Of a stretch of DNA of 32,000 bases, positions 1 to 32,000 are shown piece by piece; the first letter of the stretch is position 1; each line of letters starts with the position of its first letter. The notes beneath the pieces were generated by a model. That model worked only from the letters and a program-made list of their open reading frames with translations, did no database searches and was not told the origin of the DNA. A program made the translations under genes and the position numbers. The DNA is taken from contig JAIZWK010000001.1 in NCBI GenBank assembly GCA_021498095.1, positions 3,150,001-3,182,000 of the forward strand. The letters run 5' to 3'. The DNA comes from Candidatus Harpocratesius repetitus. Lineage in GTDB: Archaea > Asgardarchaeota > Lokiarchaeia > Sigyniarchaeales > Promethearchaeaceae.

Positions 1-13
1 ATGGAAGGAATTC

Positions 14-538
14 ATGGAATATTCTCGCTCATCTAAAGATGATTTCTTTAAATCTCATCCTCAATCACCTCTTTCTAAAAGTGATAGAGCCAATTTTGAT
101 GGTTTGAATTATTTTCCCCTTAATTTTGCTTACCGTTTGATATTAAATTTGTATGAATATTCTGAGAAAGAAACAGTAGAAATTCAAGATACAGGTAATA
201 ACTTACGCCATTATTTACGTTGGGGAAAATTTGAATTTACTTTAAAGGGAAAAAATGCTACACTTCATGTATACAAAAGTCAACCTTCTGATCCAAATCT
301 TTTTCTGCCATTTCGCGACAAAACAAATGGTGATACAACTTATGGTGCAGGTCGTTATCTGGATTTAGAAGAAGGCCGGGATCAAACAGAAGATGGAAGA
401 TGGATTGTCGATTTTAATCGTGCTTATAATCCATTTTGTGCTTACAGCAATAATTACGTTTGTCCCTTTGTACCGATAGAAAATTGGCTGGATATTCCAA
501 TTGAAGCAGGAGAAAAAAAATTCAACGATGACCATTAA
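14..538 (+). CDS. DUF1684 family protein
   Basis: 174 aa with the typical DUF1684 motifs F.GL.YFP, LFLPFRDKTNG..TYGAGRYLD and DFNRAYNPFCAYS...CP. Confidence 0.9.
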   Translation: MEYSRSSKDDFFKSHPQSPLSKSDRANFDGLNYFPLNFAYRLILNLYEYSEKETVEIQDTGNNLRHYLRWGKFEFTLKGKNATLHVYKSQPSDPNLFLPFRDKTNGDTTYGAGRYLDLEEGRDQTEDGRWIVDFNRAYNPFCAYSNNYVCPFVPIENWLDIPIEAGEKKFNDDH

Positions 539-565
539 GGATGATCATTAAAGATTATTATTAAA
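527..565. repeat. Degenerate 13-bp tandem repeat x3 at a convergent gene junction
   Basis: GATGACCATTAAG / GATGATCATTAAA / GATTATTATTAAA (527-539, 540-552, 553-565), followed by a partial GATGA. Confidence 0.6.
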
Positions 566-2301
566 GATGAAAGTTTTTTCACAATTTTTATTGCGTCCTT
601 TCCTCCCATTCCTCCTGGAATGGTAAGATCCATAAAAATCAGATTGTATGGATCATTCTGAAGTGAATTCTTTTGAAGAAGCGACAAAATTTCATTTCCA
701 TCATAACATGAATCCATTTGATAACCCCACTTATTAAATATCTTTTGTAGAAAACTATGTATTTTCTGATCATCATCCATTACTAAAATTTTTCCTTCTT
801 TTTGAAGTAAAGAACTTCCTTTTTTTTCTAAAGGAGAAACATCTTGAATTTCTGAGATGGGAAGATAAATTTCAAATCGAGTACCTTTGTTGACTTCAGA
901 AGTAAAAATTATATGTCCTCCGTGGTTTTTGACTATCGAATAAGCCATGGTCAACCCTAAACCATTCCCCCCAATTTTAGTTGAGAAATAAGGATCAAAG
1001 ATTTTTGACCAGTATTTTTTCGGGATTCCAATCCCTGTATCTTGAATTGCAATTTTGATATAACGCCCATTATTTAAGGGAATTAAAGAATCTGCATGAA
1101 GTAATACAACAGAAGCATATATTGTAATTATACCTCCTTCGGGCATAGCTTGTCTAGAATTAATTATCATATTATTTAGCACTTGACTGATTTGGCTAGA
1201 ATCAATTTTAACGTGAGGTAAAGCGGGTTGAATTCTAAATTTAGGCTTGCAATTTGAACCTCTTAAGACAAATCGGGCACTCTCTCGAATTAAACTATTA
1301 ATATTCGTTACTTTTCGGATGGGTAAACCTCCTTTTGAAAATGTTAACAGTTGTTTAGCCAAATCTCGCGCTTGAAAAGAAGCCGCTTCTAGATCGTAAA
1401 TAATATCAATTTGTTCTTCAGTTAAATTTGAAGCATCTATTTTAAGTAAATCAATATTCCCTAAGATAGATACTAAAATATTGTTAAAATCATGAGCTAT
1501 TCCCCCAGCCAGTAGTCCAATTGATTTAATATTCTGTTCACGATATTTTTCTTCGGTTTGCTTCTTCCTTTGTGTAATATCTCGAGCGATTACTAAAAGA
1601 CCAACATATTTATTTTCTCTGAAAATAATGCGAGAAAGGATTTCAACAGGAATAATTTCTCCATTTTTTAATTTTAATGCAATTTCATAAAGAGTTTTAT
1701 CTGTTTTTTGCATTTTTTTCAATAGTACCATTTTTTGGATTAAAGTATGAAATTCCTCAGGAATAAAATCAAGGGCAGAACAATCTATCAAATCCTGCTC
1801 TGAATATCCCATGATTTCTGAAACTGCAGGATTGATTTTTTTTATAATTAGATTATTATCAAGGAGAAAAATCATATCCCGCAAATTTTCAACAATTTCA
1901 CGATATTCTTGTTCCTTTTCAAGAACATCACGCTCGCTCTTTCTTTGAGCAGTAATATCACGAAAAAAAGTTAAGCTTTCATCTTGGATTTTAATATCCT
2001 GCATAATCACCTCTTTAATCTCCCCATTTTTGCAAACAATTTTCCGTTCTCTAGGTGCGAATGGATCATATCCTGGTAATTTAATGGTTTGTAATATTTT
2101 TTTTCGATATTCAATATCTGGATAAGCTTTATAAGACCATGTTTTTTCATTTGGTAAATCAATAAGATCATATCCGAATTTTGAATTAAAAGCAGTATTT
2201 ACATATACAAACCTTCCTCTATTATCTGTAATAACTATCGGTAAGGGAAAAAATTCGACGATTTTTTGAAAACGTTCTTTTTTGATATTTTCAATCGACA
2301 T
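535..2301 (-). CDS. PAS-PAS hybrid sensor histidine kinase with a C-terminally truncated receiver domain
   Basis: Two PAS domains; H-box LAGGIAHDFNNIL; N box QVLNNMIINS; G1 DTGIGIP; F box IFDPYFSTK; G2 GNGLGL. The receiver starts (ILVMDDD...LIFMDLTIPGGMGG) but ends before the conserved Ser/Thr and Lys. Confidence 0.9.
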   Translation of the reverse strand: MSIENIKKERFQKIVEFFPLPIVITDNRGRFVYVNTAFNSKFGYDLIDLPNEKTWSYKAYPDIEYRKKILQTIKLPGYDPFAPRERKIVCKNGEIKEVIMQDIKIQDESLTFFRDITAQRKSERDVLEKEQEYREIVENLRDMIFLLDNNLIIKKINPAVSEIMGYSEQDLIDCSALDFIPEEFHTLIQKMVLLKKMQKTDKTLYEIALKLKNGEIIPVEILSRIIFRENKYVGLLVIARDITQRKKQTEEKYREQNIKSIGLLAGGIAHDFNNILVSILGNIDLLKIDASNLTEEQIDIIYDLEAASFQARDLAKQLLTFSKGGLPIRKVTNINSLIRESARFVLRGSNCKPKFRIQPALPHVKIDSSQISQVLNNMIINSRQAMPEGGIITIYASVVLLHADSLIPLNNGRYIKIAIQDTGIGIPKKYWSKIFDPYFSTKIGGNGLGLTMAYSIVKNHGGHIIFTSEVNKGTRFEIYLPISEIQDVSPLEKKGSSLLQKEGKILVMDDDQKIHSFLQKIFNKWGYQMDSCYDGNEILSLLQKNSLQNDPYNLIFMDLTIPGGMGGKDAIKIVKKLSSLIIIFNDHP

Positions 2302-2460
2302 TAATACTAAAATAGAGTGAAAATCACTAAAAATAGGTTTTTATTAGAAAGATTTTAATAAAAAAGTGGAAAGTTATCCTTTTTTTATCGTCGATAATTT
2401 TTTGGAAAGATAAACATTATTTTTATCCATTTCTATAAATTTATTTTTAAGGATAAATAT

Positions 2461-3732
2461 TTATCCTTTATTTTTAGTTATACACCACCATTCTTGCTGT
2501 GGTGTGAGAAAAAATTTACATCCATTCTGAGTAATTTGAATCATCTCTTCCAAAGAGACAATACCGTAGTGTGCAGTCTTTACTTCTAATTCTAAGGTAA
2601 AAACATTATCTATTTCTATTATTCCTTTTGGTGCTTCTCCATAACGTTCCCAAAGAGGACCTAATAATATACCACCGTCATGAGCAGCAGTACCAACTTG
2701 ATGACCTAAAGCATGACCGAATTCTTCATAACCTTGGGAGGTTACATATTTTCTGGCAATTTCATCAACTTCAAACCCTCGTACACCAGGATGAATAAAT
2801 TCTGACGCTTTTTTTATTGCTGTTTTAACAGTTTCAAAAGCGTGAATCAATTCCTCTGGGATTTCATCTTTAGTTCCGAAAAACCACATGCGTTGAATAT
2901 CGGAGCAGTATCCATGATATTTCACCCCAAAATCATTATGAAGAGTATTATGTAATTTTGTTATTTGTGTTGAAAGAGGTCCTGTATGACCAACAACTTT
3001 ATCTGGGCCTGCATCAACCATTGGACAATGCTCCGCCAACCATGCATGAGATACACCGTATTTTTGCATCTCTTGCTGAAACAAATCATAAATTTCAGTT
3101 TCTGTCATTCCAATTGAGATCTGGGAAGAAATGGAATGATTGATTTTATCTGTAATTTGACATGCTTCATTTATAAAAGCGATTTCATTAGAAGTTTTTC
3201 GTCCTCGCAATTTTTGGATAATTTTTTCTGCAGATTGAAAGCGATCGACAAATTCAGGTAGCATTTTTTTTAAAACTTCAAAAAGACCGTGAGATAATCC
3301 ATCAGCTACAACATCAGTTTCAGAATAATTTAAAGCAATAGATTTTGGATTTAGTTGATTTAAAAAAGGTTGTAATATTGCTGAAATTCCTTTTTTATAT
3401 CCAATTACTTCATCCCAAATACCTTTTCTTTGTTGAGCAGGGACATCAAAATTACCAACAATTGCAGTTTTTCTAAATTTATTATCTTTATTAGAAAAAA
3501 TAAAGGCAGAAATCCAAACTAATTCACCACTGATTACCAAATTCTGAATAGGATCGGGATTTGAAGCTGTTTCACGAACAACAATCATCCAGCACTCAAT
3601 ATTCTCTTCCTTCATAATTTCTGCGACTTGTTGATGCTTTTCTCGAATTATTATAATATTTTCAGCAATGGTGAGTTTACTTTCATCAATTTTTTTAGAG
3701 ATATTCATAAAATTACCCATATTCTTTTCCAT
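2461..3732 (-). CDS. M24 family Xaa-Pro aminopeptidase
   Basis: Metal-ligand motifs HNDFG, YCSDIQR, FGHALGHQVG..AHD, FTLE and SLEE; creatinase-like N-domain. Confidence 0.9.
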   Translation of the reverse strand: MEKNMGNFMNISKKIDESKLTIAENIIIIREKHQQVAEIMKEENIECWMIVVRETASNPDPIQNLVISGELVWISAFIFSNKDNKFRKTAIVGNFDVPAQQRKGIWDEVIGYKKGISAILQPFLNQLNPKSIALNYSETDVVADGLSHGLFEVLKKMLPEFVDRFQSAEKIIQKLRGRKTSNEIAFINEACQITDKINHSISSQISIGMTETEIYDLFQQEMQKYGVSHAWLAEHCPMVDAGPDKVVGHTGPLSTQITKLHNTLHNDFGVKYHGYCSDIQRMWFFGTKDEIPEELIHAFETVKTAIKKASEFIHPGVRGFEVDEIARKYVTSQGYEEFGHALGHQVGTAAHDGGILLGPLWERYGEAPKGIIEIDNVFTLELEVKTAHYGIVSLEEMIQITQNGCKFFLTPQQEWWCITKNKG

Positions 3733-3903
3733 CGATTTAAAAAAATCAATTTAGTATTAAAGACTTTTTTAAAAACGATCCTTTTATCGGCTTGTAAATC
3801 ATAAATAATGCTTAAATCGATTTAAAATAATAGCAAGAGTTGATTTACTTTATCTTGATATTTTGAAAAATATACTAGCAATCAATTATTCCATAACTCA
3901 AAT

Positions 3904-4464
3904 TTATGAATTCTTTAATTCATTTGCAATTTCAGGATAATCTTGAAAAAAGTTCAATGCTTCTTCACGGAGTTTTGAAAGAGGAAAAAAACCAGAATGA
4001 ACTGAACTATCCAATTTCTTTAAAATAAAAGCCCTTTGATACTCTGTCAAACGTTTATCCATTTGAAAATAAAAATTTTCCATTTCAAATTTTTTATGTT
4101 TAGATACAAGCACTTTTAATTCTGACATTGAAGTTTCAATGGTTAAATATGGATCATATGTAAGATTCTTTCGAATTCGGTTTAAAATATACAAGATTGA
4201 GGAGTGTTCATGATAAAGACGAATCAAGAATTCCTTTTCTACATCTGCATCCACTTGAAAAAAATGCAAAATTGCTTTTTCTTCCAAATAAAAATGACGT
4301 TCAACCATCCAAATGAATTCTTTTAAAAATCTTGGATTTTCCTCACTAGATGTGTGATTATTAAAATATTTTAACAAAGTTTCAATAATATGATCATGAT
4401 CTTCACTAAATCTCTTTGCAATTGATGATTTTTCAACAAATATATTAGTTCGATGATTGCTCAT
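3904..4464 (-). CDS. Hemerythrin/HHE cation-binding domain protein
   Basis: His/Glu pattern EDHDHI, HFYLEE, HEH, HKKFE typical of hemerythrin-like four-helix bundles. Confidence 0.75.
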   Translation of the reverse strand: MSNHRTNIFVEKSSIAKRFSEDHDHIIETLLKYFNNHTSSEENPRFLKEFIWMVERHFYLEEKAILHFFQVDADVEKEFLIRLYHEHSSILYILNRIRKNLTYDPYLTIETSMSELKVLVSKHKKFEMENFYFQMDKRLTEYQRAFILKKLDSSVHSGFFPLSKLREEALNFFQDYPEIANELKNS

Positions 4465-4763
4465 ACGATATTGATCACTATAAAATACAGAGGAGAAATT
4501 AAACTATATATTTTTATGCTATTTATTATTAAAGCAAACGACAAATTGATTATAAAAAAAAGAATTTCAACTATAACAAAAATCGCTCAAATTTAAGAAA
4601 ATTTTCTTTCTATCTTGGGTAAATCATTCAATATACTTTCCATATTTAAATTTTAAACGAAAAAAGCAAGAAAATAGAATCTTTGGTATAGAATTTATCA
4701 GATTTTTAGATTTGCTAACATATTTAGATTATTATTTTTTTTGTCGGTTAATTTATATAGAAA

Positions 4764-5609
4764 ATGTCGCATCTTCCCCCATTCCACTTGGATGATTTCA
4801 CTTATTATGGCAGTATTTTTGATGTAATTGAAAATGGAGAAAAAGTATTACAGCATATTACCAATTATTGCTGTGAATATCCTGTAAATAACTTTTTAAC
4901 ACCTGCAACAAATTATAATGCTTTTTTTAGATTTGCAGGAAAATTAAATATCCCTTTTAGATATTATAATAAATTCACAATTTTTAAAGCACCATCTGAA
5001 TTAAAGAATGATTTAAATCCATTTATAAAAATAATCAAAAAATTCGAAAAAAATCACAAAAAACAAGCATCAAGAGTAGATTGTCTAATCGGGTTATATG
5101 CTATGATATATCATTGGAAAGTTATTTCCTACGACAACGATTTACTTTTGGGCCTTCAAAATGAACTTAATATTGAAGTTGATCAAGCTTTTGAGATTAA
5201 ACGACTCCATTTATCCGGTTCCTTTATCTTAGATACAAATGTACTGATCTACATTCTAAATAATAATAAAATGCATGCTCATTTTATCAAAGATATCTTT
5301 TTAGATGAAAAAATTCACCTGATTATTCCTGTATGTGTCCTTGAAGAATTTGAGCGTGTTCAAAAATCTATAAAAAATTCAAATTTGAAAAAAATTAAAG
5401 TAAATCAAAATTCAAGAAAAACGATTGATAAAAAACATAAAAATCAAAAAAACCATAAAAACAATAAAAACCACACTAATTTCTCAAATTATGATATAAA
5501 TGAGCGTAATATTTTCAAAGGAAAGCATAATAGACGATATGGTAAAAAAAATCGCTCAAAAAGACATTTTAGAACTAATTTTGATCGATATAATAATTAC
5601 ATAAGATAA
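4764..5609 (+). CDS. PIN-domain-like protein with a basic low-complexity tail
   Basis: ILDTNVLIY...LIIPVCVLEEF is the PIN N-terminal signature. VDCLI...A....VISYDNDL upstream resembles the PIN C-terminal half. The C-terminus is K/N/R-rich. Confidence 0.6.
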   Translation: MSHLPPFHLDDFTYYGSIFDVIENGEKVLQHITNYCCEYPVNNFLTPATNYNAFFRFAGKLNIPFRYYNKFTIFKAPSELKNDLNPFIKIIKKFEKNHKKQASRVDCLIGLYAMIYHWKVISYDNDLLLGLQNELNIEVDQAFEIKRLHLSGSFILDTNVLIYILNNNKMHAHFIKDIFLDEKIHLIIPVCVLEEFERVQKSIKNSNLKKIKVNQNSRKTIDKKHKNQKNHKNNKNHTNFSNYDINERNIFKGKHNRRYGKKNRSKRHFRTNFDRYNNYIR

Positions 5610-5710
5610 AATGGAAAATCAAATATAATAAAACAAAAATGAGCCATAATAGTAGATATAATTTGATTTAAAAGATTAAAATTATACGAATAGAAAGAAA
5701 AAATAATATT

Positions 5711-5735
5711 GCGATATGTTTACAAGGTATATCGC
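5711..5735 (-). terminator. Hairpin followed by a T-rich tract; putative terminator of the hdrA-mvhD transcript
   Basis: Perfect 7-bp stem GCGATAT/ATATCGC with an 11-nt loop, followed on the minus strand by a T-rich run, just downstream of the SECIS. It lies between convergent genes. Confidence 0.5.
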
Positions 5736-5771
5736 GGATAAGATATGCACTTTTATTTTTTACTAGTCAAA

Positions 5772-5849
5772 CTCGATGGGTTGTCATCCTTGCTGGATCC
5801 ATCCTGTATGCCACAAAGTTTACGGCAAACATTCATCTGAACCATCGAG
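5772..5849 (-). promoter_or_regulatory. Eukaryote-type SECIS element in the 3' UTR of mvhD
   Basis: Minus strand: outer stem CTCGATGG/CCATCGAG; core AUGA (5836-5833) opposite GGAU giving tandem G.A pairs; helix II UGUUUGCCG/UGGCAUACA; apical loop UAAACUUUG containing AAA. It begins 26 nt after the stop of a gene with in-frame UGAs. Confidence 0.85.
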
Positions 5850-5875
5850 ATAGATCGATATGTAATTAATAGCCT

Positions 5876-6349
5876 TTATTTCGTTTTACTGGCTTTTTTC
5901 CGTGCTTTTGCGGCGGCTTTGGCGGTAGCTTCGATTTGAAATTGATGCAATTTTGAGGGTCCCAGTTTTCTGATTGTATTATCCATTTCTACTGCAAATT
6001 GTCGGAACCGCTCCCCTTCAGCGGCACTGACGAATATCATTCGAATGCGTTCACGTTCTAATCCGATGGTTTCTAATATATCCTGCAAATACGCAACTAA
6101 TTTCTGAGCATATTCGTTACCTTTGTTAAAATCGCATTCATGGATATGTCATCCACCAATAATGACTCCGTCGGCACCCCTATTGAAGGCGCGCATAACC
6201 ATATCCGCACTAACCCGAGCGGTGCATAATACCCTAACTGGTCGAATACTTGCAGGATATTGGGCACGAATTGTACCCGCCATATCCGCTGCTCCGTATC
6301 CTCATTTCCAGCACAAAAACGCCACTATACGGGGATTAAATTCGGACAT
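5876..6349 (-). CDS. mvhD: Methyl-viologen-reducing hydrogenase delta subunit (MvhD/VhuD), selenoprotein with 2 Sec (U16, U67), 157 aa
   Basis: ATG at 6349 after a GGAGG RBS. Translation MSEFNPRIVAFLCWK-U-GYGAADMAG...RVLCTARV...GADGVIIGG-U-HIHECDF...IGLERERIRMIFVSAAEG. TGA at 6304-6302 and 6151-6149 both sit at conserved [2Fe-2S] Cys positions. Confidence 0.93.
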
Positions 6350-6350
6350 T

Positions 6351-8333
6351 TTATGAACTGCCTCCTTCTTTTAAGGCATCTATTAAAATTGCATCAATTT
6401 GGCTTTCGTATTGCTCACCCCGATAATACCGAACAGTAATTGCTTCGCTGGGACAAACCGAGACACATAAACCACAACCCCGGCATAAAATATTATCCAC
6501 AATTGCTCCTTTCTCACGGCTAATCGTTATTGCATGATATGTACATGCATCAGCGCACATCCCACATCGAGCACATTTAGTTTCATCCGAAATTGCACGA
6601 ATGAGACTTATTCGATATTCACCATTAGAGAGCAGTTTTCCTATGGATGATGCTGCCCCTTTTGCTTGCATAATGGACTCTGAAATAGCTTTTGGTCCAT
6701 GACATGCTCCGGCGAGAACAATTCCCGGCACATCGGTATCTACAGTATTGAGACGTTGGTGAAACTCTTTTAAGAAGCCACTGGTATGTTTTGAAAGATT
6801 CATGACCTCATTTAACTTATCAAAGGTGCGTGAAGGCATCATTGCTGCCGACAACACAACCATATCAAATTCATATTCACGAATGGTTTTATCCGGACTA
6901 AGAGTATCTTCTAAGACCACCTTAAGATTCCCAGTACGAGAATCTTCCCGAATACGGCCCACTTTCGATCGGATAAATTTTACACCCTCTTTTCGAGATG
7001 CTGTGTAATACTCTTCATAACCTTTCCCAGCTGCTCGAATATCGATATAGGCCACTACCACTTCAATTGATGGATCATGACTTTTCACGAGTTTGGCATT
7101 TTTAATGCTCACCATACAGCATACTCCACTTGAACAGTAAACGTTTCGGTTTATATCACGTGAACCGACGCACTGAACAAATAATACACTTTCAGGAGGC
7201 TTTCCATCAGATGGACGATGGAGATGACCAACCACCGGTCCATTTGGAGCAAGCATCCTTTCTAATGAGAGCTGGGTTATGACATTTTCAAATTTACCAT
7301 AACCTAAATAGCCATACTCGGGTTCATATTCATCCCAACCAGTTGCCATGATAATCCCTCCGACTTTAACCTTAAATCGTGTATCTTTTTGGTCAAAGTT
7401 AACAGCATGCAATTCACACACGTTTTGACAATTACCACACTTAATACACGCATCCATATCGATTTGAGCTCGCATGGGCACCGCTTGTGAGAAAGCAAGA
7501 TAGATCGCCTGCTGAGGCTTCATTCCTTGATCAAAGCCACAAGGATTAGTCGCAGGACAAACTTCGAAACATGAACCACACCCATTACAATCGTCGTTAG
7601 TATACCGTGCATGTTGAAGAATCTCGATTTCGAAATTTCCAACATAACCTTGTACATCTACAACTTCAGAAAGGGTAAACAATTCAATATTCGGATTTCG
7701 TTGCGTTTCTAACATAACGGGCCCCAATATTCAAATACTACAATCATCTGTAGGGAAAGTACGATCCAACATGCTCATTTTGCCACCAATTGTCGGATTT
7801 TGTTCAACTAGATACACTCTATGCCCTTGATTGGCTAAATCAAGTGCAGATTGTAATCCAGCAACACCACCACCAATGACAAGAACTGCATCACTAACAG
7901 GAACTATTTTTTCAGGTACGACTTCCAAGCGTGCTGCTCGAGCCACACCTGCTCGAATTTGTTCTTTAGCAACGGTAGTAGCATCATCCCGATTTTTTTG
8001 ATGAACAAAACTGGAATGTTCTCGAATATTCACGAACTCCAGAAAGGACGGATCAAGCCCGCAGTCTTTCAAAACTGCTCGAAAAACTGGTTCATGCGTT
8101 TTCGGAGTGCATGCTGCAACGACAACACGATTAAGATCATAGTCTTCTACTGCTTTGCGAATGAAATCGGCTCCGGACGTTGTTCAAAGGGAGAGATATC
8201 GTTCCGCATAGTATACATTTGGAAGTGTTTTGGAAAATTCAACCACTTCGTCCATGTGTACAACGCCTGCAATATTAATTCCGCAATCACATGGAAAAAC
8301 TCCAATTCGTATTTCATTTGGGTCTTTAGACAT
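6351..8333 (-). CDS. hdrA: Heterodisulfide reductase subunit A (FAD/Fe-S), selenoprotein with 2 Sec (U50, U201), 660 aa
   Basis: One frame from ATG 8333 to TAA 6351 if TGA 8186-8184 (YLSL-U-TTSG) and TGA 7733-7731 (TFPTDDCSI-U-ILGP) are read through. Also has RIGVFPCDCGINI, AACTPKTHE, GGGVAG FAD motif, four CxxCxxCxxxC motifs and CVGSRD..YCS..VCCM. Confidence 0.93.
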
Positions 8334-8422
8334 AATCTGTCAAATCCAAGATTAAGAACTGGTGTTTTTTGGAATTGCTAGTTTGTAACTATTGGGTAGT
8401 ACGAAATTAATTGATGTTTTTA

Positions 8423-8490
8423 GTCCATCTATGGATTTCCCCGCTCCGGCTGAAATTGAAAGAGCGGGCTATCACTCCATATCATCGGAC
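8423..8490 (-). promoter_or_regulatory. K-turn/SECIS-core-like stem-loop upstream of hdrA
   Basis: Minus strand GTCC-GA-UGAU-AUGGA-GUGAUAG-CCCGCUC-loop-GAGCGGG-GAAA-UCCAU-AGAU-GGAC: three stacked helices with a UGA/GA core. Confidence 0.55.
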
Positions 8491-8679
8491 AGTAACTAAG
8501 TATGTGAAAGCGAAAATGAATAAGAATATTTTCCTTATGAGAGCACATGGAACTTGATCATCAAAATATTATTGATGATTTAAGGATAGATGAAAAATAC
8601 GATGGAAAATGCTTTTTTATAAATGTGGGATTATTTTCCCATAGAAATAACAAAAAATGCAACAATACGTCATCATTTA

Positions 8680-9123
8680 TTATTTCTTTGGAAGATGAAG
8701 GACTTTTTTCATTATTTCATCTGATTTTTGCAAATCTTGGAGAATTTCAGAAGAAATACTTGCCAAATCGGGTAAACAATCTTTAATTGTCGGGTAATTT
8801 ACAATTACAGGAATGAAATGCTTACGCATTCGAACTATATTTTGCCCCATGCGTTTAGCAACAAGAACTCTAACATCTTCCTGTTTCATTGTTTTCGAGA
8901 CATTAAAGGCTTTAATTGGATCACCATGCCGGCTCTCTTCTGGTGTTATATTTGGAATTGTCTTCAGTAATTTAATTTCATTATTTGTTAAATTCCACTT
9001 ATAAATCAGAAAAAACTTGCACGATCCGAAATGTTCGTCAGAAAATGTAGATTTATCATCAGTTCCGATGGCTACATTAATTATTTTGGTATTTTGTTCA
9101 GATTGTGGGTTAAAATCATTCAT
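8680..9123 (-). CDS. NifB/NifX (dinitrogenase Fe-Mo cofactor biosynthesis) family protein
   Basis: VAIGTDD.....EHFGSCKFFLIY, HG motif and VRVLVAKRMG match the NifX/NifB-like fold pattern. Confidence 0.8.
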   Translation of the reverse strand: MNDFNPQSEQNTKIINVAIGTDDKSTFSDEHFGSCKFFLIYKWNLTNNEIKLLKTIPNITPEESRHGDPIKAFNVSKTMKQEDVRVLVAKRMGQNIVRMRKHFIPVIVNYPTIKDCLPDLASISSEILQDLQKSDEIMKKVLHLPKK

Positions 9124-9208
9124 TTATTATTCTCTCAAATTTGTTATTTGCTTAATTTTCATTAATTATTATTTCCTGTACTTCAATGATTTTGTGACAA
9201 TTTTTTAC

Positions 9209-9224
9209 TGATCAAACTTGATCA
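9209..9224 (+). repeat. 16-bp repeat copy A (TGATCAAACTTGATCA), candidate right end of the element
   Basis: Exact reverse complement of 21798-21813. Adjacent hairpin AACCAG/CTGGTT at 9224-9243. Confidence 0.7.
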
Positions 9225-9381
9225 ACCAGTATCACTGCTGGTTATTTTTATTAATAGGTCCCTGCTATATAAATGTTATGAAAAAAATTGAAGCCGAATT
9301 GCCGCAATCATGCCTAAATACCACTGATTTTGAATAGTTAAAGCGGGAAAATATATTTTTCAATTAATCATATAAAATGAA

Positions 9382-12300
9382 TCATGGAGGTGGTTTTTCC
9401 TCCTCAATATTGGATGGTGGCGGCATATCCGATGCTTCATCTTCATGCTGCTGCGATTCTTGTTTGGATTTTTCATGCTCGGTTTTCTGACTAATGATTT
9501 GATTCCATTTTTTAAGCCAACCTGCTTTGCTAAGTTTTATTTTACTTCTTTTATCCTTTTCTACAAATGAGTAAAATGTGTGAATTTGCTTAAATGTTTG
9601 ATAGATCGGCTCAAATGGTGAATCAACCGTAATTGGATCGGTGAATTTTACTTTATCTGCTTCATTCTTGAGATAATTGAAAATGTCTTTTAGTTCCATA
9701 TTTTTTACTTTGGATGCATTGTAAATAATACCTGATTTTGCGGCATTTAAAACGGTTTCCCGCTCCTTGTTAGATAATTCACGCCAATCAAACCATTCCA
9801 GCGAACCGTATGGATGATAACTGCCGAAGGATGTATCCAAAACCTTAAGCAAACCGCTTAAAAGTTTATTTGTCCACTTTTTCATAGATTTTGAATTTCT
9901 TTTTCCTGTATTTTTGTATCTATCAATCTGCAAATTTACCGTTTCTTCAAAATATTTCAATTTATTATATCTGGCAATGTTGTAAGCGCCGTTAACATCT
10001 CGATCGACGATAAATTTTTCTGCTTTTGGTTTTTCATCATTTTCAGATTTAACTATATTTTCATAAAGAAACGTATTTCCTTGAGAAGCATGGATAAAGT
10101 CAATATTAGTATTATTTTCTTTAGAATTAAAGTATTCATTACATAATTCGATTATTTTTGTAGGAACCGAAAAATTATACTCGTATTTATCAGGATTTTT
10201 CGAAATAAAGGAAGCAAATTCATTAAAATTGGCAGTATATCCCGGTCCTTTTACAGGAAATATCCTATTTTTATGAAAAACCATGAGAAATCCTTTTTTA
10301 CCTTCGGTTCCGCTTATGCTCAGTTTTGAAGTATAGGCTGCAGGAACATATCTCACATTTATTCCCTTCATGCTTCCCATTTCTTGGGTGTAATCAGGTA
10401 GTAAGCCGCGAAGCCATCGGGCTTTTTCAAGAGCAAATGATTCACCTTTGGTCGCTTTATACTTCCATAAGCTTTCAAAATTGATTCGGGAATGCATTTT
10501 GAAAATATTTTTGATAAATGATGAATTAGGATTGTTTTCGTCTATGAAAAATTGAGATCCAACAGAAGGCCAAAGATTCTGTATATACGATATTACCGAT
10601 TGCTTTAAATCTTCATTTTGCAGACAGTGATTAATTGATGCTTCAGAAGAACGGAAAACAGCACGGGACAAATTATGGGCGATGTTTCGGTTTAATCTGG
10701 TTGATTTACTATTTATTGAGCGCTTCATGTATGATTTTTTAAGTAAATATTTTGAAGCCCTAACACATTTTTTAACTTTTTTAACTTTAAACCGATTTTC
10801 TACACGATTTTTTTTCTGCTGAAATAGTGCAGCCGTTTTTACAGTATTATTTGAATGTTTTATCAAATTTCTCTGTTCAAAATTCTTTCTGGCTGTATAT
10901 TCTGATAGAGAGATTTCGGTATTATTTAGAGTTTTAATTTTAATTTTATCGGTTGATAAAAATTTATTCTGTGGTTGAAAATAGATCTGCAGTTCATAAG
11001 GGCTACGCAGTCCAAGATCAACTCCTGTCGAAATATAGCCGGGCATTTTTGAATGAATACGCGGCCGCAAGAATTTAAATGGATGATAAATGCGAATATC
11101 TCCGTTAGGTTTTACCTGCAAAAGAGGTGTCGAAAAAGGGGCAAAACCATAAAAATTACCTTCGACAAGTGGATTTTCTGAAGATTTGGAAGGCAGTTTA
11201 TTCTTTCCCAAAGCATTAATCAAAATTTTAGGATAAATTTTTGAAATGAATGAGTAAAATTTCCAAGTTTCAGTTGTTGCCTTAGAATTTAAAAAAGGTT
11301 TTGGAAAAATAATTAGTTTTTGCCAAGCGCTTTTCTCTTTTTCATCTTTAATTTTATCGGTTTCTTTCAGAAATTTATTACCTAAATAATTGACATAGTC
11401 AATGAAAGATAAGTTTTGAACATTTTTATCACCAGGAAATACTTTAAGAAATTTCTGCAATTCCGGAACGATAATATCTTTATATTTGATTAAAACTTCT
11501 TTTTTGTATTTATAGGGCGCTTTGGGATCGATTAAGCCCTGCATGATTCGAAAATTGATTAAAAGTGGTTGAATTCGATTTAGTAAAACTTTGCTTGAAA
11601 AATTGGATTTATTGATTATTTCGGATAATTCTTTAATAATTTGCTTTAATGCTTGAAAATTAATCAAATACTGCTGAATAGAATTATCTAGTTTTGAATC
11701 CAGTATGTCGAAATTTTGATTTTTAAAGTTTATATAATCGCTATATTTTATTTTCAAGATTTTTTTTCCAAGATTGCTTAATACATTATTTATTTTCTTT
11801 TCCGTTTCATCCAAATTTTGTTTTTTAGCTTTAAAACTTTTTTTAATGCTTGAAATTTTCTTTTTAACTTTATTTTTTAAATTTTCAAATTTTTTATTTT
11901 GTTTTTCAATTTTATCAATTTCTTTAGAAAGATCTACTTTTTCGAATGGATCTAATGATTTTAGTAAAGAGATCGGCATTAATAACGGATGGGATTGTTC
12001 TAAACTTTTTACGGGAAAAATCATGGGCATTAAATTCTTTATTGTAGTGCTTATTTCTTCAATTTTTGTGAATTTTACCAAAAAAGGCACACCAGTTCTT
12101 TTCTGGTGAAAATAAAACCATTTAATATGTTTTTCGTTAACTACCATTTCTTTAACTTGAGGAAGATTTAGATTGAAGAATTTATCCCATTCTTCCTGCA
12201 GATGAAAATCTCCTTTGGATATATTGATGGGTGAACATAATATTAGATAATCACGATTTGGTCCAGGCTCAGTTTTTCCTTTTGGTAATAAATAAAGCAG

Positions 12301-15300
12301 ATAGTAACGAAGAAGTTCATAAGGCTCTGATGCATTTTTTACCTGTATTAAGAAGTATGAAGAATCATCTTGGGGTAACCGCACAGTTGCGCTGAAATCT
12401 TTGTAGACGGGCCATTGATCGGGAGGATACAAAATATATTTTGCATAAATTTGGAAATAACTGAGATCTGAAGCGGGAGGTCCTTTTTGAACAACTTCAC
12501 GCATCATTGTAAATAATTCTTTGATAGGATCGGTATTTTTTGGTTTTGGATTGTCTAAATAATTGTCTTCATATTCTTGTTTCAGTTCAACCGCCAAATT
12601 TTTATAATCTTCAGTTAGGTCGGGTAATTTAGTAAATTCACCATCTCTTTTGAATTTCGAAAGCAGTTTTTTCAAATAATTAAATGACAGAGTGATATCT
12701 TCCGTCGATTCAACCGAAAATTGGAACACGGTTTGAAGTATTGATATAATTTTTATTAGAGTGTCTGCCTTATTTGTCTGTATCTTTGTTGGTGTTGTCT
12801 GCCATTCTTCAGCATTATTAGATTTTTCTAAATGACTCTTTAACAATTCTTGAACATCGTTTTTAGATTTTGATCTGAAAACTAGCCTAGAAAGATTTAA
12901 TGCGGGAAATTTACCAAACGAATTATTTTTATCACCCTTTTCAGCCTTTTTTTCATAGAACCAGACTGTTGGGGATATTGACAAGAGATTTAATCCTTTA
13001 ACACCGTATTTTTGAATCCAACCTGTAAAGCTGGGATTATTTTCTAAAGATTTGGTGGATTCATAAGAAAGCGATTTGATTGGATTCTTCTTTTCGATAT
13101 TGTTATTAACATAATTAGTTTTTGCAGATCTTTTAGGTTTGAAACTTGGATTTAACCACAAATTCTTCCATTTTATCAATGAATTAGTTGAAACAGGTGG
13201 AAAATAATTTTCATTTTGGAAATTTAATTCAAACTTTTTTAGTATCCGCATCATTCGCGCTTCTGTAATCCACATTTTCCACATTTTTCCAATTTTTGGA
13301 GAATATGCAAATTTATTGGGATGATTAATCTGCTGAATTACTGCATATGCACTCAAATTTAATTCTTGAGTAAATATCCCGCATACATTGGTATATATTC
13401 TGTTCCAGCTGAGTTTTTCGGTATATGAGAGTTGATTACATTTGGTATTAATAGAATCAATAAATGAATTCGCTTCTGAAATATCCTTATTATAATCCTG
13501 CAGTATTTGTTCTTCATTAAGTGAATTTGGAGCGAAAATACCCGATTTGCCGAACACTAAAAATGTTTCCTTTAAATTTCCAAATATTTTGATAAAAGAA
13601 AATTTAGTTGAAGTTTCATCATTTGTTAATACTTTGTTTGGAATTTGAGATAAATAGGTTTGAATTCGTTTCACCGCTTCAGCTCTATGTAAAAACCATT
13701 CAGATCGGGCAATTTTACATGTTCGTTCATCAATATAATAATGGGATGATTTTCTTTTTATATTCCAAGAACCTTTTCTTGCAGGAGTGAACAGTGCTTT
13801 CAATTCATTTGAAATATTTTTCTTAAATTTATTAAATTGTTCTGCAATATTTATTTTGTTTAATTTTAATAAATTGAGATTTTTTGAATACTCTGAAAGA
13901 TAATTTTGATAAGATTCGCTGTATGTTAAATTATGCCTTATAAAATTGATAAATCTGTAAAAATGTACGTATTGACAATAAATATCCGAAGAATATTTAG
14001 TATAATGGTCTTTTAAGACATCTGCCATTGATTTTAGCACTAAATGGTTCAGTTTTAACTCAAATGAGTAATAATCACTGTTAATTTTCAGCTGAGCAAT
14101 ATTTGAAACGGCGGTGGCAGAAATCTCTTTCACAAAATCTGCCAATTTGTAATTTTTATTCCGCAATTCTTGAGGATCGGTGGATTTAAAGGTGGAGGGT
14201 AATTGAAACACCGTATCTTTAGGATCTGACAAATTATCTTTTTGGTTTTGTTCTTTTTCGTTTTCATCCTCGTCTTCAGTAGATCCATTATCAAAATCAA
14301 TTTTATCAAAATTGCTTAATGTATTCAGTGTTTTGTTAAATGCATCGAACGATCCATCTTCTAAAGCCGCTTGAATCAATTTTTCAAGATGATCAAATCT
14401 TTCTTCCGCTGCACTTGAAACTGCATTATTATTTTGAGAATTTTCTGATCTATAATGCAAATTATCAAAAACCAAGCTCGAATCCGCATTTTCAAATAGA
14501 ATCTGAAATTCTTCGCTATATTTTTCAATCATATCTTTATATAATTGAATTTGGGAATATTTTCCAGATTCAGAAATCGTAATCCTGCAGGGAGGTTCTT
14601 TGTCAAGTTCTTCGCATGATTTTTGGGCGTCTTCTTGAGTATAGATGTAATACGATCGCTTGCTGTGCTGATTTTTTGCAAAATATCCGAAAATTGAATC
14701 TTTCCAAGCAGTTCGAAAAGCTCGTAAAATCATATCCGCAAATTTTTTCTGATTTTCCTTTAATATTCTTTTTCTAAAATCACCATTTTCTAATCCGTTT
14801 ATTTCAGTTTGAAAAATGCCGAATACTTTTAAAGCAAACCTGTTAACTTGTGCGAGTATTATTTCTGCTTCTGCTTTTAGAGGTTCTAAACAAGCTTCCA
14901 ACCTTTTAACATGCCATTCTGCATACTCTTGTGTTTTTTTATTATCTGGAGCAGTATCTATAGGTAGTTCAGAACGCTTTGCTTTATTTATTTTTATACC
15001 CAAATATTTGTCTGAAGGTCGGATCAGCGGTGAGGCAAACAGCAGATCAATAAAATTTCGAATGGTCGAAAAGAGCGGGGTTTTAAATCTTAATTTATTA
15101 AATGATTCTTGATATTCCTGCAGTGCATCCGCCAAATTCTTTCGTTTTTCATAATATTTTTGAGGATTTTTTAAATATTCTATTGTATCGCTGAAATTAG
15201 ATAAATCTATGTTATAATATTGATAACTTAAATGTTTTATAAATTCTTTCTTTTCTTTTTCTGTAAAAGACAATTTTTGAAGAGAATTTAATGTAAAATT

Positions 15301-18210
15301 TGATAATCCTTTCTTTTTATCATGATCACTAGATCTTAATATTAAACTCGGAAATTCGAATATATTCCCGACCTTTAAACTTAAAGTACGGGTTTGAATG
15401 GTCCACGTGATTGGCAGTGCCTGCGGTGTCCAGTTAAATGGCGGTTTTAAAACGTCTCGAACGGCTGGATCGATAATATGTATATAATAATTCTTCAAAT
15501 TAGAAATGTTGTATAGTTGTTTTAGGGTGATCTCCGAAGCTTTAGGATGAAGAACCATTCGATTTGAAGGTTTGTGATAAATAAATATGTCTACGGCTTT
15601 ATGGGGTGGAAGTCTGAGTGCTTGTCGAACTTCATTTGAATTAAAAAATTCTTTTGCCGATCGATTTCCCGAGAAAATGCCTGAACCTTTATCAATTATC
15701 ATTTGACTGATTTTTTTGCACGCTTGATAAAAATCTTTAGAAGATCTATCATAATGTGGAAATATTGAAAAAATTAAATCATGGTGTTCATAAAGATGGC
15801 TGAATTTTCGAACTAGCACAGGTGAATACATGAATCTTTTTTGATCGATATATGATAAGTCATTTTGCAATACTAACCAATGATTTCCTCCTTTTTTACA
15901 TAATTCATTAATCTGATATAATGATTTATTATTTAGATCGACCTGTTTAATAGTGTATTCTGCAGTATCATTCAAAAAACGCTTTAAATAAAAATTAATC
16001 TGAGGTTTAGTTATTCGCATACCCACTTTGAAAGTTTTCATTAAGTCTCGTATTAAGTGGGTGCGATTCCAAGCAGGGTGTCCGAGTTTAGGTGTTAATT
16101 TTACCAGAGAATATTTAATGGTACTTCCTAACATTAATGGTTGAAGCAGCAGTTGAATGTTAGGTAGTTGGATAAATTCTTGAAATTTCATATCTTTCGT
16201 ATCTGGATGAAATCCTGTTCTACGTAAGGTTCGTATAAATTTCTCAAAAAGAGAAGGATTAGTATAAGGTGAATCTAGAAGCACTGCATTAAATTTCCGT
16301 GATTTAGGAGGATAAAAAAGGTTTTCTTTCCTCAATTTGTAATGTTTTATGAATGAAATATCATGAGTGAATGGTTTTGGGCCTTTACCAAAGTGTTCCC
16401 AAATTGCTCGTGCTTGAGGTGCTAATTCGGGTAATATTTCATAGTTGATTAAATCTATTGTGAGAAAAATTACAATTATCATTTGAGAATAAAAGACAAA
16501 ATCACGGAATAGTTTATATGGAAGATGCATATAATGTAGTGGTATATGGTCAGAATATGATAATTCGTAGTGTTTTCTTACAAAAAACCGCATTTTTCCA
16601 ACATCAGGATAAATAAGACGACTCATTGGTCCATTTACATAATCCCTCCATTCTTGGCTGTATAAAGCTTTACCTTCATAAGGATTCGGTTTCCCTTGAA
16701 TTCGAGCGAAGATTCCTTTAATAAATTTCATAAACAACCGTTCTGATTCCCATTTAACCAATTTCCAATCCACATATTTTTTTTCGAAATAGCGGATAAT
16801 TTGCTGTACATCTTCTTTAGAATACTTCGCTTCAGGTTGAACCGCTTGAAAAATACTGCACGGATATATTTTGAAGGGAATCTTTTTGGCGCGCAGAAAT
16901 CTGATTATGGTTGGAATCACATTAGGCATATTCGGATTTGTCATATCTAATTTCGGTTTTATACGGAAAGCATTCCAACCATGGCGAATTCCAATATGTA
17001 ATGGGGAAAAACACGTTAAATAAAAAGGATCTGAATCGGCGTATTTATCTGCCCAATCTTGCATAATCCATTTATTAAGAAAAATTTCATGATCTCTTGG
17101 AACATAAAATCGAATTAACCACGGTGGATTATAGTATCCATGAAATTTCTTGGAAAGAAACTCTACATCTATCGAATATTCTTGTTGAATTTTGAAATTT
17201 TTTTCATTAAAAACTTGAATATGTTGAGTTCTACCTCTTCCCCATGTATATTTACCACATTCAATTTCCTGCTCAATTTTTATCCATTTCAAAGTTCGCT
17301 TTTCTTCCTTTTTAGTAAGACGGGGATAATAAAGATCCGGGATGTCAAACTTTTTTCCTAAACGGAAATCAAGATACATTCGATAAACATGCTCTAATTT
17401 ATACGGAATAATGGGAATTTCGGAATCATTTTTCGCTAAAATTCGGGTATTATCATCTTTAATCCATTTTTTTAGTTTTTGTTCTTTCGCATTCAAAATT
17501 CGTTTTAACTTAGAAGGAATCCGTTTATCTCCCGGTTTTCGAAAGTTACGTTTAGACATGACGGTGGGAGGACGGGACTTGGGCATCATCCTTTTTCTTC
17601 TTCTGTTCCAATATGATTCCAAAGCATCTCGAGAAGAAAAAACTCGATATTTAAAGACTTGCTTCTTAATAGAACGTTCCAACCAGTATCTTTTTTTAGG
17701 GGAAAGCCCAAATTTGCGCATATAAGGCCCGTGAAAATGATTTTTCAATTGTCGAGTTATCTTTTTACGTTTTTCTAATTGTGCCCTTTCAAAATGTTTT
17801 TCTTCCAACCATCTCCGATTGGTATGTTTTCCAGGTTTTTTCCAATCTGGATGACGAGGGTTAATTAAATCACCGTATACATTGTAAACTCTACATCTTT
17901 GGGAATTTTTTGTCAGTTTATCTGGACTTCTTCGTTTGCATATTTTTAAATGGGGGGTAGGTAACATAGAAAGAGGTAACTTTTTCTTTAATGTATAATA
18001 GTCTATTTTTTCCCTATCCGGAATAGTTCTTTCTATTAATCCATAAGGAGTTTTTTTAATAACCGTCTTTTCATTCGGGCTGGGAGGGACTAACAAACGT
18101 GCAATATATTGAAATATATGATCTTTTTTTTCGATTTTTTTAATAAATGGTTCTTCAGTCATTTTTAGCTTCCCTACGCGTATTTCTTTATTGGTTGAAG
18201 TATTTACCAA
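9382..18210 (-). CDS. Giant (~2,926-2,942 aa) protein with a C-terminal TnpB/Cas12-like RuvC nuclease domain
   Basis: RuvC-I GVDLGLRSP (D2398, nt 11019-11017), RuvC-II INFESL (E2579, nt 10476-10474), GINVRYVPAAYTSK, RuvC-III DRDVNGAYNIAR (D2738, nt 9999-9997). The track start is TTG 18210; ATG 18162 after AGGGAAG is a likelier start. Confidence 0.85.
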   Translation of the reverse strand: MVNTSTNKEIRVGKLKMTEEPFIKKIEKKDHIFQYIARLLVPPSPNEKTVIKKTPYGLIERTIPDREKIDYYTLKKKLPLSMLPTPHLKICKRRSPDKLTKNSQRCRVYNVYGDLINPRHPDWKKPGKHTNRRWLEEKHFERAQLEKRKKITRQLKNHFHGPYMRKFGLSPKKRYWLERSIKKQVFKYRVFSSRDALESYWNRRRKRMMPKSRPPTVMSKRNFRKPGDKRIPSKLKRILNAKEQKLKKWIKDDNTRILAKNDSEIPIIPYKLEHVYRMYLDFRLGKKFDIPDLYYPRLTKKEEKRTLKWIKIEQEIECGKYTWGRGRTQHIQVFNEKNFKIQQEYSIDVEFLSKKFHGYYNPPWLIRFYVPRDHEIFLNKWIMQDWADKYADSDPFYLTCFSPLHIGIRHGWNAFRIKPKLDMTNPNMPNVIPTIIRFLRAKKIPFKIYPCSIFQAVQPEAKYSKEDVQQIIRYFEKKYVDWKLVKWESERLFMKFIKGIFARIQGKPNPYEGKALYSQEWRDYVNGPMSRLIYPDVGKMRFFVRKHYELSYSDHIPLHYMHLPYKLFRDFVFYSQMIIVIFLTIDLINYEILPELAPQARAIWEHFGKGPKPFTHDISFIKHYKLRKENLFYPPKSRKFNAVLLDSPYTNPSLFEKFIRTLRRTGFHPDTKDMKFQEFIQLPNIQLLLQPLMLGSTIKYSLVKLTPKLGHPAWNRTHLIRDLMKTFKVGMRITKPQINFYLKRFLNDTAEYTIKQVDLNNKSLYQINELCKKGGNHWLVLQNDLSYIDQKRFMYSPVLVRKFSHLYEHHDLIFSIFPHYDRSSKDFYQACKKISQMIIDKGSGIFSGNRSAKEFFNSNEVRQALRLPPHKAVDIFIYHKPSNRMVLHPKASEITLKQLYNISNLKNYYIHIIDPAVRDVLKPPFNWTPQALPITWTIQTRTLSLKVGNIFEFPSLILRSSDHDKKKGLSNFTLNSLQKLSFTEKEKKEFIKHLSYQYYNIDLSNFSDTIEYLKNPQKYYEKRKNLADALQEYQESFNKLRFKTPLFSTIRNFIDLLFASPLIRPSDKYLGIKINKAKRSELPIDTAPDNKKTQEYAEWHVKRLEACLEPLKAEAEIILAQVNRFALKVFGIFQTEINGLENGDFRKRILKENQKKFADMILRAFRTAWKDSIFGYFAKNQHSKRSYYIYTQEDAQKSCEELDKEPPCRITISESGKYSQIQLYKDMIEKYSEEFQILFENADSSLVFDNLHYRSENSQNNNAVSSAAEERFDHLEKLIQAALEDGSFDAFNKTLNTLSNFDKIDFDNGSTEDEDENEKEQNQKDNLSDPKDTVFQLPSTFKSTDPQELRNKNYKLADFVKEISATAVSNIAQLKINSDYYSFELKLNHLVLKSMADVLKDHYTKYSSDIYCQYVHFYRFINFIRHNLTYSESYQNYLSEYSKNLNLLKLNKINIAEQFNKFKKNISNELKALFTPARKGSWNIKRKSSHYYIDERTCKIARSEWFLHRAEAVKRIQTYLSQIPNKVLTNDETSTKFSFIKIFGNLKETFLVFGKSGIFAPNSLNEEQILQDYNKDISEANSFIDSINTKCNQLSYTEKLSWNRIYTNVCGIFTQELNLSAYAVIQQINHPNKFAYSPKIGKMWKMWITEARMMRILKKFELNFQNENYFPPVSTNSLIKWKNLWLNPSFKPKRSAKTNYVNNNIEKKNPIKSLSYESTKSLENNPSFTGWIQKYGVKGLNLLSISPTVWFYEKKAEKGDKNNSFGKFPALNLSRLVFRSKSKNDVQELLKSHLEKSNNAEEWQTTPTKIQTNKADTLIKIISILQTVFQFSVESTEDITLSFNYLKKLLSKFKRDGEFTKLPDLTEDYKNLAVELKQEYEDNYLDNPKPKNTDPIKELFTMMREVVQKGPPASDLSYFQIYAKYILYPPDQWPVYKDFSATVRLPQDDSSYFLIQVKNASEPYELLRYYLLYLLPKGKTEPGPNRDYLILCSPINISKGDFHLQEEWDKFFNLNLPQVKEMVVNEKHIKWFYFHQKRTGVPFLVKFTKIEEISTTIKNLMPMIFPVKSLEQSHPLLMPISLLKSLDPFEKVDLSKEIDKIEKQNKKFENLKNKVKKKISSIKKSFKAKKQNLDETEKKINNVLSNLGKKILKIKYSDYINFKNQNFDILDSKLDNSIQQYLINFQALKQIIKELSEIINKSNFSSKVLLNRIQPLLINFRIMQGLIDPKAPYKYKKEVLIKYKDIIVPELQKFLKVFPGDKNVQNLSFIDYVNYLGNKFLKETDKIKDEKEKSAWQKLIIFPKPFLNSKATTETWKFYSFISKIYPKILINALGKNKLPSKSSENPLVEGNFYGFAPFSTPLLQVKPNGDIRIYHPFKFLRPRIHSKMPGYISTGVDLGLRSPYELQIYFQPQNKFLSTDKIKIKTLNNTEISLSEYTARKNFEQRNLIKHSNNTVKTAALFQQKKNRVENRFKVKKVKKCVRASKYLLKKSYMKRSINSKSTRLNRNIAHNLSRAVFRSSEASINHCLQNEDLKQSVISYIQNLWPSVGSQFFIDENNPNSSFIKNIFKMHSRINFESLWKYKATKGESFALEKARWLRGLLPDYTQEMGSMKGINVRYVPAAYTSKLSISGTEGKKGFLMVFHKNRIFPVKGPGYTANFNEFASFISKNPDKYEYNFSVPTKIIELCNEYFNSKENNTNIDFIHASQGNTFLYENIVKSENDEKPKAEKFIVDRDVNGAYNIARYNKLKYFEETVNLQIDRYKNTGKRNSKSMKKWTNKLLSGLLKVLDTSFGSYHPYGSLEWFDWRELSNKERETVLNAAKSGIIYNASKVKNMELKDIFNYLKNEADKVKFTDPITVDSPFEPIYQTFKQIHTFYSFVEKDKRSKIKLSKAGWLKKWNQIISQKTEHEKSKQESQQHEDEASDMPPPSNIEEEKPPP

Positions 18211-19408
18211 AATATTTTAAAAATAAACTATACTGAGAATTTTTAATATCACCATAAGAATGATTATATTCAGAAATAGTAAATTCTAATTTGTTTTTAT
18301 TAGTTATATTAAAATTTCTGATAGCAGACAAGATATGTTCCTGAGTTACTTTTTCAGATTTTTGTTCAATAGCGTTTATTTTTGCCAATTGAATTAGGTG
18401 TTTTAGATCCGCTCCAGAAAATCCATCCGTTTCTAGTGAAATTTCATGAATATTGACTTCCTTTGGAACATCTATAAGCATTTGTTCAATGATCAATGAT
18501 CTCGAAGATTGATCTGGTTGAGGGATGAAAACTTGCATACTTAATCTTCCAGGTCTAAGTAAGGCTGAGTCAACCAGATCCTTACGATTTGTGGCACCAA
18601 TAACAAATATATAATTATTAATAATTTCGTTATATTCGAGATTATTTTTTTCATGTGAATTTTCTAAATCAATTTCATTAATTTTTTGTTCATCAATGGT
18701 TGAAGATCTATTTTGATTGGGTAATCTGTTCATTTCAATTAGCAATTGGGTAAACATACGATCAATTTCAGCTGATTCTCTACTTTGACCCCTTTTTGGA
18801 CTTAGTGATTCTATTTCATCTATAAATAAAACTATAGGAGCATTGTTCCGGCAGTATCTAAAGACCCGGGAAATATTTCGGGCTGATTCTCCTACAAGAG
18901 AATTTACAATATCACTAGGGGTTATTACCAGTAAAGGTAATTTCATGTAAGCTGCTAAAGCAGAAGCCAACATGGTTTTCCCGCAACCTGGCGGACCTTC
19001 GAATAATATGCCTGTAGGAAGTTGCAATTTTAATTTTGAAGCAATTTTCCTATATTCGGGATTGGAGATAGGAAGACAAATTTCTTTGATCAATCGATTT
19101 TTAATTGTTTCAATTCCTGCAATATCATTCATTTGGTAAGGATAAGGTTTAGTGACTCCATCATACAATATACCTATTGGTGGTAGATCTTTTTGGGAGA
19201 TTATCTCTATAATTTCATCGTGCTTTTCGTCCACTAAAACTAAATCATGAATTTTTACAAGAATCTTTTCAGGTTTTGGAAATGCAATCCGAATTCCGTT
19301 CAATTCAACTATAATTTTTGTTTTAAACAATTCAATTACTGTTCCAACAGATGTAGGAACAGAAGCTGGATTGCTCTGCAAACGCTGGAAAAATTTTTTC
19401 ATCATCAT
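18188..19408 (-). CDS. AAA+ ATPase, PAN/Rpt/CDC48-like single AAA module with an OB-like N-domain
   Basis: Walker A GPPGCGKT, Walker B LFIDE, SRH ATNRKDLVDSALLRPGRL, GFSGADL. The N-terminal VGTVIEL..KIIVE...LVLVD..EIIEII..LP resembles the PAN OB domain. Confidence 0.85.
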   Translation of the reverse strand: MMMKKFFQRLQSNPASVPTSVGTVIELFKTKIIVELNGIRIAFPKPEKILVKIHDLVLVDEKHDEIIEIISQKDLPPIGILYDGVTKPYPYQMNDIAGIETIKNRLIKEICLPISNPEYRKIASKLKLQLPTGILFEGPPGCGKTMLASALAAYMKLPLLVITPSDIVNSLVGESARNISRVFRYCRNNAPIVLFIDEIESLSPKRGQSRESAEIDRMFTQLLIEMNRLPNQNRSSTIDEQKINEIDLENSHEKNNLEYNEIINNYIFVIGATNRKDLVDSALLRPGRLSMQVFIPQPDQSSRSLIIEQMLIDVPKEVNIHEISLETDGFSGADLKHLIQLAKINAIEQKSEKVTQEHILSAIRNFNITNKNKLEFTISEYNHSYGDIKNSQYSLFLKYFGKYFNQ

Positions 19409-19676
19409 ATACTAGATGCGACACTCTGAAAACCTTTAAATATGGTCTTCAAAAAGTGCAAAAATTCCTGTCAAAGTTAGAAAAAATATTACAATTTATA
19501 TATTTTTGATTTACAAAAACAAGGTTGCATTATTTAATCACTCCAAAATGTGGTTCAAAAATTCTTGATTTAAATATGTTTACTATTCAAATATATTGGG
19601 CAGTAATAAAGTGCCGATTGTAAAATAAAGAAGGTTAGAGAATAAGCATATTAACTGATCTATACTAATTCTCTCA

Positions 19677-19771
19677 GCTGACTCAAGAATTATGAAATAG
19701 ATCGTAAAAATGGAATATATGAACCCTAATATCTCGTTAAGTGCGAGATTTTCGTTTCATATTGAGTTAGC
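19677..19771 (+). ncRNA. Candidate structured non-coding RNA inside the element
   Basis: Closing stem GCTGACTCAA (19677-86)/TTGAGTTAGC (19762-71) with one G.U, stacked TATGAAA (19691-97)/TTTCATA (19755-61), and inner hairpin ATCTCG/CGAGAT (19731-49). Confidence 0.4.
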
Positions 19772-19892
19772 ATAAAAAAACAGTGGATATTAGGTCTATT
19801 ATATCAAAAATTCGAATTATAGAACCATTTACAGGAATTTTATAGATCAAAACAGCGAAAAACTTAAATTATCTGACTCCAATTATTATTTC

Positions 19893-20915
19893 ATGACCGT
19901 TCTACTCAGATCAAGAAAAAAGTTGACCTGTTGTTCGGATCCAAAAATTAAAAATGTCGATGGATTTCGCACATGTGTTAATTGTGGAACAGTCGTGGAA
20001 AGAATACAAATAGCTGAACAAAATTTTTCACAATATGAAATTCTTCAGAAATTTTCTCAAAAAAAGCGAAAGGTTTCTTTAGTAGAAAAGAAAATTTTAG
20101 AATTTAATCCTGTAATACCACGAACATTACAAATGTATCAATCGATTCCGAACAGAAGAATTTTGTCAGGTTATCCTGCGAAATGTATAATTGCAGCTAT
20201 CGGCTTTTATCAATGCGAACATATATTTTTCAGAGAACAAAATTGGTCAATCAAAGATCTTTTTCTAATCAGCCAAATTTACGGAAAAATTGGAGGAAAA
20301 GGACCAATTGCTCAAAATTTTATGTATCAAATTCTGAGCAATTTACAGAGCCAAAATACGAGCAAAAATGAAAAGAAATATGCTCTAAGAATATTGAGAC
20401 ATTATTACAAGAGATTACTTCTGCTCAGCAAAGATAATAACGAATTAAGGCATTTTGTAGATCTTTCCCAAAATCTAATTACCTCTAAAAATTTCAGTTT
20501 TTTTATTGGAATTGCAGAAAAAATTATAAATAAACCAATTCCGAATGCCCTTGGTAAAAAAGAGATTTCTAATTCAATTTTTTATAAAATTAAACGTTGG
20601 ATTTCGCTTAAAACCCAAGAGTTTCGAATTTTTTTCTTGAAAATTAAGGATGTACTTAAAAATGTCACTTGCAAACATACTGGGGAGCAAACTTGGCATT
20701 ATAACAATTTTGTCAATAATTGCTCTAGTTACCATTTTTGTAGTAATAAAGCGGAAAAGAAAAGCTCTAAACCTGAACTTCTTGTCCAGAAAAAAAGAAG
20801 CACCTCGACTACTATCACAAAATTTAAATTCTTCTCGCATGGCTCAAGCAAGATCAGGTATACAAATTATATCGAAGCGCGTTTTGCGCCGCAGAATGTA
20901 ATAGGAGGTTCATAG
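19893..20915 (+). CDS. TFIIB/TFB-like protein (Zn ribbon plus partial cyclin-like repeat)
   Basis: N-terminal CCSDP...DGFRTCVNCGTV matches the TFIIB zinc ribbon. ILSGYPAKCIIAAIGFYQC resembles the cyclin-fold G....iaAa.lY.aC motif. The rest is divergent. Confidence 0.55.
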   Translation: MTVLLRSRKKLTCCSDPKIKNVDGFRTCVNCGTVVERIQIAEQNFSQYEILQKFSQKKRKVSLVEKKILEFNPVIPRTLQMYQSIPNRRILSGYPAKCIIAAIGFYQCEHIFFREQNWSIKDLFLISQIYGKIGGKGPIAQNFMYQILSNLQSQNTSKNEKKYALRILRHYYKRLLLLSKDNNELRHFVDLSQNLITSKNFSFFIGIAEKIINKPIPNALGKKEISNSIFYKIKRWISLKTQEFRIFFLKIKDVLKNVTCKHTGEQTWHYNNFVNNCSSYHFCSNKAEKKSSKPELLVQKKRSTSTTITKFKFFSHGSSKIRYTNYIEARFAPQNVIGGS

Positions 20916-20917
20916 AG

Positions 20918-21325
20918 ATGTTAAATATTGGGGCATTAGTGTCCATGGCTGGCGGCGGCAATCCGATAGTTCCTATAGTTCTATTGGGAGGATTAGAAAT
21001 TGGAGGATTTCTGCTATTCAAGAAGATTAATCCTTTAAATAAAGTAAAAGCTTTATTTAGCAGAATGAAAGAAAAGGCAAATAAACGCCGAGAAAAAAGA
21101 AAAGAAGAATTCAGAAAATTCGGAGCACGTACAAAAAGTGATCTGGCAAAAGCTAAAAAAGCGCCCGCAGTTGATACAATTTGCCCGAAAACGACGCAAT
21201 CAGCGCCATCAAATCCGTCACCAGCTGTTCCTCCAAAGAAGTATTCAATCCACGCTCCACCTCGATTATCGGCACATCGTAAATCCCACAAACATATTCC
21301 AGAAATGGAAACCCGAATCTTGTGA
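20918..21325 (+). CDS. Small hypothetical protein with an N-terminal hydrophobic helix and a basic segment
   Basis: Starts 2 nt after the TFB-like stop. IVPIVLLGGLEIGGFLLF is followed by a K/R-rich stretch. The last 173 nt overlap tnpA on the opposite strand. Confidence 0.45.
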   Translation: MLNIGALVSMAGGGNPIVPIVLLGGLEIGGFLLFKKINPLNKVKALFSRMKEKANKRREKRKEEFRKFGARTKSDLAKAKKAPAVDTICPKTTQSAPSNPSPAVPPKKYSIHAPPRLSAHRKSHKHIPEMETRIL

Positions 21326-21755
21326 GCCGATCCTTATATGCAATCAGCACCCGTGCCACCTTCCTCTGCTCAATTTGCTTCAACAGCCGCCACAATCCTC
21401 TGCGCATCGGATTCAAGCCTGAACCGTATTCTTTAATAATTTTTGCAGGTGATTCATCAGTAAAATGCTTTTTGTGATATTTTTTCAATCGTTCGACCTG
21501 TCTGTCAAGATTTCCATCTTTCTTTTGTTTGGCGGATGAGACTCTGGCATAAATATAGGTCGATTTTACAGTTTCTTCTGCTGGTTGGCACGGTAGATTA
21601 ACCGATTCGGGCAGAAAATCCACCAATTGTTCCCATGAATACCGTCGGTGATTTCCAAATGTCCTTTTAGGAACGAGGTATCCTTTTTTATCCCATCTGC
21701 GTAGAGTTGCAGGAGTAACTCCAAGAAGGCGTGAAGTTTCGGAAATAGTCAGCAT
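21153..21755 (-). CDS. tnpA: IS607-family transposase TnpA (MerR-type HTH plus serine recombinase)
   Basis: MLTISETSRLLGVTPATLRRWDKKG...GNHRRY HTH; catalytic YARVSS; EYGSGLN; KDRLTRFGF; C-helix LVTDLMALIASFSGKLY. Confidence 0.95.
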   Translation of the reverse strand: MLTISETSRLLGVTPATLRRWDKKGYLVPKRTFGNHRRYSWEQLVDFLPESVNLPCQPAEETVKSTYIYARVSSAKQKKDGNLDRQVERLKKYHKKHFTDESPAKIIKEYGSGLNPMRRGLWRLLKQIEQRKVARVLIAYKDRLTRFGFPFLEYVCGIYDVPIIEVERGLNTSLEEQLVTDLMALIASFSGKLYQLRALF

Positions 21756-21775
21756 AGAATTAAATTTGGGGAAGA

Positions 21776-21785
21776 TATATATAAA
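21776..21785 (-). promoter_or_regulatory. Archaeal TATA box for tnpA
   Basis: TTTATATATA on the minus strand, 20 nt upstream of the tnpA ATG, consistent with a leaderless archaeal transcript. Confidence 0.55.
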
Positions 21786-21797
21786 TTAGGCGATCAA

Positions 21798-21813
21798 TGA
21801 TCAAGTTTGATCA
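21798..21813 (+). repeat. 16-bp repeat copy B (TGATCAAGTTTGATCA), candidate left end / TnpA-binding site
   Basis: Reverse complement of 9209-9224. Flanked by an extra half-site CGATCA (21791-96) and a degenerate copy TGATAAGTTTTATGATA (21830-46). Confidence 0.7.
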
Positions 21814-21856
21814 AAAATTTTTTTGCTGTTGATAAGTTTTATGATAGTCAATTCTT

Positions 21857-22654
21857 TTATTTAAATAATTTCTCAATATAATTAAAGAGAAAATCAAATG
21901 GAACACCTCTTGAACTAATATTCCAGATTTTTTTTTTAGGATCAACTGATCGAATTACTAAATATCGATCATTTTCAAGATATTTTTCGGTTCGTTGAAA
22001 TAGTTGAAAATTTGAAAATCTCAATTCAGATTCAATTTTTAACTGTAAAGCAGGAAAAATTATATCATCATGATTTTTTAAAATTGGTTCATGATTTTTC
22101 ATAGTTCTTTCTATAATGATTTTCATCTCAGGAAATTGAGAATAAATTTTTTCTTCTTCATCTATAAAAGTTAAATCGAAATTGGAAACTTCCCAAAATA
22201 ATGGAGATTTTTTTTCGTTTTGAAAACAATTAGGATAGCAATATGAGTAGAATCTTTTTTCCATGATTTCTTCAATTAATTTAGAAAGTTGGTTAGTTTT
22301 CTGAGATATTTCTTTCCATTCTTCATTTGTAAAATCAATTCCCCGGATATTTATATCAAAATAATACCCATTTTGACCAAATCCTAAATTTATATGATCA
22401 ATCATTTGATCAAGCAAGTTATCATTCATTTTTATGAATTCAAAGCGAAATGTGGGATGAATTCTTCCAAGAACTCTATTTTGAGCAGGTTTTTTATAAT
22501 AAGGTATATCCGTCTGGCAATTTAAATTAGTTTCAATAATGGATTTAATGTCCTTCAAATTATTTCCAAATTCTTCAATTTTATATTGAGGTGAATGCCA
22601 TACTTTTATTTTTCCAACAATAAAAGGACTTTCTGATAGAATTTTCATATTCAT
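21857..22654 (-). CDS. Hypothetical protein
   Basis: 265-aa open frame with no recognised motif. Confidence 0.6.
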   Translation of the reverse strand: MNMKILSESPFIVGKIKVWHSPQYKIEEFGNNLKDIKSIIETNLNCQTDIPYYKKPAQNRVLGRIHPTFRFEFIKMNDNLLDQMIDHINLGFGQNGYYFDINIRGIDFTNEEWKEISQKTNQLSKLIEEIMEKRFYSYCYPNCFQNEKKSPLFWEVSNFDLTFIDEEEKIYSQFPEMKIIIERTMKNHEPILKNHDDIIFPALQLKIESELRFSNFQLFQRTEKYLENDRYLVIRSVDPKKKIWNISSRGVPFDFLFNYIEKLFK

Positions 22655-22731
22655 TTCTCTTTATATGTTTTTTTTGGAAATTAGATTTAATTAAATTTAA
22701 TTGTTGATAATTGTATAAAATTAAAATAATA

Positions 22732-23526
22732 TCATGCAACTAGTGTAGCAGATGCAGTTTCATTAATTTCCTTATTTTTTAAGTTTTTAGATTCATTATG
22801 ATCATTCAAATAGATAATTTTATCAAACATTTCATCAAATTCTTCATTTAGAAATTTTATGTCGGATAATTGATTCGAATTATATCTTAATTTGTACATC
22901 TTTTTATGCATAAATGGGCGAATAATATTTTCGTTTTTATTGTAAAATTCTATTTTATGGGGGTTTTCAATAAATTTTGCCATTTCTTCGTTAATCTGAG
23001 AAAGAAGACCTTGTGCTTTAAATTTACCTTTTAAACTTAAGTAAACAGCAGTAATTTTTTGTTTGCTATTCAAAACTCGAATATATTCGGATTTTTTTAA
23101 TTGAGATATTATTTTTTTCCTTTGATCAGATTTAATTTGAGATTTAGGCATAGAATTAAATTTTGAATAAGCAATACAATTTACATTATAACTATTTCTG
23201 AAATCAATAATAGAGTTTAAATCAATTCTATTTTTTGAATCAAATGCTTTTTCTAAAAATAAATAAATAATAAGCTGGTTTTCTAAATTAAAATTACTGA
23301 AATATTTCGAGTGTGTGCAGATGAAAAATTCTTTTTTTTGCTTGTTAATCTCAATTTCAGGTGCAAATTTTTGAATAAAATAAATAAGATTTAAATAATC
23401 TTGAGTCGTTTTCCAATGAATATTTGACTTTTCTTTTAATGAATTAATGTTGAATGCTTTTCCTCTTCGATAACCATTCAATACATTTAAGATATCTGCA
23501 ACAATGTCAATTGGTTTTCTTTTCAT
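22732..23526 (-). CDS. Winged-helix DNA-binding protein (possibly tandem wHTH)
   Basis: RKPIDIVADILNVL...NINSLKEKSNIHWKTTQDYLNLI resembles archaeal wHTH regulators. IISQLKKSEYI...VYLSLKGK is a second wHTH-like segment. Confidence 0.55.
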   Translation of the reverse strand: MKRKPIDIVADILNVLNGYRRGKAFNINSLKEKSNIHWKTTQDYLNLIYFIQKFAPEIEINKQKKEFFICTHSKYFSNFNLENQLIIYLFLEKAFDSKNRIDLNSIIDFRNSYNVNCIAYSKFNSMPKSQIKSDQRKKIISQLKKSEYIRVLNSKQKITAVYLSLKGKFKAQGLLSQINEEMAKFIENPHKIEFYNKNENIIRPFMHKKMYKLRYNSNQLSDIKFLNEEFDEMFDKIIYLNDHNESKNLKNKEINETASATLVA

Positions 23527-23817
23527 CTTAGATTCATCTACTTTTTAATATTAAATAAAAAAGGAATTTCATTTTGACAAATTCCTCAAATGCTAAATAA
23601 AAAAAGTGTAGTAAATAAATATATCTTCATTATAATATATTTTATTAAACTAATTTAAGATTATTCATTATAATGAAATATTTTTAAATTTATTAATAAA
23701 TCCCTAAAAATTCAATTTCCAATTTTTGATTAAAATTACTCTTCTATTTTTATAAAAAACCAATATCCAATCTTTTGTTAAAAAAGATAAAGTAGATCTC
23801 ATCAATAGCAGATAAAA

Positions 23818-24474
23818 ATGAACGACAAAAAAGAATTATTTTTAAAATTGAAAAAAGATCCAATTACGCTATATCTAATTTACCAAATCTTTATAAATAG
23901 AACAGATAAATTGCCTGACTTTATGGATAAAGGCAAATTGATAAAAATTCTTAGTCGATATGATTTAGCTGAAAAACAAATAAAAAAGAAACATTCCCAC
24001 AAAAATTCATTAATACTTTTAACAGAAGGAAAAAAATTTGCAAAGTATTTAAAAGAAAGGGGCATTTTTTCCATTTTTCAATCAAGTCCATTATCTTCTC
24101 AAGAGGAATTCGAAGAGTATTATATGATTCATCTCCAAAATATTGAAAATGCTTATGAATGGCAGACAAACTATGATAATTATGAAATTCTTGAACTTTA
24201 TGGTATAAAACCAATAAATGTAGAATATATTCAAGATAATACAAGATTTAAAATAATTAAATTTCGATGTCTTGATTCTATAGAAGGTCAATTTGAGTTC
24301 GAATTATTTTTTAAATGTAAAAGATGTAATAAAGAAAACATATTTACAATCCAAATAAAATACTCAGAAGATGAATATGCACCGAAATATTTTGATGAAT
24401 CATGTAAAAAATGCGGATTAATTTTTCATTCCGATACATTCTTTAAAAGATTTAGTATGTTTGAAAAAAAATAA
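23818..24474 (+). CDS. Hypothetical protein with a wHTH-like N-part and a C-terminal CxxC...CxxC zinc-binding motif
   Basis: ILSRYDLAEK...LLTEGKKFA; CKRC and CKKC near the C-terminus. Confidence 0.5.
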   Translation: MNDKKELFLKLKKDPITLYLIYQIFINRTDKLPDFMDKGKLIKILSRYDLAEKQIKKKHSHKNSLILLTEGKKFAKYLKERGIFSIFQSSPLSSQEEFEEYYMIHLQNIENAYEWQTNYDNYEILELYGIKPINVEYIQDNTRFKIIKFRCLDSIEGQFEFELFFKCKRCNKENIFTIQIKYSEDEYAPKYFDESCKKCGLIFHSDTFFKRFSMFEKK

Positions 24475-24502
24475 ATAATTTTTGTTTTAAATCAGATTTT
24501 CT

Positions 24503-24976
24503 TTATTCGTTATAAATAGCGATAGATCCTTCAGATTCAGCGACTTCTACTTGTAATTTATAATTAAAAAACTGCTTTTTCAGAAGTTTGAAGATATATT
24601 CAGCCAGTAATTCAGCTGTAGTAGCAGGTATTGGTAACAATCTTACATCAATTTTAGGAAAGACATAGCGCTTTCCATTAAAGTGTACTTCGATTTCATC
24701 AGCTTGATCAACTGGTGTTTTTATTTCTTGAATATGGATGAATTCACTTTTTGCTGGGAGTAAAACTGCATGATCTAGTCCTGATATGATATCATTAAGA
24801 CTAGATTTTATTTCATAAAAATCAACTACAAAAAAATGCTCATCAAGTTTACCAGTAAGTTCTACATTTACTGAATAATTATGGCCATGCAGTCTCGAGC
24901 ATTTATCATGTTGATAAAGAAAATGAGAAGCGGAAAATTTCAAACGTGGATCGGAAATTCTTACAGTAAACGGCAT
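24503..24976 (-). CDS. queD: 6-carboxy-5,6,7,8-tetrahydropterin synthase
   Basis: FSASHFL, CSRLHGHNY, LDH, TAELLA and VAES motifs. ATG 24976 follows an AGGTGAG RBS, 1 nt after the queC stop. Confidence 0.9.
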   Translation of the reverse strand: MPFTVRISDPRLKFSASHFLYQHDKCSRLHGHNYSVNVELTGKLDEHFFVVDFYEIKSSLNDIISGLDHAVLLPAKSEFIHIQEIKTPVDQADEIEVHFNGKRYVFPKIDVRLLPIPATTAELLAEYIFKLLKKQFFNYKLQVEVAESEGSIAIYNE

Positions 24977-24977
24977 T

Positions 24978-25697
24978 TTAATACTCACCTTTTTTAATAA
25001 CTTCATATGAAAGTGGATCTACTGCATTATTAGCTGCAAATGCTTTTAATCGTTCATCACAACTTCCACATTGACCACAAGCTAATTCTCCTCCTTGATA
25101 ACAAGTCCAAGTTAATGAATAATCAACATTTAATTCCAAGCCTTCTTTAACAATATCTGCTTTAGATATATTAAGATAGGGCACTTCTAGTTTGATTGGC
25201 CAATAATGACAAAGTTTTGCAACTTGTTGCATAACAGATACGAATTCAGGGCGGCAATCAGGATAAATTGCATGATCTCCAGAATGTGCACCATAATAAA
25301 CGGATTCTGCGCGAATTGATATTGCATATGCTAAAGCAAGACTTAACATAATCATATTTCGATTGGGAACAACAGTATCCATCATAGATTCATCATCATA
25401 TTCCCCATGTGGGATTTTTGTTTCAGAGGTCAGCGCGTTTGCACCAAAAATTCCTGCTTTTGTTATTTTTTCTAATGAAATTATTTTATGGGGAAGATTG
25501 AATTTTTCGCAATTTTTAGCTGCAAATTGAACTTCTTTCACATGTTTTTGCCCATAACGAAAAGTAAGACAGTAGATCTCTTTTTTTTCTCTAAGTAATC
25601 GATAAAGTAAAGTAGTAGAATCAAGTCCACCTGATAAAATTAAAACGACACGATTTTTTATAAAACTTTCATCGTTATCAAAATGAGATGAATTCAT
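24978..25697 (-). CDS. queC: 7-cyano-7-deazaguanine synthase
   Basis: PP-loop LSGGLDS, VPNRNMIML, YPDCRPEF and TWTCY..G..ACGQCGSC Zn site. Confidence 0.95.
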   Translation of the reverse strand: MNSSHFDNDESFIKNRVVLILSGGLDSTTLLYRLLREKKEIYCLTFRYGQKHVKEVQFAAKNCEKFNLPHKIISLEKITKAGIFGANALTSETKIPHGEYDDESMMDTVVPNRNMIMLSLALAYAISIRAESVYYGAHSGDHAIYPDCRPEFVSVMQQVAKLCHYWPIKLEVPYLNISKADIVKEGLELNVDYSLTWTCYQGGELACGQCGSCDERLKAFAANNAVDPLSYEVIKKGEY

Positions 25698-25810
25698 ATA
25701 CGATATTCAATGAAACTTGATTTATTGATTTTGATACTTTCATTCGTATTAATAATAATAAAAAGAAAATGAGAAAAAACTAGATAAATTCGAAAAAAAT
25801 AGGATTACAA

Positions 25811-28800
25811 TTAAGATGCTATTTTTCTTCTTTTTTGGAACAGATATACCATAAAGAGCGAGCAAAAAGTGCTAATTATAAGTAAACTCAGCGAATATCC
25901 AGGAATTGAAGAAAAAGGACTAGTGAATGGTGACTCATCATCTGAAGTATTATCACTAGACGTATTAGATGTATCATCGCTTGTGTTTGTTGTATCATCA
26001 GTTGTTGTATTTGTAGTATCATCAGTTGTAGTATTAGTGGATGTTCTTTCAACAATTTCAACACTAATATTTGAAATCCCGGTCAAACCTTCTTTTGTAA
26101 AGAAATAAATGCCAATTTCATATACTCCAGGATTCCAATTGATTATTAAATAAGAGATTTGTTGCTCATTCTGATATATTCCGGTTATAAGAGTTTTAGA
26201 TTCAGATAATTCAATGATTTGATATGATGTTGGAGTATAACCTTCAGGAACATGTGGAATCCACCAAATTGAGGCAGAACTATCTTCATATAAAATAACA
26301 TCATCAGATTTTGTTATTTCAAATTCAGGAAATGGAAAAATTTCTACTGTGATATTACAAAAACCTGTAACATTCTCGACTGTATAGAAATATGCCCCTA
26401 TGCAGTAAAGTCCAGGACCCCAACCGGTCATGTCGAAATATACCGTAGTACCATTGGAATAACTCGAGTCTCCACCCAATATTGTGCCACCACCCCATAC
26501 ATCAACTATTTCATAATATGTGGGAGTCAAAACTCCGTATAAATATGGTGTCCATGAAAGAATTAAGGTTTGGTTGAAATATACTGAGATATATGTAGGT
26601 TGTTCAATAAAGATTTTTGGAACTGAAACATCAAAAATCTCCACCGTGATATTGCAAAATCCAGTGACATTCTCAGATGTATAGAAATATGCTCCAATGC
26701 AGTAAAGTCCAGGACCCCAACCGGTCATGTCGAAATATACCGTAGTACCATTGGAATAACTCGAATTTCCAGCTAATATTGTGCCACCACCCCATACATC
26801 TACGATTTCGTAATTAGTAGGAGTCAAATCTCCGTATAAATACGGTGTCCATGAAAGAATTAAAGTATCATTAACATTGGCAGAGCGATAAGTTGGTTGT
26901 TCAACATAGATTTCAGCGCTTGGAACATCAAAGATCTCCACCGTGATATTGCAAAATCCAGTAACATTCTCAACTGTATAGAAATATGCTCCGATACAGT
27001 AAAGTCCAGAACCCCAACCGGTCATGTCGAAATATACAGCAGTACCATTGAAGTAACTCGAATCTCCACCTAATATTGTGCCACCACCCCAAACATCTAC
27101 GATTTCATAGTTTGCAGGAGTCAAAGCTCCGTATAAATACGGTGTCCATGAAAGAAGAAGTGTTTCATTGAAATTAGCTGATAAATAGGTTGGTTGTTCA
27201 ATATAGATTTTTGGACCCGAAACATCAAAAATCTCCACCGTAATATTACAAAAACCTGTGACATTCTCGACTGTATAGAAATATGCACCAATGCAGTAAA
27301 GTCCAGGACCCCAACCGGTCATGTCGAAATATACAGCAGTACCATTGAAGTAACTCGAATCTCCACCTAATATTGTGCCACCACCCCAAACATCTACGAT
27401 TTCATAGTTTGCAGGAGTCAAAGCTCCGTATAAATACGGTGTCCATGAAAGAATTAATGTTTCATTGAAATTAGCCGATAAATAGGTTGGTTGTTCAACA
27501 TAGATTTCAGCGATTGGAACATCAAAGATTTCAACAGTAATATTACAAAAACCTGTGACATTCTCGACTGTATAGAAATATGCTCCGATGCAGTAAAGTC
27601 CAGGACCCCAACCGGTCATGTCGAAATATACAGTAGTACCATTGAAGTAACTCGAATCTCCACCTAATATTGTGCCACCACCCCAAACATCTATGATTTC
27701 GTAATTTGCAGGAGTTAAAGCCCCGTATAAATACGGTGTCCATGAAAGAATTAATGTTTCATTGAAATTAGCCGATAAATAGGTTGGTTGTTCAATATAG
27801 ATTTCAGTGTTTGGAACATCAAAGATTTCAACTGTAATATTACAGAAACCTGTGACATTCTCGACTGTATAGAAATACACACCAATGCAGTAAAGTCCAG
27901 GACCCCAACCGGTCATGTCGAAATATACCGTAGTACCATTGAAGTAACTCGAATCTCCACTTAATATTGTGCCACCACCCCAAACATCTATGATTTCGTA
28001 ATTTGCAGGAGTTAAAGCCCCGTATAAATACGGTGTCCATGAAAGAATTAATGTTTCATTGAAATTAGCCGATAAATAGGTTGGTTGTTCAATGTAAATA
28101 GAATAATTGACTGCTTCAACATGAATAATTTTAGATGTTGAATTCACATCACCATCATTATCAGTAATTGATAATTGAACAATAAAATCTCCTGAATTAT
28201 TGAAAATATGAGTCGGATTTGCTAAATTTGAAAATTCTCCATCTCCAAAATCCCAATGATATTCTGTAAAAGGTTGGTTTCCACGAGTCGTTAAATCGGT
28301 AAAACTTACAGTATCATTTACTTTAACATTGATAGGATCATAGGAAAAATCAACTTGTGGAATGTTATCTGGTGTATTTGGATCAGTATTATAAATGAAT
28401 ATTTCATCTCCATCATAGAGTTCATCTCCATCACTATCAGGATTTGCAGGATCTGTATTATATACGTTTAGTTCATCTCCGTCAAGAAGATTATCTGAAT
28501 CAGTATCAGGATTAAGCGGATCAGTATGGGTTGAAATTCTTTCAATTGTTCTATCGGAACTTGGAAAATTATATAGGGTGCCGTCATAACCATTCTCACT
28601 CTGATCATGACAAATATCTCCGGTAGTATTTTCAAAGTCATAATATAGAACCATATCATCCGCAGGATTTGTATTATTCTTTAAATCAATTATCTCACTT
28701 AATGATAATTCTCGATTATAAATTCGAAATTCATCAAAATAAAATGTAGCAAAGTATTTTGCTGATCCCAAAGAATTTTCGCATCCAATATATAAAGGAC

Positions 28801-30058
28801 GCGAATTATATAAAGATCCTCCAGTATCAATTAAAGAGTTTCCACCCGCAAATTGTCCATCAATATAAACACTTTTTCTATATCCTCCAGAAAGATCTGC
28901 ATCTTTGTCCATCATACAAACAATATGAAGCCATTCATCATATTTTGGAATATCAACATATAAGTATTGACCTGTTCCACCATAAGCTCTGAATAGAAAT
29001 TGATTTGTAGACCGAAGAATATTAAAACGATATTCATCAGTTGTTAAAGAACCTTGATCTGAACCGAAAACAACTCCGTCATAACCACTACTAGGAACAA
29101 ATAACCAAAATGTAATACTAAAGCTATTTGACAAATCAGGATTTAAGATATAATTAGTATTAATGTAATCATCAACACCATCAAATTTCAAAGCATTATC
29201 TTTAATACATTCGTCGTAATCAGATAGACCATCATAATCTGTATCTGGATTTGTAATGTTGGTAAAATACTTATATTTCTCAACTCCGTCACTCAATCCA
29301 TCATTATCTGAATCTATATCATAAATCGAAATACTTGCAAAAATTTTCATTTCTACAGTTCCAATTCGCCAATTTGTATCAGAAATACTTGTACCTCGTC
29401 CATCAAAAACCATCAATCGGATGAATCTACCAATTCCAGAGAATGAATAATTTAAGAAATACTCAGAATTTCCAGTTATGGATAATAATTGATTCCAATT
29501 TATACTATCGTTTGATATTTCAATATCAAAATCTATAGGATAATATTGATGTTCACCATTAGTTGATATATATGGATATAATTCCAATCGCGAAAGATTG
29601 TATTGCTCTGGGAATTCAACCTGAAGCCATTTTACCGTACTTGAATAATCCGTATAAAAATTCATACTAGAATAATATGATTGGTTATGTGGCATTCCAA
29701 AATACTCAGAAGGACTACTATATGGATAGAGCCATGGAACATCATTATAATCAGTCTCATTTGGATAAATGGTATCATTCAATCTTTCTATAGGAGTTTC
29801 TGCCATAGAAGCATTGAAAATTCCTTTATCACTTATATCCATATCAATATAATTACTACTTTGAGAATTAGGAAAAAAATTTGATAAAAAGTTTTGAGTT
29901 ATTTCAATATTTTCTACATTCTTTTTTTGAGGAGTAGAAATAAGGCTAAAATTTTGCTGAAAAACGAGTATACCCATAAAAACTGCAAATAATAAAAGAA
30001 TACTAGTTTTTCTGAATACATCTAGTTTTACATTTCTCATTTGTGATACCTCTAGCAA
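25811..30058 (-). CDS. Large cell-surface glycoprotein: discoidin-like, TSP3-type Ca repeats, LamG, PKD, six ~99-aa repeats, Thr/Asp linker, IPGY+TM sorting signal (Loki-CTERM-like)
   Basis: N-terminal hydrophobic helix; WLQVEF..; DSDNDGLSDG and DTDSDNLLDG repeats; ALKFDGVDDYI...FDEFRIYNRELS (LamG); YHWDFGDG (PKD); many NxT/S sequons; SSIPGYS + TM + basic tail. Confidence 0.85.
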   Translation of the reverse strand: MLEVSQMRNVKLDVFRKTSILLLFAVFMGILVFQQNFSLISTPQKKNVENIEITQNFLSNFFPNSQSSNYIDMDISDKGIFNASMAETPIERLNDTIYPNETDYNDVPWLYPYSSPSEYFGMPHNQSYYSSMNFYTDYSSTVKWLQVEFPEQYNLSRLELYPYISTNGEHQYYPIDFDIEISNDSINWNQLLSITGNSEYFLNYSFSGIGRFIRLMVFDGRGTSISDTNWRIGTVEMKIFASISIYDIDSDNDGLSDGVEKYKYFTNITNPDTDYDGLSDYDECIKDNALKFDGVDDYINTNYILNPDLSNSFSITFWLFVPSSGYDGVVFGSDQGSLTTDEYRFNILRSTNQFLFRAYGGTGQYLYVDIPKYDEWLHIVCMMDKDADLSGGYRKSVYIDGQFAGGNSLIDTGGSLYNSRPLYIGCENSLGSAKYFATFYFDEFRIYNRELSLSEIIDLKNNTNPADDMVLYYDFENTTGDICHDQSENGYDGTLYNFPSSDRTIERISTHTDPLNPDTDSDNLLDGDELNVYNTDPANPDSDGDELYDGDEIFIYNTDPNTPDNIPQVDFSYDPINVKVNDTVSFTDLTTRGNQPFTEYHWDFGDGEFSNLANPTHIFNNSGDFIVQLSITDNDGDVNSTSKIIHVEAVNYSIYIEQPTYLSANFNETLILSWTPYLYGALTPANYEIIDVWGGGTILSGDSSYFNGTTVYFDMTGWGPGLYCIGVYFYTVENVTGFCNITVEIFDVPNTEIYIEQPTYLSANFNETLILSWTPYLYGALTPANYEIIDVWGGGTILGGDSSYFNGTTVYFDMTGWGPGLYCIGAYFYTVENVTGFCNITVEIFDVPIAEIYVEQPTYLSANFNETLILSWTPYLYGALTPANYEIVDVWGGGTILGGDSSYFNGTAVYFDMTGWGPGLYCIGAYFYTVENVTGFCNITVEIFDVSGPKIYIEQPTYLSANFNETLLLSWTPYLYGALTPANYEIVDVWGGGTILGGDSSYFNGTAVYFDMTGWGSGLYCIGAYFYTVENVTGFCNITVEIFDVPSAEIYVEQPTYRSANVNDTLILSWTPYLYGDLTPTNYEIVDVWGGGTILAGNSSYSNGTTVYFDMTGWGPGLYCIGAYFYTSENVTGFCNITVEIFDVSVPKIFIEQPTYISVYFNQTLILSWTPYLYGVLTPTYYEIVDVWGGGTILGGDSSYSNGTTVYFDMTGWGPGLYCIGAYFYTVENVTGFCNITVEIFPFPEFEITKSDDVILYEDSSASIWWIPHVPEGYTPTSYQIIELSESKTLITGIYQNEQQISYLIINWNPGVYEIGIYFFTKEGLTGISNISVEIVERTSTNTTTDDTTNTTTDDTTNTSDDTSNTSSDNTSDDESPFTSPFSSIPGYSLSLLIISTFCSLFMVYLFQKRRKIAS
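26320..28101 (-). repeat. Six near-identical 297-bp intragenic tandem repeats
   Basis: GTTGTTCAA anchor at 26599, 26896, 27193, 27490, 27787 and 28084 (period 297 nt = 99 aa, EQPTY...WTPYLYG...DVWGGG...FDMTGWGPGLYCIG.YFYT..NVTGFCNITVEIF). Confidence 0.95.
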
Positions 30059-30287
30059 TTTTGTTTGTAAAATTTGTTAAAGTATTATATAGCTCTTTAC
30101 ATAAATAAATTTTTTTTTTCATATCTGTCAATCAATATTTTAAGAAATAATGGGATTCTAGAATCAAAATTAAAAAAATATCTCTCAAAATTGACTTTCA
30201 TTATATTATTAAATGATATTATGTTGCTAAACGAGAGATAGGTAATTAAATGCTGTAAAAATCAATAAAAATGAAAAAAGAATTCAT

Positions 30288-30884
30288 TTATTTTAAATTA
30301 TATAATCGGTGAAGTTGCACACCAACACGTAGATCCCGATTATTCATAGCAATTTGATAACATTTTTGAACAGAAGAATCAAAATCAGCGTTATTTGGTT
30401 GAAGCCAGATTGGAATTTTCCCTAAGAAATTAGGAGGTATAACTTTTGGTGTGAATTCATCATCAACAACATATTTTAATTCATTTGGTTCACATTTAAT
30501 AGAATAGTTTGCCATCGGTTTGGGTGAGCATACAATCCAATCAACCCCCGCATCCCCTGTAGGAACAGGATTAGTTCCATTAGTTTCGATAGCAATTTGG
30601 GGTTTTTGTGAAAAACAAGAAAGTTGATGAATTTTTTCAGATAAAGATTGCAAAGAATAAAGTGTAGGCTCACCACCAGTAAAAATAATATGAGGATAAT
30701 GAATGCGCGAAAGAATCTCATCTTCAATCATCAAAATTCCATCACTCCATGATTCCTTCGTGTCACACCAAGAACATCGAAGATTACACCCAGCAAAACG
30801 AACAAACGTACAAGGAATTCCCAACCATGAACCTTCACCTTGTATTGAATCAAAGATTTCGCAAATATTGTATTCCACACACAA
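30288..30884 (-). CDS. queE: 7-carboxy-7-deazaguanine synthase (radical SAM)
   Basis: FDSIQGEG, FVRFAGCNLRCSWCDT (CxxxCxxC), TGGEP, IETNG, C-terminal VGVQLH. Confidence 0.92.
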   Translation of the reverse strand: MCVEYNICEIFDSIQGEGSWLGIPCTFVRFAGCNLRCSWCDTKESWSDGILMIEDEILSRIHYPHIIFTGGEPTLYSLQSLSEKIHQLSCFSQKPQIAIETNGTNPVPTGDAGVDWIVCSPKPMANYSIKCEPNELKYVVDDEFTPKVIPPNFLGKIPIWLQPNNADFDSSVQKCYQIAMNNRDLRVGVQLHRLYNLK

Positions 30885-30964
30885 AGTAGGAATACACTAA
30901 ATTAAGATTTTTCGATTAAAAACGTACAAAATAAATCTCGAAAAAAGAAAAAAATCAAGAAAAC

Positions 30965-32000
30965 TTATGGATTATTCTCTTTGGCAGCTTTTCTTTCTCT
31001 TCGGCGTTCTTCTCGTCTTTCTTTTCTTTCTTGGCGTTTTGATTTTCGTTTGGCTTTAGCTTCTTGTCGCTTTTCCCATTGTTCGATTTCTTTCGGTTTT
31101 TCCAGTTTATAGCGAGTGTACCCATATTTTTTATGTATAATGTCAAGTGTGTGAATATACATAATGGTTATATAAGATGTGTTTAGATCGTTAATGATCA
31201 AAGTCTGAGTTGCACCTCCGACCCATAGAAAGAGTGGAACAGCAATACCAACAGTAAGTATCATATTAACGTCGTAAATCCATCCGAAAAGTGCTCCAAC
31301 AAATCCACCTATTAACGCATTGGTTGCCCACATGGTATACTGCATTACTCGAAAAACTTTATTTATATTTGACCGTTTAATGAAAAGATCTACTGTATTA
31401 GTGACAATCATTCGGATAGAGCGAAGTAAAGCCATACTATATGGTCGATTTTCGATCACAATTGCAGGCATAGTAAACATATTTAACTGCATCCACAGAC
31501 GCTCAATTAAAGGAGCTTTCTTTTTCTTTCCTTTAACTTTCTTAGTTTTATCAAAAGATTGTGGATCAACAGGTTTCACTTTTGCTGCTAATTCCATGGC
31601 TTCTTTAGGTGTTTTTGGATGATAATCTCCCTTTAGGAATTTGGTTACAAATTGTATCATGTGAATAATTGTAGAAGTAAACGCATAACCCATTAATCCC
31701 CACCATCTTCGGCGTAAGATTCTAAAACTCTTTCCAAATGAGAGACTACCGCCTCGATACCAATGATGAATCATCAATTGTTTCATCCCTAAGGAGGAAT
31801 AAAATACAATATACATCAAGAATACAAATAGAGCAGTGAAACCGATAAACATATATGTATCACTTACTCCTAGTTTTGAAACTTCTTGATATATTACAGT
31901 AGGTCCATCTTTTTCTACCTTAAAGAAGAATTTCCATGCAGTAACTCCATAAAAGAATGAAAGTAAATTAACCCAAAGTGTCTGGAAAAATTGTGGAATT
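30965..32000 (-). CDS. Multi-pass membrane protein, 5' end outside the window
   Basis: The frame stays open from the track ATG (31852) to the window edge (IPQFFQTLWVNLLSFFYG...). Several hydrophobic helices, an MPAIVIE...S.R segment and a charged C-tail. Confidence 0.7.
   Translation of the reverse strand, partial: IPQFFQTLWVNLLSFFYGVTAWKFFFKVEKDGPTVIYQEVSKLGVSDTYMFIGFTALFVFLMYIVFYSSLGMKQLMIHHWYRGGSLSFGKSFRILRRRWWGLMGYAFTSTIIHMIQFVTKFLKGDYHPKTPKEAMELAAKVKPVDPQSFDKTKKVKGKKKKAPLIERLWMQLNMFTMPAIVIENRPYSMALLRSIRMIVTNTVDLFIKRSNINKVFRVMQYTMWATNALIGGFVGALFGWIYDVNMILTVGIAVPLFLWVGGATQTLIINDLNTSYITIMYIHTLDIIHKKYGYTRYKLEKPKEIEQWEKRQEAKAKRKSKRQERKERREERRRERKAAKENNP

Follow-up and report, generated by a model that had tools for sequence, protein, structure and literature searches.

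The locus studied here raises the question of whether a RuvC protein of 2,942 residues can take the place of the small TnpB of an IS607 transposon. A canonical IS607 element is about 2 kb long and carries a tnpB gene for about 400 amino acids immediately downstream of tnpA. In the window (a 32,000-nt stretch of the 4.36-Mb Lokiarchaeial genome of Candidatus Harpocratesius repetitus), an IS607-like unit of 12.65 kb at positions 9194-21840 contains an IS607-type tnpA, a small transmembrane (TM) ORF, a TFB-like gene, an AAA+ ATPase gene and a giant ORF. As an earlier note on this DNA had stated, tnpA (21153-21755, minus strand) and the far larger RuvC gene (9382-18210, minus strand) are co-oriented and about 3 kb apart; the gap is 2.9 kb, and the three other genes lie in it. 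This arrangement of a giant TnpB relative, an ATPase and a TFB-like gene in an IS607 unit was not found in the literature searched.

Ends and copies of the unit

When more than 20 further copies in this genome were compared with the unit, its ends fell at 9194 and 21840. An exact 16-bp inverted repeat with arms at 9209-9224 and 21798-21813 had been proposed to bracket the gene set. The repeat is real, as an equal match count was reached in 0 of 100 shuffles, but it is subterminal rather than outermost, since homology with the genomic copies stops at ~9194 and ~21840. Each arm is itself a near-palindrome (7+2+7), TGATCAA-N2-TTGATCA. The palindrome GATCA-N4-TGATC, present once at each end of the unit, has 35 genomic sites versus one for the reversed control.

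The left end (LE, 21756-21840) comprises the tnpA promoter region, the palindrome at 21798-21813 and a conserved 27-bp outer part ending ...GATAAGTTTT|, and is common to more than 20 copies that diverge past 21840. At the right end (RE), ~170 nt past the giant gene, the palindrome copy at 9209-9224 is followed by an A-run and the terminal bases (9194-9208, minus strand), which read ...GTAAAAAATTGTCAC|flank in the sense of the giant gene; it is from this point that at least 15 further copies are homologous. Both ends are common to many copies with unrelated flanks.

The full-length 12.6-kb unit is single-copy in the genome, and its mobility is putative. At genomic positions 3286568-3287132, window positions 21840..21557 are joined to 9486..9194 with 93-98% identity, and 35 codons from the end of the giant gene survive in this copy (97.6% identity). 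The copies at genomic positions 1753119-1754101 and 2352678-2353646 have the same internal breakpoints, and about eight mini-copies of 59 bp were found. The short two-ended copies at other loci are internal-deletion derivatives. No target-site duplication was visible in the flanks of four two-ended copies. The analysis supports a 12.6-kb set framed by a left and a right end that match and belong to an IS607-like family with many copies in this genome.

The tnpA gene and its junction with the gene block

The intact tnpA gene encodes a serine recombinase of 200 residues with an N-terminal MerR-type HTH and a Resolvase domain (Pfam) and a readable YARVSS motif. It passes the NCBIfam model of the IS607 transposase (NF033518) with 166 bits against a cut-off of 110. 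About 17 tnpA copies or fragments occur in the genome, with 70-97% amino acid identity, mostly with a different cargo, cassette A-B-C-D, and there the giant block is absent. Insertion of tnpA independently of the block, which the earlier note had said would count against a joint element, is therefore seen in part when taken literally. Decayed pieces of the 3' part of the giant gene lie downstream of tnpA copies, and several partial copies of its residues 2419-2942 are scattered through the genome; these C-terminal fragments are full of stop codons and sit inside IS copies with a common breakpoint. No canonical TnpB was found in this genome.

In the window, the tnpA module, which together with the LE measures 682 bp, and the gene block meet at 21159, and the small TM gene is cut there at its 3' end. 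Because the tnpA module cuts this gene, the present tnpA linkage looks secondary, and the junction points to a secondary joining of the module to the block.

The giant RuvC protein

The giant ORF probably starts at the ATG at 18162, 16 codons into the ORF and 25 nt past the stop codon of the AAA+ gene, so that the two genes probably do not overlap. Over its full length, the protein is 42% identical to P0004 (2,981 aa), a homologue from another sample. The last ~450 residues of the ORF form a RuvC module of the TnpB/Cas12 type (aa ~2350-2790; 9841-11163, minus strand), in which the motifs GVDLG (D2398), INFESL (E2579), VPAAYTSK and DRDVNGAYNIA (D2738) can be read. The D/E/D triad is intact, and its columns are invariant or near-invariant in the family alignment; judged by this triad, the module is probably catalytically intact.

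In profile searches, Pfam TNB matches 7 of the 11 family members (best 4.6e-12), C2c1_RuvC and OrfB_IS605 match other family members, and the family profile matches Cas12b in the PDB (9kln, E 8e-4). On the window protein, the TNB model scores 17-23 bits, below the cut-off of 26.3, which scores in relatives exceed. The TNB region is degenerate and Cys-less here; the CxxC zinc ligands are replaced in the window protein, P0004, P0006 and P0008, and kept in G011 and G008. TnpB/Cas12 proteins have WED/REC lobes N-terminal to RuvC-I; in the search for these, AF2 modelled the RuvC module poorly (pLDDT 55), and the top Foldseek rows are Cas12 proteins at a non-significant E > 0.2. By its motifs and profile matches, we assign the giant protein to the TnpB/Cas12 RuvC superfamily.

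For the N-terminal ~2,300 residues, no known family gave a match. A conserved module within them (aa ~230-950; 15361-17523, minus strand) is common to P0004, P0008, G008 and a separate 801-aa ORF of G011, and gave no PDB, atlas or fold match.

The AAA+, TFB-like and small TM genes

Directly upstream of the giant gene and co-oriented with it lies the gene for a single-domain, classic-clade AAA+ ATPase of 406 aa (18188-19408, minus strand; Pfam AAA 5e-33 plus AAA_lid_3). This protein had been described as PAN-like. The AAA+ assignment holds, but PAN identity was rejected: PAN is the best NCBIfam subfamily, but its 183 bits fall short of the 500-bit cut-off, the C-terminus reads ...YFNQ and not HbYX, and there is no coiled coil, as the match to the PAN profile begins at position 50. 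Among solved structures, the closest are Cdc48/p97 D2 domains.

The TFB-like gene and the small membrane ORF were both recovered where they had been proposed. The divergent TFB/TFIIB-like gene (19893-20915, plus strand) encodes 340 aa with a Zn ribbon, CC-x2-P-x6-G-x3-C-x2-CG, which resembles that of the host TFB paralogues, and at least one cyclin-like repeat. An hhalign comparison with 10 host TFBs matched one of the two cyclin-like repeats that a TFB has (probability 71.5%, E 3.6e-5), and the atlas features match TFIIB/BRF (0.90). The protein has no Pfam match, with none to Pfam TFIIB at E 0.01. The TM and basic ORF (20918-21325, plus strand) is homologous to genes for 110 and 100 aa in the relatives L024 and L025 from 20918 up to the junction (21158), and continues antisense to tnpA to 21325.

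A structured intergenic RNA had also been suggested at 19630-19775. The predicted structure is a weak one: its z-score is -2.3, an equally good fold came from 5 of 200 shuffles, and this part is not conserved in the single relative that has the intergenic region in common. Next to it, at 19781-19794 (plus strand), 99 nt upstream of the TFB-like ATG, lies a copy of the motif CAGTGG-N3-TTAGG within a 15-nt block that is identical in the relative L024, at the same distance and in the same orientation.

Architecture of the right end

A hairpin of 6-7 bp (9224-9243, minus strand) abuts the RE palindrome. Its sequence varies among copies and relatives while the pairing is kept, with the stems AACCAG/CTGGTT, AACCAC/GTGGTT, AACCAA/TTGGTT, GGCCAC/GTGGCT, ATCCAT/ATGGAT and AAGGTA/TACCTT; such a hairpin forms in 2.4% of random 28-mers. 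An outward-reading TATA-like box (TTTATATA; 9265-9273, minus strand) lies ~25-45 nt upstream of the hairpin and is a putative promoter; 7 of 8 aligned copies have an AT-rich box at the corresponding position, as do the relatives L024, L025 and G011. The motif CAGTGG-N3-TTAGG is found at 9313-9326 (minus strand). It has nine exact sites in 4.36 Mb, seven in RE regions and one at 19781-19794, and is thus common to the RE and the internal promoter region; similar forms of it follow the giant genes of L024, L025, G011 and L047.

The order of hairpin, palindrome and A-run was found 140-235 nt after the stop codon in each of the six giant or RuvC homologues that offered a readable 3' flank, namely that of the window and, in other genera and metagenomes, those of L024, L025, L047, G011 and G005. 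G011 has two palindromes in 4.3 Mb, one of them at the RE spot after its giant gene, and the L024 contig ends exactly on the RE terminus sequence. The conserved RE structure consists of the two terminal hairpins only, with no long omega-RNA-like scaffold. Guidance of the giant protein by RNA is putative, by analogy with TnpB, and the palindrome and hairpin may instead act at the DNA level, as binding sites for proteins.

Relatives in other genomes

Co-occurrence of the four genes elsewhere, which the earlier note had proposed to look for, was found in part. The AAA+ gene is directly upstream of the giant gene in two independent relatives, L024 and L025 (P0004 and P0008), and the L024 neighbourhood also has TFB-like (38% identity) and small TM genes, side by side and in the same divergent layout; in L025, the small TM homologue stands at the start of a gene module. 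No tnpA was found near the giant homologues in L024 (27.5-kb contig), L025, L046, L047, G005:C261 and G011, and G011 has no tnpA match at all. The contig G005:C261 spans 4.66 kb between an LE-like and an RE palindrome and encodes a RuvC protein of 964 aa.

Proposed working and alternatives

With the gene identities, the family ends, the two-ended derivatives and the conservation of the block and the right end established, we read 9194-21840 as a composite IS607-like transposon made of TnpA and a four-gene block, with the giant protein as an RE-guided TnpB equivalent (probability about 0.6). The cargo-transposon reading of the earlier note is partly supported, by the matched family ends, the two-ended derivatives, the TnpB/Cas12 membership and the recurrence of the AAA+ and giant genes together; the absence of tnpA beside the close giant homologues inspected speaks against it. 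In the proposed working, TnpA dimers would bind the GATCA-N4-TGATC palindromes, one per end, and go on to cut the unit out and insert it elsewhere, with no duplication of the target. The RuvC module of the giant protein, the element's presumed TnpB equivalent, would probably cut DNA with a short RNA made from the right end, in which the hairpin, the palindrome hairpin and the A-run would be followed by flanking sequence as the guide. Such cutting would keep or spread the transposon, as TnpB does. The AAA+ ATPase, presumably co-transcribed with the giant gene, may act on the giant protein or on the target complex, and the TFB-like factor may drive element-specific promoters marked by CAGTGG-N3-TTAGG.

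A less probable alternative, to which we give roughly one chance in four, is that the block no longer moves and is what remains of a larger element, virus-like or integrative; the tnpA-LE module would have recombined into this block later, and the IS family would have borrowed its RE from the giant 3' region; the function of the giant would then be unrelated to transposition, e.g., in virus or element biology. The truncation of the small TM gene at 21159 and the mostly different cargo of the tnpA copies fit this view, as does the setting in L024 and L025, where the pair of AAA+ and giant genes lies without tnpA beside a common module of about eight genes with weak tape-measure and virion-protein PHROG matches and a 2,422-aa C1q/DUF2793 protein. 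However, the RE and palindrome stand beside the giants even without this module (G011, L047 and G005), and G005:C261 is two-ended. At a second locus there is a deletion derivative that keeps the two ends together with 3' codons of the giant gene, and the breaks in the L024, L025 and L046 contigs fall at the RE or close to it, which a repeated end would lead one to expect.

It is unlikely that the giant RuvC protein and the AAA+ ATPase serve the host or the element in defence or regulation, with or without a guide, and have no transposition role left. The ATPase does resemble the IetA/IteA anti-phage ATPases (PADLOC 1.4e-40, NCBIfam 1e-38), and G011 keeps its giant without any tnpA match; but PAN, Cdc48 and FtsH score as well or better, which makes the IetA likeness generic to classic AAA+ proteins, no defence model matches the giant protein, and the gene is tied to a transposon-type end, with decayed copies inside IS copies. 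A polymorphic-toxin-like giant, whose scattered C-terminal fragments would be orphan toxin cassettes, is very improbable: it would account for the great size, the C-terminal nuclease module and the several partial copies, but the fragments are decayed and share one breakpoint inside IS copies, the RuvC tip is the conserved and not the variable part of the family, and no secretion or immunity features were seen.

Under the composite-transposon reading, a TnpB relative of 2,900 residues occupies the place of the usual small TnpB and is kept with an ATPase, a TFB-like gene and an end motif in distant relatives. More tentatively, and on balance doubtfully, the locus may represent an undescribed class in Lokiarchaeia of transposon-borne RNA-guided nuclease machines, each with a TnpB core of 2,000-3,700 residues, an AAA+ remodeller, its own TFB-like initiation factor and, as guide, a minimal RNA of two hairpins that a promoter specific to the element would transcribe outward from the right end.

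Comparison with known systems

The unit resembles the IS607 family in having a TnpA above the IS607 equivalog cut-off, a co-oriented RuvC gene downstream of it and beside the right end, no target duplication and ends common to many copies. It differs in its length (12.6 kb versus ~2 kb), in the size of the RuvC gene (2,942 aa) and its distance of 2.9 kb from tnpA, in the three extra conserved genes between them, in the one near-perfect palindrome per end, and in a tnpA linkage that is unconserved in relatives. With TnpB, Cas12 (type V) and Fanzor, it shares the split RuvC with its D/E/D triad, the YTS motif and a conserved structured region that separates the 3' end of the gene from the transposon end; what lies between RuvC-II and RuvC-III resembles a TNB segment in degenerate form. 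The tie to Fanzor2 raised in the earlier note is putative. Unlike TnpB, Cas12 and Fanzor, the giant has ~2,300 extra N-terminal residues, lost zinc ligands and a conserved AAA+ partner; its conserved hairpins span ~50 nt whereas an omega-RNA scaffold has 100-250 nt, and no CRISPR array is present.

Giant genes (3,000-6,000 aa) with an ATPase gene ahead of them also occur in the aloposons of Heimdallarchaeum, which like the present unit are mobile elements of Asgard archaea; aloposons carry the tandem giants Otus and Ephialtes, integrate at tRNA genes and have a MinD/ParA-type ATPase, and the main text of the aloposon paper does not contain the terms RuvC, TnpB or IS607 (PMC8813620). We rejected aloposon identity for the present unit, which has one giant gene, no tRNA gene in the window, a classic AAA+ rather than a ParA/MinD-type ATPase, and IS607 ends.

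Enlarged IS607 TnpBs occur in the same archaeal order (G036:C29 and G019:C22). They are not giant, their RuvC module is distant, their 3' flank is a different one without the palindrome, and they have no AAA+ gene. As in an IS607 element, tnpA lies directly upstream of a TNB-bearing protein of 733-786 aa at two of the three loci inspected, and this tnpA is 35-40% identical to the window copy.

Gene content and ends of the element

The window is part of a closed 4.36-Mb genome, and an ORF map with family scans of the window placed five genes in the element (9194–21840). The tnpA gene (21153–21755, minus strand) encodes Resolvase and MerR domains with a YARVSS motif, and its product matched the NCBIfam IS607 transposase model at 166 bits, against a cut-off of 110. 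The remaining genes are a small ORF with a TM segment (20918–21325, plus strand), a 340-aa TFB-like ORF (19893–20915, plus strand), a divergently oriented gene for a 406-aa AAA+ ATPase (18188–19408, minus strand) and a giant 2,942-aa ORF (9382–18210, minus strand). Scanning the window for Rfam families and tRNAs gave no matches. The structured intergenic RNA mentioned in the earlier note is not supported; the stretch examined, 19630–19775, had a z of −2.3 and no conservation.

The same note had described an exact 16-bp inverted repeat bracketing the gene set. The repeat is genuine (9209–9224 and 21798–21813), its observed count being reached by 0 of 100 shuffles. Copies were located by blastn of window positions 8501–22700 against the window's own genome. 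The left end (LE, the tnpA side) is present in more than 20 copies, all of which stop at 21840, after ...GATAAGTTTT; the right end (RE, the giant side) is present in at least 15, which begin at about 9194. The 16-bp repeat is therefore subterminal, and the family ends are 9194 and 21840. There are 35 genomic sites of the palindrome within the repeat, GATCA-N4-TGATC, compared with a single one for the reversed control. These results show that the LE and RE bracketing the gene set are the matched ends of a multicopy IS607-like family.

Two-ended derivatives are present elsewhere in the genome. At genome positions 3286568–3287132, window 21840–21557 is fused directly to 9486–9194 with 93–98% identity, both ends being retained along with the final 35 giant-gene codons. 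Two further two-ended derivatives (genome positions 1753119–1754101 and 2352678–2353646) have identical internal breakpoints, so this derivative has been copied. No target duplication was visible at the short two-ended derivatives. About eight copies of a 59-bp sequence consist of the outer RE, one palindrome and the outer LE. Such decayed and mini copies, numerous in one closed genome, form a natural series for studying IS607 end function. No canonical TnpB was found in this genome.

The ~59-bp solo elements (15 bp of outer RE, one TGATCA-N4-TGATCA and 27 bp of outer LE) lie at genome positions 893568–893623, 1956444–1956496, 2473388–2473444 and 3058572–3058633, among other sites, and could be either products of recombination or minimal derivatives resembling MITEs. 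A reading of the 16-bp palindromes as att-like crossover sites, with the 59-bp copies as empty targets, was set aside because the central dinucleotides vary between both ends and among copies. In the two same-genus genomes, the contigs break on either side of the region in which an empty site was sought, at window ~8540 and ~24512. The sequence just beyond the LE (21857–24500) has a very low GC content of 21–27% and contains ORFs of 265 and 264 aa that belong to no family; one same-genus genome, G002, has no match to the region outside the LE before window ~24512.

The giant protein belongs to a rare TnpB-superfamily group

RuvC motifs could be read directly in the C-terminal part of the giant protein: GVDLG (D2398), INFESL (E2579), VPAAYTSK and DRDVNGAYNIA (D2738). 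All three catalytic residues lie in invariant or near-invariant columns of an alignment of 11 C-terminal modules. The Pfam model Cas12f1-like_TNB was matched by 7 of the 11 family members (best 4.6e-12), C2c1_RuvC-like by two and OrfB_IS605 by one, and a family profile searched against the PDB found Cas12b (9kln, 8e-4). Together, these results place the giant in the TnpB superfamily and show its catalytic triad to be intact. Homologues from genomes G011 and G008 retain the CxxC zinc ligands, which are replaced in the window giant and its closest relatives.

No more than 16 matches emerged when residues 2250–2942 were compared with 1.84 billion representative proteins; they include proteins of 2,981, 3,741, 2,743 and 3,222 aa. 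A survey of 400 genomes from the phylum gave strong matches in the window's own taxonomic family only. Three additional homologues from this family are encoded by G011 (2,090 aa), G008 (at least 3,352 aa) and G005 (964 aa). By these searches, the giant family is rare. One homologue from another sample (P0004) shares 42% identity with the window giant across its whole length. Cas12 and eukaryotic Fanzor descend from TnpB, whose members known so far are small. In the window element, an intact TnpB-type catalytic core ends a 2,900-residue protein, with larger and split versions of 2,090–3,741 aa in related genomes.

A second conserved module was found at residues ~230–950; in G011 it is encoded on its own, by an 801-aa ORF immediately preceding the RuvC ORF. 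In the closed genome G011, the split giant (an 801-aa ORF and a 2,090-aa RuvC ORF) occupies positions 8407–17347 of its locus (G011:C1:4055000-4074999), and the 801-aa ORF is homologous to residues ~600–900 of the window giant. The first ~2,300 residues, including the N-terminal module, had no match in Pfam, the PDB, the atlas or a fold search, and PDB profile and atlas searches with the N-terminal module were empty. The AF2 models were poor (pLDDT 55 for residues 2330–2800 and 49.5 for residues 200–1000), and comparing their folds gave nothing reliable (Foldseek E > 0.2; VIA-align Z ≤ 5.2, helical hairpins only).

Block and right end in relatives

At the P0004 locus (L024), a small TM gene and a TFB-like gene (38% identity) are followed, in divergent orientation, by an AAA+ gene (46–48%) and the giant gene. 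At the locus of homologue P0008 (L025, an NCBI assembly), an AAA+ gene precedes the giant. The genes upstream of P0006, P0014 and the G011 and G005 homologues differ from this block. The architecture of the 3′ flank is common to all six readable homologues (window, L024, L025, L047, G011 and G005). Within 140–235 nt past the stop, it comprises a CAGTGG/CAGCGA...AGG block, a TATA-like box, a 5–7-bp hairpin, the GATCA-N4-TGATC palindrome and an A-run. The L024 contig terminates exactly on the end bases seen at window 9194.

The hairpin copies were folded one by one because MAFFT put those of G011, L047 and G005 out of register. Across copies and relatives, pairing is kept while the stem sequence varies (AACCAG/CTGGTT, AACCAC/GTGGTT, AACCAA/TTGGTT, GGCCAC/GTGGCT, ATCCAT/ATGGAT and AAGGTA/TACCTT); a comparable hairpin occurs in 2.4% of random 28-mers from this genome. 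The conserved RE motif is a concrete candidate for a very short, putative guide-RNA scaffold.

G011 has two palindromes in 4.3 Mb, one of them at the RE position after the giant; G005 has 11 and G008 has 7, with none in controls, and one 4.66-kb contig (G005:C261) spans an LE-like palindrome to an RE palindrome. A tnpA search gave no match in G011; in G005 and G008 all matches were interrupted by in-frame stops and lay on contigs other than that of the giant homologue. These comparisons of gene order and flanks show the giant and the RE to be an old unit, with the AAA+, TFB-like and TM genes as conserved partners in the nearest relatives.

Linkage of tnpA to the giant block

The genome holds about 17 tnpA copies or fragments by blastn. 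Behind most of them lies an unrelated cassette encoding uncharacterised proteins, A (~400 aa), B (~180 aa), C (~450–520 aa) and D (~315–400 aa), the B-C-D part being present in ~18 copies. In four copies, D is followed by a constant 37-nt spacer and a decayed giant homologue (residue 2419 onward), and in one by a giant piece around residues 1896–1963. In the blastn comparison, every copy departs from the window sequence at 21159, the last tnpA codon. On the window side, this junction truncates the small TM gene at its 3′ end; the first ~80 residues of that gene are homologous to genes of 110 and 100 aa found with the block in relatives. A rearrangement therefore brought the tnpA-LE module and the giant block together, and tnpA also moves with other cargo.

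In the main rival explanation, the block would be what is left of a larger element, now immobile, and its join to tnpA would be incidental. No tnpA was found at L024 or L025, where the block adjoins a common module of ~8 genes without assigned function. Only weak tape-measure and virion matches were obtained with PHROGs, and the module may be virus-like or surface-protein cargo. The proposal that tnpA and the giant block form one unit is partly supported: matched ends bracket them, but the rearrangement join and the other cargo of tnpA count against it. From IS607 and TnpB biology we infer a mechanism in which the palindromes would be the sites of TnpA action and the giant would take the place of TnpB in the element, working with a short RE RNA, with the ATPase and TFB-like factor serving it.

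The A-B-C-D cassette is the dominant cargo of the IS family, often behind the IS607 tnpA (for example at L010, G000:C1:3260000-3268500, positions 2519–6691, and at L009, L011 and L014). Its copies share 83–94% aa identity, with a second variant at 35–40%, and have no Pfam or PADLOC matches. In the module at L054/L024 and L025, one protein of 2,422 aa has weak C1q/DUF2793 matches, and an ORF of at least 880 aa has faint Big_3_3/Y_Y_Y matches.

Comparison with known systems

In the same archaeal order, IS607 tnpA lies directly before 733–786-aa TNB-bearing TnpB-like proteins at two of three loci inspected. Units with this canonical order and a long TnpB-like gene are found at L056 (G036:C29, 1771–4827) and L058 (G019:C22, 6111–9064). 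Such neighbours fit an IS607 background for enlarged TnpBs; they are only distant relatives of the giant and lack the palindromic end. The aloposons of Heimdallarchaeum also have giant genes with an ATPase, but membership was rejected, as every defining feature differs. The Lokiarchaeial host belongs to the Asgard archaea, the archaeal lineage closest to eukaryotes. Within its incomplete coverage, our literature search turned up no account of the family under giant TnpB, Asgard IS607 or TnpB combined with AAA+. A TnpB/Cas12 survey mentions cargo genes and Asgard Cas1-linked TnpBs, and the searched passages of it describe no giant forms (PMC10691335).

Accessory genes and promoter motif

The giant has the AAA+ ATPase as a fixed partner, joined in part of the family by a putative TFB paralogue; this suggests an effector complex of an undescribed kind. 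The ATPase had been called PAN-like. The PAN subfamily is indeed its best NCBIfam model, but the score of 183 bits lies below the cut-off of 500 and the alignment begins past the coiled coil; the closest solved relatives are Cdc48/p97/VAT D2 domains. PADLOC returned only a generic IetA match. The predicted product is a classic-clade AAA+ ATPase.

The 340-aa ORF had no Pfam match and found only itself in a word-index homology search. Its Zn ribbon closely resembles those of host TFB paralogues, hhalign against ten host TFBs gave 71.5% probability (E 3.6e-5) with one cyclin-like repeat covered, and atlas feature matches pointed to TFIIB/BRF families (0.90). Its assignment as a TFB-like factor is reasonable but not proven. 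PF00382 matches in the genome reveal about ten TFB/TFIIB paralogue ORFs of 305–467 aa, many for an archaeon.

The motif CAGTGG-N3-TTAGG has nine sites in the genome, seven of them in RE regions. One site lies 99 nt upstream of the TFB-like ATG, and the identical 15 nt occur at an equal distance in L024. The sole exact site outside IS right ends and the window element is at genome positions 994921–994934.

Follow-up and report, generated by a model that had tools for sequence, protein, structure and literature searches.

The window (the whole 32 000-nt stretch of DNA that was analysed) carries the gene of a protein of about 2926 residues, P0001, which takes the place of tnpB in an IS607-type element and is classed here as a TnpB variant with unexplained accessory modules. 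Its C-terminal nuclease core is preceded by about 2330 residues that are, as judged from their conservation, genuine and selected protein. According to the alignments, this front is composite, and its three evolutionarily separate parts are a basic tail (residues 17-232), a conserved module (module A, residues 233-952), and a diverging stretch (residues 953-2348).

The gene was located on the minus strand as a single stop-free frame (9382-18210, 8829 nt, 2942 codons counted from a TTG at 18210), and translation thus bore out the 8.8 kb uninterrupted frame described in an earlier note on this DNA. The probable start codon, chosen by alignment with P0002, P0005, P0007, and P0010, is the ATG at 18160-18162 (residue 17), which lies 25 nt past the stop codon of the upstream AAA gene and yields the length of about 2926 aa. 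Because stops would make up roughly 8% of random codons at the GC content of the window (~31%, arithmetic estimate), 2942 open codons did not arise by chance. The genome was assembled as one contig of 4.36 Mb, and P0002, from an unrelated metagenome, is collinear with residues 30-2941 at 42% identity; an assembly chimera, which the earlier note had raised as an objection, is thereby ruled out. Four or five further giant relatives (P0003, P0004, P0009, and P0012 included) were found, and all giant relatives of traceable source belong to the Promethearchaeota. Collinear homologues with 20-42% identity keep the region open across 2600-3350 aa, so the front region is under selection, as had been proposed from the frame itself. 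At 42% identity, the value for the nearest homologue, synonymous sites are saturated. Two Logan contigs (L012, L013) are near-identical to the window and differ from it by single-base gaps alone, and were therefore taken to represent the same strain with assembly noise.

The TnpB/Cas12f-like core was assigned to residues ~2349-2800 (9811-11166, minus strand). It starts with about 50 residues of WED-like strands, which lie ahead of RuvC-I and align with the cores of the relatives, and continues with the catalytic residues D2398 (the RuvC-I aspartate, 11017-11019), E2579, and D2738, which show no variation in an alignment of six family members. Since the core can be aligned to all relatives from about residue 2349, the unrecognised part amounts to about 2330 (2330-2350) residues, close to the 2400 originally estimated. 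When the family core profile was compared with the PDB, Cas12f1 was matched with E 2.4e-5 and TnpB with E 7.9e-4; P0001 alone scored 17 bits against PF07282, under the cutoff of 26.3. The TNB zinc finger (CxxC...CxxC, between RuvC-II and RuvC-III) is absent from P0001, P0002, and P0003 and kept in P0004, P0009, P0012, and the protein of Promethearchaeum syntrophicum; its loss is also known from accepted TnpB branches (PMC10691335). All matches to the nuclease clade in 400 genomes of the phylum were either open frames of 2092-3353 aa or broken fragments, and the clade appears from these matches to exist only in giant form.

The element carrying P0001 measures 12.65 kb and is present as decayed copies in the same genome, the ends of which correspond to window positions 21840 and 9192-9195. 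Its left part (21153-21840, minus strand) consists of the IS607-family serine transposase gene (21153-21755; 166 bits against NF033518, cutoff 110) and the left end at ~21840. A 577-bp derivative joins both ends of the element, and a deletion derivative retains tnpA together with the 3' part of the nuclease gene. The cargo comprises a 340-aa gene and a PAN-like classical AAA ATPase (18188-19408, minus strand), which lies directly upstream of P0001; the same order is seen in four of four independent loci with a fused giant gene. Behind P0001, a conserved 3' non-coding element runs up to and includes the transposon right end (9194-9326, minus strand). It is made up of a CAGTGG..TTTAGG box, a TATA-like box, a hairpin, a TGATCA-N4-TGATCA motif, and a terminal ...TTGTCAC, and is conserved among loci whose proteins are just 20-40% identical; one pair of the hairpin is compensatory (a swap of G-C to C-G). 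Rfam gave no match for this candidate guide RNA region, and the TGATCA repeats, which are conserved at both ends of the element, could be transposase sites instead of RNA. Within the available sequence of the P0002, P0003, and P0012 loci no IS607 transposase was seen. A search for empty sites in two genomes of the same genus found the genes of the left flank conserved and no informative junction.

The statement that the front (residues 1-2348) contains no known domain held in Pfam, PHROGs, PADLOC, NCBIfam, the PDB sequences, and the ESM Atlas. Pfam recognised no known domain there when the whole of P0001 was searched at E up to 1, and ten N-termini of the family searched at E up to 10 gave nothing useful, a TnpB N-terminal domain included. 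No family was assigned to P0001 by PHROGs, PADLOC, or NCBIfam; the PDB sequence search (module A profile, residues 1-240, residues 953-2350, and A3 profile) returned nothing below E 0.03, and the feature search of the ESM Atlas with three segments returned no usable match. Prediction by segments was successful for residues 225-960 (AlphaFold, mean pLDDT 70.3), for which no significant fold match was obtained with Foldseek/VIA and, for module A, none in BFVD; the model of residues 1201-2400 (five-row alignment) reached a mean pLDDT of only 32.8, so that its secondary structure alone is quoted. Neither the sequence searches of the front nor the fold search of residues 225-960 thus returned a well-known domain that would make the protein a simple fusion. 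A nucleic-acid-binding or scaffold function, as suggested in the earlier note, may be regarded as a reasonable guess.

The basic, K/R/P-rich region (residues 17-232, 17515-18162, minus strand) was delimited by composition and is conserved in P0002, P0003, P0005, P0007, and P0010, with a hydrophobic strand-like stretch followed by prolines (ARLLVPP) and the motif YN..GD.I.P.HPDW.KP. The very basic N-terminus of ~350 aa and the aromatic-rich middle described before were both recovered: residues 1-300 contain 23-30 K+R and 5-10 P per 100 residues (pI 10.0-10.7), and residues 300-700 contain 14-19 F/W/Y per 100.

Module A (residues 233-952, 15355-17514, minus strand) is, unlike the rest of the front, conserved across the whole giant family, and only this region and residues 2349-2790 of P0001 can be aligned family-wide; its identity to P0002 is 51-64%, versus 28-40% within residues 1100-1900. 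The invariant motifs are QA.QPE, FS.FPH, FF...R..LP, Y.HI.DP, and RT...K.GN. A small alpha/beta subdomain (residues ~360-457, 16840-17133, minus strand) contains the most conserved motif, PFKIYPCSIFQAVQPEA, and weakly resembles the ferredoxin-like procarboxypeptidase pro-domain. The module ends in the A3 domain (residues ~735-935, 15406-16008, minus strand), the last ~110 residues of which are weakly ubiquitin-like (beta-grasp). The A3 profile (FP...P..F ... FF....R..F.LP..K ... Y.VHIYDP) is matched by residues 735-935 of P0001 in alignment with 17 other proteins, and such matches are present in six of the 14 family genomes. A3 also forms the N-terminus of Lokiarchaeial proteins of ~500 aa (~480-510 aa) with a C-terminal PF14424 toxin-type deaminase (three genomes, 13 protein clusters; profile E 1e-24 to 1e-36) and is found in nuclease-free proteins of 1100-1560 aa; P0014 and P0015 carry module A without any nuclease. 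The deaminase proteins differ from P0001 in having a toxin-type deaminase instead of a RuvC nuclease as the head and in lacking the other parts of module A, an equivalent of residues 953-2348, and the transposon context; PF14424 in turn was not matched in P0001 itself by Pfam at E up to 1. Positions 53-556 of the module A profile are covered in P. syntrophicum by an 801-aa gene, just downstream of which lies the gene of a 2090-aa nuclease that covers positions 553-612. Module A is thus a Promethearchaeota-specific, portable alpha/beta module that can for the most part be encoded separately, and the view of the front as one N-terminal extension of the nuclease had to be abandoned.

The stretch 953-2348 can be aligned to the closest relative (P0002) alone and is always part of the same polypeptide as the nuclease; when shorter relatives that stand alone were sought for residues 960-2350, only a fragment of 127 aa from the same strain was found. 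Residues 953-1290 (14341-15354, minus strand) are conserved with P0002 only (35-41% identity). An acidic linker had been reported near nt 14240-14290, and the motif DNGSTEDEDENEKEQ (residues 1307-1321) was found by composition at 14248-14292 on the minus strand; an acidic patch of like character occurs at a comparable relative position in P0002 and P0003. Residues 1331-1935 (12406-14220, minus strand) evolve fast, sharing 29-40% identity with P0002 but nothing detectable with other members, and are mostly alpha-helical in the low-confidence prediction. They are followed by a beta-rich conserved island, “module B” (residues ~1939-2046, 12073-12396, minus strand), whose identity to P0002 is 47-52%; residues 1896-1979 recur as a decayed copy elsewhere in the same genome. 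A Lys-rich, possibly coiled-coil helical region (residues ~2095-2330, 11221-11928, minus strand) comes next, and the Lys-rich run that opens with KIEKQNKKFENLKNK lies in it at residue 2100 (nt 11869-11913). A Lys-rich coiled coil at nt 11800-11930 had been claimed: the Lys-rich character was found at that position, and the coiled coil is suggested by composition and low-confidence helices, with weak Pfam matches to the DUF1664/PEP_C coiled-coil type (E 0.16-0.19). Residues 953-2348 are apparently helical, as read from the low-confidence secondary structure of residues 1201-2400.

Cas12 and the eukaryotic Fanzor descend from TnpB, which typically has roughly 400 aa (~350-550 aa) and a short WED/REC front. 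P0001 resembles IS607 TnpB in its C-terminal RuvC D-E-D core with sequence similarity to Cas12f/TnpB, in the zinc finger kept by distant family members, in its position downstream of an IS607 serine transposase within an element whose ends are defined and of which decayed copies exist, and in the conserved structured element abutting the right end behind it. It differs in its length, with ~2330 unrecognised residues ahead of the core (the deaminase-shared module included), in the missing zinc finger, in the addition of the AAA ATPase and the 340-aa gene to the element, and in a very short candidate RNA scaffold with its own TATA-like box. Like the large Cas12 proteins, it is TnpB-derived and enlarged ahead of the RuvC domain, but none of REC1, REC2, or PI can be recognised in the additional mass. 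No CRISPR array was found in the window by TRF or the repeat finder, and no cas1, cas2, cas4, or other cas gene was present among the window ORFs. In the 2023 census of TnpB and Cas12 (PMC10691335) the longest Cas12b reported has 1888 aa, roughly 1000 residues fewer than P0001. No paper on a giant TnpB of Asgard archaea was found in the library searched.

We give an even chance to the following joint explanation. P0001 would most likely have remained an RNA-programmed nuclease of the TnpB type, the RNA coming from the conserved right end; the stretch 953-2348 would have a REC-like or scaffold role, module A would be an adaptor that leads the enzyme to its substrate by binding nucleic acid, a host protein, or a partner protein, and the co-transcribed PAN-like AAA ATPase would remodel or recycle the giant protein. 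The words “helical” and “REC-like” are based on low-confidence secondary structure, since the model of residues 1201-2400 has the low pLDDT given above. Should the nuclease prove RNA-guided, insight into the coupling of guide-directed nucleases with other cell machinery may come from its accessory modules.

The arrangement of A3 N-terminally to a toxin deaminase would also fit an effector of a conflict system, in which module A/A3 forms a constant front end (for sensing, delivery, or partner binding) with interchangeable heads (deaminase or RuvC nuclease), and in which a TnpB-derived nuclease was recruited as a head with no requirement for RNA guidance. LRR proteins flank module A or A3 genes at three loci, an NB-ARC/TPR STAND protein adjoins P0017, and the upstream AAA protein is about equally similar to PAN and to the anti-phage IetA/IteA ATPases. 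Both parts of this reading are nevertheless considered unlikely, because P0001 sits exactly in the tnpB position of an IS607 element and is followed by a right end that is conserved family-wide, no PADLOC model matches it, no immunity-like gene was identified, and the neighbour associations are few.

Growth of the REC lobe alone is decidedly unlikely, both as an account of all 2330 residues as expanded TnpB WED/REC, in the manner of Cas12 growth from TnpB, and in the form in which ARLLVPP is the first WED strand at the extreme N-terminus and inserted REC-like domains up to residue 2349 hold the guide-target duplex. It is consistent with the short WED-like segment (just ~50 residues) ahead of RuvC-I and with the hydrophobic strand followed by P and E/K/Q that is kept at the N-terminus of nuclease-bearing members, a motif that presumably recalls the start of TnpB. 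A complex model of the first strand (peptide 17-95) with the core (2200-2800), made to see whether the strand docks on the WED domain, scored 0.00 and counts neither for nor against this reading. Cas12 proteins did grow by helical insertions (PMC10691335), but module A also occurs nuclease-free and linked to deaminases, and in P. syntrophicum most of it has a gene of its own; it is therefore not an insertion into WED, nor did the Pfam search at E up to 10 reveal a TnpB N-terminal domain.

A role of module A/A3 as a portable unit for licensing or targeting, which Lokiarchaeia attach to a deaminase or a TnpB-type RuvC nuclease and in which A3 is the handle for control by an AAA unfoldase, is very unlikely; the ubiquitin-like A3 would then be gripped by the PAN-like ATPase, which would activate, recycle, or destroy the nuclease, and a transposon-borne RNA-guided nuclease under unfoldase control would be a type of system undescribed so far. 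A multifunctional protein of a virus or element, with a front for virion, replication, or partition and a nuclease that processes the element's own DNA, is scarcely probable at all: giant proteins are frequent in large viruses and the AAA-giant pairs on the P0002 and P0003 contigs have as neighbours some eight small genes in a conserved block, with C1q-like and “virion structural protein” hints among the large proteins nearby, but the PHROG matches are weak (E ~1e-6, short stretches), a search of this genome with one protein of the block (L007/L008) did not recover it, module A has no fold match in BFVD, and P0001 shows no polymerase, primase, helicase, or capsid signature.

Experimental handles are offered by the 720-residue module, which is conserved, reused with deaminases, and had no relative detected in the PDB, BFVD, or ESM Atlas, by the obligatory-looking AAA ATPase partner, and by the compact conserved right-end element; the family of the host organisms includes cultured species. 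The nuclease of P. syntrophicum (L014) belongs to the same clade as P0001 (24% core identity) and resembles it in the type of 3' hairpin and of TGATCA right end, but most of its module A is on the separate upstream gene, and neither the AAA gene nor a transposase is present within the 15 kb examined. Between module A and the core the two show no detectable similarity (hhalign probability for residues 1201-2400, 0.4%). A clean gene fission was rejected for the P. syntrophicum pair, the junction being more complex: the 801-aa gene closes at a TAA, past which its frame reads on into a repeated A3 end motif.

The region ahead of the C-terminal TnpB/Cas12f-like RuvC core of P0001, the product of the window's giant ORF, is real, selected and composite, and it contains no recognisable domains. 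The ORF (9382-18210, minus strand) is a single stop-free frame of 2,942 codons counted from TTG; alignment with the closest homologue and with three N-terminal fragments points to ATG 18160-18162 (residue 17) as the likely start. This codon lies 25 nt past the stop of the AAA gene upstream and gives a product of ~2,926 aa. A frame of this length is not due to chance, because the GC content of the DNA is only ~31%. The assembly chimera considered in the earlier note is contradicted by the genome, which is one 4.36-Mb contig, and by the collinear protein P0002 (2,981 aa) from an unrelated metagenome, which was aligned to residues 30-2941 of P0001 with 42% identity.

The compositional features described in that note were recovered where it had placed them: residues 1-300 are basic (23-30 K+R per 100 residues, pI 10.0-10.7), residues 300-700 are rich in aromatics, the acidic linker DNGSTEDEDENEKEQ corresponds to residues 1307-1321 (nt 14248-14292), and the Lys-rich stretch starts at residue 2100 (nt 11913). 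An acidic patch at a similar relative position is also found in P0002 and in P0003, a 2,743-aa relative from a Promethearchaeota MAG. Family-wide alignment is confined to residues 233-952 (module A) and 2349-2790 (nuclease core, RuvC-I residue D2398). In 100-residue steps, module A is 51-64% identical to P0002; the figure drops to 28-40% over residues 1100-1900, climbs to 47-52% across an island spanning 1900-2100 and is 31-32% for the Lys-rich stretch. The proposal of a selected region devoid of recognisable domains was thus borne out; its description as a single unit fused to the nuclease was not, since the front is composite and module A is portable.

A transposon carries the giant gene as cargo in its tnpB slot, and the gene has a conserved AAA partner. 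An IS607-family transposase gene (tnpA, 21153-21755; 166 bits, cutoff 110) lies nearby, and a BLAST search of 8800-22400 against the own genome returned many partial copies with ends at 21840 and 9192-9195; the transposase and the shared ends therefore define an IS607-type element of 12.65 kb in which the giant gene occupies the place of tnpB. In a 577-bp MITE-like derivative (G000:C1:3286568-3287132), window positions 21557-21840 are joined directly to 9194-9486, so that the left end and the first 66 tnpA codons are followed by the last 30 giant-gene codons and the right end. Two IS607-like copies of ~1 kb (G000:C1:1753119-1754132 and 2352678-2353646), one of them frameshifted, carry only tnpA and the same right end (~75% identity), and the giant-gene element looks like a cargo-carrying version of this minimal form. 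The own genome further contains a deletion derivative with tnpA and the 3' third of the nuclease (90-94% nucleotide identity, stop codons acquired), a decayed fragment (220 bp) covering residues 1896-1979, and a single intact giant gene. Directly upstream of the giant gene, in the window and at the P0002, P0003 and P0012 loci, lies a gene for a PAN-like classical AAA ATPase; this ATPase gene is absent from the 15 kb examined at the Promethearchaeum syntrophicum locus (L014). Divergent from the AAA gene is a 340-aa gene (19893-20915, plus strand), found also beside the AAA-giant pair on the P0002 contig L007 (38% identity), with a very weak TFIIB-type zinc-ribbon (Rrn7) match as its sole domain match (E 0.08).

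The ~135 nt past the giant-gene stop are strikingly conserved at five loci whose encoded proteins are merely 20-40% identical (window 9194-9326, minus strand; L007 18985-19117; L008, the P0003 contig, ~18290-18526; L010 ~10010-10260; L014 ~3075-3405). This element comprises a CAGTGG..TTTAGG box, a TATA-like TTTATATA box, a hairpin and TGATCA-N4-TGATCA; the hairpin CCAG-N8-CTGG is replaced by CCAC-N8-GTGG in other copies, a compensatory G-C to C-G change. Similarity stops sharply at ...TTGTCAC, where L007 terminates exactly, and the flanks diverge beyond. The TGATCA pair is also present at the left end of the element, so some of the right-end conservation may reflect a transposase function instead of an RNA.

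P0002 and P0003 were the sole matches that a word-index search of 5.8 billion proteins returned. With a profile of residues 225-960, 26 proteins were retrieved from 1.84 billion representatives. Contig-cut pieces of the giant family make up most of these 26, which also include P0009, cut at its N-terminus (2,386 aa), and P0012, which is 2,620 aa long and matches the TNB zinc finger. When 400 genomes of the phylum were searched whole, matches were confined to the window's own taxonomic family and included P0004, an open frame of >3,352 aa. All nuclease-core matches in these genomes lay in open frames of 2,092-3,353 aa or in broken fragments, and the nuclease clade thus seems, as judged from these sequences, to exist only in giant form. 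The D-E-D triad is kept in all family members, and the CxxC...CxxC finger is kept in P0004, P0009 and P0012 and lost in P0001-P0003. Against structures, the core profile matched Cas12f and TnpB (E 2.4e-5 to 8e-4).

In P. syntrophicum, whose genome is complete, module A profile positions 53-556 are found in an 801-aa gene (E 1.7e-110). The gene directly downstream on that strand (2,090 aa) encodes module A positions 553-612 N-terminally and the TnpB-like core C-terminally (core profile E 8.9e-44, TNB 42 bits). The two genes complement each other in coverage, which ties module A to the nuclease in function. Clean gene fission was rejected, as the frame past the TAA repeats the end motif of A3, the last ~200 residues of module A: at L014 9680-9945, the TAA of the 801-aa gene is followed by an A10 run, and the frame resumes for ~70 codons with a second such motif (..YFVTIRISDPE). 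The junction may represent a recent nonsense mutation or a duplication.

The system is rated as TnpB/IS607 extended by an AAA partner and by accessory modules that are large and unexplained. P0001 would still act as a TnpB-type nuclease guided by right-end RNA, with residues 953-2348 as a REC-like scaffold, module A as an adaptor and the AAA ATPase remodelling the complex; jointly, these roles are given about an even chance. Giant TnpB fusions in Asgard archaea were not described in any of the papers covered by a literature search; the largest Cas12b in a 2023 census has 1,888 aa (PMC10691335).

Module A is a portable unit reused with a deaminase and not an outgrowth of the nuclease. It is present in the complete proteins P0014 (1,124 aa) and P0015 (1,559 aa), from which the RuvC core is absent, and A3 is N-terminal in proteins of ~480-510 aa with a C-terminal PF14424 'toxin-deaminase' domain (32-33 bits, cutoff 29.6). 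This combination occurs in three genomes of the taxonomic family and in 13 protein clusters, five of which carry an organism name, always Promethearchaeota (including P. syntrophicum and Ca. Lokiarchaeum ossiferum); Lokiarchaeial genes (~500 aa) lie at L018 2831-4351, L019 3440-4900 and L020 2131-3654. LRR proteins flank module A or A3 genes at three loci (L020, directly after the gene; L009; L015) and an NB-ARC/TPR protein flanks one, neighbours that hint at a conflict or immunity setting. A conflict-system effector with RuvC as an interchangeable head is considered unlikely.

Somewhat less likely still is pure REC hypertrophy, in which an N-terminal strand would close the WED barrel. The model of residues 1201-2400 (alignment of P0002 and three fragments) is of low confidence (pLDDT 32.8) and was read for secondary structure only: helices predominate, including long ones at 2095-2330, residues ~1939-2046 form a beta island, and two strands come immediately ahead of the core. 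The module A model (23-row alignment) is usable (mean pLDDT 70.3, blocks reaching 80-90); its best matches were E 0.3 in the PDB (Foldseek), E 0.09 in BFVD and TM 0.19 in the ESM Atlas shape search. Two small alpha/beta subdomains gave repeated structure matches, all sub-threshold and serving as leads only. No segment of P0001 was recognised by any sequence library or Atlas search.

A structural-replication protein of a virus or element is a very improbable reading of P0001. L007 (1-8169) and L008 (539-8717) share a syntenic block of ~8 small genes without Pfam matches, together with very large proteins, among which one (at least 2,422 aa) matches C1q weakly and two others (658 and 483 aa) weakly match PHROG 'virion structural protein' entries. 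The block may represent a virus-like element or a large mobile one; a search of the own genome with one of its proteins did not find it.

Two Logan contigs from run SRR15988949 (L012 and L013) match window 15168-16886 and 12668-14242 with zero substitutions and with four and two single-base gaps, respectively, which split the frame into small called genes; pseudogenisation was rejected, the gaps being assembly noise in homopolymers. Elsewhere in the window, an ORF at 25811-30058 (minus strand) encodes a surface-type protein (1,415 aa) that contains PKD, LamG and F5/8-C domains. Within it lie six tandem 297-nt repeats (26336-28120, minus strand; 82-86% identical), each with a jelly-roll-like 'Tymo_coat' Pfam match.

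Follow-up and report, generated by a model that had tools for sequence, protein, structure and literature searches.

The AAA ATPase P0001, encoded in the 32,000-nucleotide stretch of Candidatus Harpocratesius repetitus DNA analysed here (the window), is on balance probably a dedicated hexameric remodeller of the giant TnpB-like nuclease encoded next to it. Members of its family occur solely on rare mobile or virus-like elements of Asgard archaea, always with the gene directly upstream of a giant gene, so a dedicated helper is the most likely explanation. From its sequence, P0001 is predicted to be an active, ring-forming classical AAA ATPase of PAN/Rpt architecture, in which the coiled coil and HbYX motif are lost and an aromatic and basic C-terminal helix of its own stands in their place. 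It would be expressed from its own candidate promoter, and the AAA gene and the giant RuvC gene probably share one transcript (Table 1). The ATPase most likely acts on or with the ~2,900-residue giant, presumably in physical contact with it, and probably remodels it through its central pore, driven by ATP. Remodelling could run in either of two directions: the giant protein, or its ribonucleoprotein, may be helped to assemble in active form, or the giant may be stripped off its product complexes, thereby allowing turnover.

Table 1. Features of the P0001 locus, in window coordinates.
Feature	Position	Strand	Description
Repeated end-like segment	9194..9343	.	Directly downstream of giant gene; adjoins tnpA copies elsewhere
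Giant gene	9382..18162	-	About 2,926 aa from ATG 18162; ORF open from TTG 18210
TnpB/Cas12-like RuvC region of giant	9841..11163	-	Residues ~2350-2790; G-V-D-L-G, F-E-S-L and D-R-D-V-N motifs
AAA-giant spacer	18163..18187	-	25 nt, AAA stop codon to likely giant ATG; without T-run
AAA ATPase gene, P0001	18188..19408	-	406 aa; OB N-domain, single classical AAA module, lid, family-specific C-terminal tail
C-terminal aromatic and basic helix	18191..18232	-	L-F-L-K-Y-F-G-K-Y-F-N-Q; replaces HbYX of PAN
Acidic, Asn-rich insert	18614..18718	-	35 aa, residues 231-265; between inter-subunit-signalling position and sensor-1 strand
AAA large subdomain	18521..19135	-	Residues 92-296; from Pfam and alignment
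Pore loop 1	18884..18901	-	S-L-V-G-E-S, residues 170-175; Leu in aromatic position
OB-like beta-barrel N-domain	19184..19357	-	Residues ~18-75; without preceding coiled coil
Candidate TATA-like box	19435..19443	-	ATATTTAAA; 27-35 nt upstream of first ATG; sequence reading only
Zn-ribbon gene	19893..20915	+	340 aa; divergent from pair; beside pair in relatives too; 'TFB-like' in first-pass annotation
Capsid-module remnant	20918..21190	+	First ~88 residues of ~109-aa membrane-anchored gene
IS607-type tnpA block	21159..21840	-	tnpA ORF 21153-21755, MerR HTH and resolvase domain; at least 10 copies in genome

Architecture and motifs of P0001

Three in-frame ATGs stand at the start of the P0001 reading frame, and the third of them is the start codon in the public record (404 aa). 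Pfam places an AAA domain (PF00004) at residues 134-296 (E 5e-33, 114.7 bits) and AAA_lid_3 (PF17862) at residues 318-360 (44 bits), and together with these the chain carries the Walker A motif (G138-T145, GPPGCGKT, including K144), Walker B (D197/E198), sensor-1 Asn (N274) and two Arg fingers (R285/R288) that define the classical AAA clade. These Walker, sensor-1 and Arg-finger residues do not vary in an alignment of P0001 with two genuine PANs from its own genome. A ring is implied, since Arg fingers work in trans. As in PAN, an OB domain precedes the AAA module: the alignment to the PAN profile starts at residue 16, and the AlphaFold2 model contains a five-strand barrel at residues 19-70. 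Foldseek with this model returns Rpt1-6 and PAN on top, over 380-400 columns, and VIA structure comparison matches Rpt chains to residues 9-380 (Z 27). PAN and Rpt1-6, its best whole-chain structural matches, thus share with P0001 an OB N-domain ahead of a single classical AAA module with its lid, along with the catalytic motifs listed above.

The coiled coil and the HbYX tail are the features that couple PAN to its substrates and to the 20S proteasome. No coiled coil is found in P0001, in which 17 residues only lie ahead of the OB barrel, as compared with the long helical N-extensions that alignment reveals in the two PANs of the same genome. Similarly, no HbYX motif is found at the C-terminal end, which reads K-Y-F-N-Q as against V-Y-S and M-Y-A in those two PANs. 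A penultimate Tyr/Phe is present in 26/26 sampled Asgard PANs, 20 of which have a hydrophobic residue before it, and HbYX-type tails also occur on the three CDC48s of the same genome. These results uphold the first-pass annotation in describing a PAN/Rpt-like ATPase with an OB-like N-domain, intact Walker and Arg-finger motifs and neither of the proteasome-coupling features. The tail without HbYX is nevertheless not featureless, as the family bears a C-terminal extension of 35-50 residues, not shared with PAN or Rpt1-6, whose own conserved motif, F-x-K-[HY]-F-x-K-Y, is kept in all six full C-termini; the AlphaFold2 model predicts a C-terminal helix at residues 390-404 of P0001. An F-R-Y-C-R helix is a second family-specific conserved feature, and both elements could serve partner recognition.

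The aromatic pore loop 1 of PAN (K-[YF]-[IV]-G-E-G; K-Y/F-I-G-E-G in the PANs of the same genome) is replaced by S-L-V-G-E-S, and the Leu is kept in five of the six family members aligned there, the exception being the most distant member, P0143, with Tyr. This substitution, which could loosen the grip on polypeptide, had been picked out in the earlier reading, but it is not unprecedented, since the CDC48 D1 ring has Leu in the same aligned column. The acidic insert before sensor-1 was also correctly noted there for P0001. It contains 8 acidic and 3 basic residues along with 9 Asn, is disordered in the AlphaFold2 model (pLDDT <50) and distinguishes the protein from PAN and Rpt1-6, but it is no family feature: three relatives lack it, and in two others it extends to about 60-80 aa. 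The inter-subunit-signalling position reads N-R-L in P0001 alone and D-G-[ILF] in the relatives, a change that might lower subunit-subunit coupling. Mpa/ARC carries a tandem duplicated OB domain, and the placement of OB domains before a single AAA module, with a tandem duplicated OB in P0004 and P0005, is a likeness to the P0001 family; P0001 differs in having neither a coiled coil for Pup binding nor a docking tail of the Mpa/ARC kind, and the pup_AAA profile gives 102 bits against a cut-off of 505.

Family placement and distribution

The AAA family comprises seven members, P0001 and six relatives, at 35-57% identity. In a tree from which long branches were removed it forms its own clade with 100% support, and the PAN clade (100/99) excludes it, as do the CDC48 D1 and D2 clades; the AU test does not reject a tree in which the family is sister to PAN (p-AU 0.83). 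A single chromosomal AAA on a long branch (327 aa, without an OB domain) grouped with the family in the first tree, probably through long-branch attraction. PAN is the best-scoring named profile for P0001 (NCBIfam NF003069 / TIGR01242, 183.5 and 173.7 bits), yet these scores lie far below the cut-off of 500, compared with 519 and 550 bits for the PANs of the same genome. The CDC48 profile (TIGR01243) gives 160.8 bits against a cut-off of 802.65. P0001 resembles CDC48/VAT/p97 in its AAA module (30-38% identity) and in the D1 pore-loop Leu, but consists of a single module in place of two tandem AAA modules behind a double-psi-barrel CDC48 N-domain. All significant Pfam and structural matches are to classical AAA proteins and not to the FtsK/HerA-type P-loop fold.

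The distribution of the family is sporadic. A search of 399 other Asgard species genomes, among them two congeners, gives no match to P0001 at E<=1e-40, and of 400 Asgard genomes compared with the giant N-core, the window's own is the one with a strong match. The family does not cluster with PAN or CDC48 paralogues, so the grouping with ordinary Asgard AAA paralogues unlinked to RuvC genes, which would have refuted the first-pass annotation, is not observed. A housekeeping PAN, which the first-pass annotation had likewise thought unlikely despite the PAN/Rpt-like architecture, is ruled out by the profile score, the missing coiled coil and HbYX, the separate clade and the lack of a match at E<=1e-40 in the 399 genomes; PAN is universal, whereas the P0001 family is borne by mobile elements. 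That P0001 is a chromosomal PAN paralogue, ordinary or in decay, without a particular partner is also extremely improbable. The best named profile and the deviant motifs (Leu in the pore loop, N-R-L at the inter-subunit-signalling position) fit such a paralogue, but every catalytic residue is intact, the deviations are conserved across the family of seven, the clade is separate from PAN, congeners are among the genomes that gave no match at E<=1e-40, and the partner gene is always the same.

Residence on mobile or virus-like elements and absence from ordinary Asgard chromosomes would also fit a host-directed takeover or counter-defence factor, one that unfolds host proteins or competes with host PAN/CDC48 and whose linkage to the giant reflects operon economy. 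P0001 does resemble the defence-system AAA proteins IetA/IteA in a generic way, and without coiled coil and HbYX it would no longer be tied to the host's normal pathway. We consider this role rather improbable, as the matches to IteA/IetA anti-phage ATPases (NF042959, 133 bits against a cut-off of 510; PADLOC IetA, 138 bits, below generic AAA matches) are weaker than those to PAN or CDC48, and a strict one-partner adjacency, kept at 35% identity and across rearrangements, exceeds what operon economy would lead one to expect.

The giant gene and its AAA partner

A conserved N-core occupies residues 233-952 of the giant protein, whose C-terminal part contains a TnpB-like RuvC region. RuvC I, II and III follow one another in TnpB order with a Y-T-S motif before the Zn-finger position, as in TnpB/Cas12-type RuvC nucleases, and the D-E-D triad positions are conserved in an alignment of five giants, as are the motifs G-V-D-L-G, F-E-S-L and D-R-D-V-N. 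The window giant has lost the Zn-finger cysteines and its own Pfam TNB match is weak (17 bits); its RuvC region is homologous (E 4e-15) to that of a distant giant with TNB above the Pfam cut-off. Over its full length it is 42% identical to the L001 giant.

In 6/6 loci with readable downstream DNA (the window, L001, L003, L004, L018 and L019), the AAA gene immediately precedes a giant homologue in the same orientation, with spacers of 25 nt in the window and 33-77 nt in the relatives. Homology of the window giant to its relatives starts at residue 30 and ATG 18162 is its likely start. The AAA gene had been described as abutting or overlapping the start of the giant gene; the two are indeed adjacent, and a 23-nt overlap arises only if translation begins at TTG 18210. 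Adjacency is kept while the paired proteins have diverged to 34-42% identity, and the pair persists without the capsid module in the window and in L003. As such, the link between the two genes is well supported, and the earlier proposal of a remodeller dedicated to the giant gains support from this specific linkage. Two more distant giant RuvC proteins, G142 and G133, come from genomes without this AAA, none being found upstream of G142, and therefore the nuclease fold itself needs no such partner.

ClpX acts on the MuA transpososome, and TnsC, MuB and IstB are transposition AAA+ proteins. The likeness to a dedicated remodeller of the giant is that a mobile element encodes or recruits an ATPase to remodel or regulate its own DNA-processing protein; these ATPases belong to other AAA+ clades (HCLR, initiator-like), P0001 has no significant Pfam match to the ClpX, TnsC, MuB or IstB families, and its partner is a giant TnpB-like protein and not a DDE transposase. 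By description, the AAA-giant pair also resembles the aloposons and HeimV2 of Heimdallarchaeum, Asgard mobile elements that encode proteins of 3,000-6,000 aa with an ATPase gene just upstream, one of which has been described as a possible virus-transposon hybrid (PMC8813620). In those elements the ATPase is MinD/ParA-like, the giant genes are in tandem and integration occurs at tRNA genes (PMC8813620), in contrast to the classical AAA fold of P0001.

IS607-type block and capsid module

The first-pass annotation had offered the transposition complex as an alternative target. P0001 would then remodel the IS607 TnpA serine recombinase, much as ClpX remodels the Mu transpososome. The region 9194-21840 is flanked by sequences that elsewhere in the genome cap compact tnpA elements at either end, but no tnpA lies near the pair in the contigs of relatives that were read (27.5 kb, 18.9 kb, 10 kb and 7 kb), and at least 10 other tnpA copies in the genome are without any AAA. 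The tnpA block in the window is a separate repeated block whose edge truncates the adjoining gene, so its presence there looks secondary. This part of the earlier proposal is unsupported, and we regard a TnpA target as very improbable.

The gene truncated at this edge belongs to a capsid module. The remnant is 52% identical over residues 1-88 to the 109-aa protein of L002, and the ~109-aa membrane-anchored gene opens the capsid module in relatives. In the window the module ends abruptly at the edge of the tnpA block, and its remainder is absent from the window's genome. This context of the pair is a new observation here and had been missed in the first-pass annotation. A 295-aa protein of the module is modelled, with moderate confidence (pLDDT 63), as a double jelly-roll that matches PRD1 P3 (Z 11.1, 275 residues) and STIV (Z 10.7, 247 residues), and its best BFVD matches are tectivirus, STIV and giant-virus capsid proteins (E 3e-12).

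The pair travels with this conserved double jelly-roll module in three loci (L001/L069, L002 and L018), which opens a virus-related role, and a role in the virion is possible given that no other P-loop ATPase is visible beside the module: in the contigs of 27.5 kb and 18.9 kb, the AAA is the only visible protein with Walker A. Skuldviridae and Fylgjaviridae, which are likewise Asgard-associated and have a double jelly-roll capsid protein, encode FtsK-HerA-type packaging ATPases, as do all known Asgard double jelly-roll viruses. P0001 might then serve a virus-like element with a double jelly-roll capsid as the motor for virion morphogenesis or genome packaging, replacing the FtsK-HerA-type ATPase or loading the giant into capsids. 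We judge this unlikely. The pair is intact where the module is lost (the window) or not adjacent (L003), and the giant gene always adjoins the AAA gene while the module flips orientation relative to the pair between loci. Protein remodelling, and not DNA translocation, is the established activity of the classical AAA clade; a packaging ATPase may sit beyond the ends of the incomplete contigs, and the capsid-protein model is itself of moderate confidence.

The descriptions of Skuldviridae and Fylgjaviridae, one virus of which is 16 kb, make no mention of TnpB or giant proteins, and the element of the relatives differs in being >27.5 kb with two giant genes and a classical AAA. A broader and slightly more doubtful proposal is that the AAA and the giant nuclease form the core motor module of an undescribed Asgard virus-transposon hybrid whose capsid is a double jelly-roll, whose ends are of IS607 type and whose giant derives from TnpB, and in which a PAN-derived AAA would replace the FtsK-HerA ATPase or thread the giant into capsids or into an active ribonucleoprotein. 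The 340-aa Zn-ribbon protein encoded beside the pair has no Pfam match and is 38% identical to a 346-aa gene product of L001.

Architecture of the PAN-like ATPase

The ATPase (P0001) contains a classical AAA domain at residues 134–296 (Pfam, E 5e-33) followed by an AAA lid at 318–360. In an alignment with two proteasome-activating nucleotidases (PANs) of the same genome, the Walker A (G138–T145), Walker B (D197/E198), sensor-1 N274 and the arginine fingers R285 and R288 are invariant, and the PAN profile match starts at residue 16. The AlphaFold2 prediction (mean pLDDT 76) places a five-stranded barrel at residues 19–70, N-terminal to the AAA module. Rpt1–6 and PAN are the top whole-chain structural matches in Foldseek (380–400 columns aligned), and a VIA match reaches Z 27 over model residues 9–380, a score with which AAA-only matches tie, such as that to PAN 3h4m (Z 26, rmsd 2.0 Å). 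These data bear out the first-pass annotation, which had described a PAN/Rpt-like ATPase with an OB-like N-domain and intact Walker A/B and Arg-finger motifs. In two family members, P0004 and P0005, the OB N-domain is duplicated in tandem, similar to that of the actinobacterial ATPase Mpa/ARC.

The annotation had also noted the loss of the features that couple PAN to the proteasome, and this is what we find. Only 17 residues precede the barrel, leaving no room for an N-terminal coiled coil. The chain ends in K-Y-F-N-Q and lacks HbYX, as opposed to V-Y-S and M-Y-A in the PANs of the same genome; the penultimate residue is Tyr or Phe in 26 of 26 sampled Asgard PANs, and the three CDC48s of this genome end in L-Y-S, L-Y-T and L-F-S. 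Pore loop 1 reads S-L-V-G-E-S versus K-Y/F-I-G-E-G in PANs, placing a Leu at the aromatic position as reported. This Leu is kept in five family members, with Tyr in the most distant one, and the D1 ring of a plant CDC48 likewise carries Leu in that alignment column; as such, it has precedent in a working unfoldase. The acidic insert of about 35 residues is present (residues 231–265, of which 8 are acidic, 3 basic and 9 Asn) and disordered in the model, but it is not a family feature, since relatives have anything between 0 and about 80 residues there. The C-terminus, for which the annotation had noted the lack of HbYX, does have a feature of its own: the motif F-x-K-[HY]-F-x-K-Y is conserved in the family on an extension that runs 35–50 residues past the end of PAN.

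Because the trans-acting Arg fingers are intact and the fold is PAN/Rpt-like, what is known of classical AAA proteins suggests that the protein would form a hexameric ring in which ATP drives the pulling of protein through the central pore. With the coiled coil and HbYX lost, it is not expected to share PAN's mode of substrate selection or of docking on the 20S; its conserved C-terminal helix is a candidate for docking some other partner. The fold and chemistry are already known; what is new is a PAN-like subfamily, borne by mobile elements, in which the proteasome-coupling parts have been lost and the tail carries a motif of its own. A PAN-type motor uncoupled from the proteasome on a mobile element, with a different, putative C-terminal docking motif, bears on the diversification of proteasomal ATPases in the archaeal lineage nearest to eukaryotes.

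A distinct family paired with a giant TnpB-like protein

A search of 5.8 billion proteins returned just four close non-self sequences (44–57% identity), the remaining matches being CDC48/Rix7-type at about 33%. One more full-length member, P0143 (35% identity), came from a profile search across 1.84 billion representatives, and a further copy lies on one metagenome contig. The annotation had proposed a phylogeny against PAN, Rpt, CDC48 and VAT. Maximum-likelihood analysis of AAA modules sets the family apart as a separate clade, excluded from the PAN clade (support 100/99) as well as from the CDC48 D1 and D2 clades; a second tree, built after long branches were removed, gives it 100% support. 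The trees place the family relative to PAN and CDC48, with no reference clades for FtsH, Vps4/katanin or NSF. A topology that unites the family and PAN survives the AU test (p-AU 0.83). A plain PAN paralogue is nonetheless scarcely credible. P0001 falls below every curated equivalog cut-off (PAN, 183 bits versus 500; CDC48, 161 versus 803; IteA, 133 versus 510). At E<=1e-40 the family is absent from 399 other Asgard species genomes, including two congeners. It is not a chromosomal housekeeping gene, in line with the annotation's view that this is no housekeeping PAN. In the first tree a chromosomal AAA of 327 aa (genome position 1141008) attached to the family. Its branch length of 4 and its lack of an OB domain and tail led us to judge this placement long-branch attraction; the second tree omitted it and six further rows that were long or of odd composition. 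This divergent gene adjoins a gene for an SMC/RecF-like ATPase.

In every locus with readable downstream DNA (the window, L001, L003, L004, L018 and L019), a homologue of the giant TnpB-like protein lies directly downstream of the ATPase gene on the same strand, which is the outcome of the neighbourhood survey that the annotation had suggested; a seventh contig, L002, stops within the ATPase gene. The annotation had the ATPase gene abutting or overlapping the start of the giant gene. The two are adjacent, but overlap requires a TTG start, and homology of the giant to its relatives begins at residue 30.

Coordinates and properties of features in the window, its genome and related loci
Feature	Location	Strand	Details
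ATPase gene (P0001)	window 18188-19408	-	ORF of 406 residues
ATPase–giant spacer, window			25 nt; no T-run; likely ATG start 18162
ATPase–giant spacer, L001			33 nt; giants 42% identical across about 2,900 residues
ATPase–giant spacer, L003			74 nt; giant split into two ORFs (at least)
ATPase–giant spacer, L004			77 nt
ATPase–giant spacer, L018			71 nt; identity: N-core 34%, RuvC region 24%
ATPase–giant spacer, L019			54 nt
P0004	L004:70-1626
P0005	L003:2260-3813
Distant split giant	L017 (G142:C1:4062000-4081999) 1407-7679 + 7942-10347	-	801 + 2090 aa; TnpB Zn finger kept
3' fragments of giant gene	C1:1334512, 2510739, 2654137-2655711, 3286852, 3887894, 4026469		56-97% protein identity
DJR capsid-like gene	L001:6581-7468	-	295-aa protein
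DJR capsid-like gene	L002:5889-6725	-	protein of about 295 residues
DJR capsid-like gene	L018:1939-2832	+	protein of about 295 residues
Zn-ribbon ('TFB-like') gene	window 19893-20915	+	340 aa
IS607-type tnpA block	window 21159-21840		682 bp
tnpA block copies (examples)	C1:2352678-2353646, 1753119-1754132, 2652909-2655711
Repeated segment downstream of giant gene	window 9194-9343
Divergent AAA gene	C1:1140642-1141625 (L033:1135-2118)	-	327 aa
Group II intron reverse transcriptase gene	L003:403-1578	-	RVT_1 + GIIM
Que-type genes	window 24503-25697 + 30288-30884	-	QueD-like (PTPS), QueC, radical-SAM (QueE-like)
Surface-type protein gene	window 25811-30058	-	1,415 aa; Laminin_G_3, PKD, F5/8 type C

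The RuvC identity of the giant is drawn from a distant homologue and from shared motifs. A distant split giant from a further closed genome within the same family (G142) matches its C-terminal region at E 4e-15 and has a TNB domain that scores 42 bits, above the Pfam cut-off; G-[VI]-D-L-G, [FV]-E-x-L and D-R-D-[VI]-N are common to five giants, arranged as in TnpB. The ATPase-linked subfamily has lost the Zn-finger cysteines. The distant giant, which sits opposite genes encoding an SNF2 helicase, an Eco57I-type methylase and a DEAD helicase in a setting that resembles a defence island, has no AAA gene upstream; the partnership is thus confined to one giant subfamily. Among 400 genomes, the N-core of the giant has a strong match in the window's own genome only; a scan of metagenomes found one contig, and no relatives were found in IMG/VR viral contigs or GTDB genome contigs. 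ESM Atlas feature searches with the N-core and with a 281-aa protein of the capsid module gave no usable match, and a PDB sequence search with the C-terminal region gave chance-level matches only. In L003, a group II intron reverse transcriptase gene sits directly upstream of the pair.

Adjacency of the two genes outlasts divergence to 34–42% identity, inversion of the neighbouring capsid block and loss of that block. This persistence makes the giant the most likely client or partner of the ATPase, a reading that we favour with modest confidence, and the ATPase may aid assembly of the giant or strip it off tight product complexes. The latter would be analogous to ClpX, which strips the Mu transpososome. 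Co-folding of the ATPase with giant residues 17–600 scored 0.00 ('no answer') and counts neither way. The annotation's other target, the transposition complex, fares poorly: tnpA lies near the pair in no relative, all of which are incomplete contigs, and action on TnpA is thus very unlikely. A role directed at the host is improbable. The strict pairing of this subfamily with a giant TnpB-derived protein is new. A large survey of TnpB/Cas12 relatives mentions no ATPase, so a dedicated classical AAA remodeller as a conserved partner, if true, would be a new accessory function for the TnpB/Cas12 superfamily, and could explain how a TnpB derivative of ~2,900 residues is assembled or recycled. Heimdallarchaeum aloposons, one of which is a possible virus–transposon hybrid, offer a loose analogue, with giant genes and an upstream ATPase that is MinD/ParA-like, in contrast to the classical AAA here (PMC8813620).

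Association with a double jelly-roll capsid module

A conserved block adjoins the ATPase–giant pair in L001/L069, L002 and L018; its orientation is opposite to that of the pair in L001 and the same in L018. Its first gene is a Zn-ribbon gene, the counterpart of the 'TFB-like' gene in the window (38% identity; 34–38% where it heads the module in L001 and L002), followed by genes for about 110, 65, 175, 295, 187, 281, 108 and 320 residues and then fibre-like giants. The window counterpart has an N-terminal C-C...C-x-x-C ribbon and no Pfam match. The moderate-confidence model of the 295-aa protein matches PRD1 P3 (Z 11.1 over 275 residues) and STIV (Z 10.7 over 247 residues), followed by PBCV-1, FLiP and PM2, and its top BFVD matches, from E 3e-12, are to tectivirus, STIV, virophage and giant-virus capsid proteins. 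These matches to double jelly-roll (DJR) capsid proteins identify the relatives as virus-like elements of >27.5 kb; the capsid-bearing ones have two giant genes. PHROGs and Pfam gave nothing on the module proteins, save weak matches of two fibre-like proteins.

A part for the ATPase in virion morphogenesis or packaging is rather unlikely. It is the sole Walker A protein in the visible parts of the capsid-bearing contigs, all incomplete, in which no FtsK-HerA-type ATPase is visible; described Asgard DJR viruses, in contrast, are small and carry packaging ATPases of that type. The association with a DJR capsid module is new, and together with the IS607 ends it points to a virus–transposon hybrid in Asgard archaea.

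Element remnant and surrounding repeats

Only four pieces of the element are left in the window's genome: the genes for the Zn-ribbon protein, the ATPase and the giant, plus residues 1–88 of the gene that follows the Zn-ribbon gene. Homology to the relatives ends at the start of the tnpA block, of which the genome holds at least 10 copies at 81–95% identity. The segment directly downstream of the giant gene is also repeated in the genome, often beside tnpA copies, forming compact elements of ~1 kb. Element ends were inferred from these genome-wide repeats, with no convincing long terminal repeats in 8900–22200; for an empty-site comparison, the contigs of two congeners stop near the left flank and give no match for the right. 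The cargo of the tnpA-bounded unit is a truncated piece of the capsid-bearing element, and the window copy looks like the only cargo-loaded member of these tnpA elements.

The chromosome also holds several dispersed pieces of the 3' part of the giant gene. Three begin at residue 2419, and this shared start, just after RuvC-I, suggests a recurrent deletion or recombination boundary. Elsewhere in the window, Que-type genes flank the gene for a surface-type protein, and could form a cassette for tRNA archaeosine synthesis or DNA modification.
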